64,000 nt of DNA from Anaerolineae bacterium (GTDB lineage Bacteria > Chloroflexota > Anaerolineae > B4-G1 > SLSP01): assembly GCA_034429475.1 (NCBI GenBank), contig DAOUGD010000126.1, positions 32,818 to 96,817 of the forward strand, given 5' to 3'. How positions within the stretch are numbered: position 1 is the stretch's first letter; each line of letters starts with the position of its first letter. The translations under genes were made by a program, and so were the position numbers. The notes under the pieces were generated by a model that saw nothing but the letters and a program-made list of their open reading frames with translations, made no database searches and was not told where the DNA came from. This document shows, piece by piece, positions 1 through 64,000 of the stretch.

Positions 1-1
1 C

Positions 2-1042
2 TACACCCATTACGCGCAATTGAAGAATCCCGGCGCGCCGTTCACCCTGCAAACCTGGCCGTATCGCAAGGAATTCCGCCTCTACGTGCGCCGCGATCTG
101 GCGCAGGACGTCTGGAATTACCGGCTGGGCGAGACGGCGGCGCCGGTGGTGAAGCCGCAGGCGACCGTGGCCCCCGACCCTTACCGCGCCGGGGAACAAA
201 GTTTGGCGACGACCGGCGTTGCGGCGCTGCCAAACGCGGCACCGCGCGGCATGGCAGTCTCGCCCGACGGCACACTCTACGTGGCCGATACGGCGCAACA
301 TCGCGTCTGGCATATCACGGCGCAGGGGGCCGTGTTGGGCAGCCTGGGCGGTTTCGGCGCAGCGCTGGGGCAGTTCAGCGAGCCGTGGGATGTGGCGTTG
401 GACGCGCAGGGGAATCTGTACGTCGCCGACACATGGAACCACCGCATCCAAAAGTTTGATGCGGCGGGGCAGTATGTGACGAGCTGGGGAACGCTGGCGC
501 AGGTGGCCGCGTTCAGCCCCAACGGCCAGAGCCTCTTCTTTGGCCCGCGCGGCATTGCCGTGGCGCCCAACGGCGAAGTGTTCGTGACGGACACCGGCAA
601 CAAGCGCGTCCAGGTGTTCGACGCCGATGGCAAGTTCCTGCGCGAGTTCGGCGGCAGCGGAACGTATCCGGGGCTGATGAACGAACCGGTGGGAATCGCC
701 GTGAACGAAACCGAAGTCTTTGTGGCGGACGCCTGGAACCGGCGCGTGCAAGTCTTCACACTTCAGGGAGACTTTGTGCGGCAGTGGCAAATTCCCTCGT
801 GGCGGCTGGACAACCCGGAGGAAAAGCCGTTCCTGGCGCTGTCCGGCGATTCCGTGTACGTGACCGAGCCGGGGCAGCGCCGCGTGCTGGCCTTTGCCGC
901 CGATGGGACGTTCCGCTGGGCCGTCACCGGCGGCGACGCCGGCATGTTGACCTACCCGGTGGGCGTCGCCGTGTATGAGAACATGCTGTACGTCGCCGAC
1001 ACGCACGCCGCGCAGGTGGTGGGGTATCGGCTGCCGGAGTAG
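2..1042 (+). CDS. NHL-repeat beta-propeller protein (5' end outside window; ORF track starts at TTG 20)
   Basis: Frame is open back to the window edge with no SD or signal peptide, so the gene is likely 5'-truncated. It carries repeated NHL motifs (YVADTAQHRVW, YVADTWNHRIQKFD, VTDTGNKRVQVFD, VADAWNRRVQVF). Confidence 0.7.
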   Translation, partial: YTHYAQLKNPGAPFTLQTWPYRKEFRLYVRRDLAQDVWNYRLGETAAPVVKPQATVAPDPYRAGEQSLATTGVAALPNAAPRGMAVSPDGTLYVADTAQHRVWHITAQGAVLGSLGGFGAALGQFSEPWDVALDAQGNLYVADTWNHRIQKFDAAGQYVTSWGTLAQVAAFSPNGQSLFFGPRGIAVAPNGEVFVTDTGNKRVQVFDADGKFLREFGGSGTYPGLMNEPVGIAVNETEVFVADAWNRRVQVFTLQGDFVRQWQIPSWRLDNPEEKPFLALSGDSVYVTEPGQRRVLAFAADGTFRWAVTGGDAGMLTYPVGVAVYENMLYVADTHAAQVVGYRLPE

Positions 1043-1057
1043 GGAATTGAATGAGCG

Positions 1058-1771
1058 ATGCAAGCCATCAAACAGACCTCTCGTGAGGAAAAGCTATATC
1101 TTTACGGCAGTATCTACGTGCTACTCTCAACCATTATCTTTGGCGTTATCAACTATTTCACATGGTCGCCGGGGGTGGTTACAGAAGTATCTGCTCTTTT
1201 CTTGCTGTCCTGGATACCTTTATACCTGCCTATGATAGTTTTCAACCAATTCGCCGATTGGAGAGTCAGCGAATTTGGGTTTGTGGTAGATAAGCGGACG
1301 GGAATTGTGGCGGCGATTTCCTTGTTGTTTGGCGTATGGGTGTGTGTCAAAGAGCCGACGCTGTGGATGTTTGACCGAGGTTACTATTCTTTGATCGAAG
1401 CTTTTGCGCGTGTGGGGGAAGAACTATACTTCAGAGGGTTTATTTACCTCCTCGTACTCAAGCTCTTCAAAGCTGAAAAGAAGCCGTATATCTGGGCTAT
1501 CGTTCTATCCAGTATCGTATTTGCGGCGATGCACACGCAGACTTTTCTGCCAGAGTATGGTACATCCCTATTCTCCGTATTTTTATCGGCGCTACTCTTG
1601 GCGTACCTGCGCCACAAAACCGATTCATTACTGCCTGGTATAACAATACACAGCTTTCTCAAAGGGAGCTTGCTCGGGATACTGTTTGGCTGGGCCATTT
1701 ACGCACTTTTCGTGCTTTGGGACTACATCGAAAAGCGTCATATCGCGCAGATGAATCTGCCAATCCGCTGA
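1058..1771 (+). CDS. CPBP (CAAX protease / Abi) family intramembrane metalloprotease
   Basis: A 237-aa polytopic membrane protein with the CPBP signature motifs EELYFRG and FAAMH. GC by eye is ~46% against ~65% for the flanking genes. Confidence 0.7.
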   Translation: MQAIKQTSREEKLYLYGSIYVLLSTIIFGVINYFTWSPGVVTEVSALFLLSWIPLYLPMIVFNQFADWRVSEFGFVVDKRTGIVAAISLLFGVWVCVKEPTLWMFDRGYYSLIEAFARVGEELYFRGFIYLLVLKLFKAEKKPYIWAIVLSSIVFAAMHTQTFLPEYGTSLFSVFLSALLLAYLRHKTDSLLPGITIHSFLKGSLLGILFGWAIYALFVLWDYIEKRHIAQMNLPIR

Positions 1772-1816
1772 TCCGCCGATCCGCTTTCTTAACCTTTCAA
1801 AAAGGAGTCCATTTCC

Positions 1817-3283
1817 ATGCCTCTTAGAATCGCCATGATTTCATCCGAATGTGCCCCGTTTGCCAAGACGGGGGGGCTGGCCGACGTGGTGGGCGCGCTG
1901 CCCCAGGCGTTGCGCGCGTTGGGCCACGAGGTGATCGTGATCATGCCCAAGTATGCCAGCATAGACGCTCAAAAGCACGAGTTGCACTCTTTCCTCGTGC
2001 CGCTGGGGGTGTGGATGGGTAACACGGAGGAATGGTGCGCCGTTCACGTCACCGAAAAGTACGGCGTGCCGGTCTACTTCATCGAATCGCAGAAGTACTT
2101 CGACCGTTCCGGTCTTTACCACGACGCCGACTTCAACGACTACCTCGATAACCCTCGCCGCTTCGCCTTCCTGTCGCGGGCGGCCCTGCAACTCTGCCGC
2201 GACATGGGCTTCGCGCCGGACATCGTCCACGCGCACGACTGGCAGGCGGCGCTGGCCCCGGCTTACCTGAAGGTTTGGCACTGGAACGACGCCGTGTTGG
2301 GCCGCGCGGCCAGCGTGTTGACCATCCACAACATCGGCTACCAGGGCGTGTATCCCGCTTCCCACTACGACTACATCGGCCTGCAATGGAGCAATTTTGT
2401 GTCGGACAAATTCGAGGCTCACGGCGCGATCAACTTCCTCAAGGGGGGTATCCAGTACGCGGACATGGTCAACACCGTCAGCCCGACGTATGCCGATGAG
2501 ACCCGCACCCCGGAACACGGCTGTGGGATGGCACCGTATTTGAACAACAAGGGCGAGAACTACATCGGCATCCTGAACGGCGTGGACTACCACGAGTGGA
2601 ATCCCGCTGTGGATCGGCTGATCCCGGCGCGTTACACACCTCAAGACCTGGCGGGTAAGGCCGTTTGCAAGCGGGAATTGCAGCGGCGCTTCAATCTCGC
2701 TGTGGATTCCCACATCCCCGTGATCGGCGTCGTGAGTCGCTTTGTGGATCAGAAGGGGCTGGATGTATTAGCCGGCGCTGTGGAGAATATCATCAAATCC
2801 ATGCAGGCGCAATTTGTGATCCTGGGATCGGGCGACAAGACCCTGGAATGGTATTACGGCAGCCTGCCGGCGCGCTATCCGGGCTACATCGGCAGCTACA
2901 TCGGTTACAGCAACGAGCTGGCGCACTGGATTGAGGCCGGCAGCGACTTCTTCATCATGCCCTCCCTCTATGAGCCGTGCGGCCTGAACCAGATTTACTC
3001 GCTCAAATACGGCACGCTGCCCATCGTCCGCGCCACCGGCGGGCTGGAGGACACCGTCCAGCAGTATGATGAAGCCACCGGGCGGGGCACCGGCTTCAAG
3101 TTTTGGGAACCCAGTCCTCACGCCATCTATTACACCGTCGGCTGGGCCGTGAGCACGTTCTTTGATCGCCCGTACCACCACCGACAGATGATGCAGCAGG
3201 CGATGGCTCAAGACTATTCTTGGGAGAACAGCGCCAGAGCGTATGAAGTCACCTACCAGCGTGCGCTGCGTAATCGGGGATAA
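1817..3283 (+). CDS. glgA: glycogen synthase (ADP-glucose type, GT5)
   Basis: 488 aa with the N-terminal KTGGLADVVGALP motif. An AAGGAG RBS lies upstream. Confidence 0.85.
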   Translation: MPLRIAMISSECAPFAKTGGLADVVGALPQALRALGHEVIVIMPKYASIDAQKHELHSFLVPLGVWMGNTEEWCAVHVTEKYGVPVYFIESQKYFDRSGLYHDADFNDYLDNPRRFAFLSRAALQLCRDMGFAPDIVHAHDWQAALAPAYLKVWHWNDAVLGRAASVLTIHNIGYQGVYPASHYDYIGLQWSNFVSDKFEAHGAINFLKGGIQYADMVNTVSPTYADETRTPEHGCGMAPYLNNKGENYIGILNGVDYHEWNPAVDRLIPARYTPQDLAGKAVCKRELQRRFNLAVDSHIPVIGVVSRFVDQKGLDVLAGAVENIIKSMQAQFVILGSGDKTLEWYYGSLPARYPGYIGSYIGYSNELAHWIEAGSDFFIMPSLYEPCGLNQIYSLKYGTLPIVRATGGLEDTVQQYDEATGRGTGFKFWEPSPHAIYYTVGWAVSTFFDRPYHHRQMMQQAMAQDYSWENSARAYEVTYQRALRNRG

Positions 3284-3337
3284 CCCGCTATCGCTTGCAC
3301 GATCCTTTACTTTGCACTATCATAAGGAAGCAAAAAA

Positions 3338-3373
3338 GTATTTTCGCGGACAGCACCCTATCCGCGAAAATAC
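3338..3373 (+). terminator. hairpin downstream of glgA (13-bp stem GTATTTTCGCGGA / TCCGCGAAAATAC)
   Basis: A perfect inverted repeat read directly from the sequence. The downstream T-run is weak. Confidence 0.35.
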
Positions 3374-3424
3374 GTCCCTACTCATCCGCCGCTTGAGCGG
3401 CTTATTTTTGAAGGAGGCACACCT

Positions 3425-3943
3425 ATGGGTTTGTTAGGTAAGCGCGATATGGGATCCCCGCAGCAAATGCACCGGGTTCACATGGCGAATGATGTGCTCT
3501 GGCTTACCGGGGAAATGGAGACGTTGGGCAACCCACACAACTACATCAACCAGGATGGCCTGAATTTCATCCGCATCAGCAACCCCCACATCACTCCATG
3601 GGGCTTCACCGGTCTGCCGGCCAGTCATACGCCGTTACTCATTATGACGCGGGAGCGCACCCAGTTGATCATCTTCCCTGACCCGGCGACGCAAGAACAA
3701 TTCCGCCCGCCGATGAAGACGGAATCCTTGATCATCAACCTCTCGCTGGCTGTGATCCGGGGAAAAGTGCCGTTTCTGAGCGAGGCCCAGGTTCACAACT
3801 TCCTGGATTTCTGGAAGGGAATCTTCTTTCCGGTGATGGATGCTTCCTTGTACTTCTTGACCGATGGCCCGGCAGAGTTACCCGGCGAGTGTGCGCTGGT
3901 TTACGTCAACCGCAACCTGATTCAAAGTTACATCGGCGGGTAG
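3425..3943 (+). CDS. hypothetical protein
   Basis: A 172-aa ORF with a strong AAGGAGG RBS 6 nt upstream. No family motif was recognised. Confidence 0.45.
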   Translation: MGLLGKRDMGSPQQMHRVHMANDVLWLTGEMETLGNPHNYINQDGLNFIRISNPHITPWGFTGLPASHTPLLIMTRERTQLIIFPDPATQEQFRPPMKTESLIINLSLAVIRGKVPFLSEAQVHNFLDFWKGIFFPVMDASLYFLTDGPAELPGECALVYVNRNLIQSYIGG

Positions 3944-3962
3944 GCCTGGGCGCCGGTTTAAT

Positions 3963-4313
3963 ATGAAAACACCGGAGGGGCGGGAGTGCCCTTACTACTA
4001 CGTGGACTATCATCGTCGGGCGATGTCGCACGAAGTTTGCCATCTCCTGGAAGGTCGTCCGGACGCCATGCGCTGGACGAGCGCGTTGTGCGCCACATGC
4101 GCCGTCCCCGACATCAAGCGGGTCAACGGCTGCCCTTTTATGCGCCTCCACATCTTCATCGGCAAACCCTGGTGGCGTTTTTGGGGCAAAGAATCCATCC
4201 AGTTGTACGCCGACTGCGAGCGCAGTCACAAAGTGGTTGAAAACCCCTACGTAGGATGTGGCGAATGTCACCCGCCGATGCAATTTGTCGTCGGCCAAGA
4301 CCCTAAAACGTGA
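3963..4313 (+). CDS. hypothetical Cys/His-rich small protein (possible metal-binding)
   Basis: 116 aa, 19 nt after the previous stop, with 8 Cys including CATC and CGEC pairs. No known family was recognised. Confidence 0.4.
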   Translation: MKTPEGRECPYYYVDYHRRAMSHEVCHLLEGRPDAMRWTSALCATCAVPDIKRVNGCPFMRLHIFIGKPWWRFWGKESIQLYADCERSHKVVENPYVGCGECHPPMQFVVGQDPKT

Positions 4314-4345
4314 AGTGTAAAAGCGATTGGATGAAAAAAACTTTC

Positions 4346-4405
4346 TCAACGGATGTAACGGAATTTAACGGATATTTTCTCCGTTTAATCCGTTCAATCC
4401 GTTGA
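4346..4405. repeat. palindromic AACGGAT-unit element, copy A (TCAACGGAT-GTAACGGAAT-TTAACGGAT ... ATCCGTTTAATCCGTTCAATCCGTTGA)
   Basis: A full two-armed copy sits 20 bp upstream of mtnP. Family members are at 21270, 23441, 37805 and 44493. Confidence 0.75.
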
Positions 4406-4427
4406 GGCTATTTTCAGGGGAGGTTTT

Positions 4428-5294
4428 ATGAATTCTGAACCTGTGCGTATTGGCGTCATCGGAGGCTCCGGCTTGTACCAGATGGAGGGTCTTGCGCATC
4501 TGCGGGAAGCACATCTCTCCACTCCCTTTGGCGATCCCAGTGATGTTATCTTCATTGGCGATGTGGAGGGTGTGCCGGTGGCGTTTCTCCCCCGCCATGG
4601 TCGAGGCCATATTCACAATCCGACTGAGGTGCCCTATCGCGCCAACATCTTCGCGCTCAAGCAGTTGGGCGTGCAACAGCTCATCAGCGTCTCTGCTTGT
4701 GGCTCCTTGCGTGAGCACCTCCACCCTGGCGAGATCGTCGTGCCAGATCAGCTTTTTGACTTCACCAAACGGCGCAATAGCTCGTTTTTTGAGACGGGGT
4801 GGGTCGCGCATGTTTCGGTGGCCGAGCCTTTTTGCAATGACCTGTCCGCGCTGTTGGCCGACGCCATTGGCGCTGCCGGAGGGGTGGCGCATCATGGCGG
4901 AACGTTTATCACTATCGAAGGCCCGCGTTTCAGCACCAAGGGCGAAAGCTACGTCTACCGCGCCTGGGGCATGGACATCATCGGCATGACCGCCAGCCCG
5001 GAAGCGTTCCTGGCGCGGGAGGCCGGGATGTGCTACGCCACGATGGCGCACATCACCGACTACGACGTCTGGCACGAAAGCGCCGAAGCTGTCACGGTGG
5101 ACATGGTGATCCAGTGCCTGAATCAGAACGTGCGCCTGGCGCAGGAAACCCTCCGTTGCCTGGCGCCGCGCCTTGCTGCGCGCGACATCACGTGCGGGTG
5201 CAGTCAAGCGCTGGCTAATGCGCTGATCACCGCCCCCGACCGCATCCCATCCGAAACGCGCGCTCGCCTGAACCCATTGCTGCCCACCGCCTGA
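4428..5294 (+). CDS. mtnP: S-methyl-5'-thioadenosine phosphorylase
   Basis: The N-terminus RIGVIGGSGLY and overall PNP/MTAP-family similarity over 288 aa support this call. Confidence 0.8.
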   Translation: MNSEPVRIGVIGGSGLYQMEGLAHLREAHLSTPFGDPSDVIFIGDVEGVPVAFLPRHGRGHIHNPTEVPYRANIFALKQLGVQQLISVSACGSLREHLHPGEIVVPDQLFDFTKRRNSSFFETGWVAHVSVAEPFCNDLSALLADAIGAAGGVAHHGGTFITIEGPRFSTKGESYVYRAWGMDIIGMTASPEAFLAREAGMCYATMAHITDYDVWHESAEAVTVDMVIQCLNQNVRLAQETLRCLAPRLAARDITCGCSQALANALITAPDRIPSETRARLNPLLPTA

Positions 5295-5463
5295 TCCTCT
5301 CTGTGGCGAGCATCCAAGCTGCATGAAAATGCCATTTTTTCGACCTGTTGCGCGCGAATCAACGCTGGACATAAAAACTCCTCAACTCCTGGCGAACTCC
5401 AGGCTTTCGCACTTGTTTGCGGCTTTATCCGGGCGGGCGCGCGGTGCGGACGGCGCTACCCCT

Positions 5464-8055
5464 ATGACTCAGCCGCTCTTGCTCCTGTTGGCCGGGCTGT
5501 TTGTGGCGCTCGGCGGGGCTGCCCTGCACTTCTCTATGCACATTCCCCTTTGGCGGCTGATCATCCTCGGCGGCGGCTGGACGCTGGCCTGGGGCGCAAG
5601 TTTCTGGGTGCTGCGCGCCCGTCTCCCTGACGCCGACCCCTTCATTCTGCCCATCGTCGCGCTGTTGACCGGGTGGGGCTTACTGCTGCAAGCACGCCTG
5701 GCTCCGGCGTTTATGCTGCGCCAGACGCTCTGGCTTCTCATCGGCTGCGGTGCGCTGTGCGGCGTGGCGCTCTATCCCCGGTTGCCGCGCCTGCTGCGCC
5801 GTTACCGCTACTCCTTCCTGGCGGCCGGATTGTTGCTCCTGGGCGCCACCCTGGTCTTTGGCGTGAATCCCTCCGGCTACGGCCAGCAGCTTTGGCTGGG
5901 AGCGTTTGGCGTCTACTTCCAGCCCTCGGAGCTGCTTAAATTGCTCCTGGTGATCTACCTGGCCTCGTACTTGTGCGACCGCCGTGAGGTGCTGGCGCAA
6001 AAGAAGGTACACCATCCCCTGTGGGGCGTTGTCCTTGGTCCGATGTTAGCGATGGTGGGCGTCGCGCTGCTGCTCTTGGGGTGGCAGCAAGACCTGGGCG
6101 CGGCGCTCCTCTTCTACCTGACCTTCGTGGCGATGCTGTACCTGGCCTGGGGAAAAGTCTGGTACGTGGCCCTCAGCCTACTTGTCTTTATCCCGGTGGC
6201 GGTAGCGGGATACTTCATCTCTGACCGTGTGGCGCTGCGGGTGAGCATCTGGCTCGATCCGTGGGCGCCCGCACAGGCCGACCGCGCCTTCCAAATCCTG
6301 CAATCCCTCTTTGCCCTGGCGTCCGGCGGCATCTTCGGGCAGGGATTGGGACAGGGCGCGCCGACGTTGATCCCTGTCGTCCACTCCGATTTTGTCTACG
6401 CCGCCCTGGTGGAGGAGTTCGGTATGCTCGGCGCGTTGGCGCTGCTGGCCTTGATCGGCCTGCTGATCTATCGCGGCCTCCTGTGGGCGCAGCGGGCGGA
6501 GTCGCCGTTTGAAGCGCTGCTGGCCGGCGGCATTGCCGCCATTTGGGGGATTCAAACCTGGGTAATTTTGGGAGGCAATGCCAAACTGATCCCCATCACC
6601 GGCGTGACGCTGCCGTTTGTCAGCTATGGCGGTTCGTCCCTGTTGGTGATGTTGCTGGCCACCGGCTTGCTGCTCAACCTTTCGGCCCCGCATCCGGCGA
6701 CCTTCGCCATCTCCCTGACGCCCGACAAGGCGCCATCCTTGGCGCGCACAGCGGGCCGGTTGGGACAGGGCCTGCTGTTCTTGTTGGTAACTGTGGCGCT
6801 CGATACCGGCTGGTGGGCAGTGCTGCGCAGCGACGACCTGCGCACGTATCTGGCGAACCCCCGCTACATCCTATCCGAGAGCCGGATTCGGCGGGGCCGC
6901 GTCCTGGATCGGGCGGGGGGAACGCTGGCGGACGTTCGCGTAGATGAAGACGGCTACGTCACCCGCGCCTATCCGGCGCCGTCGGCGGCGGCGGTGGTGG
7001 GCTACGCGACGCTCCAATACGGCGCCGCCGGCATAGAAGCCGCCTGTGACTCTCGACTGCGCGGCGACGTGACGCGCACGTCCTGGGATAGAGCGGTGGA
7101 GCAATTGCTGCACCACGATCCCATTGGCGAGGACGTGCGCCTGACGTTGGACGTGCATCTGCAACGCAGCGCGCACCAGCTTCTGGCGGAGTATCAAGGC
7201 GCGGCGGTGATGGTGGATGTGCGCACCGGCGAAATTCTTGCGCTGGCCTCATCGCCGGTGTACACCTCGGCAACGGTGGCCGAGGACTGGGAGACGCTGC
7301 GCGAAGATCCGGCGGCGCCCCTGCTCAACCGCGTCACGCAGGGCTTGGCGCAACCCGGCGCGATTTTGGAGACGGTGCTGCTGGGGAGCGCCTTGGAGCG
7401 CGGCGACTTGCCGACACCCACCCTGCCTTTCACCCAGGCCGTGATTTTCAACGGCGCGACGCTGACCTGCCAGCATCCGCCTGCCGGGGAAGATTGGGCA
7501 GCCGCGCTGACCGCCGCTTGCCCGGCGCCGTTTGTGGCGTTGGGGCAGGATTTGGGCTTACCGGCTCTGGCAGAGAGTTTCGCGGCCTGGGGGCTGACCG
7601 AGGCGCCGGCTTTGGAACTGCCCACCGTTGCCGCGCCCTGGGAGCCGCAAACGGCGGATGTGGCGCGGGAAGCCCTGGGGCAGGGCGCGTTGCTGGTCAC
7701 GCCGTTGCAAATGGTGGGCGTCGCCGCCGCGTTGGGAAATGATGGCGTGCGTCCGCCCTTGCATTTGCTGTCCCGTTCGACGCCCGGCTGTGTCACGCCG
7801 GCGACCAGTGCTGAGCGCATCCTTGCATCGGAGTATGCGGCGCAACTGCGGGCACTGTGGCCGCGTTTTGGCGGGGCCGCCGGTCATCAGGGGCAGTCTT
7901 TAGCCGGCCCGGAGCGTGTGCAGACGTGGTTCATCGGCTTGGATTCGCCGGTGGCGGCGCATTACGCGGTAGCGGTGGTGGTAGAGAACGGCCATGATCC
8001 CCAGGCGGCGGCGCGCATTGGCCTGGCCCTGTTGGAGCAGGGTGTGGTGCCCTAA
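5464..8055 (+). CDS. SEDS (FtsW/RodA/SpoVE) family protein fused to a C-terminal PBP2-like transpeptidase-fold domain
   Basis: The ORF is open from 5323, but GC3 rises from ~55% to ~85% at the MTQ start (5464). The N-terminal half is multi-TM with SEDS motifs (SGGIFGQGLGQG, LPFVSYGGSSLL). The C-terminal half aligns by eye to bPBP (VMVDVRTGEILALASSP, ALGQGALLVTPLQMVGVAAALGNDG). Confidence 0.65.
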   Translation: MTQPLLLLLAGLFVALGGAALHFSMHIPLWRLIILGGGWTLAWGASFWVLRARLPDADPFILPIVALLTGWGLLLQARLAPAFMLRQTLWLLIGCGALCGVALYPRLPRLLRRYRYSFLAAGLLLLGATLVFGVNPSGYGQQLWLGAFGVYFQPSELLKLLLVIYLASYLCDRREVLAQKKVHHPLWGVVLGPMLAMVGVALLLLGWQQDLGAALLFYLTFVAMLYLAWGKVWYVALSLLVFIPVAVAGYFISDRVALRVSIWLDPWAPAQADRAFQILQSLFALASGGIFGQGLGQGAPTLIPVVHSDFVYAALVEEFGMLGALALLALIGLLIYRGLLWAQRAESPFEALLAGGIAAIWGIQTWVILGGNAKLIPITGVTLPFVSYGGSSLLVMLLATGLLLNLSAPHPATFAISLTPDKAPSLARTAGRLGQGLLFLLVTVALDTGWWAVLRSDDLRTYLANPRYILSESRIRRGRVLDRAGGTLADVRVDEDGYVTRAYPAPSAAAVVGYATLQYGAAGIEAACDSRLRGDVTRTSWDRAVEQLLHHDPIGEDVRLTLDVHLQRSAHQLLAEYQGAAVMVDVRTGEILALASSPVYTSATVAEDWETLREDPAAPLLNRVTQGLAQPGAILETVLLGSALERGDLPTPTLPFTQAVIFNGATLTCQHPPAGEDWAAALTAACPAPFVALGQDLGLPALAESFAAWGLTEAPALELPTVAAPWEPQTADVAREALGQGALLVTPLQMVGVAAALGNDGVRPPLHLLSRSTPGCVTPATSAERILASEYAAQLRALWPRFGGAAGHQGQSLAGPERVQTWFIGLDSPVAAHYAVAVVVENGHDPQAAARIGLALLEQGVVP

Positions 8056-8107
8056 GTCCTTACCGTTTAGAGACAAACTGGTTGATTTCTAACCCAATCC
8101 CCATTTT

Positions 8108-8140
8108 AGGTTTGACAAACCTTTAATTTTAGCATATCAT
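8108..8140 (+). promoter_or_regulatory. sigma70-like promoter (-35 TTGACA 8112-8117, 17-bp spacer, -10 TATCAT 8135-8140) with a 15-bp perfect palindrome AGGTTTGACAAACCT over the -35
   Basis: Read directly from the AT-rich region upstream of the response regulator gene. Confidence 0.4.
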
Positions 8141-8219
8141 TGGGGATAGGGATGCATCCACAGATCGAATCAAACCTTTGCACTTCGGTCACAGTAAGTA
8201 GCACTTTTAGGAGCGAGTG

Positions 8220-8921
8220 ATGAACGAAAATATTCTGCTGATTGAGGACGACGAGGCCCTGGCGCAATTGGTGCAATTATTGCTGGAACGCGCCGGTTAT
8301 ATGGTGCGTGCGGCGAATAATGGGGAGGCGGGTCTGGAAATTGCGCGCGCCCATCTCCCTGATTTGGTGCTGCTCGATATTTTGATGCCGGATATGGATG
8401 GCTGGCACGTTTATGAGGCTTTGCGGCGGATCACCGACGCGCCGGTGCTTTTCCTCACCGCGTTAGGGGACGAACACAACATCACTTATGGCCTGGGGCT
8501 GGGTGCCGATGATTACATTGTCAAACCGTTTGGGTACAAAGAGTTGGTGACGCGCGTCAAGGCTTCGCTTTCCCGCGTCCGGCGCGCGCGGGGCGAACAG
8601 ACTATTTTCCAAACTGGCAACCTCTGGGTGAACCTGGATACCCATGAAGTAAAGATTGACAACCGAATGGTCAACCTCACGCCGACGGAATTTCAACTCC
8701 TGTCGGCCCTTATTCAGGACTCCGGGCGCACGGTAAATCACGATACGCTTTTGCGGCGGGTGTGGGGGCCGGAATATTCGAACCGCCGCGATTACCTCAA
8801 GCTCTATATCTGGTATCTGCGGCAGAAGATTGAAGAAGACCCGCGCCGGCCCTTGCGGATCGTCAGTGAACGTGGGCAGGGATACCGCTTACTGATCGAA
8901 CCGCAAGAATCTGAGGGGTAA
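8220..8921 (+). CDS. OmpR-family winged-helix response regulator
   Basis: A receiver domain (LLIEDDE ... LVLLDILMPDMDG) plus a C-terminal trans_reg_C domain (LTPTEFQLLSAL ... GQGYRLL). AGGAG RBS; the ORF track starts at GTG 8217. Confidence 0.85.
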   Translation: MNENILLIEDDEALAQLVQLLLERAGYMVRAANNGEAGLEIARAHLPDLVLLDILMPDMDGWHVYEALRRITDAPVLFLTALGDEHNITYGLGLGADDYIVKPFGYKELVTRVKASLSRVRRARGEQTIFQTGNLWVNLDTHEVKIDNRMVNLTPTEFQLLSALIQDSGRTVNHDTLLRRVWGPEYSNRRDYLKLYIWYLRQKIEEDPRRPLRIVSERGQGYRLLIEPQESEG

Positions 8922-8924
8922 CCG

Positions 8925-11327
8925 GTGCTGGCGGCGCGTTGCCTGGCAGAGGCGCCGTGGCGCTTCGATCTGTGGTCGGCGATCATTGGCGCGCTTCTGG
9001 CGTGGGGGATCGCGGGCTTTCTGTATACCCGCCGCGCGGCGATAAAAACATTCGCGCTGAAATTGTGGACGCCGCTGGTGGCGCTCCGCGCGCGGCTGCA
9101 ATCCAGCCAGGAAGAACGCTATGTGGATGATTTGCAGGAGGCTCTTCGGGGTCTCCTGCTTTTTGATCCGGTGGAGCCCCAGCTTGTCTTCTGCCCACCG
9201 ACTTTTCAGACGGCGGCCCCGGTGGTAGCGGCGTCCGTCGAAGGCGACAATTTCCTCGCGCTGCTGGAAATTCGCTTTGATGCCCTGCTGGAAGGTCACC
9301 CGCGCCTGCTGATTATCGGCCCCCAGGCTGCCGGCCGCACGACGACCCTGGTGATGGTTATGCGGCAGGTATTGGCGCAGGCCAAAGGCCGGAAACCCTA
9401 TACCCGCTTCCCGGTCTGGCTTGACCTGAATTATTTCAAAGAACTCCCCAATCCGCAGGCTTCGGCGCTGGATAAGCTCGCCGCGCTGGCGAATCTTTAC
9501 TTCCCCAGCCTGGCGCCCCAATGGGCGCTGACCCACCTCCGCCGTGATCCGGCGTTGATTTTGGTGGATAACTGGGAAGCGTTGCCTCCAAACGCTCGCG
9601 ATCAGGCGGCGCGATGGATTGGGGAGCTTTCCCGCGAATTGCCGGACAGTATCTGCCTGGTTTCCAGTGGGACGGAAGGCTATGGGCTGTTTGTGGAGGC
9701 CGGCTTTGTCCCGCTCACACTGGTTCCGGCAAAGGGCGCGGCGATGGTCGAGTCGCTCTACGGCGGCTGGGCGACGCTGCTTCAGCGGCCGGGGGCGATG
9801 CCCCCAGAACTGCGCCAGCTCCTGCTCTGGGCCGATCAGGCCGGAGCTTCGTTGTTGGAACTCAATTTGCGCCTTATGTTGTATCTCCTGACCGGCCAGG
9901 CGCCGGATTTCCTCATCGAAGTCCTCGACTATCTGCTGGACATCAAAATCCCTATGCTGAATCTGGGCGAGGGGCAGGAGACTGTCGCCGAACACGCCCG
10001 CACGCTGGCCATTGCGCTGGTCGGTCAGATTGCGCGCGAGCATCGGTTGGAAGGGCGCGTCATTATGCGGCAGGCCATTTATGACCGCCTGACCGCGATG
10101 CTGCCCCCGGAGGAAGAGCGTCCGCCTCGGCTGGAGGGCGCGGCGCGCAAGCTCATCTTTGACTCCGGTTTCTTGATGCAGCGGGGCAAAGCCTGGGAAC
10201 CCTCCCATTATTTGTGGGAAGATTTTCTGACCGCCTGGCATTTGAGCGGGGAAGACATCGGCCCGGACATGTTCAAGGCGCACCTCCACGACCCCAGTTG
10301 GAGTTTCCTCTTGGAGTTTTATGTGACGTTGGGGGATGTTACGCCGTTGGTTCACACGCTGCTTCAAGAGGCCGCCACGTATCAAAATGATGAGGCGGTG
10401 CTGCGCGCTGCGCGCTGGGCCACGCTGACGCCGGATGACGTTCCCTGGCGCAAGGATGTGATTAAAACCCTGGCGGAGGTCTTCGCCGATCCGGACTTGA
10501 CGCAGGAATGGCGGCTGCGTTTTGGGCGCTGTCTCTCCCTGGTCGCCGGCGGCGAGTCGGCTGCCTTCTTCCTTTCCAGCTTGCGTCATCGTAATATCGG
10601 TGTGCGCTGCGCGGCGCTGCGGGGCATCGGCTGGGTGGGCGGCGAGCGGGAAGTTGCGTTGCTGGAAGGCGCCCTCAAGGAATCGGAGCTGGAGATCGCC
10701 CAAAGCGCCGTGGAGGCTCTGGGCGACATGGGAACCGCGGAGGCGGCCAAACTGCTCAATCGCGTGCTGCCAACGGCCAACGAACATTTGATTTTGCCCA
10801 TCGCCCACGCGCTGGCTAAGATACCGGAGGGCCACGAACTGTTACAGCAGGCCGCCGAGAGCGAGGATTTCATGCTGCGCCGGGCGGCTGCGCATGGATT
10901 GGATTTGATTAATGAACCGTGGGCCGAAACTCTGCTGCAAAAGATGGCGCGCGAAGATGATGAGTGGCTGGTGCGTTCCGCCGCCGAAACGGCGCTGCAC
11001 GCGCGCGAGGAAAAGGCCGCTCACAAGACGGTGGTTCCGCCGCCGCCTAAAGTGGACGCTCTGGAATGGCTCATTGCCTGGGCTGCGGAGCAGGGCGTGG
11101 GTCTGGGGGTGGGGACGGCCGCCGTACAAATGCTGCTGCGCGCCGTGACCGAGGGCGACGCCCGCGCCAAAACTCTCGGCGCATTGACGTTGAGCCAGAT
11201 GGGGATTCCTAAGTTCCTGCCGTTGCTGGAGCCGCTGTTGGAAGATGAGGATTATCAGGTGAAGTACACTGCGGCTTATGCGGTGGAGCAAATTAAGCAG
11301 CGTTACGCTATTGATCAGGGGACGTGA
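8925..11327 (+). CDS. membrane-anchored STAND/NACHT-like P-loop NTPase with C-terminal HEAT/PBS-lyase repeats
   Basis: GTG start 4 nt after the regulator stop with a GAGGGG SD. There is an N-terminal TM helix, a Walker A-like GPQAAGRTTT (Arg where Lys is expected), a Walker B-like ALILVDNWE, and at least 5 HEAT-like repeats at the C-terminus. Confidence 0.6.
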   Translation: MLAARCLAEAPWRFDLWSAIIGALLAWGIAGFLYTRRAAIKTFALKLWTPLVALRARLQSSQEERYVDDLQEALRGLLLFDPVEPQLVFCPPTFQTAAPVVAASVEGDNFLALLEIRFDALLEGHPRLLIIGPQAAGRTTTLVMVMRQVLAQAKGRKPYTRFPVWLDLNYFKELPNPQASALDKLAALANLYFPSLAPQWALTHLRRDPALILVDNWEALPPNARDQAARWIGELSRELPDSICLVSSGTEGYGLFVEAGFVPLTLVPAKGAAMVESLYGGWATLLQRPGAMPPELRQLLLWADQAGASLLELNLRLMLYLLTGQAPDFLIEVLDYLLDIKIPMLNLGEGQETVAEHARTLAIALVGQIAREHRLEGRVIMRQAIYDRLTAMLPPEEERPPRLEGAARKLIFDSGFLMQRGKAWEPSHYLWEDFLTAWHLSGEDIGPDMFKAHLHDPSWSFLLEFYVTLGDVTPLVHTLLQEAATYQNDEAVLRAARWATLTPDDVPWRKDVIKTLAEVFADPDLTQEWRLRFGRCLSLVAGGESAAFFLSSLRHRNIGVRCAALRGIGWVGGEREVALLEGALKESELEIAQSAVEALGDMGTAEAAKLLNRVLPTANEHLILPIAHALAKIPEGHELLQQAAESEDFMLRRAAAHGLDLINEPWAETLLQKMAREDDEWLVRSAAETALHAREEKAAHKTVVPPPPKVDALEWLIAWAAEQGVGLGVGTAAVQMLLRAVTEGDARAKTLGALTLSQMGIPKFLPLLEPLLEDEDYQVKYTAAYAVEQIKQRYAIDQGT

Positions 11328-11356
11328 AAAGGTCGGTAGTTTTTCATCGGTAGATT

Positions 11357-11396
11357 GAGCAGATTAAGCAGGTTTTCGGCTTAATCTGCTCTTTTT
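11357..11396 (+). terminator. intrinsic terminator (13-bp stem GAGCAGATTAAGC / GCTTAATCTGCTC, then TTTTT)
   Basis: A perfect hairpin plus T-run after the STAND-HEAT gene. It overlaps the stop codon of the convergent parA-like gene. Confidence 0.55.
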
Positions 11397-12229
11397 GTGT
11401 CAGTCATTTTTATGTCCTCAGTCGGCGGCGTCCAGTTGACCTCGTGGCCGTCGCCGCGCAGTAACTCCCACGTTAAAATGCGGTAGGCCAGCGCGCCTGT
11501 CGAGCGCGGCGCGTAGAAGATGCCCGGCTCGCCATAGCTGGGCGCTTCGCTGAGCCGCACACTGCGGGGCACGATGATGTTAAACACCTTCTGGGGGAAG
11601 TGCTGGCGCACTTCGTCGGCCACCTGCCGGGAGAGCGCCGTGCGGCTATCATACATTGTCATCACCAGCCCCCGCAGCGTCAACCCCGCGTTGAGTCCCC
11701 GCTGCACCAGGGTGATGGTGTGCGTCAATTGCGACAGACCTTCCAACGCCAGGTATTCGCACTGCACCGGCACAATCACGCCCTGCGCCGCCGCCAACGC
11801 GCTGACGGTGAGGACTCCCAGGCTGGGGGGCGAATCAATCAACAGATAATCGTAGCCGTTGAGCGGCGCCAAAGCTTGTTTCAGTTGTTCGGCGCGCTCG
11901 CGTGGATCGGTCATGCGATTCAACTCGACCGTCGCGCCGGCCAGGGCGGGGGTGCTGGGGAGGATGTCCAATCGCTGCCAGCGGGTTCCCCGGACAACTT
12001 CGGGCGTGGTTTGTGTCCCCATCAGGACATCATAGATCGAAGAAGACAGGATGCGCGGGTCAATGCCCAGGCTGGTAGTGGCGTTGCATTGCGGGTCAAT
12101 GTCCACGACCAGCACGCGATAGCCCCAGTCCGCCATAGCCGCTGCCACGTTTACCACGGTCGTGGTTTTTCCCACTCCGCCTTTTTGGTTGGCGAAAACG
12201 TAAACGCGAGTCGGGCGCAGTTCATCCAT
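11381..12229 (-). CDS. ParA/Soj/MinD-family P-loop ATPase
   Basis: The KGGVGKTTTVVNVAAA deviant Walker A is present. Start was chosen at MDELRPT (12229), because the longer ORF's N-terminal extension is Pro/Arg-rich and overlaps the PfkB gene. Confidence 0.75.
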   Translation of the reverse strand: MDELRPTRVYVFANQKGGVGKTTTVVNVAAAMADWGYRVLVVDIDPQCNATTSLGIDPRILSSSIYDVLMGTQTTPEVVRGTRWQRLDILPSTPALAGATVELNRMTDPRERAEQLKQALAPLNGYDYLLIDSPPSLGVLTVSALAAAQGVIVPVQCEYLALEGLSQLTHTITLVQRGLNAGLTLRGLVMTMYDSRTALSRQVADEVRQHFPQKVFNIIVPRSVRLSEAPSYGEPGIFYAPRSTGALAYRILTWELLRGDGHEVNWTPPTEDIKMTDTKRAD

Positions 12230-13070
12230 GGGACAATCGAGAGGCGCAGAGCATCGCCTCTTCCGGGCGCGGCGTGGAGTCCAGCCCGGCGCGTGTGACC
12301 GAATACCCGGCCAGGCACGCGGCGTAGTCCGCCGCGCGCGGCGCGGGATTGCCGGCAGCCAGCGCGGCAAAGAAGGCGCTGGCGAAGATGTCGCCGGCGC
12401 CGGTGGGGTCAACTTCCGTCACCGGGAGGGCCGAGTACGTCTGAGCCTTGCCGTGGATGAACAGGGTGCCGCCCTGCCGGTTCTGAGTGACGACCAGGAT
12501 CGGGGTCTGTCGGGCGAAGTCGCGGGCCAGCGCCCAGTCGCCGCCGATGTCGTCAATGCTGAAGACGACGGCGGACGCCAGGGGCAGCACGTACTCTGCT
12601 TCAGCCCAGGCGCGCGGTATGACGTTGCCGTGCGCGTCGTGCGTGCGCATCCAGCCCTGGGGGGTGATGCCAATGAAGGTGTGCCCGGCGAAAGCCGCTA
12701 TCAGGGCGGGATCACATTCCGCCATCACCGGGCCAAGGTGCACCAGGGGACTTTGCTGCCACGCCGGGGGAATCTGGGCGGGCGTCAGGGCGGCGGCGAC
12801 GGTGTAGATCATCTGGCGGCGGCATCCGTTGGTGTAGATGTTCTCAAAAGTGGTGCTGGACGGCGCCGGGTAATTTACGATGGTCACGGCGCCGTCAAAC
12901 GCCGTGAGGCTGAGGTTGGTTTCAAAGCTGGTGAGGATGCCAACCCGACGGCCCAGCGCGGCCGCCGTCAAGGCGGCGTAGGACGCCGTTCCCCCAAGGG
13001 TGTGTCCGCCGCCTGGCAGCAGATCGCGTGTGATGTGCCCGATGACCAGGTAATCTACCGGCGTTGGCAT
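12222..13070 (-). CDS. PfkB-family carbohydrate/ribokinase-like kinase
   Basis: A GG motif near the N-terminus and the DPTGAGD anion-hole motif are both present over 282 aa. Confidence 0.75.
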   Translation of the reverse strand: MPTPVDYLVIGHITRDLLPGGGHTLGGTASYAALTAAALGRRVGILTSFETNLSLTAFDGAVTIVNYPAPSSTTFENIYTNGCRRQMIYTVAAALTPAQIPPAWQQSPLVHLGPVMAECDPALIAAFAGHTFIGITPQGWMRTHDAHGNVIPRAWAEAEYVLPLASAVVFSIDDIGGDWALARDFARQTPILVVTQNRQGGTLFIHGKAQTYSALPVTEVDPTGAGDIFASAFFAALAAGNPAPRAADYAACLAGYSVTRAGLDSTPRPEEAMLCASRLSHG

Positions 13071-13072
13071 CG

Positions 13073-14035
13073 TTATTTATCCAGTTTGCGGATGGGGATG
13101 ATGGTGATGGCGCGGTTTTCACCTTTGCCGATGCTTTCTGTCTGGACTCGCTCATCCTGACGCAGAAGCATGTGGATCACCCGCCGGTCGTGGGCCGGCA
13201 TAGGACGCAGCCGGATCGTGCGCCCGGTGTTGACGGCCTGATCGGCTTTCTTGCGGGCCAGAGATTCCAGGCTGCTGCGCTGGCGCTTGCGATAGCCGTC
13301 GGCGTCTATCACGACGTTGTAGTCGCCTTCGATGCGGTGATGGAGCAAGGTGCGGAACAGATATTGCACACTGTTGAGCGTCTGGGCGCGCGGCCCGACG
13401 AGCATATCCGCGTCGCGCCCGCGCAGGGAAATCCACAGGGTCACGCGCTCCTCCTGCCGCCAACTTAACCCCGTCTTGACGCGCAGTCCGGCGAACAGGT
13501 GTTCGGCCACTTCGTCGGCGACGGCTTCGATGGCCTGGTGATTCAGGTCGCCGGGCCGATGTTCCGCCTTCTCTCTGCGGATGGCGCTGGCAGGGCCGGA
13601 CTCTGCCCGGGCACCGGGTGCCGGTGTGGCGTCTTCCCATTCTGATTCCTCGTCGGTTTCTGTGCCTTCTTCCACTACATTGGTAATTTCTTCAGCCATT
13701 TCCAGGATGGCCTCATCCTCTTTTTCTTCCGACAAGGCGGTTTTCACGGCGGGCCGCGATGTAACCGGTTCCGCGACCGGGGCGGGCGGCGGCGCGACGG
13801 GGGTCGGCTCTACCGGCGCGGCAGGGATAGGCGCGCGAGTGACTTCCACCAGGCCGACCGGTCGCCGGGTGAGGCGCACGCGAGCCTGGCGCGCGCCCAG
13901 TCCGAGGAATCCCCGGCTGCCCTCGTCGAGTGTTTCGATAACTACATCGTCGCGGGTGACGGCCATGCGGGTCAATCCTAAAATGATGGCTTCATCAACC
14001 GAGGGCGCGGTAATTTCCATTGAGTCTTCAACCAT
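13073..14035 (-). CDS. jag: Jag/KhpB RNA-binding protein (Jag_N, KH, R3H)
   Basis: A Jag_N-like N-terminus, an acidic Pro/Ala linker and a C-terminal R3H (DRRVIHMLL ... GKGENRAITIIP). It lies directly downstream of yidC. Confidence 0.75.
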   Translation of the reverse strand: MVEDSMEITAPSVDEAIILGLTRMAVTRDDVVIETLDEGSRGFLGLGARQARVRLTRRPVGLVEVTRAPIPAAPVEPTPVAPPPAPVAEPVTSRPAVKTALSEEKEDEAILEMAEEITNVVEEGTETDEESEWEDATPAPGARAESGPASAIRREKAEHRPGDLNHQAIEAVADEVAEHLFAGLRVKTGLSWRQEERVTLWISLRGRDADMLVGPRAQTLNSVQYLFRTLLHHRIEGDYNVVIDADGYRKRQRSSLESLARKKADQAVNTGRTIRLRPMPAHDRRVIHMLLRQDERVQTESIGKGENRAITIIPIRKLDK

Positions 14036-14044
14036 AACTACCTC

Positions 14045-14827
14045 CTACTGCGCCGCCTTTTTTTGCCTAGCGGCAAGGTCTTTCTTTGGGGTGTCTTTTT
14101 CTCCATTGCCGTCGGTCGAGGCAGGGAGATGGTAATGTCTGCGGAAAAGGAAGTATTGCAAGATGCTGACCAGGTTGGAGATCAGGAAGTAGACGGCCAG
14201 CCCCGACGCATACGTTGCTGAGAAGAAGCCCATCATCAAGGGCATCATAAGCAGCATTTGCTTGTTCATGGCCTCGGCCTGCGGGTCGGTGGCCGGCGGG
14301 GTGATGAGTTTTTGGCTGTACCAGGAGGTTAGCACCACCAGGATCGGCAGGATGAACAACGAATCAGGCAATGCCAGGTCGAGCCAGAGGAACTGACTCT
14401 TTAAGGGGATCAGGGTGTTGAAGCTCGCGGCCCAGGGGTAGATGTCTTTGGACAGTTCTAGCAGTTGTAGGGGCGTTGAGGCCAGCGAGCGGATGATGGC
14501 CTGATAGGCACCGAACATCAGGGGCAGTTGCAACAGCAATGGCAGGCAGCCGCCCAACGGATTGATGCCGGATTCTTGGTAGAGTTTCATTTGCTCCTGG
14601 GCCAGCTTTTCCCGGTCGTCCTTGTACTTGCGCTGAAGTTCATCCATCTTGGGCTTCATCTCTTGCTGGCGCCGCGCCATTTTTTGCTGGTTGAGCATCA
14701 GAGGCGTGATTGCCAGGCGGAGCAGCAAAGTGATGAGGGCCACCGCCACCATCGTTTCGTGTCCCAAGAAACTATAGAATAACAACAACAGGTTGATCAG
14801 CGGTCTAACTATGAGTGTATCCCACAC
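14045..14827 (-). CDS. yidC: YidC/Oxa1-family membrane protein insertase (short form)
   Basis: 260 aa, multi-TM, with a basic C-terminal tail and a conserved position in the rnpA-yidD-yidC-jag cluster. Confidence 0.8.
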   Translation of the reverse strand: MWDTLIVRPLINLLLLFYSFLGHETMVAVALITLLLRLAITPLMLNQQKMARRQQEMKPKMDELQRKYKDDREKLAQEQMKLYQESGINPLGGCLPLLLQLPLMFGAYQAIIRSLASTPLQLLELSKDIYPWAASFNTLIPLKSQFLWLDLALPDSLFILPILVVLTSWYSQKLITPPATDPQAEAMNKQMLLMMPLMMGFFSATYASGLAVYFLISNLVSILQYFLFRRHYHLPASTDGNGEKDTPKKDLAARQKKAAQ

Positions 14828-14949
14828 GGTCCTTCTCCTGTGAACGAGTAAGAAAGTAATGAGTAATGAGAAATGAGTTGTCGGAAACTTGCACTGGTTA
14901 CTCGTTACTCATTACTTATTTCTGATTTCCGTTTGTGACAGCGAATGGC

Positions 14950-16125
14950 TTACTTCGACTCCGCTACTGGGTAAGTCCAGGCAACTTTGCCGCTTTCCAG
15001 TTCAAACACGCGGAGCCGTTCTTTCACCCAAATGGGCATGGTATAGAGCCGGCTGTCATCGGCGACGAGATCGCCGGGCAGCCGCCCCGGGTTGGCTAGT
15101 TCGACGCCCCAGTTCATCTTGTCGCCGGTTTCCGTGTCCAGGACGTGAATCGCGCCTTTTTCGTACCCTGCAATGAACAGCCGGTCGCCTTCCGTGTTGA
15201 GCACCGGGCGACCGCGGACGCTGTCGTCCACCCCCGTAGGATTGTCCCAGAGCATCGTCCGGGTTTCGGTATCGAGGGCGTACACGTGGCCGCCGACGTC
15301 GGTAAAGTAGAGGATATTGCCGTCTACCACCGGCGTCGCCCAGACCCAGTCCGTCGTGTCGTAGGTCCAGATGGCGGTGCGGGTTTCCAGGTCAATCTGG
15401 TAGAGTGTCTTGGCAAAGTCACCCATCCACAGGAAGTCGCCGACGAACACCGGCGTCGCCGCAATCGCTCCCTTCGTCTCGAACTGCCAAAGTTCTTTGC
15501 CGCTGGTCAGGTCCACCGCATAGAGGTGATGATCCAGCGCCCCAATGTAGACGACGTCATCTTTCACCACCGGCGTGGCCCACACGCGATCTTTGGTCGT
15601 AAACGTCCACGCCAACGCGCCGTCGGCGAGATTCAGGGCGTAAACTTTGCCGTCGCCGTTGCCGATGATGAACAGGCTGCCGGCCACTGTGCCGCTGCCG
15701 ACGTATTGCCCGGCAGCGCCGGGTGTCGTGCCGTCGGCGGGGGGGAACGTCCAGGCGAGGTCGGGTTGTTCGGTGGGGGATTCGCCCAGTTCCAGGGCGT
15801 ACACCACGCGATCCTTGAACCCGGCGATCAACAACAGGCCATTCGGCCCTGCGTCGGGCACCAGCACCGGCGTCGAATAGAAGGGACGCACATTGGTGTC
15901 ACTCTCGGGAGGATAACTCCAATACCACTTGCCGGTCTCGGCGTCGAGCGCCTGCACCCGCTCCAGGTTAGCCGCGTAGATGATGCCGTCATTGACGATC
16001 ATGCTGGGCCAGCTTTCGTGGCGCAGGGTTTTACCACCCATACAGCCGCTCAACGCTAATATCGCGCTCAACATCCCGGCGATCATCCAGAGAAGGCGGG
16101 ACCGTTTACTCCGCCAACGTTTCAT
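14950..16125 (-). CDS. PQQ-repeat beta-propeller lipoprotein (BamB-like fold)
   Basis: Start chosen at MKRW with an AGGAG RBS. It has a lipobox (LALSGC) and repeated PQQ-like WxxxxGxxxSxP units. Confidence 0.65.
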   Translation of the reverse strand: MKRWRSKRSRLLWMIAGMLSAILALSGCMGGKTLRHESWPSMIVNDGIIYAANLERVQALDAETGKWYWSYPPESDTNVRPFYSTPVLVPDAGPNGLLLIAGFKDRVVYALELGESPTEQPDLAWTFPPADGTTPGAAGQYVGSGTVAGSLFIIGNGDGKVYALNLADGALAWTFTTKDRVWATPVVKDDVVYIGALDHHLYAVDLTSGKELWQFETKGAIAATPVFVGDFLWMGDFAKTLYQIDLETRTAIWTYDTTDWVWATPVVDGNILYFTDVGGHVYALDTETRTMLWDNPTGVDDSVRGRPVLNTEGDRLFIAGYEKGAIHVLDTETGDKMNWGVELANPGRLPGDLVADDSRLYTMPIWVKERLRVFELESGKVAWTYPVAESK

Positions 16126-16180
16126 AGTGCCTCCTGTAAGAAACAAGAAATTTGAAACTGGAAATAAGCCATGAACATGA

Positions 16181-16390
16181 TCACGGCACAGGGTCATACC
16201 CACCCGGGTTAAAGGGATTGCAGCGCAGGATACGTTTGAAAGCCATCCACCCACCCTTCAACAATCCGTAACGCTCAATGGCGGTGTAGGCATACTGCGA
16301 ACAACTGGGGGTGAAACGACAACTCGGCGGAAAAAGTGGGGAAATTGAACGACGGTAGAATCGGATCAACCACAGCGCCCATGCCTTCAT
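16181..16390 (-). CDS. yidD: membrane protein insertion efficiency factor YidD
   Basis: The [19 protein letters not shown] motif is present. The ATG overlaps the rnpA TGA (ATGA coupling); the longer ORF runs to 16420. Confidence 0.8.
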
Positions 16391-16761
16391 TCTTGCTCGG
16401 TTATCTCCCTGGGCGACCACAAAGCTGCGCGATGCAGCAGTTGCTCAAGGCCGGCTTCCACCTGCGGCTCCCCGACAGCCAGGAGCGAAGCGCGCGCCAC
16501 CAACACGATGTCCCATCCGGTCACAATTCGGGGGTACAGCCGCCGCGCCGCTTCACGCAGCAAGCGCCGGGCGCGATTGCGCGCCACGGCGTTGCCCACT
16601 TTGCGGCTTGCCGTAAGTCCAATGCGCACCGTTCCCAGATGGTTGGGGAGCGCCCACAAAATACATAAGGGATGCGCCCACGACCGCCCTCCGGCCCAGA
16701 CTTGCCGGAAATCCGCAGAGCGACGCAGGCGCATATCCTTTTGCCAGGTTTCGCGCTCCAA
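16387..16761 (-). CDS. rnpA: ribonuclease P protein component
   Basis: A 124-aa basic protein placed between rpmH and yidD, with an RLRRSADF-type motif. Confidence 0.8.
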
Positions 16762-16771
16762 CTGATTTAGC

Positions 16772-16978
16772 TTAGTCGCGGCGTCGTGGCCGCTGCGCGC
16801 TTTCCTTCCAGTTGATGCGCTTGGCGCCGCCGAGGCTCACCACGGTCAGCTTGTGCCGGCCCTTCAGCCGCCGCCGCTTCAGGACGTTCCGTCCGTTGCG
16901 GGTCGCCATCCGCTGCATAAAGCCGTGAACCCGCATTCGCCGCCGTTTCTTGGGTTGATATGTCTGCTTCGTCGTCAT
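16772..16978 (-). CDS. rpmH: 50S ribosomal protein L34, ORF with ~20-aa C-terminal extension
   Basis: [46 protein letters not shown] matches L34. AAGGAG RBS. Confidence 0.75.
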
Positions 16979-17046
16979 TCCATTTACTCCTTTATATTAA
17001 CCTTGTCTCTCATGGGTTGTGGTGGATAGCGATAAGTCCCTTACGT

Positions 17047-17079
17047 AAAAACCGCGCGGTCATGGGCCGCGCCGGTTTT
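17047..17079 (-). terminator. GC-rich hairpin followed by a T-run on the minus strand, downstream of the FAD oxidoreductase gene
   Basis: AAAACCGCGCGG ... CCGCGCCGGTTTT with one indel in the stem. Confidence 0.4.
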
Positions 17080-17127
17080 ATCTTTCCTTCCCAGAGCAAG
17101 GACATTATACCGTATCAGGGGAGTAAG

Positions 17128-18534
17128 TCAATTGCCGTTCGGAACTTTTTCCAGCCGTTGGGCAATGGCCCGCGCCGCGACCAATCCCGCCGCCGACGCT
17201 TGAATCAGGCCGCGCGTGATCCCCGCGCCATCCCCGCAGGCGAACAGATTGCGGACTTCGGTCTCCAATTCCTGGGTCAAGTGCAGACGATTGGAGTAGA
17301 ATTTGACCTCCACACCGTAGAGCAGGGTGTGGGGCGCGGCCACGCCCGGCGCAATCTGATCCATCGCATGCAGCATTTCGAGGATGTTTTTGACGTAGCG
17401 ATACGGCAGCACCAGGTTGAGGTCGCCAGGCGCTGCGCCGGGCAGGGTGGGCGTGACCACGGAGCGCGTCAGCCGTTCGACGGTCGAGCGCCGCCCGGCT
17501 TCCAGATCGCCGAGGCGCTGCACCATCACGCCGCCGCTGAGCAGATTCGCCAGTCGCGCGATGCTTTTGCCGTAGGTGATGGGATCGTCAAACGGCTCGG
17601 TGAAGTTCTTGCTGACCAGCAGGGCGAAGTTGGTATTGGCGGTGCGCCGGTCGGCAAACGAATGGCCGTTCACCGTCGTGACGTCCCCGGCAAACTCCGT
17701 GCTGACCTCGCCGTAGGGGCACATGCAGAACGTGCGGATCTGGTCGTCGAAGGCGCGCGAGTAATAGATGAACTTGGATTCGTAGACCAACCGGGTGATC
17801 GGTTCCAGCACGGCGGCAGGCAGTTCAACGCGCACACCCAGGTCTACTGGATTGCGCGTCAGCGTCAGGCGCAGCTCGCGCGCGATGCTCTCCAACCACG
17901 CGGAGCCTTCGCGTCCCGGCGCGGCGATGACCCTACCGGCTTCGAGGCGCTCGCCCTTGTCCGTCTCCACGCCGACAACTTGACCATTTTCGGTAAGGAT
18001 GCGGGCGACGGGGGTGCGGGTGCGGACGGTGACGCCGCGCGCCAGCAGGGCGTCGCGCATTGAACGCATCACGTTCTCGCAGCGCTCCGTACCGATGTGG
18101 CGGATCGGCACTGAGATCAGGCGCAGTCCGGCCAGCGCGGCTTTGTGTTCCAGCGCCTCGATCTCGTCGGTGTAGGTCCCGTAGACGGTTTTGGGCGCGC
18201 CGAACTGGCGATAGATGGCGTCCGCCTCGGCGATCAACTTGGCGGTAGCCTGCTCTCCCAGGATTTCGCCCAGATGCCCGCCGACCGCCGGCGAGAGGGT
18301 CAGCTTACCGTCCGAAAATGCCCCCGCGCCGCCCCAACCGTTGAGGATGGCGCACGGCTGGCAGTGTTTGCAGCCGCCTTTTCCCTCGCGGATGGGACAG
18401 CGGCGTTTGTCAATGTCGTGACCCTTGTCGAGGATAGCAATCCGTAATCCCGAATAACGACTCAACTCCAACGCGGCAAAAATCCCGGCCGGCCCCGCGC
18501 CAATAATGATGACGTCAAAGGTCTTTGTCTCCAT
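17128..18534 (-). CDS. FAD-dependent oxidoreductase (COG2509-like)
   Basis: An N-terminal dinucleotide-binding fold ([16 protein letters not shown]), 468 aa. Confidence 0.7.
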
Positions 18535-18561
18535 TGGATCCTCCTGGCGAATGAACGAATC

Positions 18562-18593
18562 AGCGGATCAGCGGATCGGCGGATCAGCGGATC
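18562..18593. repeat. 8-mer tandem repeat (CAGCGGAT x4, one variant)
   Basis: Read directly from the sequence. Confidence 0.6.
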
Positions 18594-18602
18594 AACGCAT
18601 TA

Positions 18603-18762
18603 CTCCCTTCCAAACATCAAAATCCGCAAGTTGGGATAACTACAGGGGAGGAATGCCCTCCCCCATTTGGGGCGGAATGGCGCATGATGCCTCATCTAGT
18701 GCCACCGGTAGTAGTGATTCGACTACGCGAACTTGCGGATTTTGTCCCTTGGAAGGGAGTAT
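18603..18762. repeat. inverted repeat with ~31-bp arms enclosing a ~97-nt GC-rich hairpin-containing core
   Basis: The arms ACTCCCTTCCAAACATCAAAATCCGCAAGTT and AACTTGCGGATTTTGTCCCTTGGAAGGGAGTA are near-perfect reverse complements. Confidence 0.6.
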
Positions 18763-18770
18763 GCACCTAT

Positions 18771-18826
18771 TTCCTACTTCCTACTTCCTACTCCCTACTC
18801 CCTACTCCCTACTTCCTACTTTGACT
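18771..18826. repeat. 7-mer tandem repeat (TACTTCC / TACTCCC x8)
   Basis: Read directly from the sequence. Confidence 0.7.
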
Positions 18827-18831
18827 TGTAC

Positions 18832-18859
18832 CCCACGCCGACTATACTGGACGTTACAT
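18832..18859 (+). promoter_or_regulatory. sigma70-like promoter TTGACT-16 bp-TATACT upstream of ppgK-like gene
   Basis: Near-consensus hexamers, followed by a GGAGAAGGAGG RBS and an ATG at 18884. Confidence 0.45.
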
Positions 18860-18883
18860 TTTGGAGAAGGAGGCGATGAGACG

Positions 18884-19636
18884 ATGAAGATTTTAGGGGT
18901 GGACATTGGCGGATCGGGCATCAAGGGCGCGCCGGTAGACGTTGTGACCGGGCAGTTATTGGCCGAGCGACACCGGATTGATACACCCGAAGGGGCCGAG
19001 CCGGAGGCGGTGGCGAAGGTGGTCGGGAAGATCGCGCGCCATTTTGAGTGGACTGGCCCGATTGGGTGTTGTTTCCCGGCAGTGATTCAGCACGGGATTG
19101 CTCGCACGGCGGCCAACGTGTCGAAAGCCTGGATCGGGACGAACGCCGAGATGTTGTTTGCCCAGGCGACCGGCTGCCCGGTGCGGGTGCTCAACGACGC
19201 CGACGCGGCCGGGCTGGCGGAAGTTCGCTTTGGGGCCGGCAAGGGCGTGGCGGGTCTCATCTTGATCGTGACCATCGGCACCGGCCTGGGGACGGCGTTA
19301 TTCACGGATGGACATCTGGTGCCCAACACCGAACTCGGCCACATCGAGATCAACGGCGCGGACGCCGAACTCAGCGCCACCGACGCCGCGCGCCAGCGCG
19401 AAGACATGTCCTGGAAGCAGTGGGGCAAGCGCTTCAACGTCTATTTGCAGCGGATGCACGCGCTGCTCTGGCCCGATCTGATCATCCTGGGTGGCGGGGC
19501 GAGCAAGAAGCTCGACAAGTTTAGCGAGTATTTAACCGTGCCCACCAAAATCGTCCCGGCCGCCGCGTTGAACGACGCCGGCATGATCGGCGCGGCGCTG
19601 GCCGCCGAGTCGCTCAGCGCGCCGGATAGCCGGTAA
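18884..19636 (+). CDS. ppgK: ROK-family polyphosphate/ATP-dependent glucokinase
   Basis: [19 protein letters not shown], as in PpgK-type glucokinases. The longer ORF from 18506 only translates the repeat DNA. Confidence 0.7.
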
Positions 19637-21173
19637 TCTTCTGGATTTCCTCGTACAGCGGCTGGAGCCGCTTGTACATCTGGCGGTAGACCCGGCGATA
19701 GAGGCCGTCGTAGATGTCGCGCGTCGCCGGGTCGGGATCAAACACCTCCCCAACGTGCGTCATCTCGCGCACGGCGGTGGGGAAGTCCGGGTGCAGCTTC
19801 AACCCTACAGCGGCGTCAATGGCCGCGCCCAGCCCCGACGTTTCGTAGGTGTGCGGGCGGGCGGTGGGCAGGCCGAAGATGTCGGCGGTGAGCTGCATGG
19901 CGGCGTCGCTCTGGGAGCCGCCGCCGGAAACGCGCAGTTCGGTGATGGGGATGCCGCTGCGCTTTTCGGTGCGCTCCTTGCCCTCGCGCAGGGCGTAGGC
20001 CAGGCCTTCCAGCATGGCGCGGTAGAGATGCGCGCGCGTGTGGACGTCCCCAAAGCCGATGACGGCCCCCTTCGCCTCTGGGCCGGGCATCTTCAAGCCC
20101 GGCGACCAGTACGGTTGTAACAGCAATCCCATAGACCCCGGCGGCGCCTGCCGCACCAGCTCGTTGAGCAGCGATTCCGGTTCGACGCCCTCCTCGCTGG
20201 CGCGGTGCTGTTCCGGCCAGCCAAATTCCTCTTTGAACCAGTTGACCATCCAGTAACCCCGGTAGATTTGGACTTCCAGGCTGTAATGTCCCGGCACGGC
20301 GGAGGGGTAGGGGGGGATGAGCGGGATGACCTCGATGTAGTCCTTGTGCGTGGTGTTGATGGTGGCCGTCGTGCCGTAGCTCAGGCAGCCGATGTGCGGA
20401 TCGAGGCTGCCCGCGCCAATGACCTCGCAGGCTTTGTCGGCGGCGGCGGCGATGACGGGCAGACCGGCCGGCAGGCCGGTGGCTTCGGCGGCGGCGCGCG
20501 TCACCTCGCCCAGCCGCCCGGCGGGCGGGACGAGGTCGGGCAGGATGCGTGGTTCCATCGGGATGGCGCGCCATTTCCAATCCCACGCCCTGGCCCAGGT
20601 CAGCGACTTATAATCGAAGGGCAGGTAGCCGACCTGACAGCCGGTGGAATCCACGAATTTTCCGGTGAGTTTGTGGGTCAGGTAGGCGGAGAGGAACAGG
20701 TATTTGTGGGTGGCGTGCCAGATCTCCGGCTGATGGGTGCGGATCCAGTTGGCTTCCCCCTCGGCTTGCAGGTAGGCGACCGTCTGCGACATCCCCGACA
20801 GCCGGAACAGCAGCCCCCACAGACCGCCGACGGGCCGCAAGCCCTCGGAGCGACGCTGATCGAGCCAGACGATGGCCGGGCGTAGCGGCTTCCCCTGCGC
20901 GTCCACGTTGATCATCGTGGCGCGCTGCGTCGTCACGGCCAGCCCGGCGATGGCGTCTTTGGGGATGCTGCTTTTTTCCCAAAGCTGTTGGCACGCCGCG
21001 CAGAATTGCTGCCAGTAATACTCCGGGTCTTGCTCCGCCCACCCCGGCTGCGGGGAGACATAGGACGTCATCGGGATGCGGACTTTTTCCACCAGCGTCC
21101 CCTGCAAATCGAAAATCAGCGCGCGCACGCTTTGCGTGCCGCTGTCTATGGCGAGGATGTAATCTTTGGTCAT
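19614..21173 (-). CDS. FGGY-family carbohydrate kinase (xylulokinase/glycerol-kinase-like)
   Basis: N-terminal [17 protein letters not shown] and 519 aa. Confidence 0.75.
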
Positions 21174-21269
21174 GGTGCCTCCGGCAAGTGTGGTATGGGA
21201 GATGGGGGGAGGGGATGAGGGGGAGAAGCGTTTCCCTTACTTCCTATCTCCCATTTCCTAAATAGAAGC

Positions 21270-21299
21270 TCAACGGATTTAACGGATTCAACGGAAGGA
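21270..21299. repeat. AACGGAT-unit element, copy B (single arm: TCAACGGATTTAACGGATTCAACGGAAGGA)
   Basis: Belongs to the same family as the element at 4346. Confidence 0.6.
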
Positions 21300-21310
21300 T
21301 GCCGCCTTCT

Positions 21311-21691
21311 TTACTTGAAGTCTTCAAGGAAGCGCACGACATTCATCATTTCATCGGCGGTGACGGAGTTCAGCAGGTTAAGCACGCGGCGCAGCAGTGT
21401 GCCACGATCCAGTTGGGCCGAGATGATCAGGCCATAAAAGGGTTTGCTCGCGTAGAAGTAGTCCGCAGCCATTTCGACAAAACGCCCGCCATCTTTGTCG
21501 TAGGTCAGAAAGGCGCGACCCTCGGCAGCCGCATAATCCCATTGCGCTTCGTCCGCCAAACCGGCGCGGTTGACTTCATAGACGTTCACGACGTCAAAGC
21601 CGTGCTCGCGCAGTTGGGCGGACAATTTGCTCCAGACATGTTCATCTATGTACAGCCGGATGTAAAGGGGATCGGTGACAGCGTCGCCCAC
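21311..21691 (-). CDS. DUF5615-family (PIN-like) putative toxin
   Basis: 126 aa with the pattern typical of DUF5615 partners of DUF433. It is 3 nt downstream of the DUF433 gene. Confidence 0.55.
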   Translation of the reverse strand: MGDAVTDPLYIRLYIDEHVWSKLSAQLREHGFDVVNVYEVNRAGLADEAQWDYAAAEGRAFLTYDKDGGRFVEMAADYFYASKPFYGLIISAQLDRGTLLRRVLNLLNSVTADEMMNVVRFLEDFK

Positions 21692-21694
21692 AGG

Positions 21695-22132
21695 TTATCT
21701 CCGCTGCCCGGTAATTCGCAGGTAATCTTCGGTGGAATTCATTCGCTCGCGGAGCTGCTGTCGGGCGGCGGCTTCGGTGGCTTCGGCTATTTCGTGGTCA
21801 ACTTCGTCGTGATGATCGTAGTAGTAGCTCAGGGCGTCATGCACATGGGCCGGCGTCAAGGCCGGATGGACTTCTTCGGCAAACGCCTCTGGCGCTAATC
21901 CCTGCTGGCTATAGCCCACGATGACGCTCACCGGCGTCCCGGATTCTTTTACTACGGCGCGTTTGCCCCAGGGAGATTGTTCCAGGGTGATATAGGGGTG
22001 TGTCGGCTGTAGCTCACGGCGTAATACCTCGTCGGCCAGTACATCCGGCGAGGAGGCGATTTGTTTGGCGCGCTGCGCCAGCAAGGTGTAGGTATAGGCG
22101 GATAGTTGAACGGTCATTGTCACTGTCATCAC
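21695..22132 (-). CDS. DUF433-family putative antitoxin
   Basis: The C-terminal DUF433 core (YITLEQSPWGKRAVVKESGTPVSVIV ... LTPAHVHDALSYY) is present. The N-terminal extension leaves the start uncertain. Confidence 0.55.
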   Translation of the reverse strand: MMTVTMTVQLSAYTYTLLAQRAKQIASSPDVLADEVLRRELQPTHPYITLEQSPWGKRAVVKESGTPVSVIVGYSQQGLAPEAFAEEVHPALTPAHVHDALSYYYDHHDEVDHEIAEATEAAARQQLRERMNSTEDYLRITGQRR

Positions 22133-22177
22133 TCCCTCCGCTTTCTTTCAGTATACCATAGGTCTTGTGACTGGCTG

Positions 22178-23419
22178 TCAAAAGGGCAACAACGTCCCGT
22201 CGGCGTCAAACATTTCCTGCGGCTCACCGATGATTTCGATGTCGGGCCGGTCTTTGATTTCTTCCAGCACGGCCGGGGAGACGTAGACTTCGCTCAGGTG
22301 CAGGGTGTTGGGGATGCGCAGGATGCGTTCCTGGCCGGGCGGGAGTTGGTTGCAACTGATCCGCGCCCACTCGTAGGCCTGGGCGTCGGTGGCGGCGACC
22401 GGCGGGATTCTGGCGCGATCCAGGAAGGTGCTGGTGGTGACGTTGGCGTAGGTCGCGGCGAAGTCCAGTTTGTCGAACAGGCGGCGGGTGGTGACGTTCG
22501 CCATCCCGATGCCGGTCGCGTTGCCGTGGGAGCCGTCCGTCAGATCGTGGACGACGAGCGCTTTGATGCGCGGGCGCTCCGGTTCGGGGACGCCGCGGAT
22601 CATCATCCGCCCGATGATGTTGGGGTCAATGCCCGTCCCGCTGAGGTCTTTGCCCATGCGGTCAATGAGCAGTACGTCCACGTCATCTACCGGCAGGCAG
22701 GGCATATTGGCTTTGGCGAGGCCGAGCAGGCTGGGTTCTTCCGCCATGATGGCGTCTGCCGGCAGCACTTTGACCAGCATCGTCTCGTCGTAGGCGTTTT
22801 CGACGACGGCGACGCCGAACAGGATTTTGCCGGTCGCCAGGATGCGTTGCGCGGTGGGCGGCATCCATTCGCACAGACCGCGGACGCCGTAGCTGTGGAC
22901 GGCCGTGGCCTGCCGGTGCTTGCCCAGGCCGATGACGCTCATTTTGACCAGGCCGCTTTCGTAGTCGCCGTGAAAGGCCGTGTGCGGCTTGATGCGATTG
23001 AGCAGGATGACGCCGTCGGCCTCGGAGGCGTAGCGATCCATATACACGGCGTTGGGCAAGTCCGGGGCGGGGATGACGATGACTTCGAGGGACGAGCGGA
23101 TCGGCGCGCCCATCGCGGCTTCGGTGATGCCGTAGTCCGCCAGGACGTCGGCCTGTCCTTCCGGCGTCGCGCCGCCGTGGCTGCCCATCGCCGGGATGAT
23201 GAACGGTTCACCGTCCGCGCTGCGCACGAAATCCACCACCGTCTTGACCAGCGTGGCATAGTTGGCGATCCCCCGGCTGCCCGCCGTGATGGCGATACGC
23301 GCGCCGGGGTGGATGGCAGCCTGCATTGGCGTCAGCGCCGCGACGAGAGCACCCCGCACATCGTCCAGGCGCGGGCGGGGGAAGGTCTGCTTGATTTTGG
23401 TGAGGTGCAAGGATGTCAT
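22178..23419 (-). CDS. LarA-like (DUF2088) nickel-pincer racemase-family protein
   Basis: Motifs ITAGSRGI, IIPAMGSHGGAT and IKPHTAFHGDYESGLVKMSVIGLG resemble LarA N-terminal motifs. The assignment is tentative. Confidence 0.45.
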   Translation of the reverse strand: MTSLHLTKIKQTFPRPRLDDVRGALVAALTPMQAAIHPGARIAITAGSRGIANYATLVKTVVDFVRSADGEPFIIPAMGSHGGATPEGQADVLADYGITEAAMGAPIRSSLEVIVIPAPDLPNAVYMDRYASEADGVILLNRIKPHTAFHGDYESGLVKMSVIGLGKHRQATAVHSYGVRGLCEWMPPTAQRILATGKILFGVAVVENAYDETMLVKVLPADAIMAEEPSLLGLAKANMPCLPVDDVDVLLIDRMGKDLSGTGIDPNIIGRMMIRGVPEPERPRIKALVVHDLTDGSHGNATGIGMANVTTRRLFDKLDFAATYANVTTSTFLDRARIPPVAATDAQAYEWARISCNQLPPGQERILRIPNTLHLSEVYVSPAVLEEIKDRPDIEIIGEPQEMFDADGTLLPF

Positions 23420-23440
23420 GAGTGTACCTCCGAAAATAAC

Positions 23441-23494
23441 AGGATTTACGGAATGGTAGGATCAAAAATCCGTTTCAATCCGTTAAATCCGTTG
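23441..23494. repeat. AACGGAT-unit element, copy C
   Basis: The right arm ATCCGTTTCAATCCGTTAAATCCGTTGA is complete; the left arm is degenerate. Confidence 0.65.
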
Positions 23495-23767
23495 AGAGGA
23501 TTTTCGTTTGTCCTTAACTTTACTGCTTGATAGGCGAAACGTCAAATGCGGTGGGGGGACTGTAGCCGATTTTGTTGCTGGCAAAGTGAGAATAACGGCG
23601 GTCTGCGGTCTGTCGTCGGCGGTCAAAGTACATCAGGTAGCAACCCGAGTTACGTAATGTGATAAAATGCCCTCAGTATTTTTTATTCAAGCCGGCCTGA
23701 ATCTCTGGCCGACAACCCTCTGCCATACGCAGAGCGGCGCTAATCCACCATAGTAAGGAGGTTAACG

Positions 23768-26700
23768 ATGAAGTCTGTATTGAAGCATTGGCATCGCGTG
23801 TTGATGTTGGCAGTGTTGTTGGCTGCCCTCTGGTCGACGGGGGTGATGACCGCGCCGGTGGGGGACGAAAAAATACCCCCCGCTGCGGAAGTCGCCAGAA
23901 CCGCCGCGCTGGTGTGCAAGGAAGGGCATTGCTCGACCAGCGAGGTCCCCGCGCCCAATATGGCGCAGCCAGAGGTCGCCGACGGCGAAGGGCTGCTGCG
24001 CCTGCGCGCCGGCGCGTTCGACCCGGCGCTTGGGGAACCGGTCATGGCGCCCGCTTTGATGCGCGCGCTGGACAACGCCCAAACCGGCCTGCGGTTGGTG
24101 CAGTTCCCCGGCCCAATTCAGGAGGCGTGGTACGCAGCTCTTGAAGCGAGCGGCCTGCACATCATCACGTACATTCCTGATTACGCCTATCTGGTGTGGG
24201 GCAATGGAGCCGCGGTGGAGACAGTACGCATGGCCGCGCCTTTAGCCTGGGCCGGCGACTACCACCCCTTCTACGCGCTCCATCCCGATCTGACACAGGT
24301 TGACCGATTGCCGGAACGCGTTAAGGTGACGGTCCAGGTCTACGCGCACAGTGAAGCCGCTATCGTCATCAAGGACATCCTGGCGCGCGCGACTGTGATC
24401 CAGGAACCCCATCCCTCGTTGGTGTACCAGAACATGAAGATCGAGATTGCCGCGACCGACCTGACATGGCTAGCGGCCTTGCCCGGCGTGGTCAATGTGG
24501 AACCGGCCCTGGAATATCAGATGATGGACGAAATTCAGGGGCAGATTATGGCCGGCAACCTCAACGCAGCCGGCACGCGGCCCGCCGGAACCGGCTACCG
24601 GACCTGGCTGAACGGGCTGGGCTTCCCCACCGATCCGGCGAACTACCCCATTGTGGATGTCACCGACGATGGGATTGACGACGGCGACGCCACCCCGCTG
24701 CATACGGACTTCTACGAATTCGGCAGCACCAGCAACCCCGACCGGCTCATCTACAACTACAATGGCACGACTGACGCTTCGGCGGACGGCGGCGGTGGGC
24801 ATGGGAACCTCAACGCTTCCATTGTGGCCGGGTACAACACGACCACCGGTTATCCCTACGAGGACGCCAGCGGCTACAACTATGGCCTGGGCATCAACCC
24901 CTACGGGCGTGTGGCGGGCAGTAAGGTCTTCCGCAATTCCGGGTCCTGGGACTATCTCGGTTCCAACGCCGCTCTGATCGGCAATTCCTACACCCTGGGC
25001 GCGCGCATCAGCAGCAACTCGTGGGGCGCGGACACCGGCGGCGGGTACACGATCGATTGCCAGGAATACGACGCCCTGGTGCGCGATGCTTTGAGTGGGA
25101 CCGGCGGCAATCAGGAAATGATCGTCGTCTTTTCGGCCGGCAACGCCGGTTCGAGTGGTAGCAATACGATTGGGTCGCCAGGGGCGGCCAAGAATGTGAT
25201 CACGGTGGGCGCGTCCGAGAACTACCGCCCGCTGGACACGGATGGTTGCAGCATCGGCCCCACCGGGGCGAATAACGCGCAGGACATCATCAATTTCTCC
25301 AGCCGCGGCCCGACCGACGACAGCCGGATCAAGCCGGACGTGGTGGCGCCGGGCACGCACGTGATGGGCGCGGCGTCGAAGTCTCCCAACTTTGATGGCA
25401 GCGGCGTCTGCGGACCGGCGAGCGGTCTCTACTATCCCACTTCTCCGGCGCAAACGCTGTATACCTGGTCTTCCGGCACCAGTCACTCCACCCCCGCTGT
25501 GGCCGGGGCGGCCTCGCTCATTTACTATTACCATGAGACCAACTTCGGCGGCGTGGCGCCCAGTCCGGCGTTGATGAAGGCGTATCTGGTTCACGCGACC
25601 ACGTATATGACCGGTACCTATGCCAATGACACCCTGCCTTCCAACAACCAGGGATACGGTCTGACGAATCTGAGTCGCGCCTTCGATACGGTGGGTAAGT
25701 ACGTTGAGGATCAAGGTCAAATCTTTGGCGCGACCGGCGCGGCCTACGCCTACTATGGTAACGTCGAGGATTCGGGCGAGCCGGTGCGCGTGGTGTTGGC
25801 CTGGACGGACGCGCCTGGCCCGACGACCGGCAACGCTTACGTGAATAACCTGAACCTGACCGTGCAGATCAGCGGGGAGACCTACCTGGGCAACGTCTTC
25901 TCCGGCGGAGCTTCGACCACGGGCGGGACGGCGGACGCACGCAACAATGTAGAAAGCGTCTTTCTGCCGGCCGGCTTCAGCGGAGCGTTCACCGTCACCG
26001 TCGGCGCGGCCAACATCGCCGGCGACGGGGTGCCAGGCAACGCCGACACCACCGACCAGGACTTTGCGTTGTTGGTTTACAACACGAGCAACAGAAGCGA
26101 CCTAGTTGGATACATTGCGGGCACGGTGACGGACAGCAGCACCAGCGCGACCATCGCTAACGCGCGCGTTAGTGTCTATTTCAGCACCCTGACCGGCGCC
26201 GATGGAAAATACCGCCTCGCTGTTATCTCAGGTACCCACACGGTCACGGCGCAGGGGTATGGCTATATCCCGGCGTCTGCGACCGGTGTTGTCGTTACCA
26301 CAGGCATGACGACCACCCAGGACTTCACCCTGTCGCCCGCGCCGTCCTACATCCTCACCGGCACGGTGACGGACGCCAGCACCGGCTGGGCGCTTTACGC
26401 CTCGGTGGAGATTACGCCGGACGGCTATCCGGCGTTCACTGTGTGGACCAACCCCTGGACGGGCGTGTACAGCGTGACGCTGGCGGGCAGCTACCCCCAC
26501 ACCCTCACCGTGGAACCGTGGAGCGGCATCCCCGGCTACGTGGGTCAGAGCCGGCAGGTCAATTTGAGCGCGAATCGGTATAACGAGAACTTCGCGCTGG
26601 CGGCAGGCGCCCCGACGTGTAATGCGCCGGGGTATACCAGGGTTGGCCTGAACGAGGGGTTTGAATCCGCCACCTTCCCGCCCACCGGCTGGGCCAGCTT

Positions 26701-28171
26701 CCGGGGCGCAAATGGCTTGGGCACCGGCTATGATTGGGTGCGCACTACAACAGCCTATGCGGGCAGCGGCGCCGCGTATGTCCGTTATGAAGACGTGACG
26801 GGCGGCTTAGCGCAAGACTGGCTGGTGACGCCGCAAGTGCATCCGACGGCGGGGAATAGCCTCTTGAGCTTTTATATGCGGCAATACTATTCCTCCGACT
26901 GGAACACAACTTATACTATTCGTGTTTCTACGGGGAGTCAGACCACCCACGCGGATTTCACGACCGTGCGAACCTATACCGAGACTGACTTTGGCCTCAC
27001 CTACCAACCGTTCACAGTGGATCTGAGCGCGTATGTGGACCAGGATATCTACATCGCCTTTGTGATGGAACAGGACGATGGTGATAACTGGTATCTGGAC
27101 AATGTAGCGATGGCAGCCTGCATACCCCCCACCGGCGGCCTGATCGCCGGCAGTGTCTATAACCGCTACTCCCACGTTTCACTTACCGGCGCAACGGTCC
27201 GCAACCAGGATGGGTACACGCGCATCACCGCAGCCACGCCCGCCGATCCCGCGCGCAGCGAAAGCTTCTACGTCCTTTACTCACCGGCCGGTAGCAAGAC
27301 CTTCACGGCCACCATGAGCGGCTACGCGCCGGTCGTGCTCAACAACATCCCGGTGGTCGCCGGAAAAACCGGGCGGCAGGATTTCCTCTTCGGTAACGCC
27401 TTTGTCTCGCAGCAGACCGGCAATTGGAGCGGCAGCGCGTGGGCCAGCGGGACGCCCTCGGCCAACGACTGGGTCACGGTCACGACCGGGCACGTCGTCA
27501 CGGTGGATAGCGCGACGGCGGCCTGCTACGGGCTGACGGTCATGCCCGGCGGCACGTTGGTCATCCCGGCCGGTAACACGCTCACGGTGGAAGGCGTGGT
27601 GCAGAACAATGGCACGCTGCGTCAGACGCAGAACGTGGCGGCCAGCGGTTCTACCCGCTTCCTGAACCTTCAGAATCAGGCCGGCACGGCCAGCGCGTAC
27701 TACGGTGTGGACATCACGCCGGCCGCCGGGTCGGGCAGCACCACCGTGGAAGTGCGCGGCAATCAAGCCGCTTGCACGCAGAACGGCGGCGTCGGGGATA
27801 CTGCGCTGCTCAAGCGCTGCTTCGAGATTGATACCCCCGTCACCAACGCCACCGTGCGCTTCTGGTATACGACGCCCGAGCTGAACGGGCAGACGCCCAA
27901 CGCGCTGCGCCTCTGGCACTACGACGGCGCGCAGGTGTGGTCTGAGGCTGGCAGCGGCGCCTACAGCTACTCCGGCGCCACCTGCGCGGGTGATTGCTGG
28001 GTCCAGCGCGGCAACATCACCGCCTTCTCACCGTTCACGGTGGGCGGCGGCGCGGCCCCCACAGCCATCGAGTCGCTCGGCGCACGTGGGGAAAGCAGCC
28101 TGCTGCTCGCCGGTCTGGTGGTGATGGCGTTGGGACTCGTGGGCGTCGGGCGCAAACGCCTGCGCCGTTAG
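23768..28171 (+). CDS. secreted multidomain subtilisin-like (S8) serine protease with C-terminal TM anchor
   Basis: Perfect TAAGGAGG RBS and a signal peptide. Catalytic triad motifs VDVTDDGID, HGNLNASIVAG and GTSHSTPAVAGAAS are present. It also carries carboxypeptidase-regulatory-like repeats, a choice-of-anchor-J/MAM-like domain (NEGFESATFPPTGWASF) and a C-terminal hydrophobic stretch plus RKRLRR. Confidence 0.8.
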   Translation: MKSVLKHWHRVLMLAVLLAALWSTGVMTAPVGDEKIPPAAEVARTAALVCKEGHCSTSEVPAPNMAQPEVADGEGLLRLRAGAFDPALGEPVMAPALMRALDNAQTGLRLVQFPGPIQEAWYAALEASGLHIITYIPDYAYLVWGNGAAVETVRMAAPLAWAGDYHPFYALHPDLTQVDRLPERVKVTVQVYAHSEAAIVIKDILARATVIQEPHPSLVYQNMKIEIAATDLTWLAALPGVVNVEPALEYQMMDEIQGQIMAGNLNAAGTRPAGTGYRTWLNGLGFPTDPANYPIVDVTDDGIDDGDATPLHTDFYEFGSTSNPDRLIYNYNGTTDASADGGGGHGNLNASIVAGYNTTTGYPYEDASGYNYGLGINPYGRVAGSKVFRNSGSWDYLGSNAALIGNSYTLGARISSNSWGADTGGGYTIDCQEYDALVRDALSGTGGNQEMIVVFSAGNAGSSGSNTIGSPGAAKNVITVGASENYRPLDTDGCSIGPTGANNAQDIINFSSRGPTDDSRIKPDVVAPGTHVMGAASKSPNFDGSGVCGPASGLYYPTSPAQTLYTWSSGTSHSTPAVAGAASLIYYYHETNFGGVAPSPALMKAYLVHATTYMTGTYANDTLPSNNQGYGLTNLSRAFDTVGKYVEDQGQIFGATGAAYAYYGNVEDSGEPVRVVLAWTDAPGPTTGNAYVNNLNLTVQISGETYLGNVFSGGASTTGGTADARNNVESVFLPAGFSGAFTVTVGAANIAGDGVPGNADTTDQDFALLVYNTSNRSDLVGYIAGTVTDSSTSATIANARVSVYFSTLTGADGKYRLAVISGTHTVTAQGYGYIPASATGVVVTTGMTTTQDFTLSPAPSYILTGTVTDASTGWALYASVEITPDGYPAFTVWTNPWTGVYSVTLAGSYPHTLTVEPWSGIPGYVGQSRQVNLSANRYNENFALAAGAPTCNAPGYTRVGLNEGFESATFPPTGWASFRGANGLGTGYDWVRTTTAYAGSGAAYVRYEDVTGGLAQDWLVTPQVHPTAGNSLLSFYMRQYYSSDWNTTYTIRVSTGSQTTHADFTTVRTYTETDFGLTYQPFTVDLSAYVDQDIYIAFVMEQDDGDNWYLDNVAMAACIPPTGGLIAGSVYNRYSHVSLTGATVRNQDGYTRITAATPADPARSESFYVLYSPAGSKTFTATMSGYAPVVLNNIPVVAGKTGRQDFLFGNAFVSQQTGNWSGSAWASGTPSANDWVTVTTGHVVTVDSATAACYGLTVMPGGTLVIPAGNTLTVEGVVQNNGTLRQTQNVAASGSTRFLNLQNQAGTASAYYGVDITPAAGSGSTTVEVRGNQAACTQNGGVGDTALLKRCFEIDTPVTNATVRFWYTTPELNGQTPNALRLWHYDGAQVWSEAGSGAYSYSGATCAGDCWVQRGNITAFSPFTVGGGAAPTAIESLGARGESSLLLAGLVVMALGLVGVGRKRLRR

Positions 28172-28203
28172 TCGCTAAACGCGCTTAACCAACTTTTTCG
28201 GCC

Positions 28204-28240
28204 CTTCCCGGAAGTGGATTTGTCCATTTCCGGGAAGGGT
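28204..28240 (+). terminator. hairpin (12-bp stem CCCTTCCCGGAA / TTCCGGGAAGGG) after the protease gene
   Basis: A perfect inverted repeat with a weak T-tract. Confidence 0.4.
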
Positions 28241-28334
28241 GTGTATAGGGCGCGCAAGCTGATGGACCACGCCTGCTCAGCGGATTTTGCGACTGAAACC
28301 GCCGGTAAGAAGGGGGGGGGCGGGCGGTAGTTTG

Positions 28335-28362
28335 TTGACCTCCCTCCAAACCCCCGTATACT
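28335..28362 (+). promoter_or_regulatory. sigma70-like promoter TTGACC-16 bp-TATACT; a G-rich tract (G9-C-GGG-C-GG, ~28311-28327) lies just upstream
   Basis: Read directly from the sequence ~60 nt upstream of the TPR-AAA gene. Confidence 0.4.
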
Positions 28363-28420
28363 CTCACCCAACAGACTTTCAACTTTGAACTTGTAACTTT
28401 CGACTCTTATCGAGGAGCCT

Positions 28421-29836
28421 ATGGGTAAAAACGACGCAGTCATTCAAGCCTTGCGCACGGCGTTGACGGTGACGCCGGAATCGGCGCCGCTGCACAAGCA
28501 TCTGGCCGACTTGTTGATGGAGGACGGCGCGGGGGCGGAGGCGATTGCCGAATACCGCCGCGCCCTCAGCCTCGCGCCGGAGGATGACGGGTTGAAGTTG
28601 ACGCTCGCCGAGGCGTACTATCGCCAGTCGCGGGCGGACGTGGCGCTGGTGATTTTGGAGGAACTGCTGCACAAACCGTCACCGCCGGCGCTGGCGTATC
28701 TGCTGGCGGCGCGCGCCTACCTGGCGACCGGCGATGGGCAGACGGCGACGGACGCCTACCGGCATGCGCTGCGGCTGGATGCTTCGCTGGCCGACGCCGA
28801 CCTGGCCGCGCGGTTGCCCGCTGCGACGCCCGTCACGGTCAAGCCGGAATCCGCCGTGTCGGGGACGGTGTTGGACGTGGCTGCCGGTGGCGTCCCCGTT
28901 GCGGACGACGCACGGGTGTTCGTCACGGCGGAGGAATCCGGCGGACCGCCCGCGGTGGACATCGAGCGCCCGACCGTCTCGTTCCAGAACGTGGGGGGGA
29001 TGGATAAGCTGAAGGAAGAAATCCGCCTGAAAATCATCTACCCGCTCGTCCACCCGGACATTTACAAGGCTTACGGCAAGAAGATGGGCGGCGGCATTTT
29101 GATGTACGGGCCGCCCGGCTGCGGTAAAACGTACCTGGCGCGGGCCACCGCCGGGGAAGTGCGCGCCGCGTTTATGGCCGTCGGCCTACACGACGTGCTG
29201 GATATGTACATCGGCCAGAGCGAGCAGAATTTGCACGCGATCTTCGAGGCGGCGCGGCGTCACGCGCCCTGCGTGCTGTTCTTTGATGAAGTGGACGCCC
29301 TCGGCGCGAAGCGTTCCGATATGCGCTACAGTTCGATGCGGCAGGTCATCAATCAGTTCCTCTCCGAGATGGACGGTGTGACCACGTCGAATGAAGGCGT
29401 GTTGATTCTGGCCGCCACCAACGCGCCGTGGCACCTCGATTCGGCGCTGCGCCGGCCGGGGCGGTTTGACCGGGTGATCTTCGTACCGCCGCCGGACGTG
29501 CCCGCGCGCGCCGCCATCCTGCAATTGATGCTCGCCGACAAGCCCACGCAGTCCATTGACTACGGGCGGCTGGCGCGCGAGACGGAGGGCTTCTCCGGCG
29601 CGGACTTGCGCGGCATCGTGGACGTGGCCGTCGAGGGCAAGCTGCGCGTGGCGATGCAGACCGGCATCCCCAAGCCGCTGACGACGGACGACCTGCGGGC
29701 CGCCCTCAAAGCCGCGCGCGCCACCACCCAGGAATGGTTCGAGACCGCCCGCAACTACGCCATCTACGCCAACGAAGGCGGCACTTACGATGAGGTGCTG
29801 GACTATTTGAAGGTGGCGCGGAAGGGAAAGTTGTGA
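28421..29836 (+). CDS. TPR-repeat AAA+ ATPase (CDC48/FtsH-type ATPase module)
   Basis: N-terminal TPRs with canonical Walker A (GPPGCGKT) and Walker B (VLFFDEVDAL). Confidence 0.75.
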   Translation: MGKNDAVIQALRTALTVTPESAPLHKHLADLLMEDGAGAEAIAEYRRALSLAPEDDGLKLTLAEAYYRQSRADVALVILEELLHKPSPPALAYLLAARAYLATGDGQTATDAYRHALRLDASLADADLAARLPAATPVTVKPESAVSGTVLDVAAGGVPVADDARVFVTAEESGGPPAVDIERPTVSFQNVGGMDKLKEEIRLKIIYPLVHPDIYKAYGKKMGGGILMYGPPGCGKTYLARATAGEVRAAFMAVGLHDVLDMYIGQSEQNLHAIFEAARRHAPCVLFFDEVDALGAKRSDMRYSSMRQVINQFLSEMDGVTTSNEGVLILAATNAPWHLDSALRRPGRFDRVIFVPPPDVPARAAILQLMLADKPTQSIDYGRLARETEGFSGADLRGIVDVAVEGKLRVAMQTGIPKPLTTDDLRAALKAARATTQEWFETARNYAIYANEGGTYDEVLDYLKVARKGKL

Positions 29837-29845
29837 GACGAACTG

Positions 29846-29902
29846 CGAATTACGAATTACGAATTACGAATTACGAATTGCGAATTGCGAATTGCGAATT
29901 AC
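29846..29902. repeat. 8-mer tandem repeat (CGAATTAC / CGAATTGC x7)
   Basis: Read directly from the sequence. A similar array is at 60582-60646. Confidence 0.7.
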
Positions 29903-29920
29903 GTGCTGAGGTAGGCAACG

Positions 29921-31219
29921 ATGCAACAAGTGATCACTGATTTGGCGCGGGCGCAGGCTTTGGTGGATACGCGGCGGTACAAGGACGCTGAATCCGTGCT
30001 GCGGCGGGCGCTGGCGCAGGCGCCGCTGGCGGCGGAGGCGCATTCGCTGCTGGCGTTCACGCTCTATCACCAGGATCGCAACGAGGAGGCGCTGCTCGAA
30101 GCGCGCACGGCGGTGGGGCTGACGCCGGACGCCGCCGGCCCACATTACGTCGAGGCAGTGGTGCTGCTGGACATGGGGCAGCTCGATCCGGCGCTCCGCG
30201 CGATCAAGGAGGCGTTGCGGCTGGACCCGGAACGGCCGGCCTATTACGCCGTGCAGGGTCACATCTACGAGCGCAAGAAGGAGTGGGGGGCGGCCCTGCG
30301 CGCGGCGGAAGCCGGCTTGCAGTTGGATCCAACGCACGTCGGCTGTATAAACTTGCGGGCGATGGCGCAGGTGGGCCTGGGACGCGAGGACGCCGCCGGC
30401 GCGACGCTCAAGGCGGCGCTGGCGCAGGAGCCGGAGAACGCGCTCACACACGCCAACCAGGGCTGGGCGATGCTTCACCAGGGGCAATACGAGCAGGCTT
30501 TCATCCACTTCCGCGAGGCGCTGCGCCTGGATCCGACGTTGGAATGGGCGCGCGACGGCATCGTGGAAGCGATGCGGGCGCGCAACCCGCTCTACCGCCC
30601 GATCTTGATGTACTTCCTGTGGATGTCGCGCCTGACGACGGGGGAGCAGTGGGGCGTGATTGCGGCGCTCTCCGGCGTGCGGCGCGTATTGCGCATCGTC
30701 GCCCAGCAAGTGCCGGCGCTTTACGTGATCGCGATTCCGTTTTCGCTGCTGTTCGCCCTGTTCGCTTTTCTGACGTGGACGGGCCGCCCGCTGTTCGCGC
30801 TCGTCCTGCGGCTGGATCGGTTTGGCCGGCTGGCGCTGTCGCGGGAAGAGATCGCGGCATCCAACTGGGTGGGGGCGTGCTTGCTGGCGACGTTGCTTTC
30901 AGGGGCGGCGGTCGTGCTGGCGGTAATCCCGACGGGATTGTGGGGTTGGCCGCTGCTTTCGCTGCCCTTCCTGGCGTTCTCGCTGGCGAGCCTGCTGTTG
31001 ATGATGCCGGTGGCGGGCGTGTTCCGCGTCAAATCGGGGTGGCGGCGCGGTATCTTGACCACCTACACGCTCTTCCTGGTCATCACTGCGTTGGTGATGT
31101 TGGGCTTTGGGTTGACGACGACCCCCTGGGGCTACGGCATCGCCATCATCGCCGGCGGGGTGTTTTTAGTGCTGTGGTCGCTGTATTCGTTGGCGGCGAA
31201 TATTCTGCTCTCGGTTTGA
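29921..31219 (+). CDS. TPR-repeat protein with C-terminal polytopic membrane domain
   Basis: At least 6 TPR-like repeats followed by 5-6 predicted TM helices. Confidence 0.6.
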   Translation: MQQVITDLARAQALVDTRRYKDAESVLRRALAQAPLAAEAHSLLAFTLYHQDRNEEALLEARTAVGLTPDAAGPHYVEAVVLLDMGQLDPALRAIKEALRLDPERPAYYAVQGHIYERKKEWGAALRAAEAGLQLDPTHVGCINLRAMAQVGLGREDAAGATLKAALAQEPENALTHANQGWAMLHQGQYEQAFIHFREALRLDPTLEWARDGIVEAMRARNPLYRPILMYFLWMSRLTTGEQWGVIAALSGVRRVLRIVAQQVPALYVIAIPFSLLFALFAFLTWTGRPLFALVLRLDRFGRLALSREEIAASNWVGACLLATLLSGAAVVLAVIPTGLWGWPLLSLPFLAFSLASLLLMMPVAGVFRVKSGWRRGILTTYTLFLVITALVMLGFGLTTTPWGYGIAIIAGGVFLVLWSLYSLAANILLSV

Positions 31220-31237
31220 TTCTTGATGGAATTTAGC

Positions 31238-31265
31238 TTGACAAAGCATGCAAATGCTGTATAAC
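31238..31265 (+). promoter_or_regulatory. sigma70-like promoter TTGACA-16 bp-TATAAC with a palindromic spacer (AGCATGCAAATGCT)
   Basis: Read directly from the sequence. A second palindrome, CAACAAGCCATTTGTTG, lies at ~31290-31310. Confidence 0.4.
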
Positions 31266-31408
31266 GTTTCAAGTTGGTGACTTTCCTGTAGTGTTTGCAA
31301 CAAGCCATTTGTTGTTTAGCGATTGCCTCACACAAAAGGAGGTGTGAAATCGAAACTACAACCTCTCCAAAGTCAGCTCCGCAGAAGAAATCTCGGTGGA
31401 ACAGGAAT

Positions 31409-32350
31409 ATGGTCTACAGTAACTTATCTTATCTGACCATGGTTTTGCCGGGGGCAATCTGGTTGTTTCTGTTCTCGTATCTTCCCATGCCGGGCATCAT
31501 TATGGCCTTCAAAACCTATCGGCTGGTCAAACCTCCCGCCGACGCTTTTATTCAAAACAAGTTTATTTACAGCCTGATTAAAAGCCCCTGGGTCGGGCTG
31601 GATAACTTCAGATACTTGACCCTGCCCACGAATGTAGACGCCACGTTGACGTACATCCGCAATACGGTTTTGTACAACCTGCTCTTCATGGTGGTGGGGT
31701 TGGTGCTTTCGGTGGCGCTGGCGGTCATGATTTTCGAGATGACCAACCGGTTCCTGGCAAAGTTCTACCACTCCGTTTTCTTCCTCCCCTTCTTTATCTC
31801 CTGGATCGTGGTCGCTTACGTGGTTTATGCGTTGGGCAGCTCGGAGGGGATCATCAACGGCATCATCGAGCCGCTGGGAATGGCGCCGATAGAAGTCTAT
31901 AAAGAAAAGGCTTTTTGGCCGTTCATTTTCCTGATAGCCAACATTTGGAAATATACCGGCAATGGGTCTATTGTTTACCTGGCCACCATTACCGGTATTG
32001 ATCGGGAGCTTTACGAAGCTGCGGCTATTGACGGCGCCGGGAAATGGAAACAGTTTACCAATATTACATTGCCCCACCTGATTCCGGTCATCGTGTTGCT
32101 GCAAATTCTGGCCGTGGGGCGTATCTTCGGGTCCGACTTTGATATGTTCTATACCCTCCCGAATGGCGCCGCGCTCGTCAGGGATGTCACCCAGACGTTG
32201 GATGTCTTTGTGTACAGCATGTTGCGGAGCAATCAGCCGCTTGGTTATCCTGCGGCGGCCGGGTTCTTGCAGTCTATTGTCGGCTTCGTTCTTATTCTGA
32301 TCACCAATACTATTGTGCGCAAGACCCGCCCGGAAATGGCCCTGTTCTAA
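31409..32350 (+). CDS. carbohydrate ABC transporter permease (MalF/LplB-type)
   Basis: 6 TM helices with an EAA-like loop. The ORF is open from 31295, with an AGGAGG at 31337 that is not followed by a canonical in-frame start, so the start is uncertain. Confidence 0.7.
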   Translation: MVYSNLSYLTMVLPGAIWLFLFSYLPMPGIIMAFKTYRLVKPPADAFIQNKFIYSLIKSPWVGLDNFRYLTLPTNVDATLTYIRNTVLYNLLFMVVGLVLSVALAVMIFEMTNRFLAKFYHSVFFLPFFISWIVVAYVVYALGSSEGIINGIIEPLGMAPIEVYKEKAFWPFIFLIANIWKYTGNGSIVYLATITGIDRELYEAAAIDGAGKWKQFTNITLPHLIPVIVLLQILAVGRIFGSDFDMFYTLPNGAALVRDVTQTLDVFVYSMLRSNQPLGYPAAAGFLQSIVGFVLILITNTIVRKTRPEMALF

Positions 32351-32364
32351 AGGACTGACCTGCT

Positions 32365-33327
32365 ATGAATATACCGATGAAATCCGAAACGCAATCAATG
32401 GGTAAGCTTTTTTCGTCAAAGAAGCCGCGACAGCAGCGAGATATGCTGGCCCTTTCACCAACGACCAATATGCTGTTTACTATCGTGCTGGGCGTGTGTT
32501 GCATCCTGACATTAATTCCCATTTACGTGATCGTCATGGCCTCGCTCACGTCGGAGGCTTCGCTGACGGCAGACGGCTACCAGTTATGGCCGAAGGAGTT
32601 TTCGGTCATGGCCTATAAGTTCCTTTTTAGCCAGGGTTCGATTGTCATTACAGCTTATAAAAACACGATTATCTCCACTGTGGCCGGCACAATCCTCTCT
32701 GTTTTCATGGTGGCGTTCTATGCCTATCCGCTTTCGAGAGACAATTTTAAGTTCAGAACCTTCTTCACCTTTTATGCTTTTTTCACCATGCTATTCGGCG
32801 GCGGACTGGTTTCCTATTACATGGTAACCCGGCAGATTTTGAAAATTCAAAACAGCCTGTGGGCTTTGTTCTTGCCCTCCGCTTTCAGCCCTTTCTGGGT
32901 GATTGTCATGCGCACTTTCTACAAGGCAAATGTGCCCAATGAGGTCATCGAGTCCGCCCGTATGGATGGCGCCAGTGAATGGCGCACGCTTTTCGAGATC
33001 GTTATGCCGCTGGCTATCCCCGGTCTGGCAACGGTGGCGCTGTTTAGCGCGATCGGCATTTGGAACAATTTCTTCAACTGTCTGCTGCTGGTGGACGAGG
33101 CGAAGTATTACAGTCTCCAGTTTACGATTTACACAACGTTGAACAATATTCGCTTCTTGCTTGAAAATGCGGATAAGATGCCGGGGATCGTCAACATTGC
33201 CGAACTTCCCTCGCAGACGTTCCGCATGGCGATGGCGGTCGTGACCGTTGGCCCCATTGTCTTCGCATATCCCTTCTTTCAGCGGTACTTTATTCGAGGG
33301 TTGACCATCGGCGCGGTTAAGGGATGA
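32365..33327 (+). CDS. carbohydrate ABC transporter permease (MalG-type)
   Basis: 6 TM helices with an EAA loop motif (ESARMDGASEWRTLFEIVMPLAIPGL). Confidence 0.8.
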   Translation: MNIPMKSETQSMGKLFSSKKPRQQRDMLALSPTTNMLFTIVLGVCCILTLIPIYVIVMASLTSEASLTADGYQLWPKEFSVMAYKFLFSQGSIVITAYKNTIISTVAGTILSVFMVAFYAYPLSRDNFKFRTFFTFYAFFTMLFGGGLVSYYMVTRQILKIQNSLWALFLPSAFSPFWVIVMRTFYKANVPNEVIESARMDGASEWRTLFEIVMPLAIPGLATVALFSAIGIWNNFFNCLLLVDEAKYYSLQFTIYTTLNNIRFLLENADKMPGIVNIAELPSQTFRMAMAVVTVGPIVFAYPFFQRYFIRGLTIGAVKG

Positions 33328-33346
33328 AACATAGGTTTTCTGTAGA

Positions 33347-33406
33347 GGGGATCAGGGATTAGGGATTGGGGTGGCCCGATCCTTAATTTCTAATCCCCGC
33401 CACTAT
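33347..33406. repeat. GGGATTAGGG palindromic element, copy 1
   Basis: GGGGATCAGGGATTAGGGATTGGGG ... CCTTAATTTCTAATCCCCGCCACTAT. A second copy is at 35950. Confidence 0.65.
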
Positions 33407-33559
33407 TTTCAGGGCGTTGGAGAGGAGGTGTCACAGAATGCTCGGAGTTCCTTGACGTAGCTAGGGACGGGCAGCCATAATGATGAATCAATGGGTTTGG
33501 AAGATAGATCAACTGTGTGTTGCTTAAATTCAATTAGCTCAAAGAAGGAAGGAGAAACT

Positions 33560-35149
33560 ATGTCTAGCAAATTGTCACGTCGTCAGTTTATGCAGGTCGC
33601 TGGTTTGACCACGCTCGGTGGCGCGCTTGCCGCTTGTGGTAAACCCACCGCAGAACCCACCCAGGCGCCGGCTGCCGAGGCTACGAAGGCCCCCGAGCCT
33701 ACCGCTGCCCCTCCCGCCGAAACCGCGATTCTCGACTACTACATCGTCGGCGCCGGAGATACCGATCAGCGCCCGCTGGTTGAAGCTGCGATCAACGAAT
33801 ACATTCAACCCCTGATCAACGCCAACGTGGTCTTCCACGTCATCGGCTGGGGCGACTGGGCTTCCAAGTCCGTGACCGGCATCCAGGCCGGTGAGAAGAT
33901 GGATATCTTCTTCACCGCCGACTGGTATTACTACATGCAGTTGACCACCGAAGGGCTGTTCACCCCGTTGAACGACAACGATGGGCCGAACGGCAACCTG
34001 CTCGAGAAGTACGGCCAGGGCATTTTGAAGAGCTTAAATCCCGCGTTCATCACCGGCACGCAGATTGATGGCGTCAACTACGCGATTCCCACCAACAAGG
34101 AACTGACCGTTCCCGAAGGATTCCTCTACAACGTCGCGTGGGCTGAAGAAATCGGTTTGACCGAGGCCGAAGCCGCCAAGGTCAAGAGCTACCGGGATAT
34201 GGAACCCTGGCTGGAAAAGGCCAAGGCCGCTCACCCGGATGAGTATCCCTACCTGACGGATGGGCGGGATGGCTTCTCGCCCTGGCCGCAGGACCTCGCC
34301 AGTGGCGTCAATGGGCAACTGATCAACATGAAGTTGGCTCCCGATGCGAGTGGCAAGTTCGATGAGACTATCCTTAGCGTGATGGAACAGGATGTGACCA
34401 AGGAACGCCTGATGATCATGCACGAATGGTACAAAAAGGGCTGGATTCACCCGGACGCCGGCCTGACCACCTTTGACACCAGCGTGTACCTGAATGCGGG
34501 TAAGTTCTTGATCGAACCGATGCCGCTGAAAGGCAACAACATCAAGGCGCAGGAAATGATGAACGCTTCCGGCAATGCTGATCTGAAGCTGAAGGAAATC
34601 TACGGTCAACCCAAGGTCAACATCACCACCCACGCCGGCGGCTCCATGCTCGCCATCCCCGCCATGTCCGAGTACCCGGTGCAGGCCATGCAGTACATCA
34701 ACCTGCTGCACACCGATCCGAAAGTGATCAATATGCAACTGTTTGGCGTCGAGGGCACCCACTGGGAATACGAGGCCGATGGCCGCGTGAACCTCATCAA
34801 CAGCGCGTGGTACGGCGCGCACGCCGGCGCGTGGACGGTGGGGAACACCATGCTCCAGGCCGTCACCAACAAGGAAGACCCGGACAAAAACCGGATGCTG
34901 ATCGAGTACTCTAACGATTCGATCAACCATGTGGCGCTGGGCTTCCGCTTCCGCACCGGCCCCATTGACCCCGAGCTGACCGCAGTGAATGCCGTCGTTG
35001 ATGGCATGAACCGGGCGCTACAGACCGGCTACGTGGATCCCGAAGTCGAACTGCCCAAGTACATTGAGGACTTGAAGGCCGCCGGCCTCGACAAGATCAA
35101 GGCCGAGGTCGAGAAGCAGTACGGCGAGTGGAAGGCGAAGAAGGGCTAA
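33560..35149 (+). CDS. extracellular solute-binding lipoprotein (ABC family 1, sugar)
   Basis: AAGGAAGGAG RBS, a Tat-like RRQFMQ motif and a LAAC lipobox. ~530 aa. Confidence 0.75.
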   Translation: MSSKLSRRQFMQVAGLTTLGGALAACGKPTAEPTQAPAAEATKAPEPTAAPPAETAILDYYIVGAGDTDQRPLVEAAINEYIQPLINANVVFHVIGWGDWASKSVTGIQAGEKMDIFFTADWYYYMQLTTEGLFTPLNDNDGPNGNLLEKYGQGILKSLNPAFITGTQIDGVNYAIPTNKELTVPEGFLYNVAWAEEIGLTEAEAAKVKSYRDMEPWLEKAKAAHPDEYPYLTDGRDGFSPWPQDLASGVNGQLINMKLAPDASGKFDETILSVMEQDVTKERLMIMHEWYKKGWIHPDAGLTTFDTSVYLNAGKFLIEPMPLKGNNIKAQEMMNASGNADLKLKEIYGQPKVNITTHAGGSMLAIPAMSEYPVQAMQYINLLHTDPKVINMQLFGVEGTHWEYEADGRVNLINSAWYGAHAGAWTVGNTMLQAVTNKEDPDKNRMLIEYSNDSINHVALGFRFRTGPIDPELTAVNAVVDGMNRALQTGYVDPEVELPKYIEDLKAAGLDKIKAEVEKQYGEWKAKKG

Positions 35150-35192
35150 AAACCCGTCGGTTGGGTTCGTAACCTGACCAGTGTTTAAAACG

Positions 35193-35232
35193 AAAGGGGC
35201 CGCCCTTGTCAAGGGGTAGCCCCTTTCCTTAT
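35193..35232 (+). terminator. hairpin AAAGGGGC ... GCCCCTTTCC after the binding-protein gene
   Basis: An inverted repeat followed by a TT-rich segment. Confidence 0.4.
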
Positions 35233-35283
35233 CTGATTGCGCAACTCCGCTTCTGAAAAACCGTATTAAAGAGTAACGCCGGT

Positions 35284-35311
35284 TTGACTTTCTTTTGTTC
35301 CCTTCTACAAT
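35284..35311 (+). promoter_or_regulatory. sigma70-like promoter TTGACT-16 bp-TACAAT
   Basis: Read directly upstream of the DUF4870 gene, which has an AAAGGAG RBS. Confidence 0.4.
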
Positions 35312-35386
35312 GAGGCCAGCAAGGGTAAGCATTCTGGCGTCTATGACCCAAAATCTATTCAATACTGAAAGGAGTTAAGAAGTAAA

Positions 35387-35725
35387 ATGGATCCGCAAAT
35401 GCAAATGGATGTAACGGATGATGATAAGTTATGGGCTATGTTGAGTTGGCTTCCGTACCTGGGCTGGATCGCGGCCCTGATCGTTGTTTTTACGGAGGAT
35501 AAGAAACAGCGTAAGTTCATGATGTACAACGCCGTGCAATCGCTCGCTCTGAGTCTGGTGGGTGGCGTCTTGACGGCGGTGCTGAGCTTTGTGGTGATCG
35601 GCTGTGTCATTGGCGTCGCCTGGCTTGTCTATGCCATCTATCTGGCGATTCAGGCCTACCAGGGCAACTGGGTCACAGTGCCGGTGATTACCGACTTCTG
35701 CAAGAACCAGGGCTGGATCAGCTAA
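35387..35725 (+). CDS. DUF4870-family small membrane protein
   Basis: 112 aa with 2-3 TM helices and the pattern LSWLPYLGWIAALIVVF ... KFMMYNAVQSLAL. Confidence 0.6.
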   Translation: MDPQMQMDVTDDDKLWAMLSWLPYLGWIAALIVVFTEDKKQRKFMMYNAVQSLALSLVGGVLTAVLSFVVIGCVIGVAWLVYAIYLAIQAYQGNWVTVPVITDFCKNQGWIS

Positions 35726-35740
35726 CTGGTTGCGAGTCGC

Positions 35741-35779
35741 AAAAACGGCTTCCCTTACTCCAAGGGAAGCCGTTTTTTT
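35741..35779 (+). terminator. intrinsic terminator (AAACGGCTTCCC-loop-GGGAAGCCGTTT + T7)
   Basis: A perfect 12-bp stem followed by TTTTTTT. Confidence 0.75.
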
Positions 35780-35806
35780 GACGCGCGTTCATCCGTGTGG
35801 TATACT
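35778..35806 (+). promoter_or_regulatory. sigma70-like promoter TTGACG-17 bp-(TGG)TATACT overlapping the terminator T-run
   Basis: Extended -10 with TGn; read directly from the sequence. Confidence 0.4.
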
Positions 35807-35814
35807 CCTCTGAA

Positions 35815-35893
35815 AATAAAGACTATTTCACGCAAAGGCGCAAAGACGCAAAGTAAAAAACAAGAACTTGGCGAGCTTGGCGTCTTTGCGTGA
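35815..35893 (+). ncRNA. candidate structured small RNA / leader
   Basis: A long hairpin with ~17-bp stem (ATTTCACGCAAAG(GCGCAAAG)ACGC ... GCGTCTTTGCGTGAAAT) and CGCAAAG x3 sits just downstream of the predicted promoter. There is no coding capacity. Confidence 0.25.
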
Positions 35894-35949
35894 AATTTTC
35901 ATTCGACCGCTGGTGAACGGCCGGTTAATGATGAATTCCCTTGAAAATT

Positions 35950-36005
35950 GGGAATGGGGATTAGGGATTAGGGATTGGGTACCCCCAATCCCTAATCCCC
36001 ACTAT
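35950..36005. repeat. GGGATTAGGG palindromic element, copy 2
   Basis: GGGAATGGGGATTAGGGATTAGGGATTGGGT ... CCCCAATCCCTAATCCCCACTAT. Confidence 0.65.
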
Positions 36006-36073
36006 CTAATCCTCCCGTGTTTTACGTTTTACGAAATGGGGTAGATAGTGTGCTCCCCAGATTGGAGTATCTG

Positions 36074-37792
36074 ATGGAAACTTTAGGCATCAAACGCTGG
36101 CAGATTGCCCCGCCGGCGCCAGCGGCTTTCTTTGAGCGGCTGCCGGCGATTCATCCTCTGATCGCGCAAATCCTTTACAACCGCGGAATCACTGAGACCG
36201 ACGCCGTGGCCGCCTTCCTGGATTGTCAACTTGTCGCCGACAACCCATTTCAGATGCATGGGATGGAAACGGCGGTCAGGGTGGTGCGCCAGGCGGTGGC
36301 GCGCGGCGACCTGATCGTGGTATATGGCGACTACGACGTGGATGGCGTGACGGCGTGCGCGATTCTCATCCAGACGTTGCGCGCGCTGGGAGGTCAGGTG
36401 ACGCCTTACATCCCCAACCGCGAGGACGAAGGCTACGGTCTCAACAAGGACGCCATCACGCTGCTGTCGGAAGATGGCGCGCGCCTGTTGATCACGGTGG
36501 ATTGCGGGATCCGTTCGCTGGACGAGGTGGCGTGGGCGCGACGCCAGGGTATGCAGGTGATCGTCACCGACCACCATCATCTGGCCGACGCACTGCCGCC
36601 CGCCGACGCCGTCCTCAATCCCCGCCGCCCAGAGTGTCCCTATCCGTTCAAAGACCTAGCCGGGGTGGGGGTGGCCTACAAGCTGGCGCAAGCGTTGTTG
36701 CGCGTCAACCGGCAGTCGCCGCTGCCTACGACTCGCGCGGAATTGGACGAGGTCGAACTGCTCGACTTGGTGGCGTTGGGTACGGTGGCGGATATGGTGC
36801 CGTTGTTGGGCGAAAACCACGTCCTGGTCGCCAAAGGGGTAGAAGCCATCAACGCCGCCCGCCGTCCCGGCGTGAATGCCCTGCTGGCCGTGTCCGGCGC
36901 GGAGGTCGGGCAGGTCACGACCAACACCATCGGCTTCATGCTCGCGCCGCGCCTCAATGCGGCGGGACGTATCAGCGAGGCAATGACGGCCCTGGACTTG
37001 TTGTTGGCCCCGGATATGGCGTCGGCTATGCCGCTGGCGCAAGAATTGGATACCCTCAACCAGGAGCGGCGCACGTTGACGACCGATGTGCAGGATCGCG
37101 CGCGCGCCCTGATTATGGAGACGGACGAGACGCCGCCCCTGCTCTTTGCCGCTTCCGCCGATTTCCCCCACGGCGTGGTGGGATTGGCCGCCAGCCGCCT
37201 GTTGGACGAGTTCTACCGCCCGGCCATCGTCGTCTCCATTGAGGGCGAGTGGAGCAAAGGGTCGGCGCGCTCGATCCCGGAATTTCACATCACCCAGGCG
37301 TTGGATACGATGGCGGACATGTTGTTGCGTCACGGCGGCCACGCGGCGGCGGCCGGCTTCACCGTGCGGACGGAGCGGCTGCCAGAACTCAAGGCGCGGC
37401 TCCTGGCGTTGGCCCGCGAGCAACTGGCCGGCCTGATGCTGACGCCGACGTTCCAGGTGGATGTGGAGGTTCCGCTGGAGATGCTCTCGTGGGAACTGTA
37501 CCGGGAAATGGAAAAGTTACAGCCTTTCGGCTACGGCAACCCGACGCCGGTATTCGTCAGCCGCCGGGTGCGGGTGCGCAGCGCGCGCGCCGTCGGCGCG
37601 GATGGCCGTCACCTCAAGCTCTTCCTCTCCGACCAGCAGGGCCGGACGTGGGACGCCATTGCCTTCCGCCAGGGTGAATGGATCGGGCGATTGCCGGATT
37701 TGATTGATATCGTCTACGTGCTGAAAGTCAACGAGTGGAACGGGCGCGTCAACTTACAACTGGACGTGCATGACATTCACTTTTCCGAATGA
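36074..37792 (+). CDS. recJ: single-stranded-DNA-specific exonuclease RecJ (DHH/DHHA1)
   Basis: Motifs VVYGDYDVDGVTACAIL, ITVDCGI and VIVTDHH. Start chosen at METLG (the ORF is open from 36017). Confidence 0.8.
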   Translation: METLGIKRWQIAPPAPAAFFERLPAIHPLIAQILYNRGITETDAVAAFLDCQLVADNPFQMHGMETAVRVVRQAVARGDLIVVYGDYDVDGVTACAILIQTLRALGGQVTPYIPNREDEGYGLNKDAITLLSEDGARLLITVDCGIRSLDEVAWARRQGMQVIVTDHHHLADALPPADAVLNPRRPECPYPFKDLAGVGVAYKLAQALLRVNRQSPLPTTRAELDEVELLDLVALGTVADMVPLLGENHVLVAKGVEAINAARRPGVNALLAVSGAEVGQVTTNTIGFMLAPRLNAAGRISEAMTALDLLLAPDMASAMPLAQELDTLNQERRTLTTDVQDRARALIMETDETPPLLFAASADFPHGVVGLAASRLLDEFYRPAIVVSIEGEWSKGSARSIPEFHITQALDTMADMLLRHGGHAAAAGFTVRTERLPELKARLLALAREQLAGLMLTPTFQVDVEVPLEMLSWELYREMEKLQPFGYGNPTPVFVSRRVRVRSARAVGADGRHLKLFLSDQQGRTWDAIAFRQGEWIGRLPDLIDIVYVLKVNEWNGRVNLQLDVHDIHFSE

Positions 37793-37804
37793 TTGAAGAT
37801 TTTT

Positions 37805-37861
37805 CTCAACGGATTCAACGGATTTGAACGGATTTTTCCGTTAAATTCGTTAAATCCGTTG
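37805..37861. repeat. AACGGAT-unit element, copy D (full, both arms)
   Basis: TCAACGGATTCAACGGATTTGAACGGAT-TTTT-CCGTTAAATTCGTTAAATCCGTTGA. Confidence 0.75.
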
Positions 37862-37884
37862 AGATATTGTTATGGAGGGAGACT

Positions 37885-38847
37885 ATGCGAGTGTTGGTGA
37901 CCGGCGCGGCGGGATTTATCGGAAGTAATCTAGCGGAAACGCTGCTGCGACGCGGCGATACGGTGGTGGGGCTGGATAATTTCTGCGACTATTACAGCCC
38001 GGCGCGCAAACGCGCCAACGCAGCGGTCCTGGCGGCTTATCCTGCCTTTACGCTGCACGAGCTGGACCTGCGCGACGAAGCCGGTGTGGCGCGCGTCATC
38101 GCGGAGGGCGTCTTCGACGCGGTGGCGCACCTGGGCGCGTTGGCGGGTGTGCGCTATTCTATCGAGCGCGCGCCGCTCTACACCGACGTGAACATCCGGG
38201 GCACGGTCAACGTGCTGGAGGGGATGCGCCACGCCGGGACGCCGCACATCGTCTTTGCCTCAACCTCGTCGGTTTATGGCAAGACGGAGCGACTACCTTT
38301 TAAAGAAGACGATCCCCTCGGCCAACCGTTGGCGCCCTATCCGGCCAGTAAAATCGCCGGGGAGTTGATGGGCTACACGTATCACAATCTCTTCAAGCTA
38401 TCCTTCACGGCGGTGCGCTTCTTCAGCGTCTACGGCCCGCGCGGGCGCCCCGATATGATGCCCTACACCATCACCGACAGCATTGTGCATGACAAATCTT
38501 TCAAGCTGTTCAACGCGGGCGAGATGTACCGCGACTGGACCTACGTGGGCGACATCGTCCAGGGCCTCATCGCCGCGCTGGAACGCCCGTTGGATTACAT
38601 CCGCCTGAACCTGGGGCGCGGCGAGCCGGTGCGCATGGCCGACTTCGTCACCCTGGTGGAGAAGCTGGTGGGCAAGTCCGCGCGGATGGAGACGCCGCCC
38701 GCCCCCGCCAGCGAGCCGCCCATCACCTACGCCGACATCACCCTGGCGCGTAATCTGCTCGGCTACGATCCGCACGTCTCCGTAGAAGAAGGGATGACGC
38801 GGTTCTGGGAGTGGTATCAGCGTGAGGCGTTAGGAGTGGCGAGTTAG
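37885..38847 (+). CDS. NAD-dependent epimerase/dehydratase (extended SDR, UDP-sugar 4-epimerase-like)
   Basis: GGAGGGAG RBS, a VLVTGAAGFIGSNL Rossmann motif and YxxxK. Confidence 0.75.
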   Translation: MRVLVTGAAGFIGSNLAETLLRRGDTVVGLDNFCDYYSPARKRANAAVLAAYPAFTLHELDLRDEAGVARVIAEGVFDAVAHLGALAGVRYSIERAPLYTDVNIRGTVNVLEGMRHAGTPHIVFASTSSVYGKTERLPFKEDDPLGQPLAPYPASKIAGELMGYTYHNLFKLSFTAVRFFSVYGPRGRPDMMPYTITDSIVHDKSFKLFNAGEMYRDWTYVGDIVQGLIAALERPLDYIRLNLGRGEPVRMADFVTLVEKLVGKSARMETPPAPASEPPITYADITLARNLLGYDPHVSVEEGMTRFWEWYQREALGVAS

Positions 38848-38884
38848 GAGTTAGTGCTGAGGACTGAGTGTTGAGGACTGAGTC
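38829..38884. repeat. left copy of an inverted repeat flanking the ammonia-lyase gene (coordinates +/-1)
   Basis: GTTAGGAGTGGCGAGTTAGGAG ... GCTGAGGACTGAG. It overlaps the last codons of the epimerase and is followed by 7-8-mer repeats (CGCTGACT / CGCTTTTT) running into the ATG. Confidence 0.6.
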
Positions 38885-38930
38885 TTCGTTGACTCGCTGA
38901 CTCGCTGATTCGCTTTTTCGCTTTTTCGCT

Positions 38931-40469
38931 ATGGAAACGATCATCATCACCGGTGAACATTTGACGATGGAGGATGTGGCCGCCGTGGCGGGGGGGGCGC
39001 GGGCGACGTTGGCGCCTTACGCGGCGGAGGCGATGGCGCGGTCGTGGGCGGGCGTGCAGACGCTCCTGGCGCACGGCGAGATCGCTTACGGGATCACGAC
39101 GGGCTTCGGCGCATTCAAGGGTCGCATCATTCCGCTGCACGAGGTGGCGGCGTTGCAGCGCAATCTGGTGTTGAGCCACGCGGCAGGCGTCGGGCCAGCG
39201 TTGGACGAGCGGACGGTGCGCGCGGTGATTGCGGTGCGTGTCAATACGCTGGCGATGGGCTATTCCGGCATCCGCCCACAGACGGCGGAGGCGCTGCTGG
39301 CGCTGTTGAACGCCGGCGTCACGCCGGTGATTCCGGCGTATGGCTCGCTGGGCGCCAGCGGCGATCTGGCCCCGCTGGCGCATCTCGCGTGCGTCCTCAT
39401 TGGCGAGGGCGAGGCGTGGTATGGCGGCGAGCGACTGCCCGGCGGCGTGGCGCTGCGCCGTGCCGGATTGACGCCGGTGGAACTTGGCGCGAAGGAAGGG
39501 CTGGCCCTGATCAACGGCACGGCGGTGACGACGGCCCTGGGCGCGCTGGTGGAGTTGCGGACCGAGAATCTCATCCGCGCCGCCGACATCGCGGGCGCGC
39601 TCTCGCTGGAGGCGTTGCGCGGCACCGTCGCCGCCTTCGACCCGCGCCTGCACTTCGTCCGCCCGCACCCGCGCCAGGTGGACGCGGCGGCGTACATGCG
39701 GCGCATCCTCGCCGGCAGCACGTTCGTCCGCCCCCACGATCCCCGCGACATTCAGGACGCCTATAGCTTGCGGTGCATCCCCCAGGTTCACGGCGCGGTG
39801 CGCGACACAGTGGCCTATGCGCGCTGGGCGCTGGAAATCGAACTCAACGCGGTGACGGATAATCCGTTGATTTTCTTCGACGCGGAAGGCCGCCCGGAGG
39901 TGCTGTCGGGCGGCAATTTCCACGCCGAGCCGGTAGGGCTGGCGCTGGATTACCTCAAGCTGGGGATGGTGGAACTGGGCAACATCAGCGAGCGGCGCAC
40001 GGCCCGGCTGGTGGACGAGGCGCTGAGCAACGGCCTGCCGCCGTTCCTCACGCGCTACGGTGGGCTGGAAAGCGGCTTTATGCTCGCGCAGTACACGGCG
40101 GCGGCGCTGGCCTCGCAGAACAAGGTGCTGGCGCATCCGGCCACGGCGGACTCGATTCCCACGTCCGCCAATACCGAGGATCACGTCAGCATGGCGACCA
40201 ACGCGGCGCACAACACCCGGCAGGTGGTGGACAACGTCGAGTGCATCGTCGCGGTGGAATTGTTGGCAGCCGCGCAGGGGATTGACTTGCGCCGCGCGCA
40301 GTTAGGGCGGACGGCGCAGTTGGGCAAGGGCACGGCGGTGGCCTACGAAGCCGTGCGCTCCTGCGCGCCCTTCCTGGAACACGACGCCCCGCTCGCGCCG
40401 CTGATCGAATCCGTGCGCGCCCTCATCGCCGGCGGAGAGCTGGTGAAAGCCGTGGACGCGGCGGTGTGA
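38931..40469 (+). CDS. MIO-dependent histidine/aromatic-amino-acid ammonia-lyase
   Basis: GSLGASGDLAPLAHLA carries the Ala-Ser-Gly MIO triad, 512 aa. No hutU or hutI is nearby, so substrate is unassigned. Confidence 0.8.
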   Translation: METIIITGEHLTMEDVAAVAGGARATLAPYAAEAMARSWAGVQTLLAHGEIAYGITTGFGAFKGRIIPLHEVAALQRNLVLSHAAGVGPALDERTVRAVIAVRVNTLAMGYSGIRPQTAEALLALLNAGVTPVIPAYGSLGASGDLAPLAHLACVLIGEGEAWYGGERLPGGVALRRAGLTPVELGAKEGLALINGTAVTTALGALVELRTENLIRAADIAGALSLEALRGTVAAFDPRLHFVRPHPRQVDAAAYMRRILAGSTFVRPHDPRDIQDAYSLRCIPQVHGAVRDTVAYARWALEIELNAVTDNPLIFFDAEGRPEVLSGGNFHAEPVGLALDYLKLGMVELGNISERRTARLVDEALSNGLPPFLTRYGGLESGFMLAQYTAAALASQNKVLAHPATADSIPTSANTEDHVSMATNAAHNTRQVVDNVECIVAVELLAAAQGIDLRRAQLGRTAQLGKGTAVAYEAVRSCAPFLEHDAPLAPLIESVRALIAGGELVKAVDAAV

Positions 40470-40602
40470 AGAGGGGGAGAGGAGGAGAGGAGGAGAGGGG
40501 GAGAGGGGGAGACTCAGTCCTCAGTCCTCAGCACTCAGCACCCCTAACTCGCCACTCCTAACTCCTAACTCCTAACTCCTAACTCCTATTTCCTATTTCG
40601 CT
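40470..40602. repeat. composite repeat block: (GGAGA/GGGGA)n purine array, right inverted-repeat copy (40511-40570), then CTAACTC x5 and CTATTTC x2 heptamers ending at the ATG
   Basis: Read directly from the sequence. Its reverse complement matches the block at 38829-38884. Confidence 0.65.
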
Positions 40603-41586
40603 ATGGACGCTTTAGTAACCGGAGCCACCGGGTGTGTGGGGGCCAACATTGTGGAGGCGCTGCTGGCGCGGGGGTATGGCGTGCGGGCGCTGCGGCGGGC
40701 AACGTCGCGGCTGGACGCGCTGGCGGGCCTGACGCCGGAATGGGCGGTGGGGGACGTGCTGGACGAGTCCGCCCTGCGCGCCGCGATGGACGGCTGCGCG
40801 TGGGTGTTCCACGCGGCGGCGGTGTCGCAATACTGGCGCAGCCACCCCGACGAGATTTATCGCGTCAACGTGACGGGGACGCGCAACGTGCTGTGGGCGG
40901 CGCAGGCGTGCGGCGTGCGCCGGGTGATTTTCACCAGTTCCGTGGCTGTGTTAGGCGTGCCGACGCAGCCGGGGCGAATCCTGGACGAGACGGCGACGTT
41001 CAACCTGCATCCGGCGCAATTCCATTACGGGCACAGCAAGTGGTTGGCCGAGGCGGACGTGCAGCGCGCCGTGGCGCAAGGATTGGACGTCGTCATCGTC
41101 AATCCGGCGTCCGTCATCGGGCAGCGCGATGTGAATTTTGTGGGGGGCGAAATTTTGCGGCTGGTGGCGCGGGGGCTGATGGTCGTCGCGCCGCCCGGCG
41201 CGATGGGGATCGTGGGGGCGCGCGCGGTGGGACTGGGCCACGTCCTGGCGGCGGAGCGGGGGCGCACCGGCGAGCGGTACATCCTCAACGGCGAAAATGT
41301 GCCTCATCGCGCCCTGCTGACGTTGATGGCTGAGGTGACGGGCGCGCGTCCGCCATTGATCACACTGCCGTCGGCGCTGGTGCGTCTGGCGGCGGGGGCG
41401 GTGCGCCTGGCGGGGCGGCTGTGCGGCAAGCCGCTGCCGGTGGACGCGGCGCAGTTGGAGTTGAGCGCGCGGGCGATGTGCTTTGACGGCGGCAAGGCGC
41501 ACCGGGAGTTGGATTTTCCTTTGGTGCCGGCGCGCGCGGCGGTGCAGGAGGCGTGGGACTGGTATGGCGCGCATGGCGGATTGTGA
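40603..41586 (+). CDS. NAD-dependent epimerase/dehydratase family protein (SDR)
   Basis: VTGATGCVGANIV Rossmann motif, 327 aa. Confidence 0.7.
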   Translation: MDALVTGATGCVGANIVEALLARGYGVRALRRATSRLDALAGLTPEWAVGDVLDESALRAAMDGCAWVFHAAAVSQYWRSHPDEIYRVNVTGTRNVLWAAQACGVRRVIFTSSVAVLGVPTQPGRILDETATFNLHPAQFHYGHSKWLAEADVQRAVAQGLDVVIVNPASVIGQRDVNFVGGEILRLVARGLMVVAPPGAMGIVGARAVGLGHVLAAERGRTGERYILNGENVPHRALLTLMAEVTGARPPLITLPSALVRLAAGAVRLAGRLCGKPLPVDAAQLELSARAMCFDGGKAHRELDFPLVPARAAVQEAWDWYGAHGGL

Positions 41587-41601
41587 ACGGGGTGTGGCAG
41601 G

Positions 41602-43113
41602 ATGCAGTTAAAGTCGGAGCGGGAGTTGTACCGCCGACGGCGGGAGACGCCGTGGGTGCAATGGTTTGTGGTGATGCTGCTGCTGGGCATCGGTGGCTAC
41701 ATCGCATATTTAATCCTGGTGCGTATCGAGGCGCGGGTAGTGACGCCGGCCACCCCGACCCCGGCGCCGACGGCCACGCCCTCACCCCTGCTGCATATCG
41801 CGGAGGCGGAAGAGGCCTACTTTAGCGGTAATTTGGGGGCCGCAATCGTTGCCTACCAGCACGCGTTGGATTTGGAGCCTAATCAGACTGAACTGTACGT
41901 GATTTTGTCGCGTCTGCTAACGTTGCAGGAGCAGCCGGAGCGGGGGCTGTTGATGGCGAAGGAGGCGCTGCGCCGTCAGCCAGATAACGCGCGAGCGTGG
42001 GCGTTGGCAGGGTTGGCGTATGACTGGCTGGGGCTGCCCTACGAGGCGATTGCGGCGTGCGAAAAGGCGTTGGAACTCGATCCGACGTTGCCGGAGGCGT
42101 ATGCGTATCTGGCCGAAGCGTATATGGATGTCGGGAACTGGTTTGCCGCGAATGACGCTATCGGCACGGCGATGGAATTGGACGACGCCAATGTGGACGT
42201 GCTGCGCAATTACGGCTACGTATTAGAAAACCAGGGCAACTATTATGGGGCGATTGAGTCCTATAAAAAGGCGTTGGAGATTCAGCCGTTGGGATATGTT
42301 TACACGTCTATCGGACGCAACGCCGGCGCCGTGAACAATTTGCCGATGGCGCGGGATGCTTACAAAGAGGCGATCCAGTTTGATCCGGGCAACGCGCTGT
42401 TGCTGGATAACCTGGGATGGGTGTATTTGTTGATGGGGGACTACGACAATGCCCGGTCGGTGCTGCGCCAGGCATTGGATCTCGATCCCATCAACTCTGA
42501 CGCGGCTGCGCATCTGGCGACTCTGTACTATTACCAGCGCAATTACGAAGGCGCCATTGAACTGTTTCAACCGGCGATCCGCTACGGCGAGGCCCGCTCG
42601 CGGCGCCGGACGGTATTTTTTGTGATTACAGAAGAAGATTTGGGGCAGATAGGCGCAAAGCCCTCGGCCACGGAAGTGGCGCGTGCGGAATTTGTGCATC
42701 CATTAAATGTGGATATGCCCCTGCGCGCCGCGTTCGACGGCACTGAAGCAAATAGGGGGGGTCGGGGATACGTGCGGCTGGATGTGGGCAATGGGCGGTA
42801 TTCGTTGCGGTTGACGCAGATAGCGCCGCCGTCGCCCGCCAAGGTGTACGTAGGATGGTTCCTCCCTTTGCTGACGCCGGAGCGCGCGACGGTGCGCACG
42901 GAGCCGATTTTCCTGACTCCCGATGGCCGGGCAGAACTCGAAGGCGAAACTGGGACGGTGAAGGGTCCGCCGATTGAGACGTATTATACTTTGGCGCTGT
43001 GTTATTATTTTTTGGATGAGTGCAACAATGCGCAACCTTACATTCAGACTGCGCTGCGCCTGGACCCGGAAGACGCCAACGCCCGGCAAACGCTGAGCCT
43101 CTGTCAGCAGTGA
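41602..43113 (+). CDS. TPR-repeat protein with N-terminal TM anchor
   Basis: A TM helix (WFVVMLLLGIGGYIAYLIL) followed by multiple TPRs. Confidence 0.65.
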   Translation: MQLKSERELYRRRRETPWVQWFVVMLLLGIGGYIAYLILVRIEARVVTPATPTPAPTATPSPLLHIAEAEEAYFSGNLGAAIVAYQHALDLEPNQTELYVILSRLLTLQEQPERGLLMAKEALRRQPDNARAWALAGLAYDWLGLPYEAIAACEKALELDPTLPEAYAYLAEAYMDVGNWFAANDAIGTAMELDDANVDVLRNYGYVLENQGNYYGAIESYKKALEIQPLGYVYTSIGRNAGAVNNLPMARDAYKEAIQFDPGNALLLDNLGWVYLLMGDYDNARSVLRQALDLDPINSDAAAHLATLYYYQRNYEGAIELFQPAIRYGEARSRRRTVFFVITEEDLGQIGAKPSATEVARAEFVHPLNVDMPLRAAFDGTEANRGGRGYVRLDVGNGRYSLRLTQIAPPSPAKVYVGWFLPLLTPERATVRTEPIFLTPDGRAELEGETGTVKGPPIETYYTLALCYYFLDECNNAQPYIQTALRLDPEDANARQTLSLCQQ

Positions 43114-43142
43114 AAGTCTATCTGAAAATTCGGTTTAACCCG

Positions 43143-43187
43143 CGCTTTGCGCCTAAAGGCGCGAGTTGAAGGGCGTTTTTTTGGGCG
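43143..43187 (+). terminator. GC hairpin (GCGCC-TAAA-GGCGC) followed by a T7 run
   Basis: Read directly from the sequence. The T-run is ~12 nt from the stem, so this is weak. Confidence 0.3.
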
Positions 43188-43238
43188 GCGGGCGCAACTC
43201 GCTGCCCAAAGTCCCTCTTGAAATGAGATGGTTTCACA

Positions 43239-45971
43239 ATGAAAATTCTGCGAGAAAACTTTTTCCGTCAGTGGGCCGCGCCGGTAGGCGTGATGGGGTC
43301 GGCAGTGGCGCTGATCTACCGACGGTTGATCGCTGGTCAGGTGTTGGCCGGCGGCGACTTGCATCTGTATTTTTTCCCCTATTGGATGGCGGCGGCGCGG
43401 TCGTTCCTGGCCGGGAAGCTGCCCCTGTGGACGCCTGATCTGTTTGCGGGGGCGCCACTGCTGGCAAACTCGCAGATCGGCGTATTTTACCCCCTGAACT
43501 GGCCGTTGTGGTGGTTGTCGGGCGGCTCGTTGCTGGGGGTGACGCGCGCCCTGCACATCAGCGTGCTGCTGCATCTGGCGCTGGCGGCGCTGACAGCGTG
43601 TGTGTTGGCCCGGCGGGTGGGCGCTGCACCGTGGGGCGCAGCGCTGGCAGGACTGCTTTATGCCGGCGGCGGTTACCTGGGTCTGCACGTCGAACACTTG
43701 AACCAGTTGCAGGGATTGGCCTGGCTGCCCTTGGTGCTACTGCCGGGGCAAAAGGCGCAGTTTCACGTTTTGCGTTTCACGTTTCACGTTTCATTCCCCT
43801 CGCCTATAAGCATCATCGCCCTGACCCTTATGCTCCTGGCCGGTCACACCCAAATGGCCTTTATGGCCGGCGTCGGCCTTCTTGTCTGGAAAGCGGTGGA
43901 CTGCGGTTTCTGGAGCTTAGGGAATCGTTATTCCGTTTCTCGCGTGTCCTATTCCCTATTTCCTATTTCCTATTTCCTGTCCTTGCTTCCCTATGCCCTG
44001 GCCCCCTTGATCGCCGCCGTGCAACTGTTGCCCACCCTTGAGTTAGCGCAGTTTTCGCTTCGCAGCAGCGGTCTGCCGTGGCGGGAGGCGGTGTCGTTCT
44101 CCATCCGCCCGTGGGATTTGCCGGAAGCGTTGCTGCCGACTTATCTGGTCACGCCGCTGCTGCCGGAAGGTGTCGCCTACCTGGGGCTGGTGGGGATGGC
44201 GTTGGCGGCGTGGGGGGCGTGGCGGGGGCTGCGCCGCCGTGATAGGGACGCTTGGGCGGTGGTTGTGCTGGCCGGGGTGGGGGTGTTCCTGGCTCTGGGC
44301 GCTTACAACCCCCTGTATTTGGCGGCGATACGTCTGGGGATACCGGGCTTGATTCACTTCCGCGCTCCGGCGCGCTTCCTGGTGCTGTACACGCTGGGGA
44401 TGGCGCTGCTGGCCGGGCGTGGTTTCTCTGAGCTGCCGGAATTGTTGGGTGAGCTGCGGGGGCTTCTTTTTCGTCAGCAGATTAGAACGGAAGGCGGGGA
44501 TCAACGGAATACAACAGAAATCCCAAAAATCCGTTCAAATCCGTTCAATCCGTTGATACATTTGATCGGGGGTATCACAATCGTCCTGGCTTGCGTCGAA
44601 CTGTTGATTTCCTCCGCTTCCCTGCCGCACGCCGACGCGACGGCGGCGCGCGCTTACACCGACCTGCGCCCGGCGACCGCGCATCTGGTGGCGGCGACGC
44701 AAGCGGCATTGGCGGGCGAATGGCCGGGACGCTTTCTCAGTATTTCCAAGACGCTTTTCGACGCCGGGGACGAGGTGGACATGACGGCCATTTACGGGGA
44801 CGCGCTTTCGGCGGATGCCCTGTGGCAGTACAAGGTAGCGGCCAAACACCGAGAAGTGCTGTCGCCCAACCTGGCGTTGGCGTTTGGCGTCCCGGCGGCG
44901 GATGGCTACGATGGCGGCCTGCTGCCGTTGCGGCACTACAGCGCTTTCTCGCAGTTGATGTTGCCCGACGGCACGCTGGATGGCCGGCTGCGAGAGAATC
45001 TGACGAGCATCCCGGAAGCGCGCTGGCTTTCCCTGTTGGACGTGCGCTTCGTGATGACCGACAAGACCGGCGATGCCTGGGTGGAGGACGTGTTTTACGA
45101 CCGGCAATTTCAGCCGGCGCTAGCCGCTGACGCGTCGTTGTCGTTGGGATGGTTGCCGGACGATTTCACTGCCGATGCGTTGGGCCTGTTGTATGCCGGT
45201 GCCGGTAACGTCACGTTGACGTTGGGAGATGGGCGCGCGCTCACCGCAACGCTACCGGCTCAGGTGGCCGAGTCGCCGTATCGTGTGCGATGGGTTGCCG
45301 CCGCTCGCGTGACCGGCGTGACCTTGCAGGCCTCCACCCCCGGTTTGACGTTAACCGGCGCCAGTCTGTTAGACGAGCGGGCCGCCGCTTTCTATCCTCT
45401 GACGCTTTCAGCGCATTTCCGGCTGGCTCATTCCGGCGATGTGAAGATTTACGAGGCATTGGCGCCGTCATCCCGCGTATTCTGGACGCCGACCTATACG
45501 TGTGTGGCCGACGATGCGGTGGCGCTGGCGGTGATGCGCGATCCGGCTTTCGATCCGACGACAAACGCGGTCGTGCAGGGCTGTGAGGGCGGCGAGAGCG
45601 TGGCCGAGGAGGGCGGCGCGGCAGACATCCGGCTCATCCGGCGCAGCGCTACCGAGGTGCGGCTGGCCGTTACGACGCCCACGTCCGGCCTGTTGACCCT
45701 GGCTGAGGCGTGGTATCCCGGCTGGCAGGCGCGGGTGACTTCGGAAACGAACGACCTACTGTTCACATCGGTACTACAGGTGGATATTCTCTTTCGCGGG
45801 GTGCGGTTAGGGCCGGGAAACTGGTGGGTTACTTTTGCCTATCGGCCTCACGGATTGTTGGTGGGCGGCTGGCTCAGTTTAGTGGGCATGGCGGGATTCG
45901 GCGGGTATGCCGTGCGCTTGCGGCGAAGGCGCGGGACTGCTGCGTTAGAACCTTCTGACATATCATCGTGA
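43239..45971 (+). CDS. YfhO-family polytopic membrane protein (putative glycosyltransferase)
   Basis: The N-terminal YfhO-like pattern (LYFFPYW ... LWTPDLFAGAPLLANSQIGVFYPLNW) and many TM helices support this. The 910-aa ORF is intact despite three in-frame repeat insertions. Confidence 0.7.
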   Translation: MKILRENFFRQWAAPVGVMGSAVALIYRRLIAGQVLAGGDLHLYFFPYWMAAARSFLAGKLPLWTPDLFAGAPLLANSQIGVFYPLNWPLWWLSGGSLLGVTRALHISVLLHLALAALTACVLARRVGAAPWGAALAGLLYAGGGYLGLHVEHLNQLQGLAWLPLVLLPGQKAQFHVLRFTFHVSFPSPISIIALTLMLLAGHTQMAFMAGVGLLVWKAVDCGFWSLGNRYSVSRVSYSLFPISYFLSLLPYALAPLIAAVQLLPTLELAQFSLRSSGLPWREAVSFSIRPWDLPEALLPTYLVTPLLPEGVAYLGLVGMALAAWGAWRGLRRRDRDAWAVVVLAGVGVFLALGAYNPLYLAAIRLGIPGLIHFRAPARFLVLYTLGMALLAGRGFSELPELLGELRGLLFRQQIRTEGGDQRNTTEIPKIRSNPFNPLIHLIGGITIVLACVELLISSASLPHADATAARAYTDLRPATAHLVAATQAALAGEWPGRFLSISKTLFDAGDEVDMTAIYGDALSADALWQYKVAAKHREVLSPNLALAFGVPAADGYDGGLLPLRHYSAFSQLMLPDGTLDGRLRENLTSIPEARWLSLLDVRFVMTDKTGDAWVEDVFYDRQFQPALAADASLSLGWLPDDFTADALGLLYAGAGNVTLTLGDGRALTATLPAQVAESPYRVRWVAAARVTGVTLQASTPGLTLTGASLLDERAAAFYPLTLSAHFRLAHSGDVKIYEALAPSSRVFWTPTYTCVADDAVALAVMRDPAFDPTTNAVVQGCEGGESVAEEGGAADIRLIRRSATEVRLAVTTPTSGLLTLAEAWYPGWQARVTSETNDLLFTSVLQVDILFRGVRLGPGNWWVTFAYRPHGLLVGGWLSLVGMAGFGGYAVRLRRRRGTAALEPSDISS
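43760..43794. repeat. 7-mer tandem repeat (TTCACGTTT units) inside the YfhO-family CDS
   Basis: Read directly from the sequence. It encodes FHVLRFTFHVSF in-frame. Confidence 0.6.
43947..43982. repeat. 7-mer tandem repeat (CTATTTC x4) inside the YfhO-family CDS
   Basis: It encodes SLFPISYFLS in-frame. The same heptamer occurs in the intergenic block at 40586-40600. Confidence 0.6.
44493..44548. repeat. AACGGAT-unit element, copy E, inserted in-frame in the YfhO-family CDS
   Basis: TCAACGGAATACAACAGAAATCC-CAAAA-ATCCGTTCAAATCCGTTCAATCCGTTGA. It translates as ...DQRNTTEIPKIRSNPFNPLI... Confidence 0.65.
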
Positions 45972-46081
45972 AACCTTGTAGGCTTTCGGCAATGTTTGTG
46001 GATGTTTTTTGCATTCTACCGGGGAATTGGATATAATTAAATTGGTTATTTTGATTTTGCTTGCTACTTAGTTCGTTTGAG

Positions 46082-46112
46082 AGGTTGGAAATCGCCAACC
46101 TACTTTTTCTTC
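46082..46112 (+). terminator. hairpin AGGTTGG-AAATCG-CCAACCT followed by a T-rich run
   Basis: Read directly downstream of the YfhO-family gene. Confidence 0.4.
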
Positions 46113-46162
46113 AAACGTTAACCAAACGTTCATTCTATAACTTTATCTTGCATGGGGTTTCG

Positions 46163-46171
46163 TGATATAAT
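46163..46171 (+). promoter_or_regulatory. extended -10 element TGaTATAAT in an AT-rich region upstream of the receiver genes
   Basis: A perfect TATAAT with upstream TG. No clear -35 was found. Confidence 0.35.
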
Positions 46172-46204
46172 TTAGACAGTCACGAGACAACGTAAACAGG
46201 AGTC

Positions 46205-46621
46205 ATGAAGGGAGCAGACATGTTTTTGGACGAAGAAACGAGCGGTCGTGGTGAAAAAATTTTGTACATCGAGGACAATCCCGGCAATCGTATGTTGGTG
46301 CGCCGTATCCTGTTAGTGGAAGACTACGTTGTCATTGAGGCCGAGAATGGCCGGGAAGGCGTAGCGGCGGCTTTGCGTGAAAACCCGGACTTGATCCTGA
46401 TGGATATGAACTTGCCCGAGGTGGATGGTTATGAATTGACCAAGCAGATTCGCGCCATCCCCGAAATTAAAAACATCCCCATTATCGCTATGACGGCGAA
46501 CGTGATGTTGGGGGACAAAGAGAAAACGTTAGAGGCCGGTTGTGATGGCTATATCCCCAAGCCGATTGATGTGGACGAGCTACCACGTCAGATTCGGCGT
46601 TTCCTGGATGCGCGGGGTTAG
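46205..46621 (+). CDS. single-domain CheY-like response regulator (receiver only)
   Basis: ILYIEDNPGN ... LILMDMNLPEVDG ... IAMTA ... KPID. GC is ~52%. Confidence 0.8.
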   Translation: MKGADMFLDEETSGRGEKILYIEDNPGNRMLVRRILLVEDYVVIEAENGREGVAAALRENPDLILMDMNLPEVDGYELTKQIRAIPEIKNIPIIAMTANVMLGDKEKTLEAGCDGYIPKPIDVDELPRQIRRFLDARG

Positions 46622-46664
46622 GGCAGCGCTGGCTGCTTAGGGATCTTTTTAAAGGATTGTACTC

Positions 46665-47084
46665 ATGGCATGGAAGCCGACACTTCCCAAAGACGCGGTC
46701 ATCCTGATTGTGGAGGATAACCTCAATAATTTCATCTTGATGACCCGCTTACTGGCCTTTTTGGGCGTGAAAAAGTGTGAGTGGAAGGCTTCCGGTTGGA
46801 AAGTGTTGGAGTTTGCCGAAACGCTGGGGAACGTCAGCCTGATTCTGATGGATATGAATCTACCAGAGGCCGACGGTTTTCAAGCGTTGGCGTCGTTACG
46901 TTCGCATCAGCGTTTCGTGGATGTGCCGATTGTGGCGGTAACGGCTCACGTATCTAGGGAAAATCTCAGCCGCGCGCGGCAGGCTGGATTTAACGGTTTT
47001 ATCGGCAAGCCTTTGGACCCGGAGCGTTTTCCCGAACAAATCCGCCGCGCCCTGCAAGGTGAGGAGGTATGGGAGCCGGAGTAG
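46665..47084 (+). CDS. single-domain CheY-like response regulator (receiver only)
   Basis: ILIVEDN ... LILMDMNLPEADG ... VAVTAH ... KPLD. Confidence 0.8.
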   Translation: MAWKPTLPKDAVILIVEDNLNNFILMTRLLAFLGVKKCEWKASGWKVLEFAETLGNVSLILMDMNLPEADGFQALASLRSHQRFVDVPIVAVTAHVSRENLSRARQAGFNGFIGKPLDPERFPEQIRRALQGEEVWEPE

Positions 47085-49462
47085 GGGGGGGGCGTTTATC
47101 TGCGAACGTTCCCCGGTCAGTCCCTACCACCGGTATGCGCGGCGGCCTGGGTCGTACCTTGCTGACTGCGTTTCTGATTTTAACTATTTTGCCGCTGACG
47201 TTAACTGTTAGTTATGCCGTCCAGCAGAATCGCCAAAATGTGCAACGTGAAGTCGAAAGCAAGTTGCTGGCGGTTGCCACCCTCAAGGGAGAGGAACTGG
47301 AACGCTGGGTTGACGATTTGCGGTCGGTGTTATTGTTATCGGTAAGGCTGGCCGGCGATACCGACGACTACACGGAATGGTGGACGACCCTCACGCAGCA
47401 AATACCCGATTTGACTGGCGTGGTGGTGTGGAGACCGGAGGAACAGTCCCGCTGGACTGCCGGTGAGTGTGTACAAGCTTGGGATCAATTTCGCCTCACG
47501 GTCTCAGGCGCTAATTTGTTCTCTTCCCCGGCGGAGTTTGCCGTTTCTGACTTTGGCGCAACTGTTTTTTTACCAATCAAATATCAAGACCGTTCCCTCC
47601 TTTTTTGCATGGATGGCGCCATATTGGAGCGGGTGATCCACCATGGGATAGACGGAACCGGCGCGACGCGGGCCTACCTGATCCACAACATGTGTGCCTG
47701 GCCGAGCGCGACGACGCCATGCGCGCCGCCAATGGGGGAGTGGCCCCCGGCAGGGCAATCTGGTAGCGGCGTCTACGTGAACGCGCAGGGTATCTCGGTC
47801 ACAGGCGCGTATTACGCTCTGGCGGCAGAAGTCGGCATCCTGGTGGAACAACCCGAGGCGCACACGTCGGAATCGGTCGAGCTGATTGCGGCGACGTTCA
47901 TCGCCCTCGTGCTGGCCGTGGCGCTGGTCACCACGACGATTGCCGCGTTGGTGATCCGGCAGATCACCCTGCCGGTGATTCGCCTGACGGAGTCGGCGCT
48001 GGCAATGTCAGAAGGAGAACTGGATCAACACCTGGAGGTCACCTCGCGCGATGAGATCGGCATCCTGACGTATGTGTTCAACGACATGGCAGCGCAGTTG
48101 AAGTCGCTGTATGAGGACCTGGAAGCGAAAGTGGTGGATCGCACGCGGCTGCTCCAACGGGCTAACTACCAGATTCAGCGGCGCGCGCTGCACTTGCAGG
48201 CCAGCCAGGAAGTGAGTCAGGCGATCACGTCGGTGCGCGACCCGAATTTGTTGTTTATGCAGATGGCCGATCTCATCCGCGACAGTTTTATGTATGCGTC
48301 GGTCGCCATCTACATGGTGGAGCCGGGGGGCGGTGCGGCGGCGTTGAACGCCCTCAGCCCGGATGTGCGCGGCGCTCGTCCCAGCACCGAGGGGGAAATC
48401 GGTGGTTGGGCGGATTACGTGTACCCCGGCGACGGTTCGGCGGTGGAGCAGGCCATTCGCAAACGCGCTTCTCAGGTCGAGTATCAGGAAACCCGTGAAG
48501 AAGTGGATTGGTATCGCCGCACCTTAAGCCGGGTGGCTGTGCCGCTGCGTATGGGAGATCGGGTCATTGGGGCGATCGCAGCTTTGAGCACCGAGCACGA
48601 AGGCGTGCAGTCCGACGAATTAGAGGTGTTGGAACTGTTAGCCAACCAGATCGCGATTGCGGTGGAAAATGCTCGCGCTTACGAACGGGAGCGAGCGGCC
48701 ACCCACCATCTGGAAGAGGCCGAAGCCTTCAAGGCGCGTTTCCTGGCGAATATGTCGCACGCTTTGCGCGAACCTTTAAACACGGTGATTGGGTTCTCGC
48801 GCTTGATGATCAAGGGCGTAGATGGGCCGCTGACGGATTTGCAACAGCAGGATATGGGGCGCATCTACGAAGACAGCCAGCGTTTGTTGTTCTTGATCAA
48901 CGACATTCTGGCTATTTCCCAAATTCAGGCCGGGTTGATGGAGTTGAAACTGCAACCCATCCATCTTTCCGAAGTGGTCGCCGGCGTGATGCCCACCGCG
49001 ACGGCGTTGGTGCAGGGCAAGGACGTGGAACTGGTGCGCGATATTCCTGATGATTTACCCTTGTTACGCATTGACCCTTCGCATATCCGGCAGGTGTTGG
49101 TGCATTTACTGAACAATGCCGCCAAATTTACCGCTAAGGGGCGGATCACGTTACGGGCCTGGTACCGGGATGATTGGGTGTATGTCAGCGTCAGCGACAC
49201 GGGGGTGGGGATTCCCCCGGAGGATTTGGAGCGTATTTTCGTGCGATTCAATCAGGGCGCCTCGCGGCGCAACGCGCAGCAGGGGGCAGGACTGGGGTTG
49301 GCGCTGTGCAAGGAATTCGTGGAGATGCACGGCGGGCAAATCTGGGCGCAGAGCCGCGTGGATGAAGGCAGCATGTTTACATTTTCACTTCCCTGTTACG
49401 TAGACGGTCAAACCGCACCAGCCAATGCTACGGAATCGCCGGCAGGAGGCCAGGATGAATAA
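47069..49462 (+). CDS. membrane sensor histidine kinase (periplasmic loop, HAMP, GAF, HisKA, HATPase_c)
   Basis: AGGAGG RBS 5 nt before ATG 47069, overlapping the receiver stop by 16 nt. An alternative start is MRGG at 47135. HAMP (LPVIRL ... FNDMAAQLKS), GAF, H-box (FLANMSHALREPLN) and G-boxes (DTGVGI ... GLGLAL) are present. A G9 tract occupies codons 6-8. Confidence 0.8.
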   Translation: MGAGVGGGRLSANVPRSVPTTGMRGGLGRTLLTAFLILTILPLTLTVSYAVQQNRQNVQREVESKLLAVATLKGEELERWVDDLRSVLLLSVRLAGDTDDYTEWWTTLTQQIPDLTGVVVWRPEEQSRWTAGECVQAWDQFRLTVSGANLFSSPAEFAVSDFGATVFLPIKYQDRSLLFCMDGAILERVIHHGIDGTGATRAYLIHNMCAWPSATTPCAPPMGEWPPAGQSGSGVYVNAQGISVTGAYYALAAEVGILVEQPEAHTSESVELIAATFIALVLAVALVTTTIAALVIRQITLPVIRLTESALAMSEGELDQHLEVTSRDEIGILTYVFNDMAAQLKSLYEDLEAKVVDRTRLLQRANYQIQRRALHLQASQEVSQAITSVRDPNLLFMQMADLIRDSFMYASVAIYMVEPGGGAAALNALSPDVRGARPSTEGEIGGWADYVYPGDGSAVEQAIRKRASQVEYQETREEVDWYRRTLSRVAVPLRMGDRVIGAIAALSTEHEGVQSDELEVLELLANQIAIAVENARAYERERAATHHLEEAEAFKARFLANMSHALREPLNTVIGFSRLMIKGVDGPLTDLQQQDMGRIYEDSQRLLFLINDILAISQIQAGLMELKLQPIHLSEVVAGVMPTATALVQGKDVELVRDIPDDLPLLRIDPSHIRQVLVHLLNNAAKFTAKGRITLRAWYRDDWVYVSVSDTGVGIPPEDLERIFVRFNQGASRRNAQQGAGLGLALCKEFVEMHGGQIWAQSRVDEGSMFTFSLPCYVDGQTAPANATESPAGGQDE

Positions 49463-51389
49463 GAAGCAGACATCCATTGCCGAGGAACCGATGTCTCGGG
49501 ATGCCATGGAATCGTGGCAGCGCGATCTGTTCGCGCGGATGCTGCGGATGATCACGGTGGCGACCTTCCCCGTGGTGCTGACCGGGCTGTATTACGCCTA
49601 TGTGACTCAAAATCTCTGGCTGGCGCCGGCGATTTGGGGGGCATACAGTGTGATTATCCTCAGCGCCTTTGTCCCTCGGATTCCTTATTCCTTGCGCGTC
49701 TGGGCTTTTCTAGCAGTCCTGCTGGTGATGGGGCTGGGGGACTTGTTGACCTACGGCTGGGGGCGGGATGTGCGCATTTATTGGATCGGCGCCATGCTGT
49801 TTGCCACGCTCTTTCTGGGCGGACGTCATGGGCTGATGGTGTTGATAGGCACTTGCCTCCTCTTGGGCGCGTTTGTCGTGGGCGTCGTCACCGGACTATT
49901 GGTCCCCTCTTATGATTCGATGAGCGCCTATCCGCCTTTTGCCCTGATCGTTGGGTGGATTGTTTTCGTAGTCCTGGCGATAGGACTCTATGCCACGTTC
50001 AATTATCTGTTCCCCCGGCTGCTGACCGCTTTGCAAAAGAGCGCCGCCCTATCCGCCTCCCTGGAGGAGCAGCAGAACGTCCTGGCCGAGCGCACACGGG
50101 CACTCCAGGAAGCCAACACGAATTTGCAGCGGCGGGCCATGTACCTGGAGGCCAGCACACAGGTTTCTCAGGCATTGGCGACGGTGTTTGAGTTGGAGAT
50201 TCTGTTGGAACAGGCGGTGAACCTCATCGTGCAGCACTTTGATTTCTACCGCGCGGTCATTTTCCTGGCAGAAGAGGATGGGCAGTCGGCGCGGCTCTAC
50301 GCCTCCGCGTCGGTGGGCGGGCGGCGGATGACGCTGCGGACACAACGTTGGCGCGCCGGGGAACACAATGCGGTGGGGGTGGCGTTGGCTAATCGTCAAC
50401 CGTGTGTCATGACCACCGGCAAACGCACGATGCCCTATGCGACAGAAGTGGACCTCTCTATGGTGCGGGCGGAAGCGGCGCTGCCGCTGCTGGTGGGCGA
50501 GCGGCTGCTCGGCGTGTTGGACATATATAGCGGGGAAGAAGCCGCTTTCGATCCCGACGATGTGCGCGCCCTGCAAGGCCTGACCGGCCTGCTGTCGGTG
50601 GCGGTGGACAATGCGCGCCGGCTCGGCGACGAGGCGGCGGTTCTGGAAGCCGCCAGCCCCTTGTACCGGCTAGCGCATCGCCTGGCGACGACGCGCACCG
50701 AGCGCGAGATTTACGCAGCGATGTTGGAATCGCTGCGTGACTTCAACCCGGCGCGCGTCTTCATCTTCCGCCAGAGCCGCCTGCCCCATGCGCACATGTC
50801 CGCGGCGGAACAAGCCTATCTGGTGGCCGAAATGCGCGGTGCCGAAATCAATTTCCACGATCAGTATCTCACGGCCGCCAACATCCGCCACATCGGAGAT
50901 TTGATCAATTTCGGGGTCACGTTGGAATCTGCCGTGGTGATCGGCGATTTGAGCGCATCCTACCATTCCGGCGACGCCGATGTGGATCGTGTCCTGGTTA
51001 ACCTGGCTACCGAACTGGGCATTTTGGCGTTGGCGCTGGCGCCGATGCGGTTGGAGTCACAGTGTTTGGGGGTGGTTTTGATCACCTACAACACCCCCCA
51101 TCAGTTCACCCCGTTGCAGGGGCAACTCCAGCGCGTGTTGGCGAACTTGGCGACGGTGGCGTTGGAGCGGATCCGGCTGCTGCACGAGGCGCAGACCCGT
51201 GTGAGCCGGGAACGCTGGCTGCGGGAGTTCGGCGAGCAGGTGATGCGCATCCCTGACCTGGAAATGATGGTTGCGCAATCGGCCCAAATGCTCCAGGACG
51301 TGGTACAGGCGGATGGCGTCCTGCTGTCTCTCGCGCCGCCGGACACGGATGCGGGAAGGACGGCCTGGGGAGGCAAAGGTGCGGGATAG
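49455..51389 (+). CDS. polytopic-membrane (5-6 TM) coiled-coil protein with three GAF domains, no output domain (paralog 1 of 8)
   Basis: GGAGG RBS and an ATG overlapping the kinase stop by 8 nt. TM bundle, then a coiled coil (LEEQQNVLAERTRALQEANTNLQRRAMYLEAS), then GAF (FDFYRAVIFLAEEDG ... LPLLVGERLLGVLDI). No H-box or ATPase motif was seen. Confidence 0.65.
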   Translation: MNKKQTSIAEEPMSRDAMESWQRDLFARMLRMITVATFPVVLTGLYYAYVTQNLWLAPAIWGAYSVIILSAFVPRIPYSLRVWAFLAVLLVMGLGDLLTYGWGRDVRIYWIGAMLFATLFLGGRHGLMVLIGTCLLLGAFVVGVVTGLLVPSYDSMSAYPPFALIVGWIVFVVLAIGLYATFNYLFPRLLTALQKSAALSASLEEQQNVLAERTRALQEANTNLQRRAMYLEASTQVSQALATVFELEILLEQAVNLIVQHFDFYRAVIFLAEEDGQSARLYASASVGGRRMTLRTQRWRAGEHNAVGVALANRQPCVMTTGKRTMPYATEVDLSMVRAEAALPLLVGERLLGVLDIYSGEEAAFDPDDVRALQGLTGLLSVAVDNARRLGDEAAVLEAASPLYRLAHRLATTRTEREIYAAMLESLRDFNPARVFIFRQSRLPHAHMSAAEQAYLVAEMRGAEINFHDQYLTAANIRHIGDLINFGVTLESAVVIGDLSASYHSGDADVDRVLVNLATELGILALALAPMRLESQCLGVVLITYNTPHQFTPLQGQLQRVLANLATVALERIRLLHEAQTRVSRERWLREFGEQVMRIPDLEMMVAQSAQMLQDVVQADGVLLSLAPPDTDAGRTAWGGKGAG

Positions 51390-53055
51390 TCAGAAGCAGA
51401 TCGAGCCAGAAGTCGCCGCAGCGGACGCCGAAATCCGTGAGCTGCAGCATACCCTGTTGACCCACGTGATCCAGGTACTCTTTTGGGCCGGGATACCGGC
51501 GTTGGTGATGGGCATCTATTACGTCGTCACCGATGGCGATTGGATCTACGGCCTGGCGTATATCGGGCTTTTTCTCGTCCTGGGAATCCTCCGTCTGGTC
51601 AAGCGTATCCCCTACGGCGCCCAAATCGGCAGCCTGTTGGCGCTGGCCTATGGCCTGGCCCTGTTATCGGTCTTTCGCGGGGGATTGTCGAGCAACGTGC
51701 GCCTGTTTTTGCTGATGCTGCCCTTTATGGCCGTGGTGTTCTTGGGCGCGCGGGCCGGGCTGGTGCTGCTGCTGCTTTCCCTGTTGACCCTGGGTGAGTT
51801 TGCCGGGCTGTTTTCACTGGGGATCATGGAAATATCCACCGACGTGCAGGTCTTGTCCCACAAACCGGTGGCCTGGTTCAGCTACACCTTGACGTGGCTG
51901 TTTGCCAGTGTTTTTGTGGTAGCCTCCTTGACCCAACTGCTCACCCGTTTCCGGGCAACATTGATCAAAAGCCATGATCTGACCTACAAACTGGACACGC
52001 AGCGAATGCAGGCAGAGCAGAGCGCCGAATATGCGAACTTGCACGCCGTGCGGATGCAGTGGGTGGCCGAATTTGGCAATGCGTTAGCCTCACTGCGCCG
52101 GCGGGAAATGGTAGCATGGCGCACAGTGCGGGAGATGGAACGCAGCCTGAACCTCTATCAGGTGAATGTCTTCCTGGCCGACCGCACTGGCTCTACGTTG
52201 GTGCTGGCGGCGGCCGCCGGCGTGCAGGGCGAGACGCTGGTCGCCGAGGGCCTGTCGGTATGGGTGGGGGAACGATCGCTGTTGGGGAAAGTGGCGCAGA
52301 CCGGACGTGAACAAATTCGCGTGTTGTCGCCCGACGAAATGGAATACTTCCCGTTGAGCCGGGTGGAGACAGCCCTACCGCTGGTTGTGCGCGGTGAACT
52401 GTTGGGCATCTTAGACATTCACAGCACGGAATCCACATTTTCGGAGAGCGACATGCAGCTCTTTCGCGTGGTAGCCGGGTACGTGACGACTTCCCTGGAT
52501 ATGCTGGCCGCGCTGGAAGAGATCAACGGGCAGCTTCAGGAGATGCGCGCGTTGTATAACCAATACACCATCGCTTCGTGGCGTTCCTTGTTGGCGGAGA
52601 AGCTGAAATTGTCCTACGCCACCGGCGCGCTTTCTGAGGATCCCATCCAAACCCTGGCGGCCGAGGCGTTGCAGACCCGCACGGTGCGTTCCCGTCCGCC
52701 GGGTGAGGGGCTGGACGAGTACCTGCTCGTCGTGCCGTTGATTGCGCGGGACCTGCCTTTGGGCTATGTGGCCTTTACCCGTTCGGGAGAGCTGGGCGAC
52801 TGGGACGCTGAGACGCGCGTTTTCATCGAAGCCGCTGCCGAGCGTCTGGCGCTGGCGCTGGATAACACCCGCCTGTTGGTACAGACACGGCGGCAAGCCT
52901 TCTATCAGGAACAGTTGGGCCGCCTGGATGACGTGGTGTGGCGCAACCCGAGCACCGCTGCTATTATGGAGGGCAGTGTGCAGGAACTGGGGCGCGTCCT
53001 GGATGCCAGTGAAGTGCAAGTTTACCTGACGCCGATGGTGTGGGAGGCGCAATGA
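51379..53055 (+). CDS. polytopic-membrane coiled-coil protein with two GAF domains, no output domain (paralog 2)
   Basis: GTG start after GGGGAGG, overlapping the upstream stop by 11 nt (the ORF is open from 51271). ~6 TM helices. GAF (LNLYQVNVFLADRTG ... LPLVVRGELLGILDIHS) and a second GAF. Confidence 0.6.
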   Translation: MRDSQKQIEPEVAAADAEIRELQHTLLTHVIQVLFWAGIPALVMGIYYVVTDGDWIYGLAYIGLFLVLGILRLVKRIPYGAQIGSLLALAYGLALLSVFRGGLSSNVRLFLLMLPFMAVVFLGARAGLVLLLLSLLTLGEFAGLFSLGIMEISTDVQVLSHKPVAWFSYTLTWLFASVFVVASLTQLLTRFRATLIKSHDLTYKLDTQRMQAEQSAEYANLHAVRMQWVAEFGNALASLRRREMVAWRTVREMERSLNLYQVNVFLADRTGSTLVLAAAAGVQGETLVAEGLSVWVGERSLLGKVAQTGREQIRVLSPDEMEYFPLSRVETALPLVVRGELLGILDIHSTESTFSESDMQLFRVVAGYVTTSLDMLAALEEINGQLQEMRALYNQYTIASWRSLLAEKLKLSYATGALSEDPIQTLAAEALQTRTVRSRPPGEGLDEYLLVVPLIARDLPLGYVAFTRSGELGDWDAETRVFIEAAAERLALALDNTRLLVQTRRQAFYQEQLGRLDDVVWRNPSTAAIMEGSVQELGRVLDASEVQVYLTPMVWEAQ

Positions 53056-55277
53056 GTCTGACGCCATCTTTTAGCCAGATATTACAATGGCTGGCCCTGT
53101 CGTTGGCCCTGTTGGAAATCATCCTGCTGGGGTATCTCGTGGCGTTGAACCTGGGGCGCTCCCCCCTCCAGTTTGCGCGGCAGTGGTTATTGCGCACGCG
53201 CCTGCTGGTCTTGTTGCTGACGATCACCACCCCCCTGTTGACGGCCGGCATCGTGTGGGTGGTGGCCCAGGCGATGCAGTTGGTGGAAGCGAATGAGGCT
53301 CGGCGCCTGGAAGCGCTGAACGCGGCCCTGCTCTCCAATGCCGAGTTGTGGTACGAACTCCATACAGACGCCTTGAGCCAGTTAGTATCCGCACCGGCCA
53401 TCGTTAGCATGGATCCGGCGCAGCAGAAGTCTTTTCTGAAAATCATGGCCCAGACGCATCCCGACATGTACCTGGTAAGCACTCTAAATCTGACAGGGAT
53501 GAACGTCACACGCAGCGACGCCCTCCCTTTGACCAATTACGCCGACCAATCCTGGTTCCAGGCGGTGCAGTCCGGCGCCCCTCAGGTTTTCCAGGTAGTG
53601 GTGGAATCTACCGCCGGTATTCCCGCGTTGATAGGCGCCATGCCCATTTATGACAGCCGTGAGAACCTCGTGGGCGTCGGTATGTTCGCCTGCGCCCTGA
53701 CCGACATGGCTTCCCAGATGCGCCCCCAGACGGTGGGCAACACAGGGTATGCGTATATGGTGGACAGCAAAAATCGCCTGTTGGTGCATCCCGATCCGAC
53801 GGTGATGGCGCAGGCCGGCGACCTTGGCGAGTATCCATCGGTGAAAGCCCTACGCGCGCACACCGGCCCCTTGGTGAAATTCGAGAGCGAGGGCCGCCGG
53901 TGGTGGGCCGCCGTCAGCGAGGGTGGCCCGGACTGGGGCATTGTAGTGCAGCAGCAGGAGTTGGAACTGTTGCGGGACATGCGCACGTTTATGCAACTCG
54001 CGTGGCTGGTGGGGTTGGTGTGCGTGGGACTGTTGGCCCTGGCAAGCTACCTGGCGTTGCGTCAGGCCTTCCAACCCATCGTGGCATTGACCGGGACGAT
54101 CAATGCCGTTGTGGCAGGCGATTGGAGCCGCAGCCTCCCGGTGGAAAGAGGGGACGAATTGGGCGCGCTGGCGCGAGCCTTTAACGGCATGACCTCTCAA
54201 ATCCGGGACCTGATTCACACGTTGGAGTCGCGCGTGGCGGATCGCACCCGCGACTTGGAACAGCGTGCGACGTACCTGGCCGTCACGACCCAGGTCAGTC
54301 GCGTCGTCAACGCCATCCTGGACGTAGACGAATTGCTGCCGCGCGTCGCGCACCTGATTACCGATCGGTTCGGATTTTATCACGTCGCCATCTTTATGTT
54401 GGACGAAAGCGGCGAATGGGCCATTCTGCGCGCGGCCTCTTCTGAGAGGGGGCAGGGCATGGTGGCGCGCGGCCATCGCTTGCGCGTGGGTGAGCAGGGT
54501 ATCGTGGGCTATGTATCGAGTTCCGGGCGCCCGCGCATTGCGCTGGACGTGGATGTGGATGCCGTGTGGATGAAAAGCCCGGACTTGCCGACTACCCGCT
54601 CGGAAATGGCCTTGCCCTTAAGTGTGGGCGACCGGGTGTTGGGTGTTCTGGACATTCAGAGTGAGACGCCATCTGCCTTTTCCATAGAAGATGTGGAAAC
54701 GCTGCGGGTCCTGGCCGATCAAATCGCCATTGCAATTCAAAATGCACGACTGTTTCAAGGCAGCCAGCGGGCGCTGCGGGACTTGCAGCGCGCTTATGGC
54801 GAAACGGGGGCGCGGGCCTGGCGCACGCGCGCCTCGGCCCTGTTGGGGTACCGTTACACCCCCGAAGAAACCCGCCCGATTCTCGAATTACCCGAGACGC
54901 CGACGGATGCGATGAACTCCACCCACGTCACGCCCGCTAACACGTTGGTGGCGCCGCTGCGGATGCTCGGTGGGCGATCCTTTGGCGTTTTGCGGCTGGC
55001 CCGGCTTCCGGCGCAGCCCTGGACGGCGCAGGAGATTCAATTTGTCCAGCAGGCGGCGCAGGGGATAGCCCAGGCTTTGGAAGTTGGGCGTCTGTTAGAG
55101 GAGACCCGCGACCGGGCGGCACGCGACCATCTGGTCGGAGAGATTGGGGGGCAATTGCGCACAACTTTGGATCCCGATGCCATCATGAAGACGACGGTGC
55201 AGGCATTGGGACGCTTGTTGAAGGCCGAGTTGACCACCATTGAAGTCAGTGGCGGCTATGATGGAACGGATGGATAA
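53052..55277 (+). CDS. Cache-like, HAMP, GAF, GAF membrane sensor protein without output domain (paralog 3)
   Basis: GGGAGG RBS and an ATG overlapping the upstream stop. TM1, then a Cache-like periplasmic domain (NYADQSWFQAV ... GYAYMVDSKNRLLVHPDP), then TM2, HAMP, GAF (FGFYHVAIFMLDESGEWAILRAASS ... LPLSVGDRVLGVLDIQS), a degenerate GAF, and a C-terminal ELGRLL module. Confidence 0.65.
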   Translation: MSLTPSFSQILQWLALSLALLEIILLGYLVALNLGRSPLQFARQWLLRTRLLVLLLTITTPLLTAGIVWVVAQAMQLVEANEARRLEALNAALLSNAELWYELHTDALSQLVSAPAIVSMDPAQQKSFLKIMAQTHPDMYLVSTLNLTGMNVTRSDALPLTNYADQSWFQAVQSGAPQVFQVVVESTAGIPALIGAMPIYDSRENLVGVGMFACALTDMASQMRPQTVGNTGYAYMVDSKNRLLVHPDPTVMAQAGDLGEYPSVKALRAHTGPLVKFESEGRRWWAAVSEGGPDWGIVVQQQELELLRDMRTFMQLAWLVGLVCVGLLALASYLALRQAFQPIVALTGTINAVVAGDWSRSLPVERGDELGALARAFNGMTSQIRDLIHTLESRVADRTRDLEQRATYLAVTTQVSRVVNAILDVDELLPRVAHLITDRFGFYHVAIFMLDESGEWAILRAASSERGQGMVARGHRLRVGEQGIVGYVSSSGRPRIALDVDVDAVWMKSPDLPTTRSEMALPLSVGDRVLGVLDIQSETPSAFSIEDVETLRVLADQIAIAIQNARLFQGSQRALRDLQRAYGETGARAWRTRASALLGYRYTPEETRPILELPETPTDAMNSTHVTPANTLVAPLRMLGGRSFGVLRLARLPAQPWTAQEIQFVQQAAQGIAQALEVGRLLEETRDRAARDHLVGEIGGQLRTTLDPDAIMKTTVQALGRLLKAELTTIEVSGGYDGTDG

Positions 55278-55298
55278 CCTGCCCCGGGTGCGGAGGCT

Positions 55299-57146
55299 GT
55301 GATGCTGGAAACGTTGAACCCCTTTCTGGTAATCGCCGGTGTACTGCTGGCCGTCGCTCTCTTGCTGACGCTGGGGATAGCGCTGGCTTTGACGCGCGAT
55401 CTCCGGCGCACCCTGCGTGCGCTGACGGACGCGCTCGCACAGATGGCGGAAGGGACCTGGCCGCGGCTGCCGGCCCTAGGGCGGCAGGACGAACTCGGTG
55501 AGTTGGCGCGCGGGCTATCGGCGCTGTCTGCGCAGTGGCGGGAGCGCCTGGAGCGTATGAGTCAGGAGACCGTCGCGCAAACTACCCGCGCGGCGCAGCA
55601 AGCTGCCCGCGTGGCCGCAACCGCACGGGTGTCGCATCACCTGCTCGCCGTCGTCGGGACCGACGACTGGCTGGCTGTCTCCGTCCGCCAGATTTCGGAA
55701 CAGTGCAAGTTTTATCACGTGGGCGTGTTTTTGTTGGACGATGCGCGCCAGGCAGTCATCCTGCGCGCCGCCTCATCGGCGGTGGGACAGCGCTTGCTGG
55801 CCGGCGGCTACAAAGTGCTTCTGGCGGAATCCCCCGATTTCGACGCGGTGGTGGCGCACCGGCGGGCCATCATTCCGACCGTCGCCACCCCGACGCCCGC
55901 CGATTCCCCCTTCCCGCAGACGTGCTCCGCAGTGTTGCTGCCTTTGAACGTGGCCGGCGACGTGATCGGGGTGTTGGATATCCACTCGACGGAAGCGGCG
56001 GCTTTCGACTTTGAACAGGTGGCGCCTTTGCAAATGCTGGCCGACGCTTTGAGCCTGGCATGGCACATGGCGCACATCCAAACCACCGCCGCCGCCCAGA
56101 TTGACGAACTCAACCGCCTGCTGCGCACCCAGGGTGAAGAAGGGTGGGGGCTTTTAACGCGGGAACGGCGGCATTGGGGGTACGGGTATGACGGCGTTGA
56201 GGTGCGGCCCGCCGCCGAATTGGCCCTGGACGACCGCCCTCCCCAGTGGGTGCTGCCGCTCCAGGGGGGGCGTGAGGCAATGGGGGCGCTGAAAATCTTT
56301 GCCGACCCCGACGCGCTCGACGCCAATGACTTGGACCTGGTGCGCGCGGTGGCGGATCAGGCCGGCCGTGCGATGGAAAGCGCGCGGCTGTTCAGCAAAA
56401 TGCAGATCGCTTTGGAGGAAGTCGGCGTATTGTACCGGTGCAGCCAGGCGTTGGGCGTGGCGCGCACCGAGGAGCAAGTGTTGCGCGCGTTTGTGGATTA
56501 TTTGATAGCCCCAGAGATTGATCGCTGTGTGTTGGCCTTGATCGAGCCGGGCGCGGTTGAATCCAACCGCATCGTGCGCCTGGCGGCAGCCTGGGATGCG
56601 GGCAAGGCCCATTCGCCTCTCCTGGGGGATCGCTGGGAGGTGGCGAAGATTCCGATGATGGCCCAGACCACCACGGCGCCGCTGGCAATTCCGGATGTTG
56701 CGGCGGCCAAAAACCTGGACCCCGTCTCCCGGCAAGTTTTTCAGGAAGCGTTGCAACTGCGCGCGCTCATGTTGGTTCCCCTGGCAGCGGGAGGACAATT
56801 ATGGGGCTGGCTGCTGGCGGCTGCCACGCGCGCTCCCTACCATTTCACTGAGAGAGAATGGCGCGTATACCGCAGTCTGGCCGACCAGGCCGCCCTGGTG
56901 TTACAAAGCATCCGCTTGATGGAGGAGGTGACACAGCGCGCCGAGCGGGAACGGCGCGTGACCGACATCACGGCGCAGATTCGCCGTAACACGGACGTGG
57001 ACACGATTTTGCAGACTGCCATCCGGGAGTTAGGGCGGACGCTGCGTGCTTCTGATGGATTGATCCGCCTGGGATTGGGAGCGGATCGTCATGTCGGGCA
57101 TACTCAACCCTTGCGGCTTCCCGACGGCGTGGAGGATAAATCATGA
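55299..57146 (+). CDS. TM, HAMP, GAF x3 protein without output domain (paralog 4)
   Basis: GGAGG RBS. One TM helix, HAMP (LTRDLRRTLRALTDALAQMAEG), GAF (CKFYHVGVFLLDDARQAVILRAASS ... LPLNVAGDVIGVLDIHS), two further GAF-like modules and a C-terminal IRELGRTL module. Confidence 0.65.
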   Translation: MMLETLNPFLVIAGVLLAVALLLTLGIALALTRDLRRTLRALTDALAQMAEGTWPRLPALGRQDELGELARGLSALSAQWRERLERMSQETVAQTTRAAQQAARVAATARVSHHLLAVVGTDDWLAVSVRQISEQCKFYHVGVFLLDDARQAVILRAASSAVGQRLLAGGYKVLLAESPDFDAVVAHRRAIIPTVATPTPADSPFPQTCSAVLLPLNVAGDVIGVLDIHSTEAAAFDFEQVAPLQMLADALSLAWHMAHIQTTAAAQIDELNRLLRTQGEEGWGLLTRERRHWGYGYDGVEVRPAAELALDDRPPQWVLPLQGGREAMGALKIFADPDALDANDLDLVRAVADQAGRAMESARLFSKMQIALEEVGVLYRCSQALGVARTEEQVLRAFVDYLIAPEIDRCVLALIEPGAVESNRIVRLAAAWDAGKAHSPLLGDRWEVAKIPMMAQTTTAPLAIPDVAAAKNLDPVSRQVFQEALQLRALMLVPLAAGGQLWGWLLAAATRAPYHFTEREWRVYRSLADQAALVLQSIRLMEEVTQRAERERRVTDITAQIRRNTDVDTILQTAIRELGRTLRASDGLIRLGLGADRHVGHTQPLRLPDGVEDKS

Positions 57147-59365
57147 AGCGGCTGTCATTCATTACGAAGAATCTGCTCAACCGGATGATCGCCTATGTAC
57201 TGGTGTTGCTGCTGTTGACCATCAGCCTGATGGGGTATTTGGCTTACATCCTCGCGCGTCAAAACCTGACCGACTCGGTCTTCAATCGCCTGGAATCGGT
57301 GGTGACACTCAAGGAAGACGAATTGCAGCGTTGGGTAGCGGATCAGCGGCAGAACGTTACCTGGATGGCAGGGCAAGAGCCGGTGCGTCGCTGGACCGCG
57401 CAACTGCTTCAAGGCGATGTTGAACGAGCGACCGTTTACACCACGTTTTGGGCTTATTTACGGGCCGCCGTGACGCAAAGAGCCGGACTGCGGGAACTCT
57501 TTGTGCTGTCTGTGCCGGAGGGTCAGGTGTTGATTTCCTCCACTCAAGCGCACGAAGGGCAATCTCAGGCGGCCGCCGAGTACTTCATCCAGGGCCGTGC
57601 GGGAATTTATGTCCAGACCATCTACGTGGCGGAGGATGGCGAGCCGACCATCACCATCGCCAACCCGATATTTAACGCCGCCGGAGAATGTATCGGCGTA
57701 CTGGCGGCGCATCTGAATTTGGAGCGGATGCAACAGATTATCCTGGAAGGACCGGGCATGGGCGCCCGCAGTGAGGTCTTTCTGGTGGATGGCGCCGGCG
57801 ACTTCGTCGTGGCGCCCCGCGCGTTGTTGGCCGCCGGCGTGGACCTGGGGGCGTTGACTGCCGGGGTACGGGCGGTGATCGCGGGGCAAGACGGGCAGGC
57901 CACTTATTCAACCTATGAAGGTCATTCGGTGCTGGGCGCCTATCATTGGCTGGATGAGTACGGCCTGGGGGTCGTGGCCGAGGTGGGTGAAGATTACGCC
58001 ATTCTGGCGCCAGCGCGTCGCTTGTCGGCAACGGTGTTGGCGGTTGGATCGGGCGCGTCCATCCTGTTGCTGATCGGTGCAGTCTTGCTGATGCGACAAG
58101 GAATGCAGCCGTTGCGCGCGCTGACCGAGGTCGCCCGTGAAGTCGCGCAGGGACGGCTGGACCGACAGGCCCCTGTCGTCACCGAGGATGAGTTGGGCGT
58201 CTTCGCGCAGACGTTCAATCAAATGACCGCGCAACTGCGCGCGTCGTATGCCGAACTGGAACAGCAAGTGCGTGTGCGGACCCAGACTCTGGAAAAACGT
58301 TCACGTCAGTTGGAGGCGGCGGCGCGCGTCGCCAGCGCCGTCTCGGCCATCTACAACGTGGACCAACTGTTGGACGAGACCGTGCGCTTGATCCCGACCC
58401 ACTTTGACGTAGATCATGCCGGCATCTTCCTTTTGGATGAGGCCGAGGAATACGCCGTTCTGCGGGCGGCCTCTTCGGAGGGGGGGCTGCGGATGTTGGC
58501 GCGCGGCCACCGGCTGCGGATCGGGCAGGGGATTGTCGGCTCCGTGGCGCACACCGGTCAGCCTCGCATCGCCCTGGATGTGGACGCCGACGGCGCGTTC
58601 GTACCTAACCCAGACATTCCGGCGACGCGCTCGGAAATGGCGCTGCCCCTGCGGGCGCGCAACCGGGTGATTGGCGTGCTGGACGTGCAGTCGGAGCAGG
58701 CGGCAGCCTTCGCTGAAGAGGATGTTTCGGTGTTGCAGACGATGGCGGAGCAGGTGGCCCTGGCGATTCAGAATGCGCGTCTGCTGCGAGAAAGTGAGTT
58801 CGCGGTGCGCGAGTTGGAGCGACGCTATGGAGAGCAAATTCATACCGCGTGGCAGGCGCGGCTTTCCCGTGAGGCGGCAGCCTATCGCTACACCGGTGTG
58901 CGGGTGGAACCGGCCGGGGGGCGCACCCTACAAAAGTTCCCGGCCATTCCGCCCGATCACGTCACGTTAGTGAATGAGGGTGAGGCGGGGCGGCGTCTGA
59001 CCGCGCCGATTCGGATGCGGGATCACATTTTGGGTTCGATTGTGTTGCAGCAGAACCCGGACGAGCCGCCGTGGTCGGAGGCCGACATGACGCTGTTAGA
59101 AGCCACCTGCGATCAGATTGGTATGGCGTTGGACAATGTCCGCTTGTTGGATGAGTCACGGGAACGGGTGGCCCGCGAGCGGCTGACCGGCGACCTGGCC
59201 GCGCGGATTCGGGCGGCCTCCACCGATATAGACGTGGTGTTGCAGACCACCATCCGCGAGTTGGGTCGGCTGTTGCACGCCACCGGCAAAATTCACCTGA
59301 GCGGGCCTTCTGCCTGGGCCTCCACCGCGGCGGAGAATTCTGCCGAGAGCGAAAGGCAGGCGTAA
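57143..59365 (+). CDS. Cache-like, HAMP, GAF, GAF membrane sensor protein without output domain (paralog 5)
   Basis: ATGA overlap with the upstream stop. TM1, a Cache-like domain, TM2, HAMP (LRALTEVAREVAQGRLDRQ ... FNQMTAQLRAS), GAF (HFDVDHAGIFLLDEAEEYAVLRAASS ... LPLRARNRVIGVLDVQS), a second GAF and a C-terminal IRELGRLL. Confidence 0.65.
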   Translation: MKRLSFITKNLLNRMIAYVLVLLLLTISLMGYLAYILARQNLTDSVFNRLESVVTLKEDELQRWVADQRQNVTWMAGQEPVRRWTAQLLQGDVERATVYTTFWAYLRAAVTQRAGLRELFVLSVPEGQVLISSTQAHEGQSQAAAEYFIQGRAGIYVQTIYVAEDGEPTITIANPIFNAAGECIGVLAAHLNLERMQQIILEGPGMGARSEVFLVDGAGDFVVAPRALLAAGVDLGALTAGVRAVIAGQDGQATYSTYEGHSVLGAYHWLDEYGLGVVAEVGEDYAILAPARRLSATVLAVGSGASILLLIGAVLLMRQGMQPLRALTEVAREVAQGRLDRQAPVVTEDELGVFAQTFNQMTAQLRASYAELEQQVRVRTQTLEKRSRQLEAAARVASAVSAIYNVDQLLDETVRLIPTHFDVDHAGIFLLDEAEEYAVLRAASSEGGLRMLARGHRLRIGQGIVGSVAHTGQPRIALDVDADGAFVPNPDIPATRSEMALPLRARNRVIGVLDVQSEQAAAFAEEDVSVLQTMAEQVALAIQNARLLRESEFAVRELERRYGEQIHTAWQARLSREAAAYRYTGVRVEPAGGRTLQKFPAIPPDHVTLVNEGEAGRRLTAPIRMRDHILGSIVLQQNPDEPPWSEADMTLLEATCDQIGMALDNVRLLDESRERVARERLTGDLAARIRAASTDIDVVLQTTIRELGRLLHATGKIHLSGPSAWASTAAENSAESERQA

Positions 59366-59367
59366 CC

Positions 59368-60591
59368 ATGGCGACGTGGGGTTGGTTGGTTATCATCGCG
59401 GTAGTGCTGGCGGTGGCTGGCGGCGTGGTGGCGTGGCAGTGGCGGCGCGTTCAGGCGCTGCTGGCCCAACAGCACCTATTGGAACGGCGCATAGCCGAGC
59501 TAATGGACGTCCAGACGACAGAACGGCAGCACTTGACGCAGCAGGCTGAAGCCTTTGCGCAGCGCCTGGAGCGTTTCCGGGCGGCAGCGCTGGTGGCGCG
59601 GGATGCCGCCGCCATTCGTAACTTGGACGAATTGATGCAGGCGTTGGTGACGCTGATCTCGCAGCGCTTCGACTTTTATCATGCCGGGGTGTTCTTGTTG
59701 GATGATGCCGGCGACTTCGCGGTGATGCAGGCGGCGTCATCCGAAGGGGGGCGGCAAATGCTGGCGCGGGGACACAAACTGCGGGTGGCCGAGCAGGGGA
59801 TCGTGGGGTACGTGGCGGCGCGGGGGGAAGCGCGCATTGCCCTGAACGTCGGCGAGGACGCGGCCTGGGCCAGCGCGCCGGAACTGCCGAAAACTCGCTC
59901 AGAGATGGCGCTGCCTTTGAAGGTGCGCGAGCAGGTCATTGGCGTGCTGGACGTGCAGTCTACCGAACCGCAAGCCTTTATCCAGGAGGACATTGAAGTA
60001 CTCCAAACAATGGCCGATCAGTTAGCCTTGGCGATTCAGAGCGCGCGGCTGTTTGAGGAAAACCGGCGCACCGTCGAGCGGTTGGAGATCCTGTACCGGG
60101 AGCAGATGGGGGAAATATGGCGCAGCCGGGTCGGCACGCGCACCTACATCTACGATGGCCTGAACGTCGCGCGCGCGCTGGCGGAGGAGACGCCGGCGTT
60201 GGTCAATAGCCAGCACGTGGTCACGTCACACCAGTTGGTCATCCCGATCTTCCTGCGCGAGCACGTCATCGGTTCGATCACCCTGGAACGCGATCCGATA
60301 CAACTGCCCTGGTCGGATGAAGAGGTGGCGTTGGTGGAAGAGATCGGCGTGCAGGCCGGCCTGGCGCTGGACAATGCACAGTTGTTGGCCGACAGCCGGC
60401 AGCGCGCGACGTACCAGCAGCAGCTCAGCGACGTGTCACGGGTCTTTTCCGGGGCCGTGAACATGGAAGCAATGTTGCAGGCCGCCGTGCGTGAGTTGGG
60501 GCGGCTGCCGGGGGTGGCGGAGGTGGCCGTCCACATTGACGCTCCCCGCGCCGTTGCGAATGACATTGAGCAAGCGGCGAATGACGAATAG
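59368..60591 (+). CDS. single-TM coiled-coil GAF, GAF protein without output domain (paralog 6)
   Basis: N-terminal TM (WGWLVIIAVVLAVAGGVVAW), a coiled coil, GAF (FDFYHAGVFLLDDAGDFAVMQAASS ... LPLKVREQVIGVLDVQS), a second GAF and a C-terminal VRELGRL module. Confidence 0.65.
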   Translation: MATWGWLVIIAVVLAVAGGVVAWQWRRVQALLAQQHLLERRIAELMDVQTTERQHLTQQAEAFAQRLERFRAAALVARDAAAIRNLDELMQALVTLISQRFDFYHAGVFLLDDAGDFAVMQAASSEGGRQMLARGHKLRVAEQGIVGYVAARGEARIALNVGEDAAWASAPELPKTRSEMALPLKVREQVIGVLDVQSTEPQAFIQEDIEVLQTMADQLALAIQSARLFEENRRTVERLEILYREQMGEIWRSRVGTRTYIYDGLNVARALAEETPALVNSQHVVTSHQLVIPIFLREHVIGSITLERDPIQLPWSDEEVALVEEIGVQAGLALDNAQLLADSRQRATYQQQLSDVSRVFSGAVNMEAMLQAAVRELGRLPGVAEVAVHIDAPRAVANDIEQAANDE

Positions 60592-60646
60592 CGAATTACG
60601 AATGACGAATAACGAATTACGAATCACGAATTGTGAATTTCGGATG
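60582..60646. repeat. 8-mer tandem repeat (CGAATNAC variants x8) spanning the stop codon of paralog 6
   Basis: Read directly from the sequence. It belongs to the same family as the array at 29846. Confidence 0.65.
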
Positions 60647-60656
60647 AGGCAGGTCA

Positions 60657-63470
60657 ATGGCTGCTAAAAAGAGAGAGACGCTGATATCGGTGAAACCATC
60701 GAGCAGCGCGCGCCCCCGCCCGACGGTGGGGTTGCTGCTTTCCTGGCTGCGGGATGATTATCAAAGCGGCCTGGTGATGGATATGCATACGATAGCCCAA
60801 AAATTGGGGGTGGACTTGCTGTGTTTTGTGGGCGGCGATTTGCGCGAGGCGTATCCGCAAAACGTGATCTACGATCTGATCTCCTCCCAATGCGTGGAGG
60901 GTCTGATCATCAGTCCTTCCCTGTCGCACGCTTGCGACCCCGCCGTCCTGCACAATTTCTACGCCCGGTTTGCGGACCTCCCGCTGGTGAGCGGCGCGTT
61001 TGGCGTGCCGGAAATCAATCAGATTTTGTGCGACAACCTGGTGGGGATGCGCCGGGCGGTCGAACATCTTATTGTCGAACACCACTATCGCCGGATTGCC
61101 TTCGTCCGAGGGCCGGTGGGCCAGCCGGAGGCAGAGGCGCGGTATCAGGCATATCAAGAGGTGCTGGCCGCGCACCAGATTCGCCTGGATGAGAAATTAG
61201 TCATATTGGGCGACTTTACCGGCCCTGGTTCTCGCGCGGCTATTACCGAATGGCTCCAAAAGGGTGAGATTGTGGACGCCATTGTGGCTTCCAATGACGT
61301 CAGCGCGATGATTGCCATGGAAATATTGACGGCCCATGGCCTGCGGACGCCGGAGGACGTGGCAATAGTGGGGTTCGATGATGTGCCGGCCGCGCGCGCC
61401 CTGAGTGTGCCCCTGACGACCGTGCGCCAGCCGTTCTCCCAGATGTCGGAAATGATGATGGCGAACTTGCTGGCGCAGATCCGGGGAGAAACGCCGCCGG
61501 TCATCCAGATGGTGCCCTCTGAGTTGATTGTGCGTCGTTCGTGCGGCTGCCTGCCGGCATCGGTCCAACAGGCGCAGTTGGAAATGAGCGCGTATGTTGG
61601 CAAGGAAATCCTGGTGATGTCACGGGAGACCGTCCCGCAGGACGTTCCAGAAGTGCTGTGGTATGCCATGGTGGACGAGTTGGAAGGTGTCCTGGAGGGC
61701 AAATTCCTGGTCGCCTTTGACCAGATGTTGCACCAGACCTACCAGATGCATGGCGATATGGAGCGCTGGCAGGGAGTATTATCCTCTCTGCGCCATGCGG
61801 CGATGCTGTATGGGGTGCGGCAGCGTGCGGCGCGCCCGGAGTTCTTCGGCGCGCCGTTGGTGATGCGGCTGGAGACGCTCATACAGCAGGCGCGGATTCT
61901 GGCCAGCGAGGCAGCGTTGCGTATGAGCACTCGGCTGCGCCAGGACGACCGGGTGTATGTAGCCAATTCTCAGGCGTTGGATAGGGCGATGAACGCAGTG
62001 TTGGATTTATCTGAGCTGCCTGGGGTGTTTGCCCGTTTTTTGCCTCCCATTCCCATGAACATTTGCCACATAGCCCTCTATGCCGGAGATGGGCCAGCGT
62101 TCACTTCCCGCGCCCGGTTGGCGGTGAGTTACACACGCGGCCAATCGCAATTCCACCCAGACTCGGCTGCTTACCCGGCTACTGATTTGTTGCCGGCGCC
62201 TCTGTGGCCGCCGGCAGAACGGACGACCGTGGTGATTATGCCGTTGTTGATGCAAAACCAACAGTTGGGATTCGCCTTTCTGGGGCATGACTCTCCCCAC
62301 ATCTGGGTTTATGACCAGCTCAGCAGCCAATTGAGCGGGACTGTTTTTCGCGCCCTGCTGATCCAGCAACAGCAGGAAGCGCAGCGCGATGTGGAGCGGC
62401 TGTTGGCCGACCTCCAGCGGCGCGCTCGCTTGCTGGCCGGCGCTGCCGAGATTTCACGGGCCGCCACCTCGCTCACCCACCTGAGTGAGTTGCTGCCCCG
62501 TGCGGCGACGTTGATTTGTGAGCATTTCCGGTTGTACTATGTTGGAATTTTCCTGCTGGACGAGAGCCGGCAGTGGGCCGTGTTGAGTGCGGACGCCGGG
62601 GCGGCCAACCATCGCCTGTTGGAGCAGGGGTACAAACTGTCTGTCGGCCCTTCGTCCCTGGTGGGAACGTGTATGGCGACGGGGCAGGCTCAGGTGACGG
62701 CGGATGTGACGACGCAGGTCTCCTCTTACCTGGCGCACCCCTTGCTGCCGGACACTCGTTCCGAAGCCGTGCTGCCTTTGCTCAGCCGGGAGCGCGTGGT
62801 GGGCGCCATGAGCATCCAATCGGCCGAGCCGGAGGCCTTTTCCGCAGATGACCTGACGACGCTCCAGACGATGGCCGATCAGTTGGTCAATGCGATTGAA
62901 AATGTCCGCTTACTGGAACAAATGACGGAGAGCCGTTATGAATTGGAGATGGCCTCCGGGCAGTATACGGCCGAATCGTGGCGGGAGTACGTGAGTCACG
63001 CGGCGCAGCAGTTGGGGTATCGTTACCGGCAGGTGGCCGTGGAGCCGACCGCCGAAAAATCCCCTGAAGCGCAAATAGCCTTGGAACGCAATGTACCGGT
63101 GCTGGTGCCCTTGCTGGAAACCCCCGGTGTGCGCAGCGCGTTGGCTACTCCCATCCGCCTGCGCAATCAAATCCTCGGCGTGCTGAATGTGCGTTTTGAA
63201 GAGAGCGACGTGCCGCCCGAAACGGTGGAGTGGGTGAACCAGGTCGCTGATCGTCTGGCGATCTCGTTGGAGAGCGTGCGTTTGTTGCAGGAAACGCGCA
63301 GCACGGCCGAACGTGAGCAGTTAGTCGGGCGGGTGACGGCCCAAATGCGGGCGAACCTGGATGTGGACGCGGTCCTCAGAACGGCCGCCGCTCAGATCCG
63401 TGAGGTCATGGACCTGTCGCGGGTCACGATCCGCCTGGCGACCCGACCGCAAAAGTCAGACGAAGGCTGA
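60657..63470 (+). CDS. cytoplasmic LacI-type periplasmic-binding-fold (PBP type 1) domain fused to GAF domains, no output domain (paralog 7)
   Basis: The N-terminal ~330 aa resemble a LacI/sugar-binding core (LLLSWLRDDYQSGLVMD ... VGFDDVPAARALSVPLTTVRQP). Then GAF (FRLYYVGIFLLDESRQWAVLSADAG ... LPLLSRERVVGAMSIQS), further GAF-like modules and a C-terminal module. Confidence 0.6.
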   Translation: MAAKKRETLISVKPSSSARPRPTVGLLLSWLRDDYQSGLVMDMHTIAQKLGVDLLCFVGGDLREAYPQNVIYDLISSQCVEGLIISPSLSHACDPAVLHNFYARFADLPLVSGAFGVPEINQILCDNLVGMRRAVEHLIVEHHYRRIAFVRGPVGQPEAEARYQAYQEVLAAHQIRLDEKLVILGDFTGPGSRAAITEWLQKGEIVDAIVASNDVSAMIAMEILTAHGLRTPEDVAIVGFDDVPAARALSVPLTTVRQPFSQMSEMMMANLLAQIRGETPPVIQMVPSELIVRRSCGCLPASVQQAQLEMSAYVGKEILVMSRETVPQDVPEVLWYAMVDELEGVLEGKFLVAFDQMLHQTYQMHGDMERWQGVLSSLRHAAMLYGVRQRAARPEFFGAPLVMRLETLIQQARILASEAALRMSTRLRQDDRVYVANSQALDRAMNAVLDLSELPGVFARFLPPIPMNICHIALYAGDGPAFTSRARLAVSYTRGQSQFHPDSAAYPATDLLPAPLWPPAERTTVVIMPLLMQNQQLGFAFLGHDSPHIWVYDQLSSQLSGTVFRALLIQQQQEAQRDVERLLADLQRRARLLAGAAEISRAATSLTHLSELLPRAATLICEHFRLYYVGIFLLDESRQWAVLSADAGAANHRLLEQGYKLSVGPSSLVGTCMATGQAQVTADVTTQVSSYLAHPLLPDTRSEAVLPLLSRERVVGAMSIQSAEPEAFSADDLTTLQTMADQLVNAIENVRLLEQMTESRYELEMASGQYTAESWREYVSHAAQQLGYRYRQVAVEPTAEKSPEAQIALERNVPVLVPLLETPGVRSALATPIRLRNQILGVLNVRFEESDVPPETVEWVNQVADRLAISLESVRLLQETRSTAEREQLVGRVTAQMRANLDVDAVLRTAAAQIREVMDLSRVTIRLATRPQKSDEG

Positions 63471-63473
63471 GCA

Positions 63474-64000
63474 ATGATGAAACCACGCGAGAGAAACTGG
63501 GATTTAGGGATTGCCCGCTGGCCTATTTTCTATAAGGTCTTTGTCTTCGTCGGCCTGATTGCCCTGTTGGGCATTGGCGGCGTCAGCGCCGCTCTGATGA
63601 AGTTTTCCTACGACCGCTTGCAGGAACAGGCCCACACCGCGCTGCTCAACTCGGCCAGGCAACAGGCCGACTGGGTGGCCACTCTGTTGCTGGAGCAAGT
63701 CGCCTTTGTGCGGCACATCGGGCTGGATAGCGCGCTGACGACCGAGGCCGCCGCCCGCAGCCGCGAGTACGATCTGACGGCGGCGTTGACGCGGGCGGAG
63801 GAATGGCGTCAAGCCGCGGACGACAGCGAGTTGGTACGGCAAGTCGTGTCTGCCGACCTGAACCCCCTAGTCGGCGTGTTGCAGACTTATGCGCAGGAAT
63901 ATCCGGCGGTAGTGGCGTTGTTGGTGGTGGAGCGCCATGGCAACACGTTGGCGGCCACCTATCGTCCGGAGGCTTACCACCAACAGGAGGCGGACTGGTG
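63474..64000 (+). CDS. membrane sensor protein, N-terminal part (TM plus Cache-like extracellular domain); 3' end outside window (paralog 8)
   Basis: ATG 4 nt after the upstream stop; hand translation (MMKPRERNW...) is open to the window end. A TM helix (IFYKVFVFVGLIALLGIGGV) and a Cache-like start are visible. Confidence 0.5.
   Translation, partial: MMKPRERNWDLGIARWPIFYKVFVFVGLIALLGIGGVSAALMKFSYDRLQEQAHTALLNSARQQADWVATLLLEQVAFVRHIGLDSALTTEAAARSREYDLTAALTRAEEWRQAADDSELVRQVVSADLNPLVGVLQTYAQEYPAVVALLVVERHGNTLAATYRPEAYHQQEADW

Follow-up and report, generated by a model that had tools for sequence, protein, structure and literature searches.

What might a protein sense, and through what would it signal, if it carries the ligand-binding core of a sugar-responsive repressor, has no DNA-binding headpiece and ends in GAF modules rather than in a catalytic domain? 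The question is posed by one gene in a window of 64,000 nucleotides, the whole stretch analyzed here, from an Anaerolineae genome. The earlier note on this DNA had described the product as a core of the LacI/GalR/RbsB type fused to the GAF modules of an adjacent gene array and had proposed that it is a cytoplasmic sensor of a sugar-like molecule, of unusual architecture, feeding the same pathway as its membrane-bound paralogs. All of the peptide strings quoted there are present in the translation of the open reading frame (ORF), and a protein identical to it (P0001) is present in public collections. The features of the gene and its surroundings are collected in Table 1.

Table 1. Features of the sensor gene and its operon in the 64,000-nucleotide window
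Feature	Position	Strand	Residues	Basis or remark
Two stand-alone receivers of operon head (46205-46621, 46665-47084)	46205..47084	+		Pfam Response_reg, E 3e-28 and 6e-20
Head kinase, HAMP-GAF-HisKA-HATPase_c	47069..49462	+		
Six output-less paralogs: MASE11-GAF-tail x2, dCache-HAMP-GAF-tail, HAMP-GAF-tail, dCache-HAMP-GAF-tail, TM-GAF-tail	49425..60591	+		5' of target
Heptamer tandem repeat (CGAATNA)n	60578..60647	+		Occupies 65-nt spacer 5' of target
In-frame stop TGA (60645-60647), overlapping Shine-Dalgarno GAGG (60646-60649)	60645..60649	+		Read from sequence
Target, complete ORF: PBP1-SCGC-helical bundle-divergent GAF-GAF-miniGAF-GAF stub	60657..63470	+	937 aa	
LacI/GalR-type PBP1 effector-binding core	60720..61544	+	22-296	Pfam, NCBIfam, PDB by sequence, AF2, Foldseek
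Span of cleft residues R162 (61140-61142), F187, N213 (61293-61295), D214, D241 (61377-61379)	61140..61379	+		
Invariant motif R-R-S-C-G-C-L-P at core exit	61533..61556	+	293-300	
Helical bundle, family specific	61557..61994	+	301-446	AF2 helices
Divergent GAF	61995..62306	+	~447-550	AF2 five-stranded alpha/beta domain; hhalign
Long connecting helix	62307..62471	+	551-605	AF2 H550-605
Canonical GAF with C-terminal helix	62472..62912	+	606-752	Pfam GAF/GAF_2/GAF_3; model 2; BLAST to paralogs
Linker helix with W...YRY motif and mini five-stranded PAS/GAF-like domain	62913..63215	+	753-853	Model 2; Pfam; alignments
Long helix and terminal GAF N-terminal stub (helix, helix, first strand)	63216..63446	+	854-930	Model 2; hhalign
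Next array gene, dCache-GAF-tail, start only in window	63474..64000	+		794 aa in identical contig

The absence of a helix-turn-helix (HTH) is not a matter of a misplaced start codon. The in-frame TGA precedes the ATG by 3 codons, with the GAGG 7 nt 5' of it, so that an N-terminal extension, and hence an HTH, cannot be encoded, and the NCBIfam LacI/GalR/RbsR/CytR/PurR models match the protein only from about model position 60 on, which places the HTH part outside it. Pfam finds no HTH in the target, HisKA and HATPase_c have no match in it, and MCPsignal has none either there or in any paralog of the window. Together with the scans of the helical bundle reported below, these results uphold the view that the protein has no HTH and no DNA-binding or catalytic output. 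It is also soluble and cytoplasmic, as had been supposed: there is no transmembrane segment, the N terminus is not hydrophobic, and the maximum Kyte-Doolittle average over 19 residues is 1.37, versus 2.47 in a membrane paralog. Promoter-like and terminator-like sites are not in excess along the array as a whole, and the plus strand of the 65-nt spacer has no site of either type, so that internal initiation or termination of transcription there was rejected.

The first domain is an effector core of the LacI/GalR type. Peripla_BP_3 (residues 136-296, E 1.9e-29), Peripla_BP_1 (residues 22-268, E 5.7e-13) and Peripla_BP_4 (E 2.2e-10), the three Pfam families singled out beforehand as a check, all match the target, and its Pfam matches, to Peripla_BP and GAF families alike, far exceed the gathering cut-offs. 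The best PDB match by sequence is the LacI-family regulator 5ysz (E 1.9e-31). In the AlphaFold model the core has pLDDT values mostly above 90, and the top 50 Foldseek matches are all LacI-family repressor cores (target TM-scores of 0.70-0.87), with no transporter substrate-binding protein among them. The target is unlike an ABC-transporter sugar-binding protein, having neither signal peptide nor lipobox and GAF paralogs as neighbors, and RbsB and MglB models score far below those of the LacI type. The core was therefore correctly recognized, but it ends at about residue 296 and does not fill the first ~330 residues. With CelR (5ysz), LacI, AscG, RbsR and PurR it shares the two-lobe PBP type 1 fold at 22-32% identity, together with the ligand-anchoring Arg, Asn and Asp, and it resembles repressor cores more closely than it does the binding proteins of transporters; the repressors possess an N-terminal HTH headpiece, whereas the target has neither an HTH nor a tetramerization helix.

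The nearest solved relatives of the core are sugar bound (CelR with cellobiose, a LacI ancestor with D-fucose and RbsR with ribose). The ligand contacts R197, N246, D274, Q291 and W220 of LacI correspond to R162, N213, D241, Q258 and F187 of the target; the N-lobe contacts (LacI 69-79), not reliably alignable to LacI, are excluded from this mapping. Conservation was counted in an alignment of the target with 69 relatives (n = 70) and in ORFs from genomes (n = 74). R162 is retained in 70/70 and 74/74, D241 in 70/70 and 73/74, and N213 in 69/70 and 53/74, and positions 187, 213, 258 and 260, which differ from paralog to paralog, constitute a putative specificity shell. Invariant R162 and D241 in a predicted pocket with variable surroundings support a sugar-like ligand, and the strong selection apparent on this canonical predicted cleft agrees with the small-molecule sensing originally proposed.

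Beyond the core, the protein departs from its LacI-type relatives. R293, S295, C296, G297 and C298 of the motif at the core exit are retained in all 70 aligned sequences and all 74 ORFs, kinase and SpoIIE relatives included; no other conserved Cys or His that might partner the SCGC cysteines was seen in the family, conservation of C470 being partial (C in 32/70, W in 26/70). A profile of the helical bundle segment matched nothing in Pfam or the PDB, the best PDB match by sequence reaching only E 0.65, a Pfam scan of that segment alone from 13 family members gave no HTH or other family even at E ≤ 10, and hhalign found the bundle unrelated to GAF or DHp. A hidden HTH or output domain in the bundle was rejected on the strength of these empty PDB profile and Pfam scans. 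The succeeding domain aligns with a GAF profile over 128 columns (hhalign probability 81%, E 1.3e-5). Hundreds of Anaerolineae histidine kinases of the PBP1-GAF type share residues 297-585, and the target has all the marks of this unnamed family of cytoplasmic PBP1 sensors: the core, R-x-S-C-G-C, the bundle and the divergent GAF. The assignment of the C-terminal ~600 residues to the GAF modules of the array thus holds for the last ~350, residues 297-585 being a linker that belongs to the separate sensor family.

Residues ~585-937 are homologous to the paralogs of the window at 27-35% identity (BLAST), and the module common to all array paralogs begins at residue 606, with the canonical GAF. 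Pfam GAF, GAF_2 and GAF_3 match two stretches of the target, the better at 609-748 (E 1e-15 to 1e-25), with 77.6, 90.1 and 57.3 bits against gathering cut-offs of 22-29. This GAF contains a highly conserved LLPDTRSE...PL segment shared by all paralogs; on reading residues 606-752 we found no NKFDE-type signature of the cyclic nucleotide (cNMP)-binding GAF domains of phosphodiesterases. The second Pfam stretch coincides with the linker helix and mini-domain (pLDDT 82-91 in model 2), the domain proper occupying residues 788-853. In the last segment model 2 has helices at 854-899 and 903-918; the conserved stub there, equivalent to the opening ~50 residues of a GAF, is modeled with moderate confidence (pLDDT 60-79) and lies just before the stop. 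It aligns with columns 2-53 of the GAF profile (hhalign probability 92%, E 7e-7) and not with DHp; the possibility that the terminal helices are a DHp lacking its His, as in a pseudokinase, was rejected, since only the preceding linker aligns with the kinase profile (51%). The alpha/beta sensor-type modules (divergent GAF, GAF, mini-GAF/PAS) are joined by helices of 45-55 residues, and the C-terminal half superposes on tandem GAFs (Foldseek: 1mc0, 3ibj, 3lfv, 1ykd and 9cxg; E ~1e-8, 330-450 columns).

The architecture is recurrent in metagenome-assembled genomes of Anaerolineae and Thermoflexales, not rare, yet uncharacterized, and its description as unusual overstated the case. A homolog search returned 364 proteins, and among the 120 listed, 19 clusters have no output domain, like the target, while most others are kinases of the PBP1-GAF-HisKA-HATPase type and two have SpoIIE; species-representative Chloroflexota genomes contributed a further 312 matching stretches, which NCBI names 'substrate-binding domain-containing protein'. 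These kinases of Anaerolineales (e.g., P0022-P0120) and SpoIIE variants, themselves uncharacterized, are 27-35% identical to the target over 75-95% of the query and have the same core, SCGC motif, bundle and divergent GAF, but end in a catalytic transmitter where the target ends in a noncatalytic GAF, mini-GAF and stub. The fusion of the PBP1-SCGC-MID sensor to HisKA-HATPase or SpoIIE in relatives shows that the sensor module does drive signaling outputs. Our literature search found no published description of this architecture or of the array. Searches of a word-indexed protein database with the C-terminal module, as one sequence and as a profile of 27 copies, gave little beyond short fragments and were uninformative; an exhaustive HMMER search took their place.

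The genomic setting is highly ordered. Two receivers and the HAMP-GAF kinase are followed on one strand by 13 or more genes of the [sensor]-GAF-tail type, all without output, with gaps or overlaps of a few nucleotides only; 3 nt separate the stop codon of the target from the next array gene. The RR-RR-kinase head is present in at least 9 other genomes, and in 17 loci the HAMP-GAF kinase is the first gene before the array. This head kinase is itself a family member with its tail replaced by HisKA-HATPase, its HAMP-GAF part being 26-32% identical to the paralogs. All 438 tail-bearing ORFs, from 71 loci, lie on one strand, and 63 of the 71 loci have at least 3 of them. For each paralog in the window the best match is the collinear gene in other genomes, at 35-84% identity, and identity among the paralogs of the window themselves is lower, only 25-35%, a contrast that indicates an ancient ordered set and not recent duplication or decay; positional orthologs of the target occur in loci L001, L005, L006 and L007. 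The target has the marks of the array family, namely, the GAF, the W..YRY linker, the mini-GAF, the helix and terminal stub, and a place in a same-strand array behind the RR-RR-kinase head. In other genomes, the only ones from which it is known, the run closes with a hybrid kinase and with a receiver fusion of a threonine-synthase-like enzyme (PALP-REC); to extend the array of the window's own genome beyond a 1520-aa gene, metagenome contigs were scanned for exact matches to two DNA anchors taken from the end of L004, and neither anchor was found. The target and the membrane paralogs therefore do share a conserved operon; that they share a pathway is what the operon structure leads us to infer.

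We incline to the reading that the target is a cytoplasmic ligand sensor, probably dimeric, whose signal reaches the kinases of its operon by protein-protein contact. A sugar-like cytoplasmic metabolite would be bound in the interlobe cleft, and closure of the hinge would be transmitted through the SCGC junction and the helical bundle to the helix-linked GAF chain, which might act as a relay in the manner of tandem-GAF and GAF-PHY regulatory modules. Since this chain has no terminal effector, its output would have to be protein-protein contact, with the conserved GAF-helix-tail module as the interface. As partners, we consider most likely the operon head kinase, the terminal hybrid kinase or both, or else other array members in a mixed oligomer, and the net effect would be to modulate how the two single-domain receivers are supplied by phosphotransfer.

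The input and the output of such a sensor can each be read differently. SCGC is the most conserved feature, and the real input could therefore be redox state or a metal: 2 cysteines per chain, or 4 per dimer, might hold a metal or an Fe-S cluster or pair in a reversible disulfide, with the LacI-like core as a dimerization scaffold or secondary modulator. The motif sits exactly at the junction that any signal must cross and is conserved above most pocket positions whatever the output type (tail, HisKA-HATPase or SpoIIE), but R162 and D241 are equally invariant, paralog-specific variation in the pocket is hard to reconcile with a pure scaffold, and the cysteines lack conserved partners. We consider a primary redox or metal input unlikely; the two roles are not mutually exclusive. 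Also improbable, in our judgment, is a stand-alone effector or buffer that takes up a cyclic nucleotide or other metabolite at the canonical GAF independently of any kinase, the operon reflecting co-regulation only. Ligand binding is commonplace in GAF domains, which often accommodate cNMPs, heme, chromophores or amino acids (PMC4030172). Sensor and poly-GAF proteins without output are widespread, some of them outside any visible kinase context, and, being so common, may have a generic function independent of an adjacent kinase. The strongly conserved segment of the canonical GAF could be counted in favor of this role, but all paralogs have it, which is more in keeping with a shared transmitter or interface than with a ligand site that varies; the NKFDE-type signature is missing, and the collinear order kept with the RR-RR-kinase head across at least 10 genomes points to functional coupling.

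An unconventional transcription factor, with DNA bound by the bundle or the terminal helices, has a precedent in the PBP1 core and C-terminal DNA-binding domain of Escherichia coli XylR, and the bundle has no assigned function; given that the bundle scans were empty and that the same bundle precedes kinase or phosphatase outputs in relatives, where it behaves as a linker, we regard this as very unlikely. Scarcely credible is a functionless remnant, decayed or split from a PBP1-GAF histidine kinase or a giant poly-GAF kinase. Most of the listed relatives do have HisKA-HATPase, the protein stops inside the apparent start of another GAF, and giant poly-GAF hybrid kinases carry the repeat unit of the array module. 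Against this, the reading frame is unbroken through 937 codons, orthologs at 41-75% identity match the target in length and end point, the motifs are invariant throughout, tail included, and the truncation point is uniform in the 438 tail-bearing ORFs (the stop codon follows the tail profile at a median distance of 7 aa, and in 97% of the ORFs at no more than 40 aa). These conservation data effectively refute a pseudogene or fission remnant.

The sensor that we favor, one that signals to operon kinases by contact, has partial counterparts in known systems. In the LacI family the signal leaves the core through the N-terminal headpiece, whereas in the target it would leave through the C terminus via SCGC. 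The GAF-A/B pairs of PDE2A/5A/6C, CyaB2 and the GAF-PHY module of phytochromes share with the target the succession of GAF, long helix and second GAF-like domain; the helix relays their signal into a phosphodiesterase, cyclase, kinase or GGDEF domain, whereas in the target, where a dimeric-helix relay is presumed, it runs into the ~50-residue stub, and of the cNMP-regulated modules of PDEs and CyaB2 the target has the tandem GAF fold but neither the NKFDE signature nor a downstream catalytic domain. Bacteroides BT1754, a hybrid two-component protein with a periplasmic PBP1-fold sugar sensor fused to a kinase, and XylR, whose DNA-binding domain is of the AraC type, likewise have an N-terminal PBP1 sensor; the target differs in having no output domain and, from BT1754, in being cytoplasmic. 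In the ChvE-VirA system of Agrobacterium a noncatalytic sugar sensor of PBP fold modulates a histidine kinase and a GAF-type domain integrates the signal (PMC4030172). ChvE, however, is a separate periplasmic protein and the GAF is in VirA, whereas the target unites PBP and GAFs in one cytoplasmic polypeptide, its presumed kinase partner being separate.

A conserved operon of output-less sensors headed by a kinase, present in uncultured Chloroflexota, suggests that many receptors share one kinase system. Chemoreceptors (MCPs) and the RsbR paralogs of the stressosome are sets in which varied sensors share one noncatalytic C-terminal module, and the array may be akin to them, with its dCache-HAMP, membrane and cytoplasmic sensors, one kinase and CheY-like receivers. 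The analogy is functional only: the array has no MCPsignal, STAS, CheA/CheW or RsbT/RsbS, its shared module is GAF based, and co-assembly is hypothetical. Much more tentatively, at least 13 output-less receptors (dCache-HAMP, MASE11, membrane only and LacI type) might dock on or co-assemble with one kinase pair via the GAF-helix-miniGAF-stub, the half-GAF stub perhaps completing or capping a partner domain, and feed their inputs into a phosphorelay that ends, in related genomes, at the fusion of the threonine-synthase-like PLP enzyme and receiver.

LacI-type cores are textbook allosteric sugar sensors, and nearly all that is known of them concerns signaling to an N-terminal DNA-binding headpiece. 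Here, a LacI core with intact anchoring residues is wired via its C terminus to GAF-helix relays, and sister proteins wire such a core straight to histidine kinases and PP2C phosphatases; these proteins form a natural set of chimeras for learning how closure of the PBP1 hinge drives different outputs and may supply the engineering of cytoplasmic metabolite-to-kinase sensors with new parts. The operon context outweighs the single protein, for it bears on how sensors without outputs signal and whether one kinase is shared. The host lineage is abundant in digesters, sediments and hot springs, and for these largely uncultured Anaerolineae there are essentially no experimental data on signal transduction; if the multireceptor arrangement is real, it would be a previously undescribed counterpart, built on GAF modules, to chemoreceptor arrays or stressosomes in function.

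The ORF at window positions 60657 to 63470 (937 codons on the + strand in the ORF listing of the window) encodes a cytoplasmic protein in which a LacI-type effector-binding core is followed by a chain of GAF units and by no output domain, and of this domain-level description we are almost certain. Every peptide string quoted in the earlier note is present in its translation. GAGG lies 7 nt upstream of the ATG, and because an in-frame TGA occurs three codons before the ATG (60645 to 60647) and the preceding gene ends at 60591, an N-terminal helix-turn-helix (HTH) cannot be encoded. NCBIfam models for LacI, GalR, RbsR, CytR, and PurR align only from approximately model position 60 onward, and therefore the effector core alone is present; with the start fixed by the upstream TGA, the earlier claim that the HTH is missing is borne out. 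Pfam matches, all far above the curated cutoffs, were obtained with Peripla_BP_3 (residues 136 to 296; E 1.9e-29), Peripla_BP_1 (residues 22 to 268; E 5.7e-13), and Peripla_BP_4 (E 2.2e-10), the families that the earlier note had named as a check on the fold, and with GAF, GAF_2, and GAF_3 in two stretches (best, residues 609 to 748). Among solved structures, the LacI-family regulator 5ysz is nearest in sequence (E 1.9e-31). An AlphaFold2 model built with 70 homologs (pLDDT, 80.8 on average and mostly >90 for residues 20 to 300) gave 50 top Foldseek PDB matches that were without exception LacI-family repressor cores (target TM-scores, 0.70 to 0.87), including CelR-cellobiose (32% identity), LacI ancestors, AscG, RbsR, CcpA, and PurR, and with no transporter-type binding protein among them; the LacI-type core proposed from the sequence is upheld. 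The protein contains no hydrophobic segment (maximum Kyte-Doolittle 19-residue average of 1.37 versus 2.47 for the control, a membrane paralog) and is therefore cytoplasmic, as had been supposed.

Two structure models and local profile comparisons provided the anatomy set out in the table. The helical bundle that follows the core has no relatives in Pfam or the PDB, and a profile of 13 sequences brought up none at E values of ≤10. The terminal ~55 residues were placed by hhalign on columns 2 to 53 of a GAF profile 167 columns long (probability, 92%; E 7e-7), columns that cover helix, helix, and first strand; assignment of the terminal helices to the DHp of HisKA was ruled out, as hhalign gave no alignment to DHp. 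Homology to the window paralogs is confined to approximately residues 585 to 937 (27 to 35% identity), and the earlier description of the C-terminal ~600 residues as GAF modules of the array therefore stands for that portion and needs correction for residues 297 to 585, a linker peculiar to the PBP1 sensor family.

The most conserved feature of this family lies outside the ligand pocket, where the chain leaves the PBP core: R293-x-S295-C296-G297-C298 is invariant in all 144 sequences examined (70/70 homologs and 74/74 ORFs from genomic loci), and the SCGC motif is kept in relatives with a kinase or SpoIIE phosphatase output. The cleft was mapped by aligning the PBP1 family with E. coli LacI and its ligand-contact residues, a mapping that includes no N-lobe contacts and in which R197, N246, D274, Q291, and W220 of LacI correspond to R162, N213, D241, Q258, and F187, respectively. 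Conservation was scored in 70 homologs and in 74 genome-locus ORFs, 65 of them array type. As judged from these alignments, a constant anchoring core within a variable shell is the pattern that would be expected of paralogs binding different but related polar ligands. The nearest solved relatives are sugar bound, and we consider a sugar-like ligand reasonably probable.

Features of the window (nucleotides), of related loci (nucleotides of each locus), and of the PBP1-GAF protein (residues)
Feature	Position	Strand	Basis or remark
CGAATNA array	29846-29899		between AAA-TPR gene and TPR gene
Two ABC permeases, SBP_bac_1/DUF3502 lipoprotein	31295-35149		carbohydrate-uptake-type transporter
Aromatic amino acid ammonia-lyase	38931-40469
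910-aa ORF	43239-45971
Best promoter-like site	46008-46037
Stand-alone receivers, two	46205-46621, 46665-47084	+	operon head
HAMP-GAF-HisKA-HATPase kinase	47069-49462	+	after receivers
MASE11-GAF (two), dCache-HAMP-GAF, HAMP-GAF, dCache-HAMP-GAF, TM-GAF	between kinase and PBP1-GAF gene, in that order	+
Paralog 4	55299-57146		HAMP-GAF-tail-tail
GAF-N-terminal stubs	63309-63446; e.g., 60450-60560, 59230-59340
CGAATNA array	60578-60647		directly upstream of PBP1-GAF gene
R-x-S-C-G-C region	61533-61556
Further gene	start 3 nt past PBP1-GAF stop codon	+
PALP-receiver fusion, L065	16726-18456
PALP-receiver fusion, L056	15922-17601
PALP-receiver fusion, L059	9655-11427
Disordered	1-21		model
PBP1 core	22-296		Pfam, model, Foldseek
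R-R-S-C-G-C-L-P motif	293-300		family alignments
Five-helix bundle	301-446		model
Five-stranded alpha/beta domain, a divergent GAF	~447-550		hhalign, 128 columns, probability 81%, E 1.3e-5
Helix	550-605		model
Canonical GAF	606-752		Pfam, model
Helix	up to ~781		model
Compact five-stranded PAS/GAF-like mini-domain	788-853		model
Helix	854-899		model
Short terminal helix (a short strand-like tail follows)	903-918		model
Cleft R162	162		70/70 homologs; 74/74 locus ORFs
Cleft F187	187		F or Y in all 70 homologs; F, Y, H, or N in locus ORFs
Cleft N213	213		69/70 homologs; locus ORFs N 53, D 15, S 4
Cleft D214	214		70/70 homologs; 73/74 locus ORFs
Cleft D241	241		70/70 homologs; 73/74 locus ORFs
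Cleft Q258	258		66/70 homologs; locus ORFs Q 51, W 10, M 7
Cleft position 260	260		F in 51 of 70 homologs; variable in 74 locus ORFs

Neighboring genes of the operon overlap or sit a few nucleotides apart, the sole exception being a 65-nt spacer before the PBP1-GAF gene, and the first receiver gene is preceded by the best promoter-like site. The head kinase is 26 to 32% identical to the window paralogs over HAMP-GAF. Past the PBP1-GAF gene, the identical contig continues with five more output-less GAF paralogs and then a 1520-aa PAS/GAF multidomain protein. Tandem arrays of the heptamer CGAATNA (7 to 10 copies) occupy two intergenic spacers of the window, one of them filling the 65-nt spacer, the one gap of any size between the sensor genes, and CGAATKACGAAT is matched 13 times at ≤1 mismatch, versus 0.61 expected by chance. 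No Pfam family matches the 910-aa ORF that immediately precedes the promoter-like site; the transporter genes and the ammonia-lyase gene are not adjacent to the operon.

Local HMMs made from the window's own domains were used to annotate 72 loci. The tail unit, the C-terminal module shared by the array proteins, was found in 438 ORFs, all on one strand, and at least three tail-bearing ORFs were present in 63 of 71 loci (median, 6, with as many as 12 in 24 kb); the architectures were GAF-tail (116), dCache/HAMP-GAF-tail (108), MASE11-GAF-tail (42), and PBP1 containing (~70). The head of two receivers and a kinase recurs in L009, L019, L028, L040, L044, L050, L063, and L066; L043 shows one receiver and a kinase, and in a further seven loci only the kinase is visible, at the edge of the locus. 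Where the 3' end of the array is visible (L056, L058, L059, L060, L065, L068, and L070), it is formed by a hybrid kinase of 846 to 2331 aa carrying tail-type units, HisKA-HATPase, and one or two receivers, and is followed by a protein of 560 to 591 aa, which in the three cases compared with Pfam (L056, L059, and L065) comprises a PLP-dependent enzyme (PALP; threonine-synthase-like, at 253 bits against a cutoff of 303) and a C-terminal receiver. A REC-HisKA-HATPase protein comes next in L056, L058, L065, and L068. The best matches of the window paralogs are collinear in L005 (67 to 84% identity), L001 (46 to 62%), L006 (43 to 57%), and, for the most part, L007 (35 to 47%); identity between paralogs within the window is 25 to 35%. 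Because gene order is orthologous and the PBP1-GAF ortholog occupies the matching slot in all four loci, the array is ancient and ordered and its PBP1 member is fixed. The whole is a conserved super-operon that occupies window positions 46205 to 64000 and runs on past the window (L004, the identical contig); it comprises two receivers, one kinase, and a series of [sensor]-GAF-tail genes, at least 13 in number and without output, all on one strand, and is collinear with genomes down to ~40% identity.

All array paralogs end alike, with a canonical GAF, a helix with W...YRY, a mini-GAF, a helix ending in ...LExxRLL, and a stub. The distance from the end of the tail profile to the stop codon has a median of 7 residues and does not exceed 40 residues in 97% of ORFs, a uniformity that makes the abrupt ending a conserved feature. 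The stub that closes every array protein is the N-terminal part of a GAF (helix, helix, and first strand), and the segment matching it runs on into a full GAF in giant poly-GAF proteins (P0138 to P0287; 1400 to 3952 aa, with 8 to 22 tandem GAF units). When the tail unit was used in an exhaustive HMMER search, 111,043 representative proteins were recovered at E values of ≤1e-3 and 11,723 at ≤1e-30, the best being proteins of 1400 to 3950 aa with 8 to 22 tandem copies; one of five giant proteins examined is a 17-GAF hybrid kinase, and the rest are output-less sensor-plus-poly-GAF or GAF-only chains. From these results, the tail unit is a single repeat from poly-GAF chains that are widespread, and the sensor joined to a GAF chain with no output is a broad uncharacterized class. 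Paralog 4 has two tail-type units, as do its orthologs in L001, L006, and L007, and the L005 ortholog scored as GAF-tail only; by these domain assignments, the two-tailed form is a conserved variant within the array. In Foldseek comparisons, the C-terminal half of the PBP1-GAF protein matches two kinds of module, the tandem GAFs found in PDE2A/5A/6C and in CyaB2 and the GAF-PHY of phytochromes, in all of which a helix relays the signal to a catalytic domain; helical linkers between GAFs and signaling helices have been reviewed (PMC1592074).

The architecture had been called unusual; it is less so than supposed, but it is uncharacterized, and no description of it was found in the literature searched. 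A full-length search returned 364 homologs, and 312 stretches in species-representative genomes encode relatives. Among the 120 homologs listed, P0001 to P0019 are PBP1-GAF proteins of 935 to 1208 aa without an output domain, most others are PBP1-...-GAF-HisKA-HATPase_c kinases of 1040 to 1400 aa, and PBP1-SpoIIE occurs twice and PBP1-PAS-GAF once. Every domain is known, and this cytoplasmic wiring of a LacI core to GAFs is already in the databases under generic names ("substrate-binding domain-containing protein" or [quoted passage not shown]). Every listed locus belongs to a Chloroflexota MAG (Anaerolineae, Anaerolineales, Thermoflexales, or Thermoflexia) save L029 (JAGPEO010000064.1), an array locus from a MAG labeled Phycisphaerae, whose contig is probably mis-binned.

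We lean, if only slightly, toward a ligand sensor that signals by contact to the kinases of the operon. The protein would dimerize in parallel, as LacI cores and tandem GAFs do, and its PBP1 clefts would close on a sugar-like metabolite; closure would be passed via the SCGC junction and then the bundle of helices to the helix-linked GAF chain, and onward through protein-protein contact made by the conserved GAF-helix-tail module. Its partners are most likely to be the kinases of the operon. The head kinase is in effect a family member with its tail swapped for HisKA-HATPase, and the terminal hybrid kinase has tail units in cis. In relatives, the PBP1-SCGC-MID sensor is fused directly to a kinase or phosphatase, and thus the sensor module does drive signaling outputs. 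A GAF-based multireceptor signaling complex is a tentative and rather doubtful extension. Chemoreceptor or RsbR paralog sets whose members share one kinase are among the closest functional analogies. ChvE-VirA, in which a PBP sugar sensor modulates a kinase with a GAF-like linker (PMC4030172), is another.

An autonomous effector whose GAFs bind ligand independently of a kinase is unlikely, as the protein lacks a cNMP signature and the collinear kinase context counts against it. Sensing of redox or metal through the SCGC motif we judge equally unlikely; two cysteines per chain give four per dimer, so that a metal, Fe-S, or redox/disulfide role for this putative site is possible, and such sensing and the binding of a ligand are not mutually exclusive. 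No HTH was detected in the helical bundle, the sole unassigned region, which makes a relocated DNA-binding element very improbable, and the notion of a decaying kinase remnant, refuted by conservation, is scarcely credible. What is truly odd is that the SCGC junction is invariant, that the half-GAF ending is conserved, and, most of all, that the operon is ordered, an operon in which at least 13 output-less receptors lie between kinases and which ends, in related genomes, in a PLP-enzyme-receiver fusion; if an enzyme of amino acid metabolism is indeed under phosphorelay control, it would be an unusual output.
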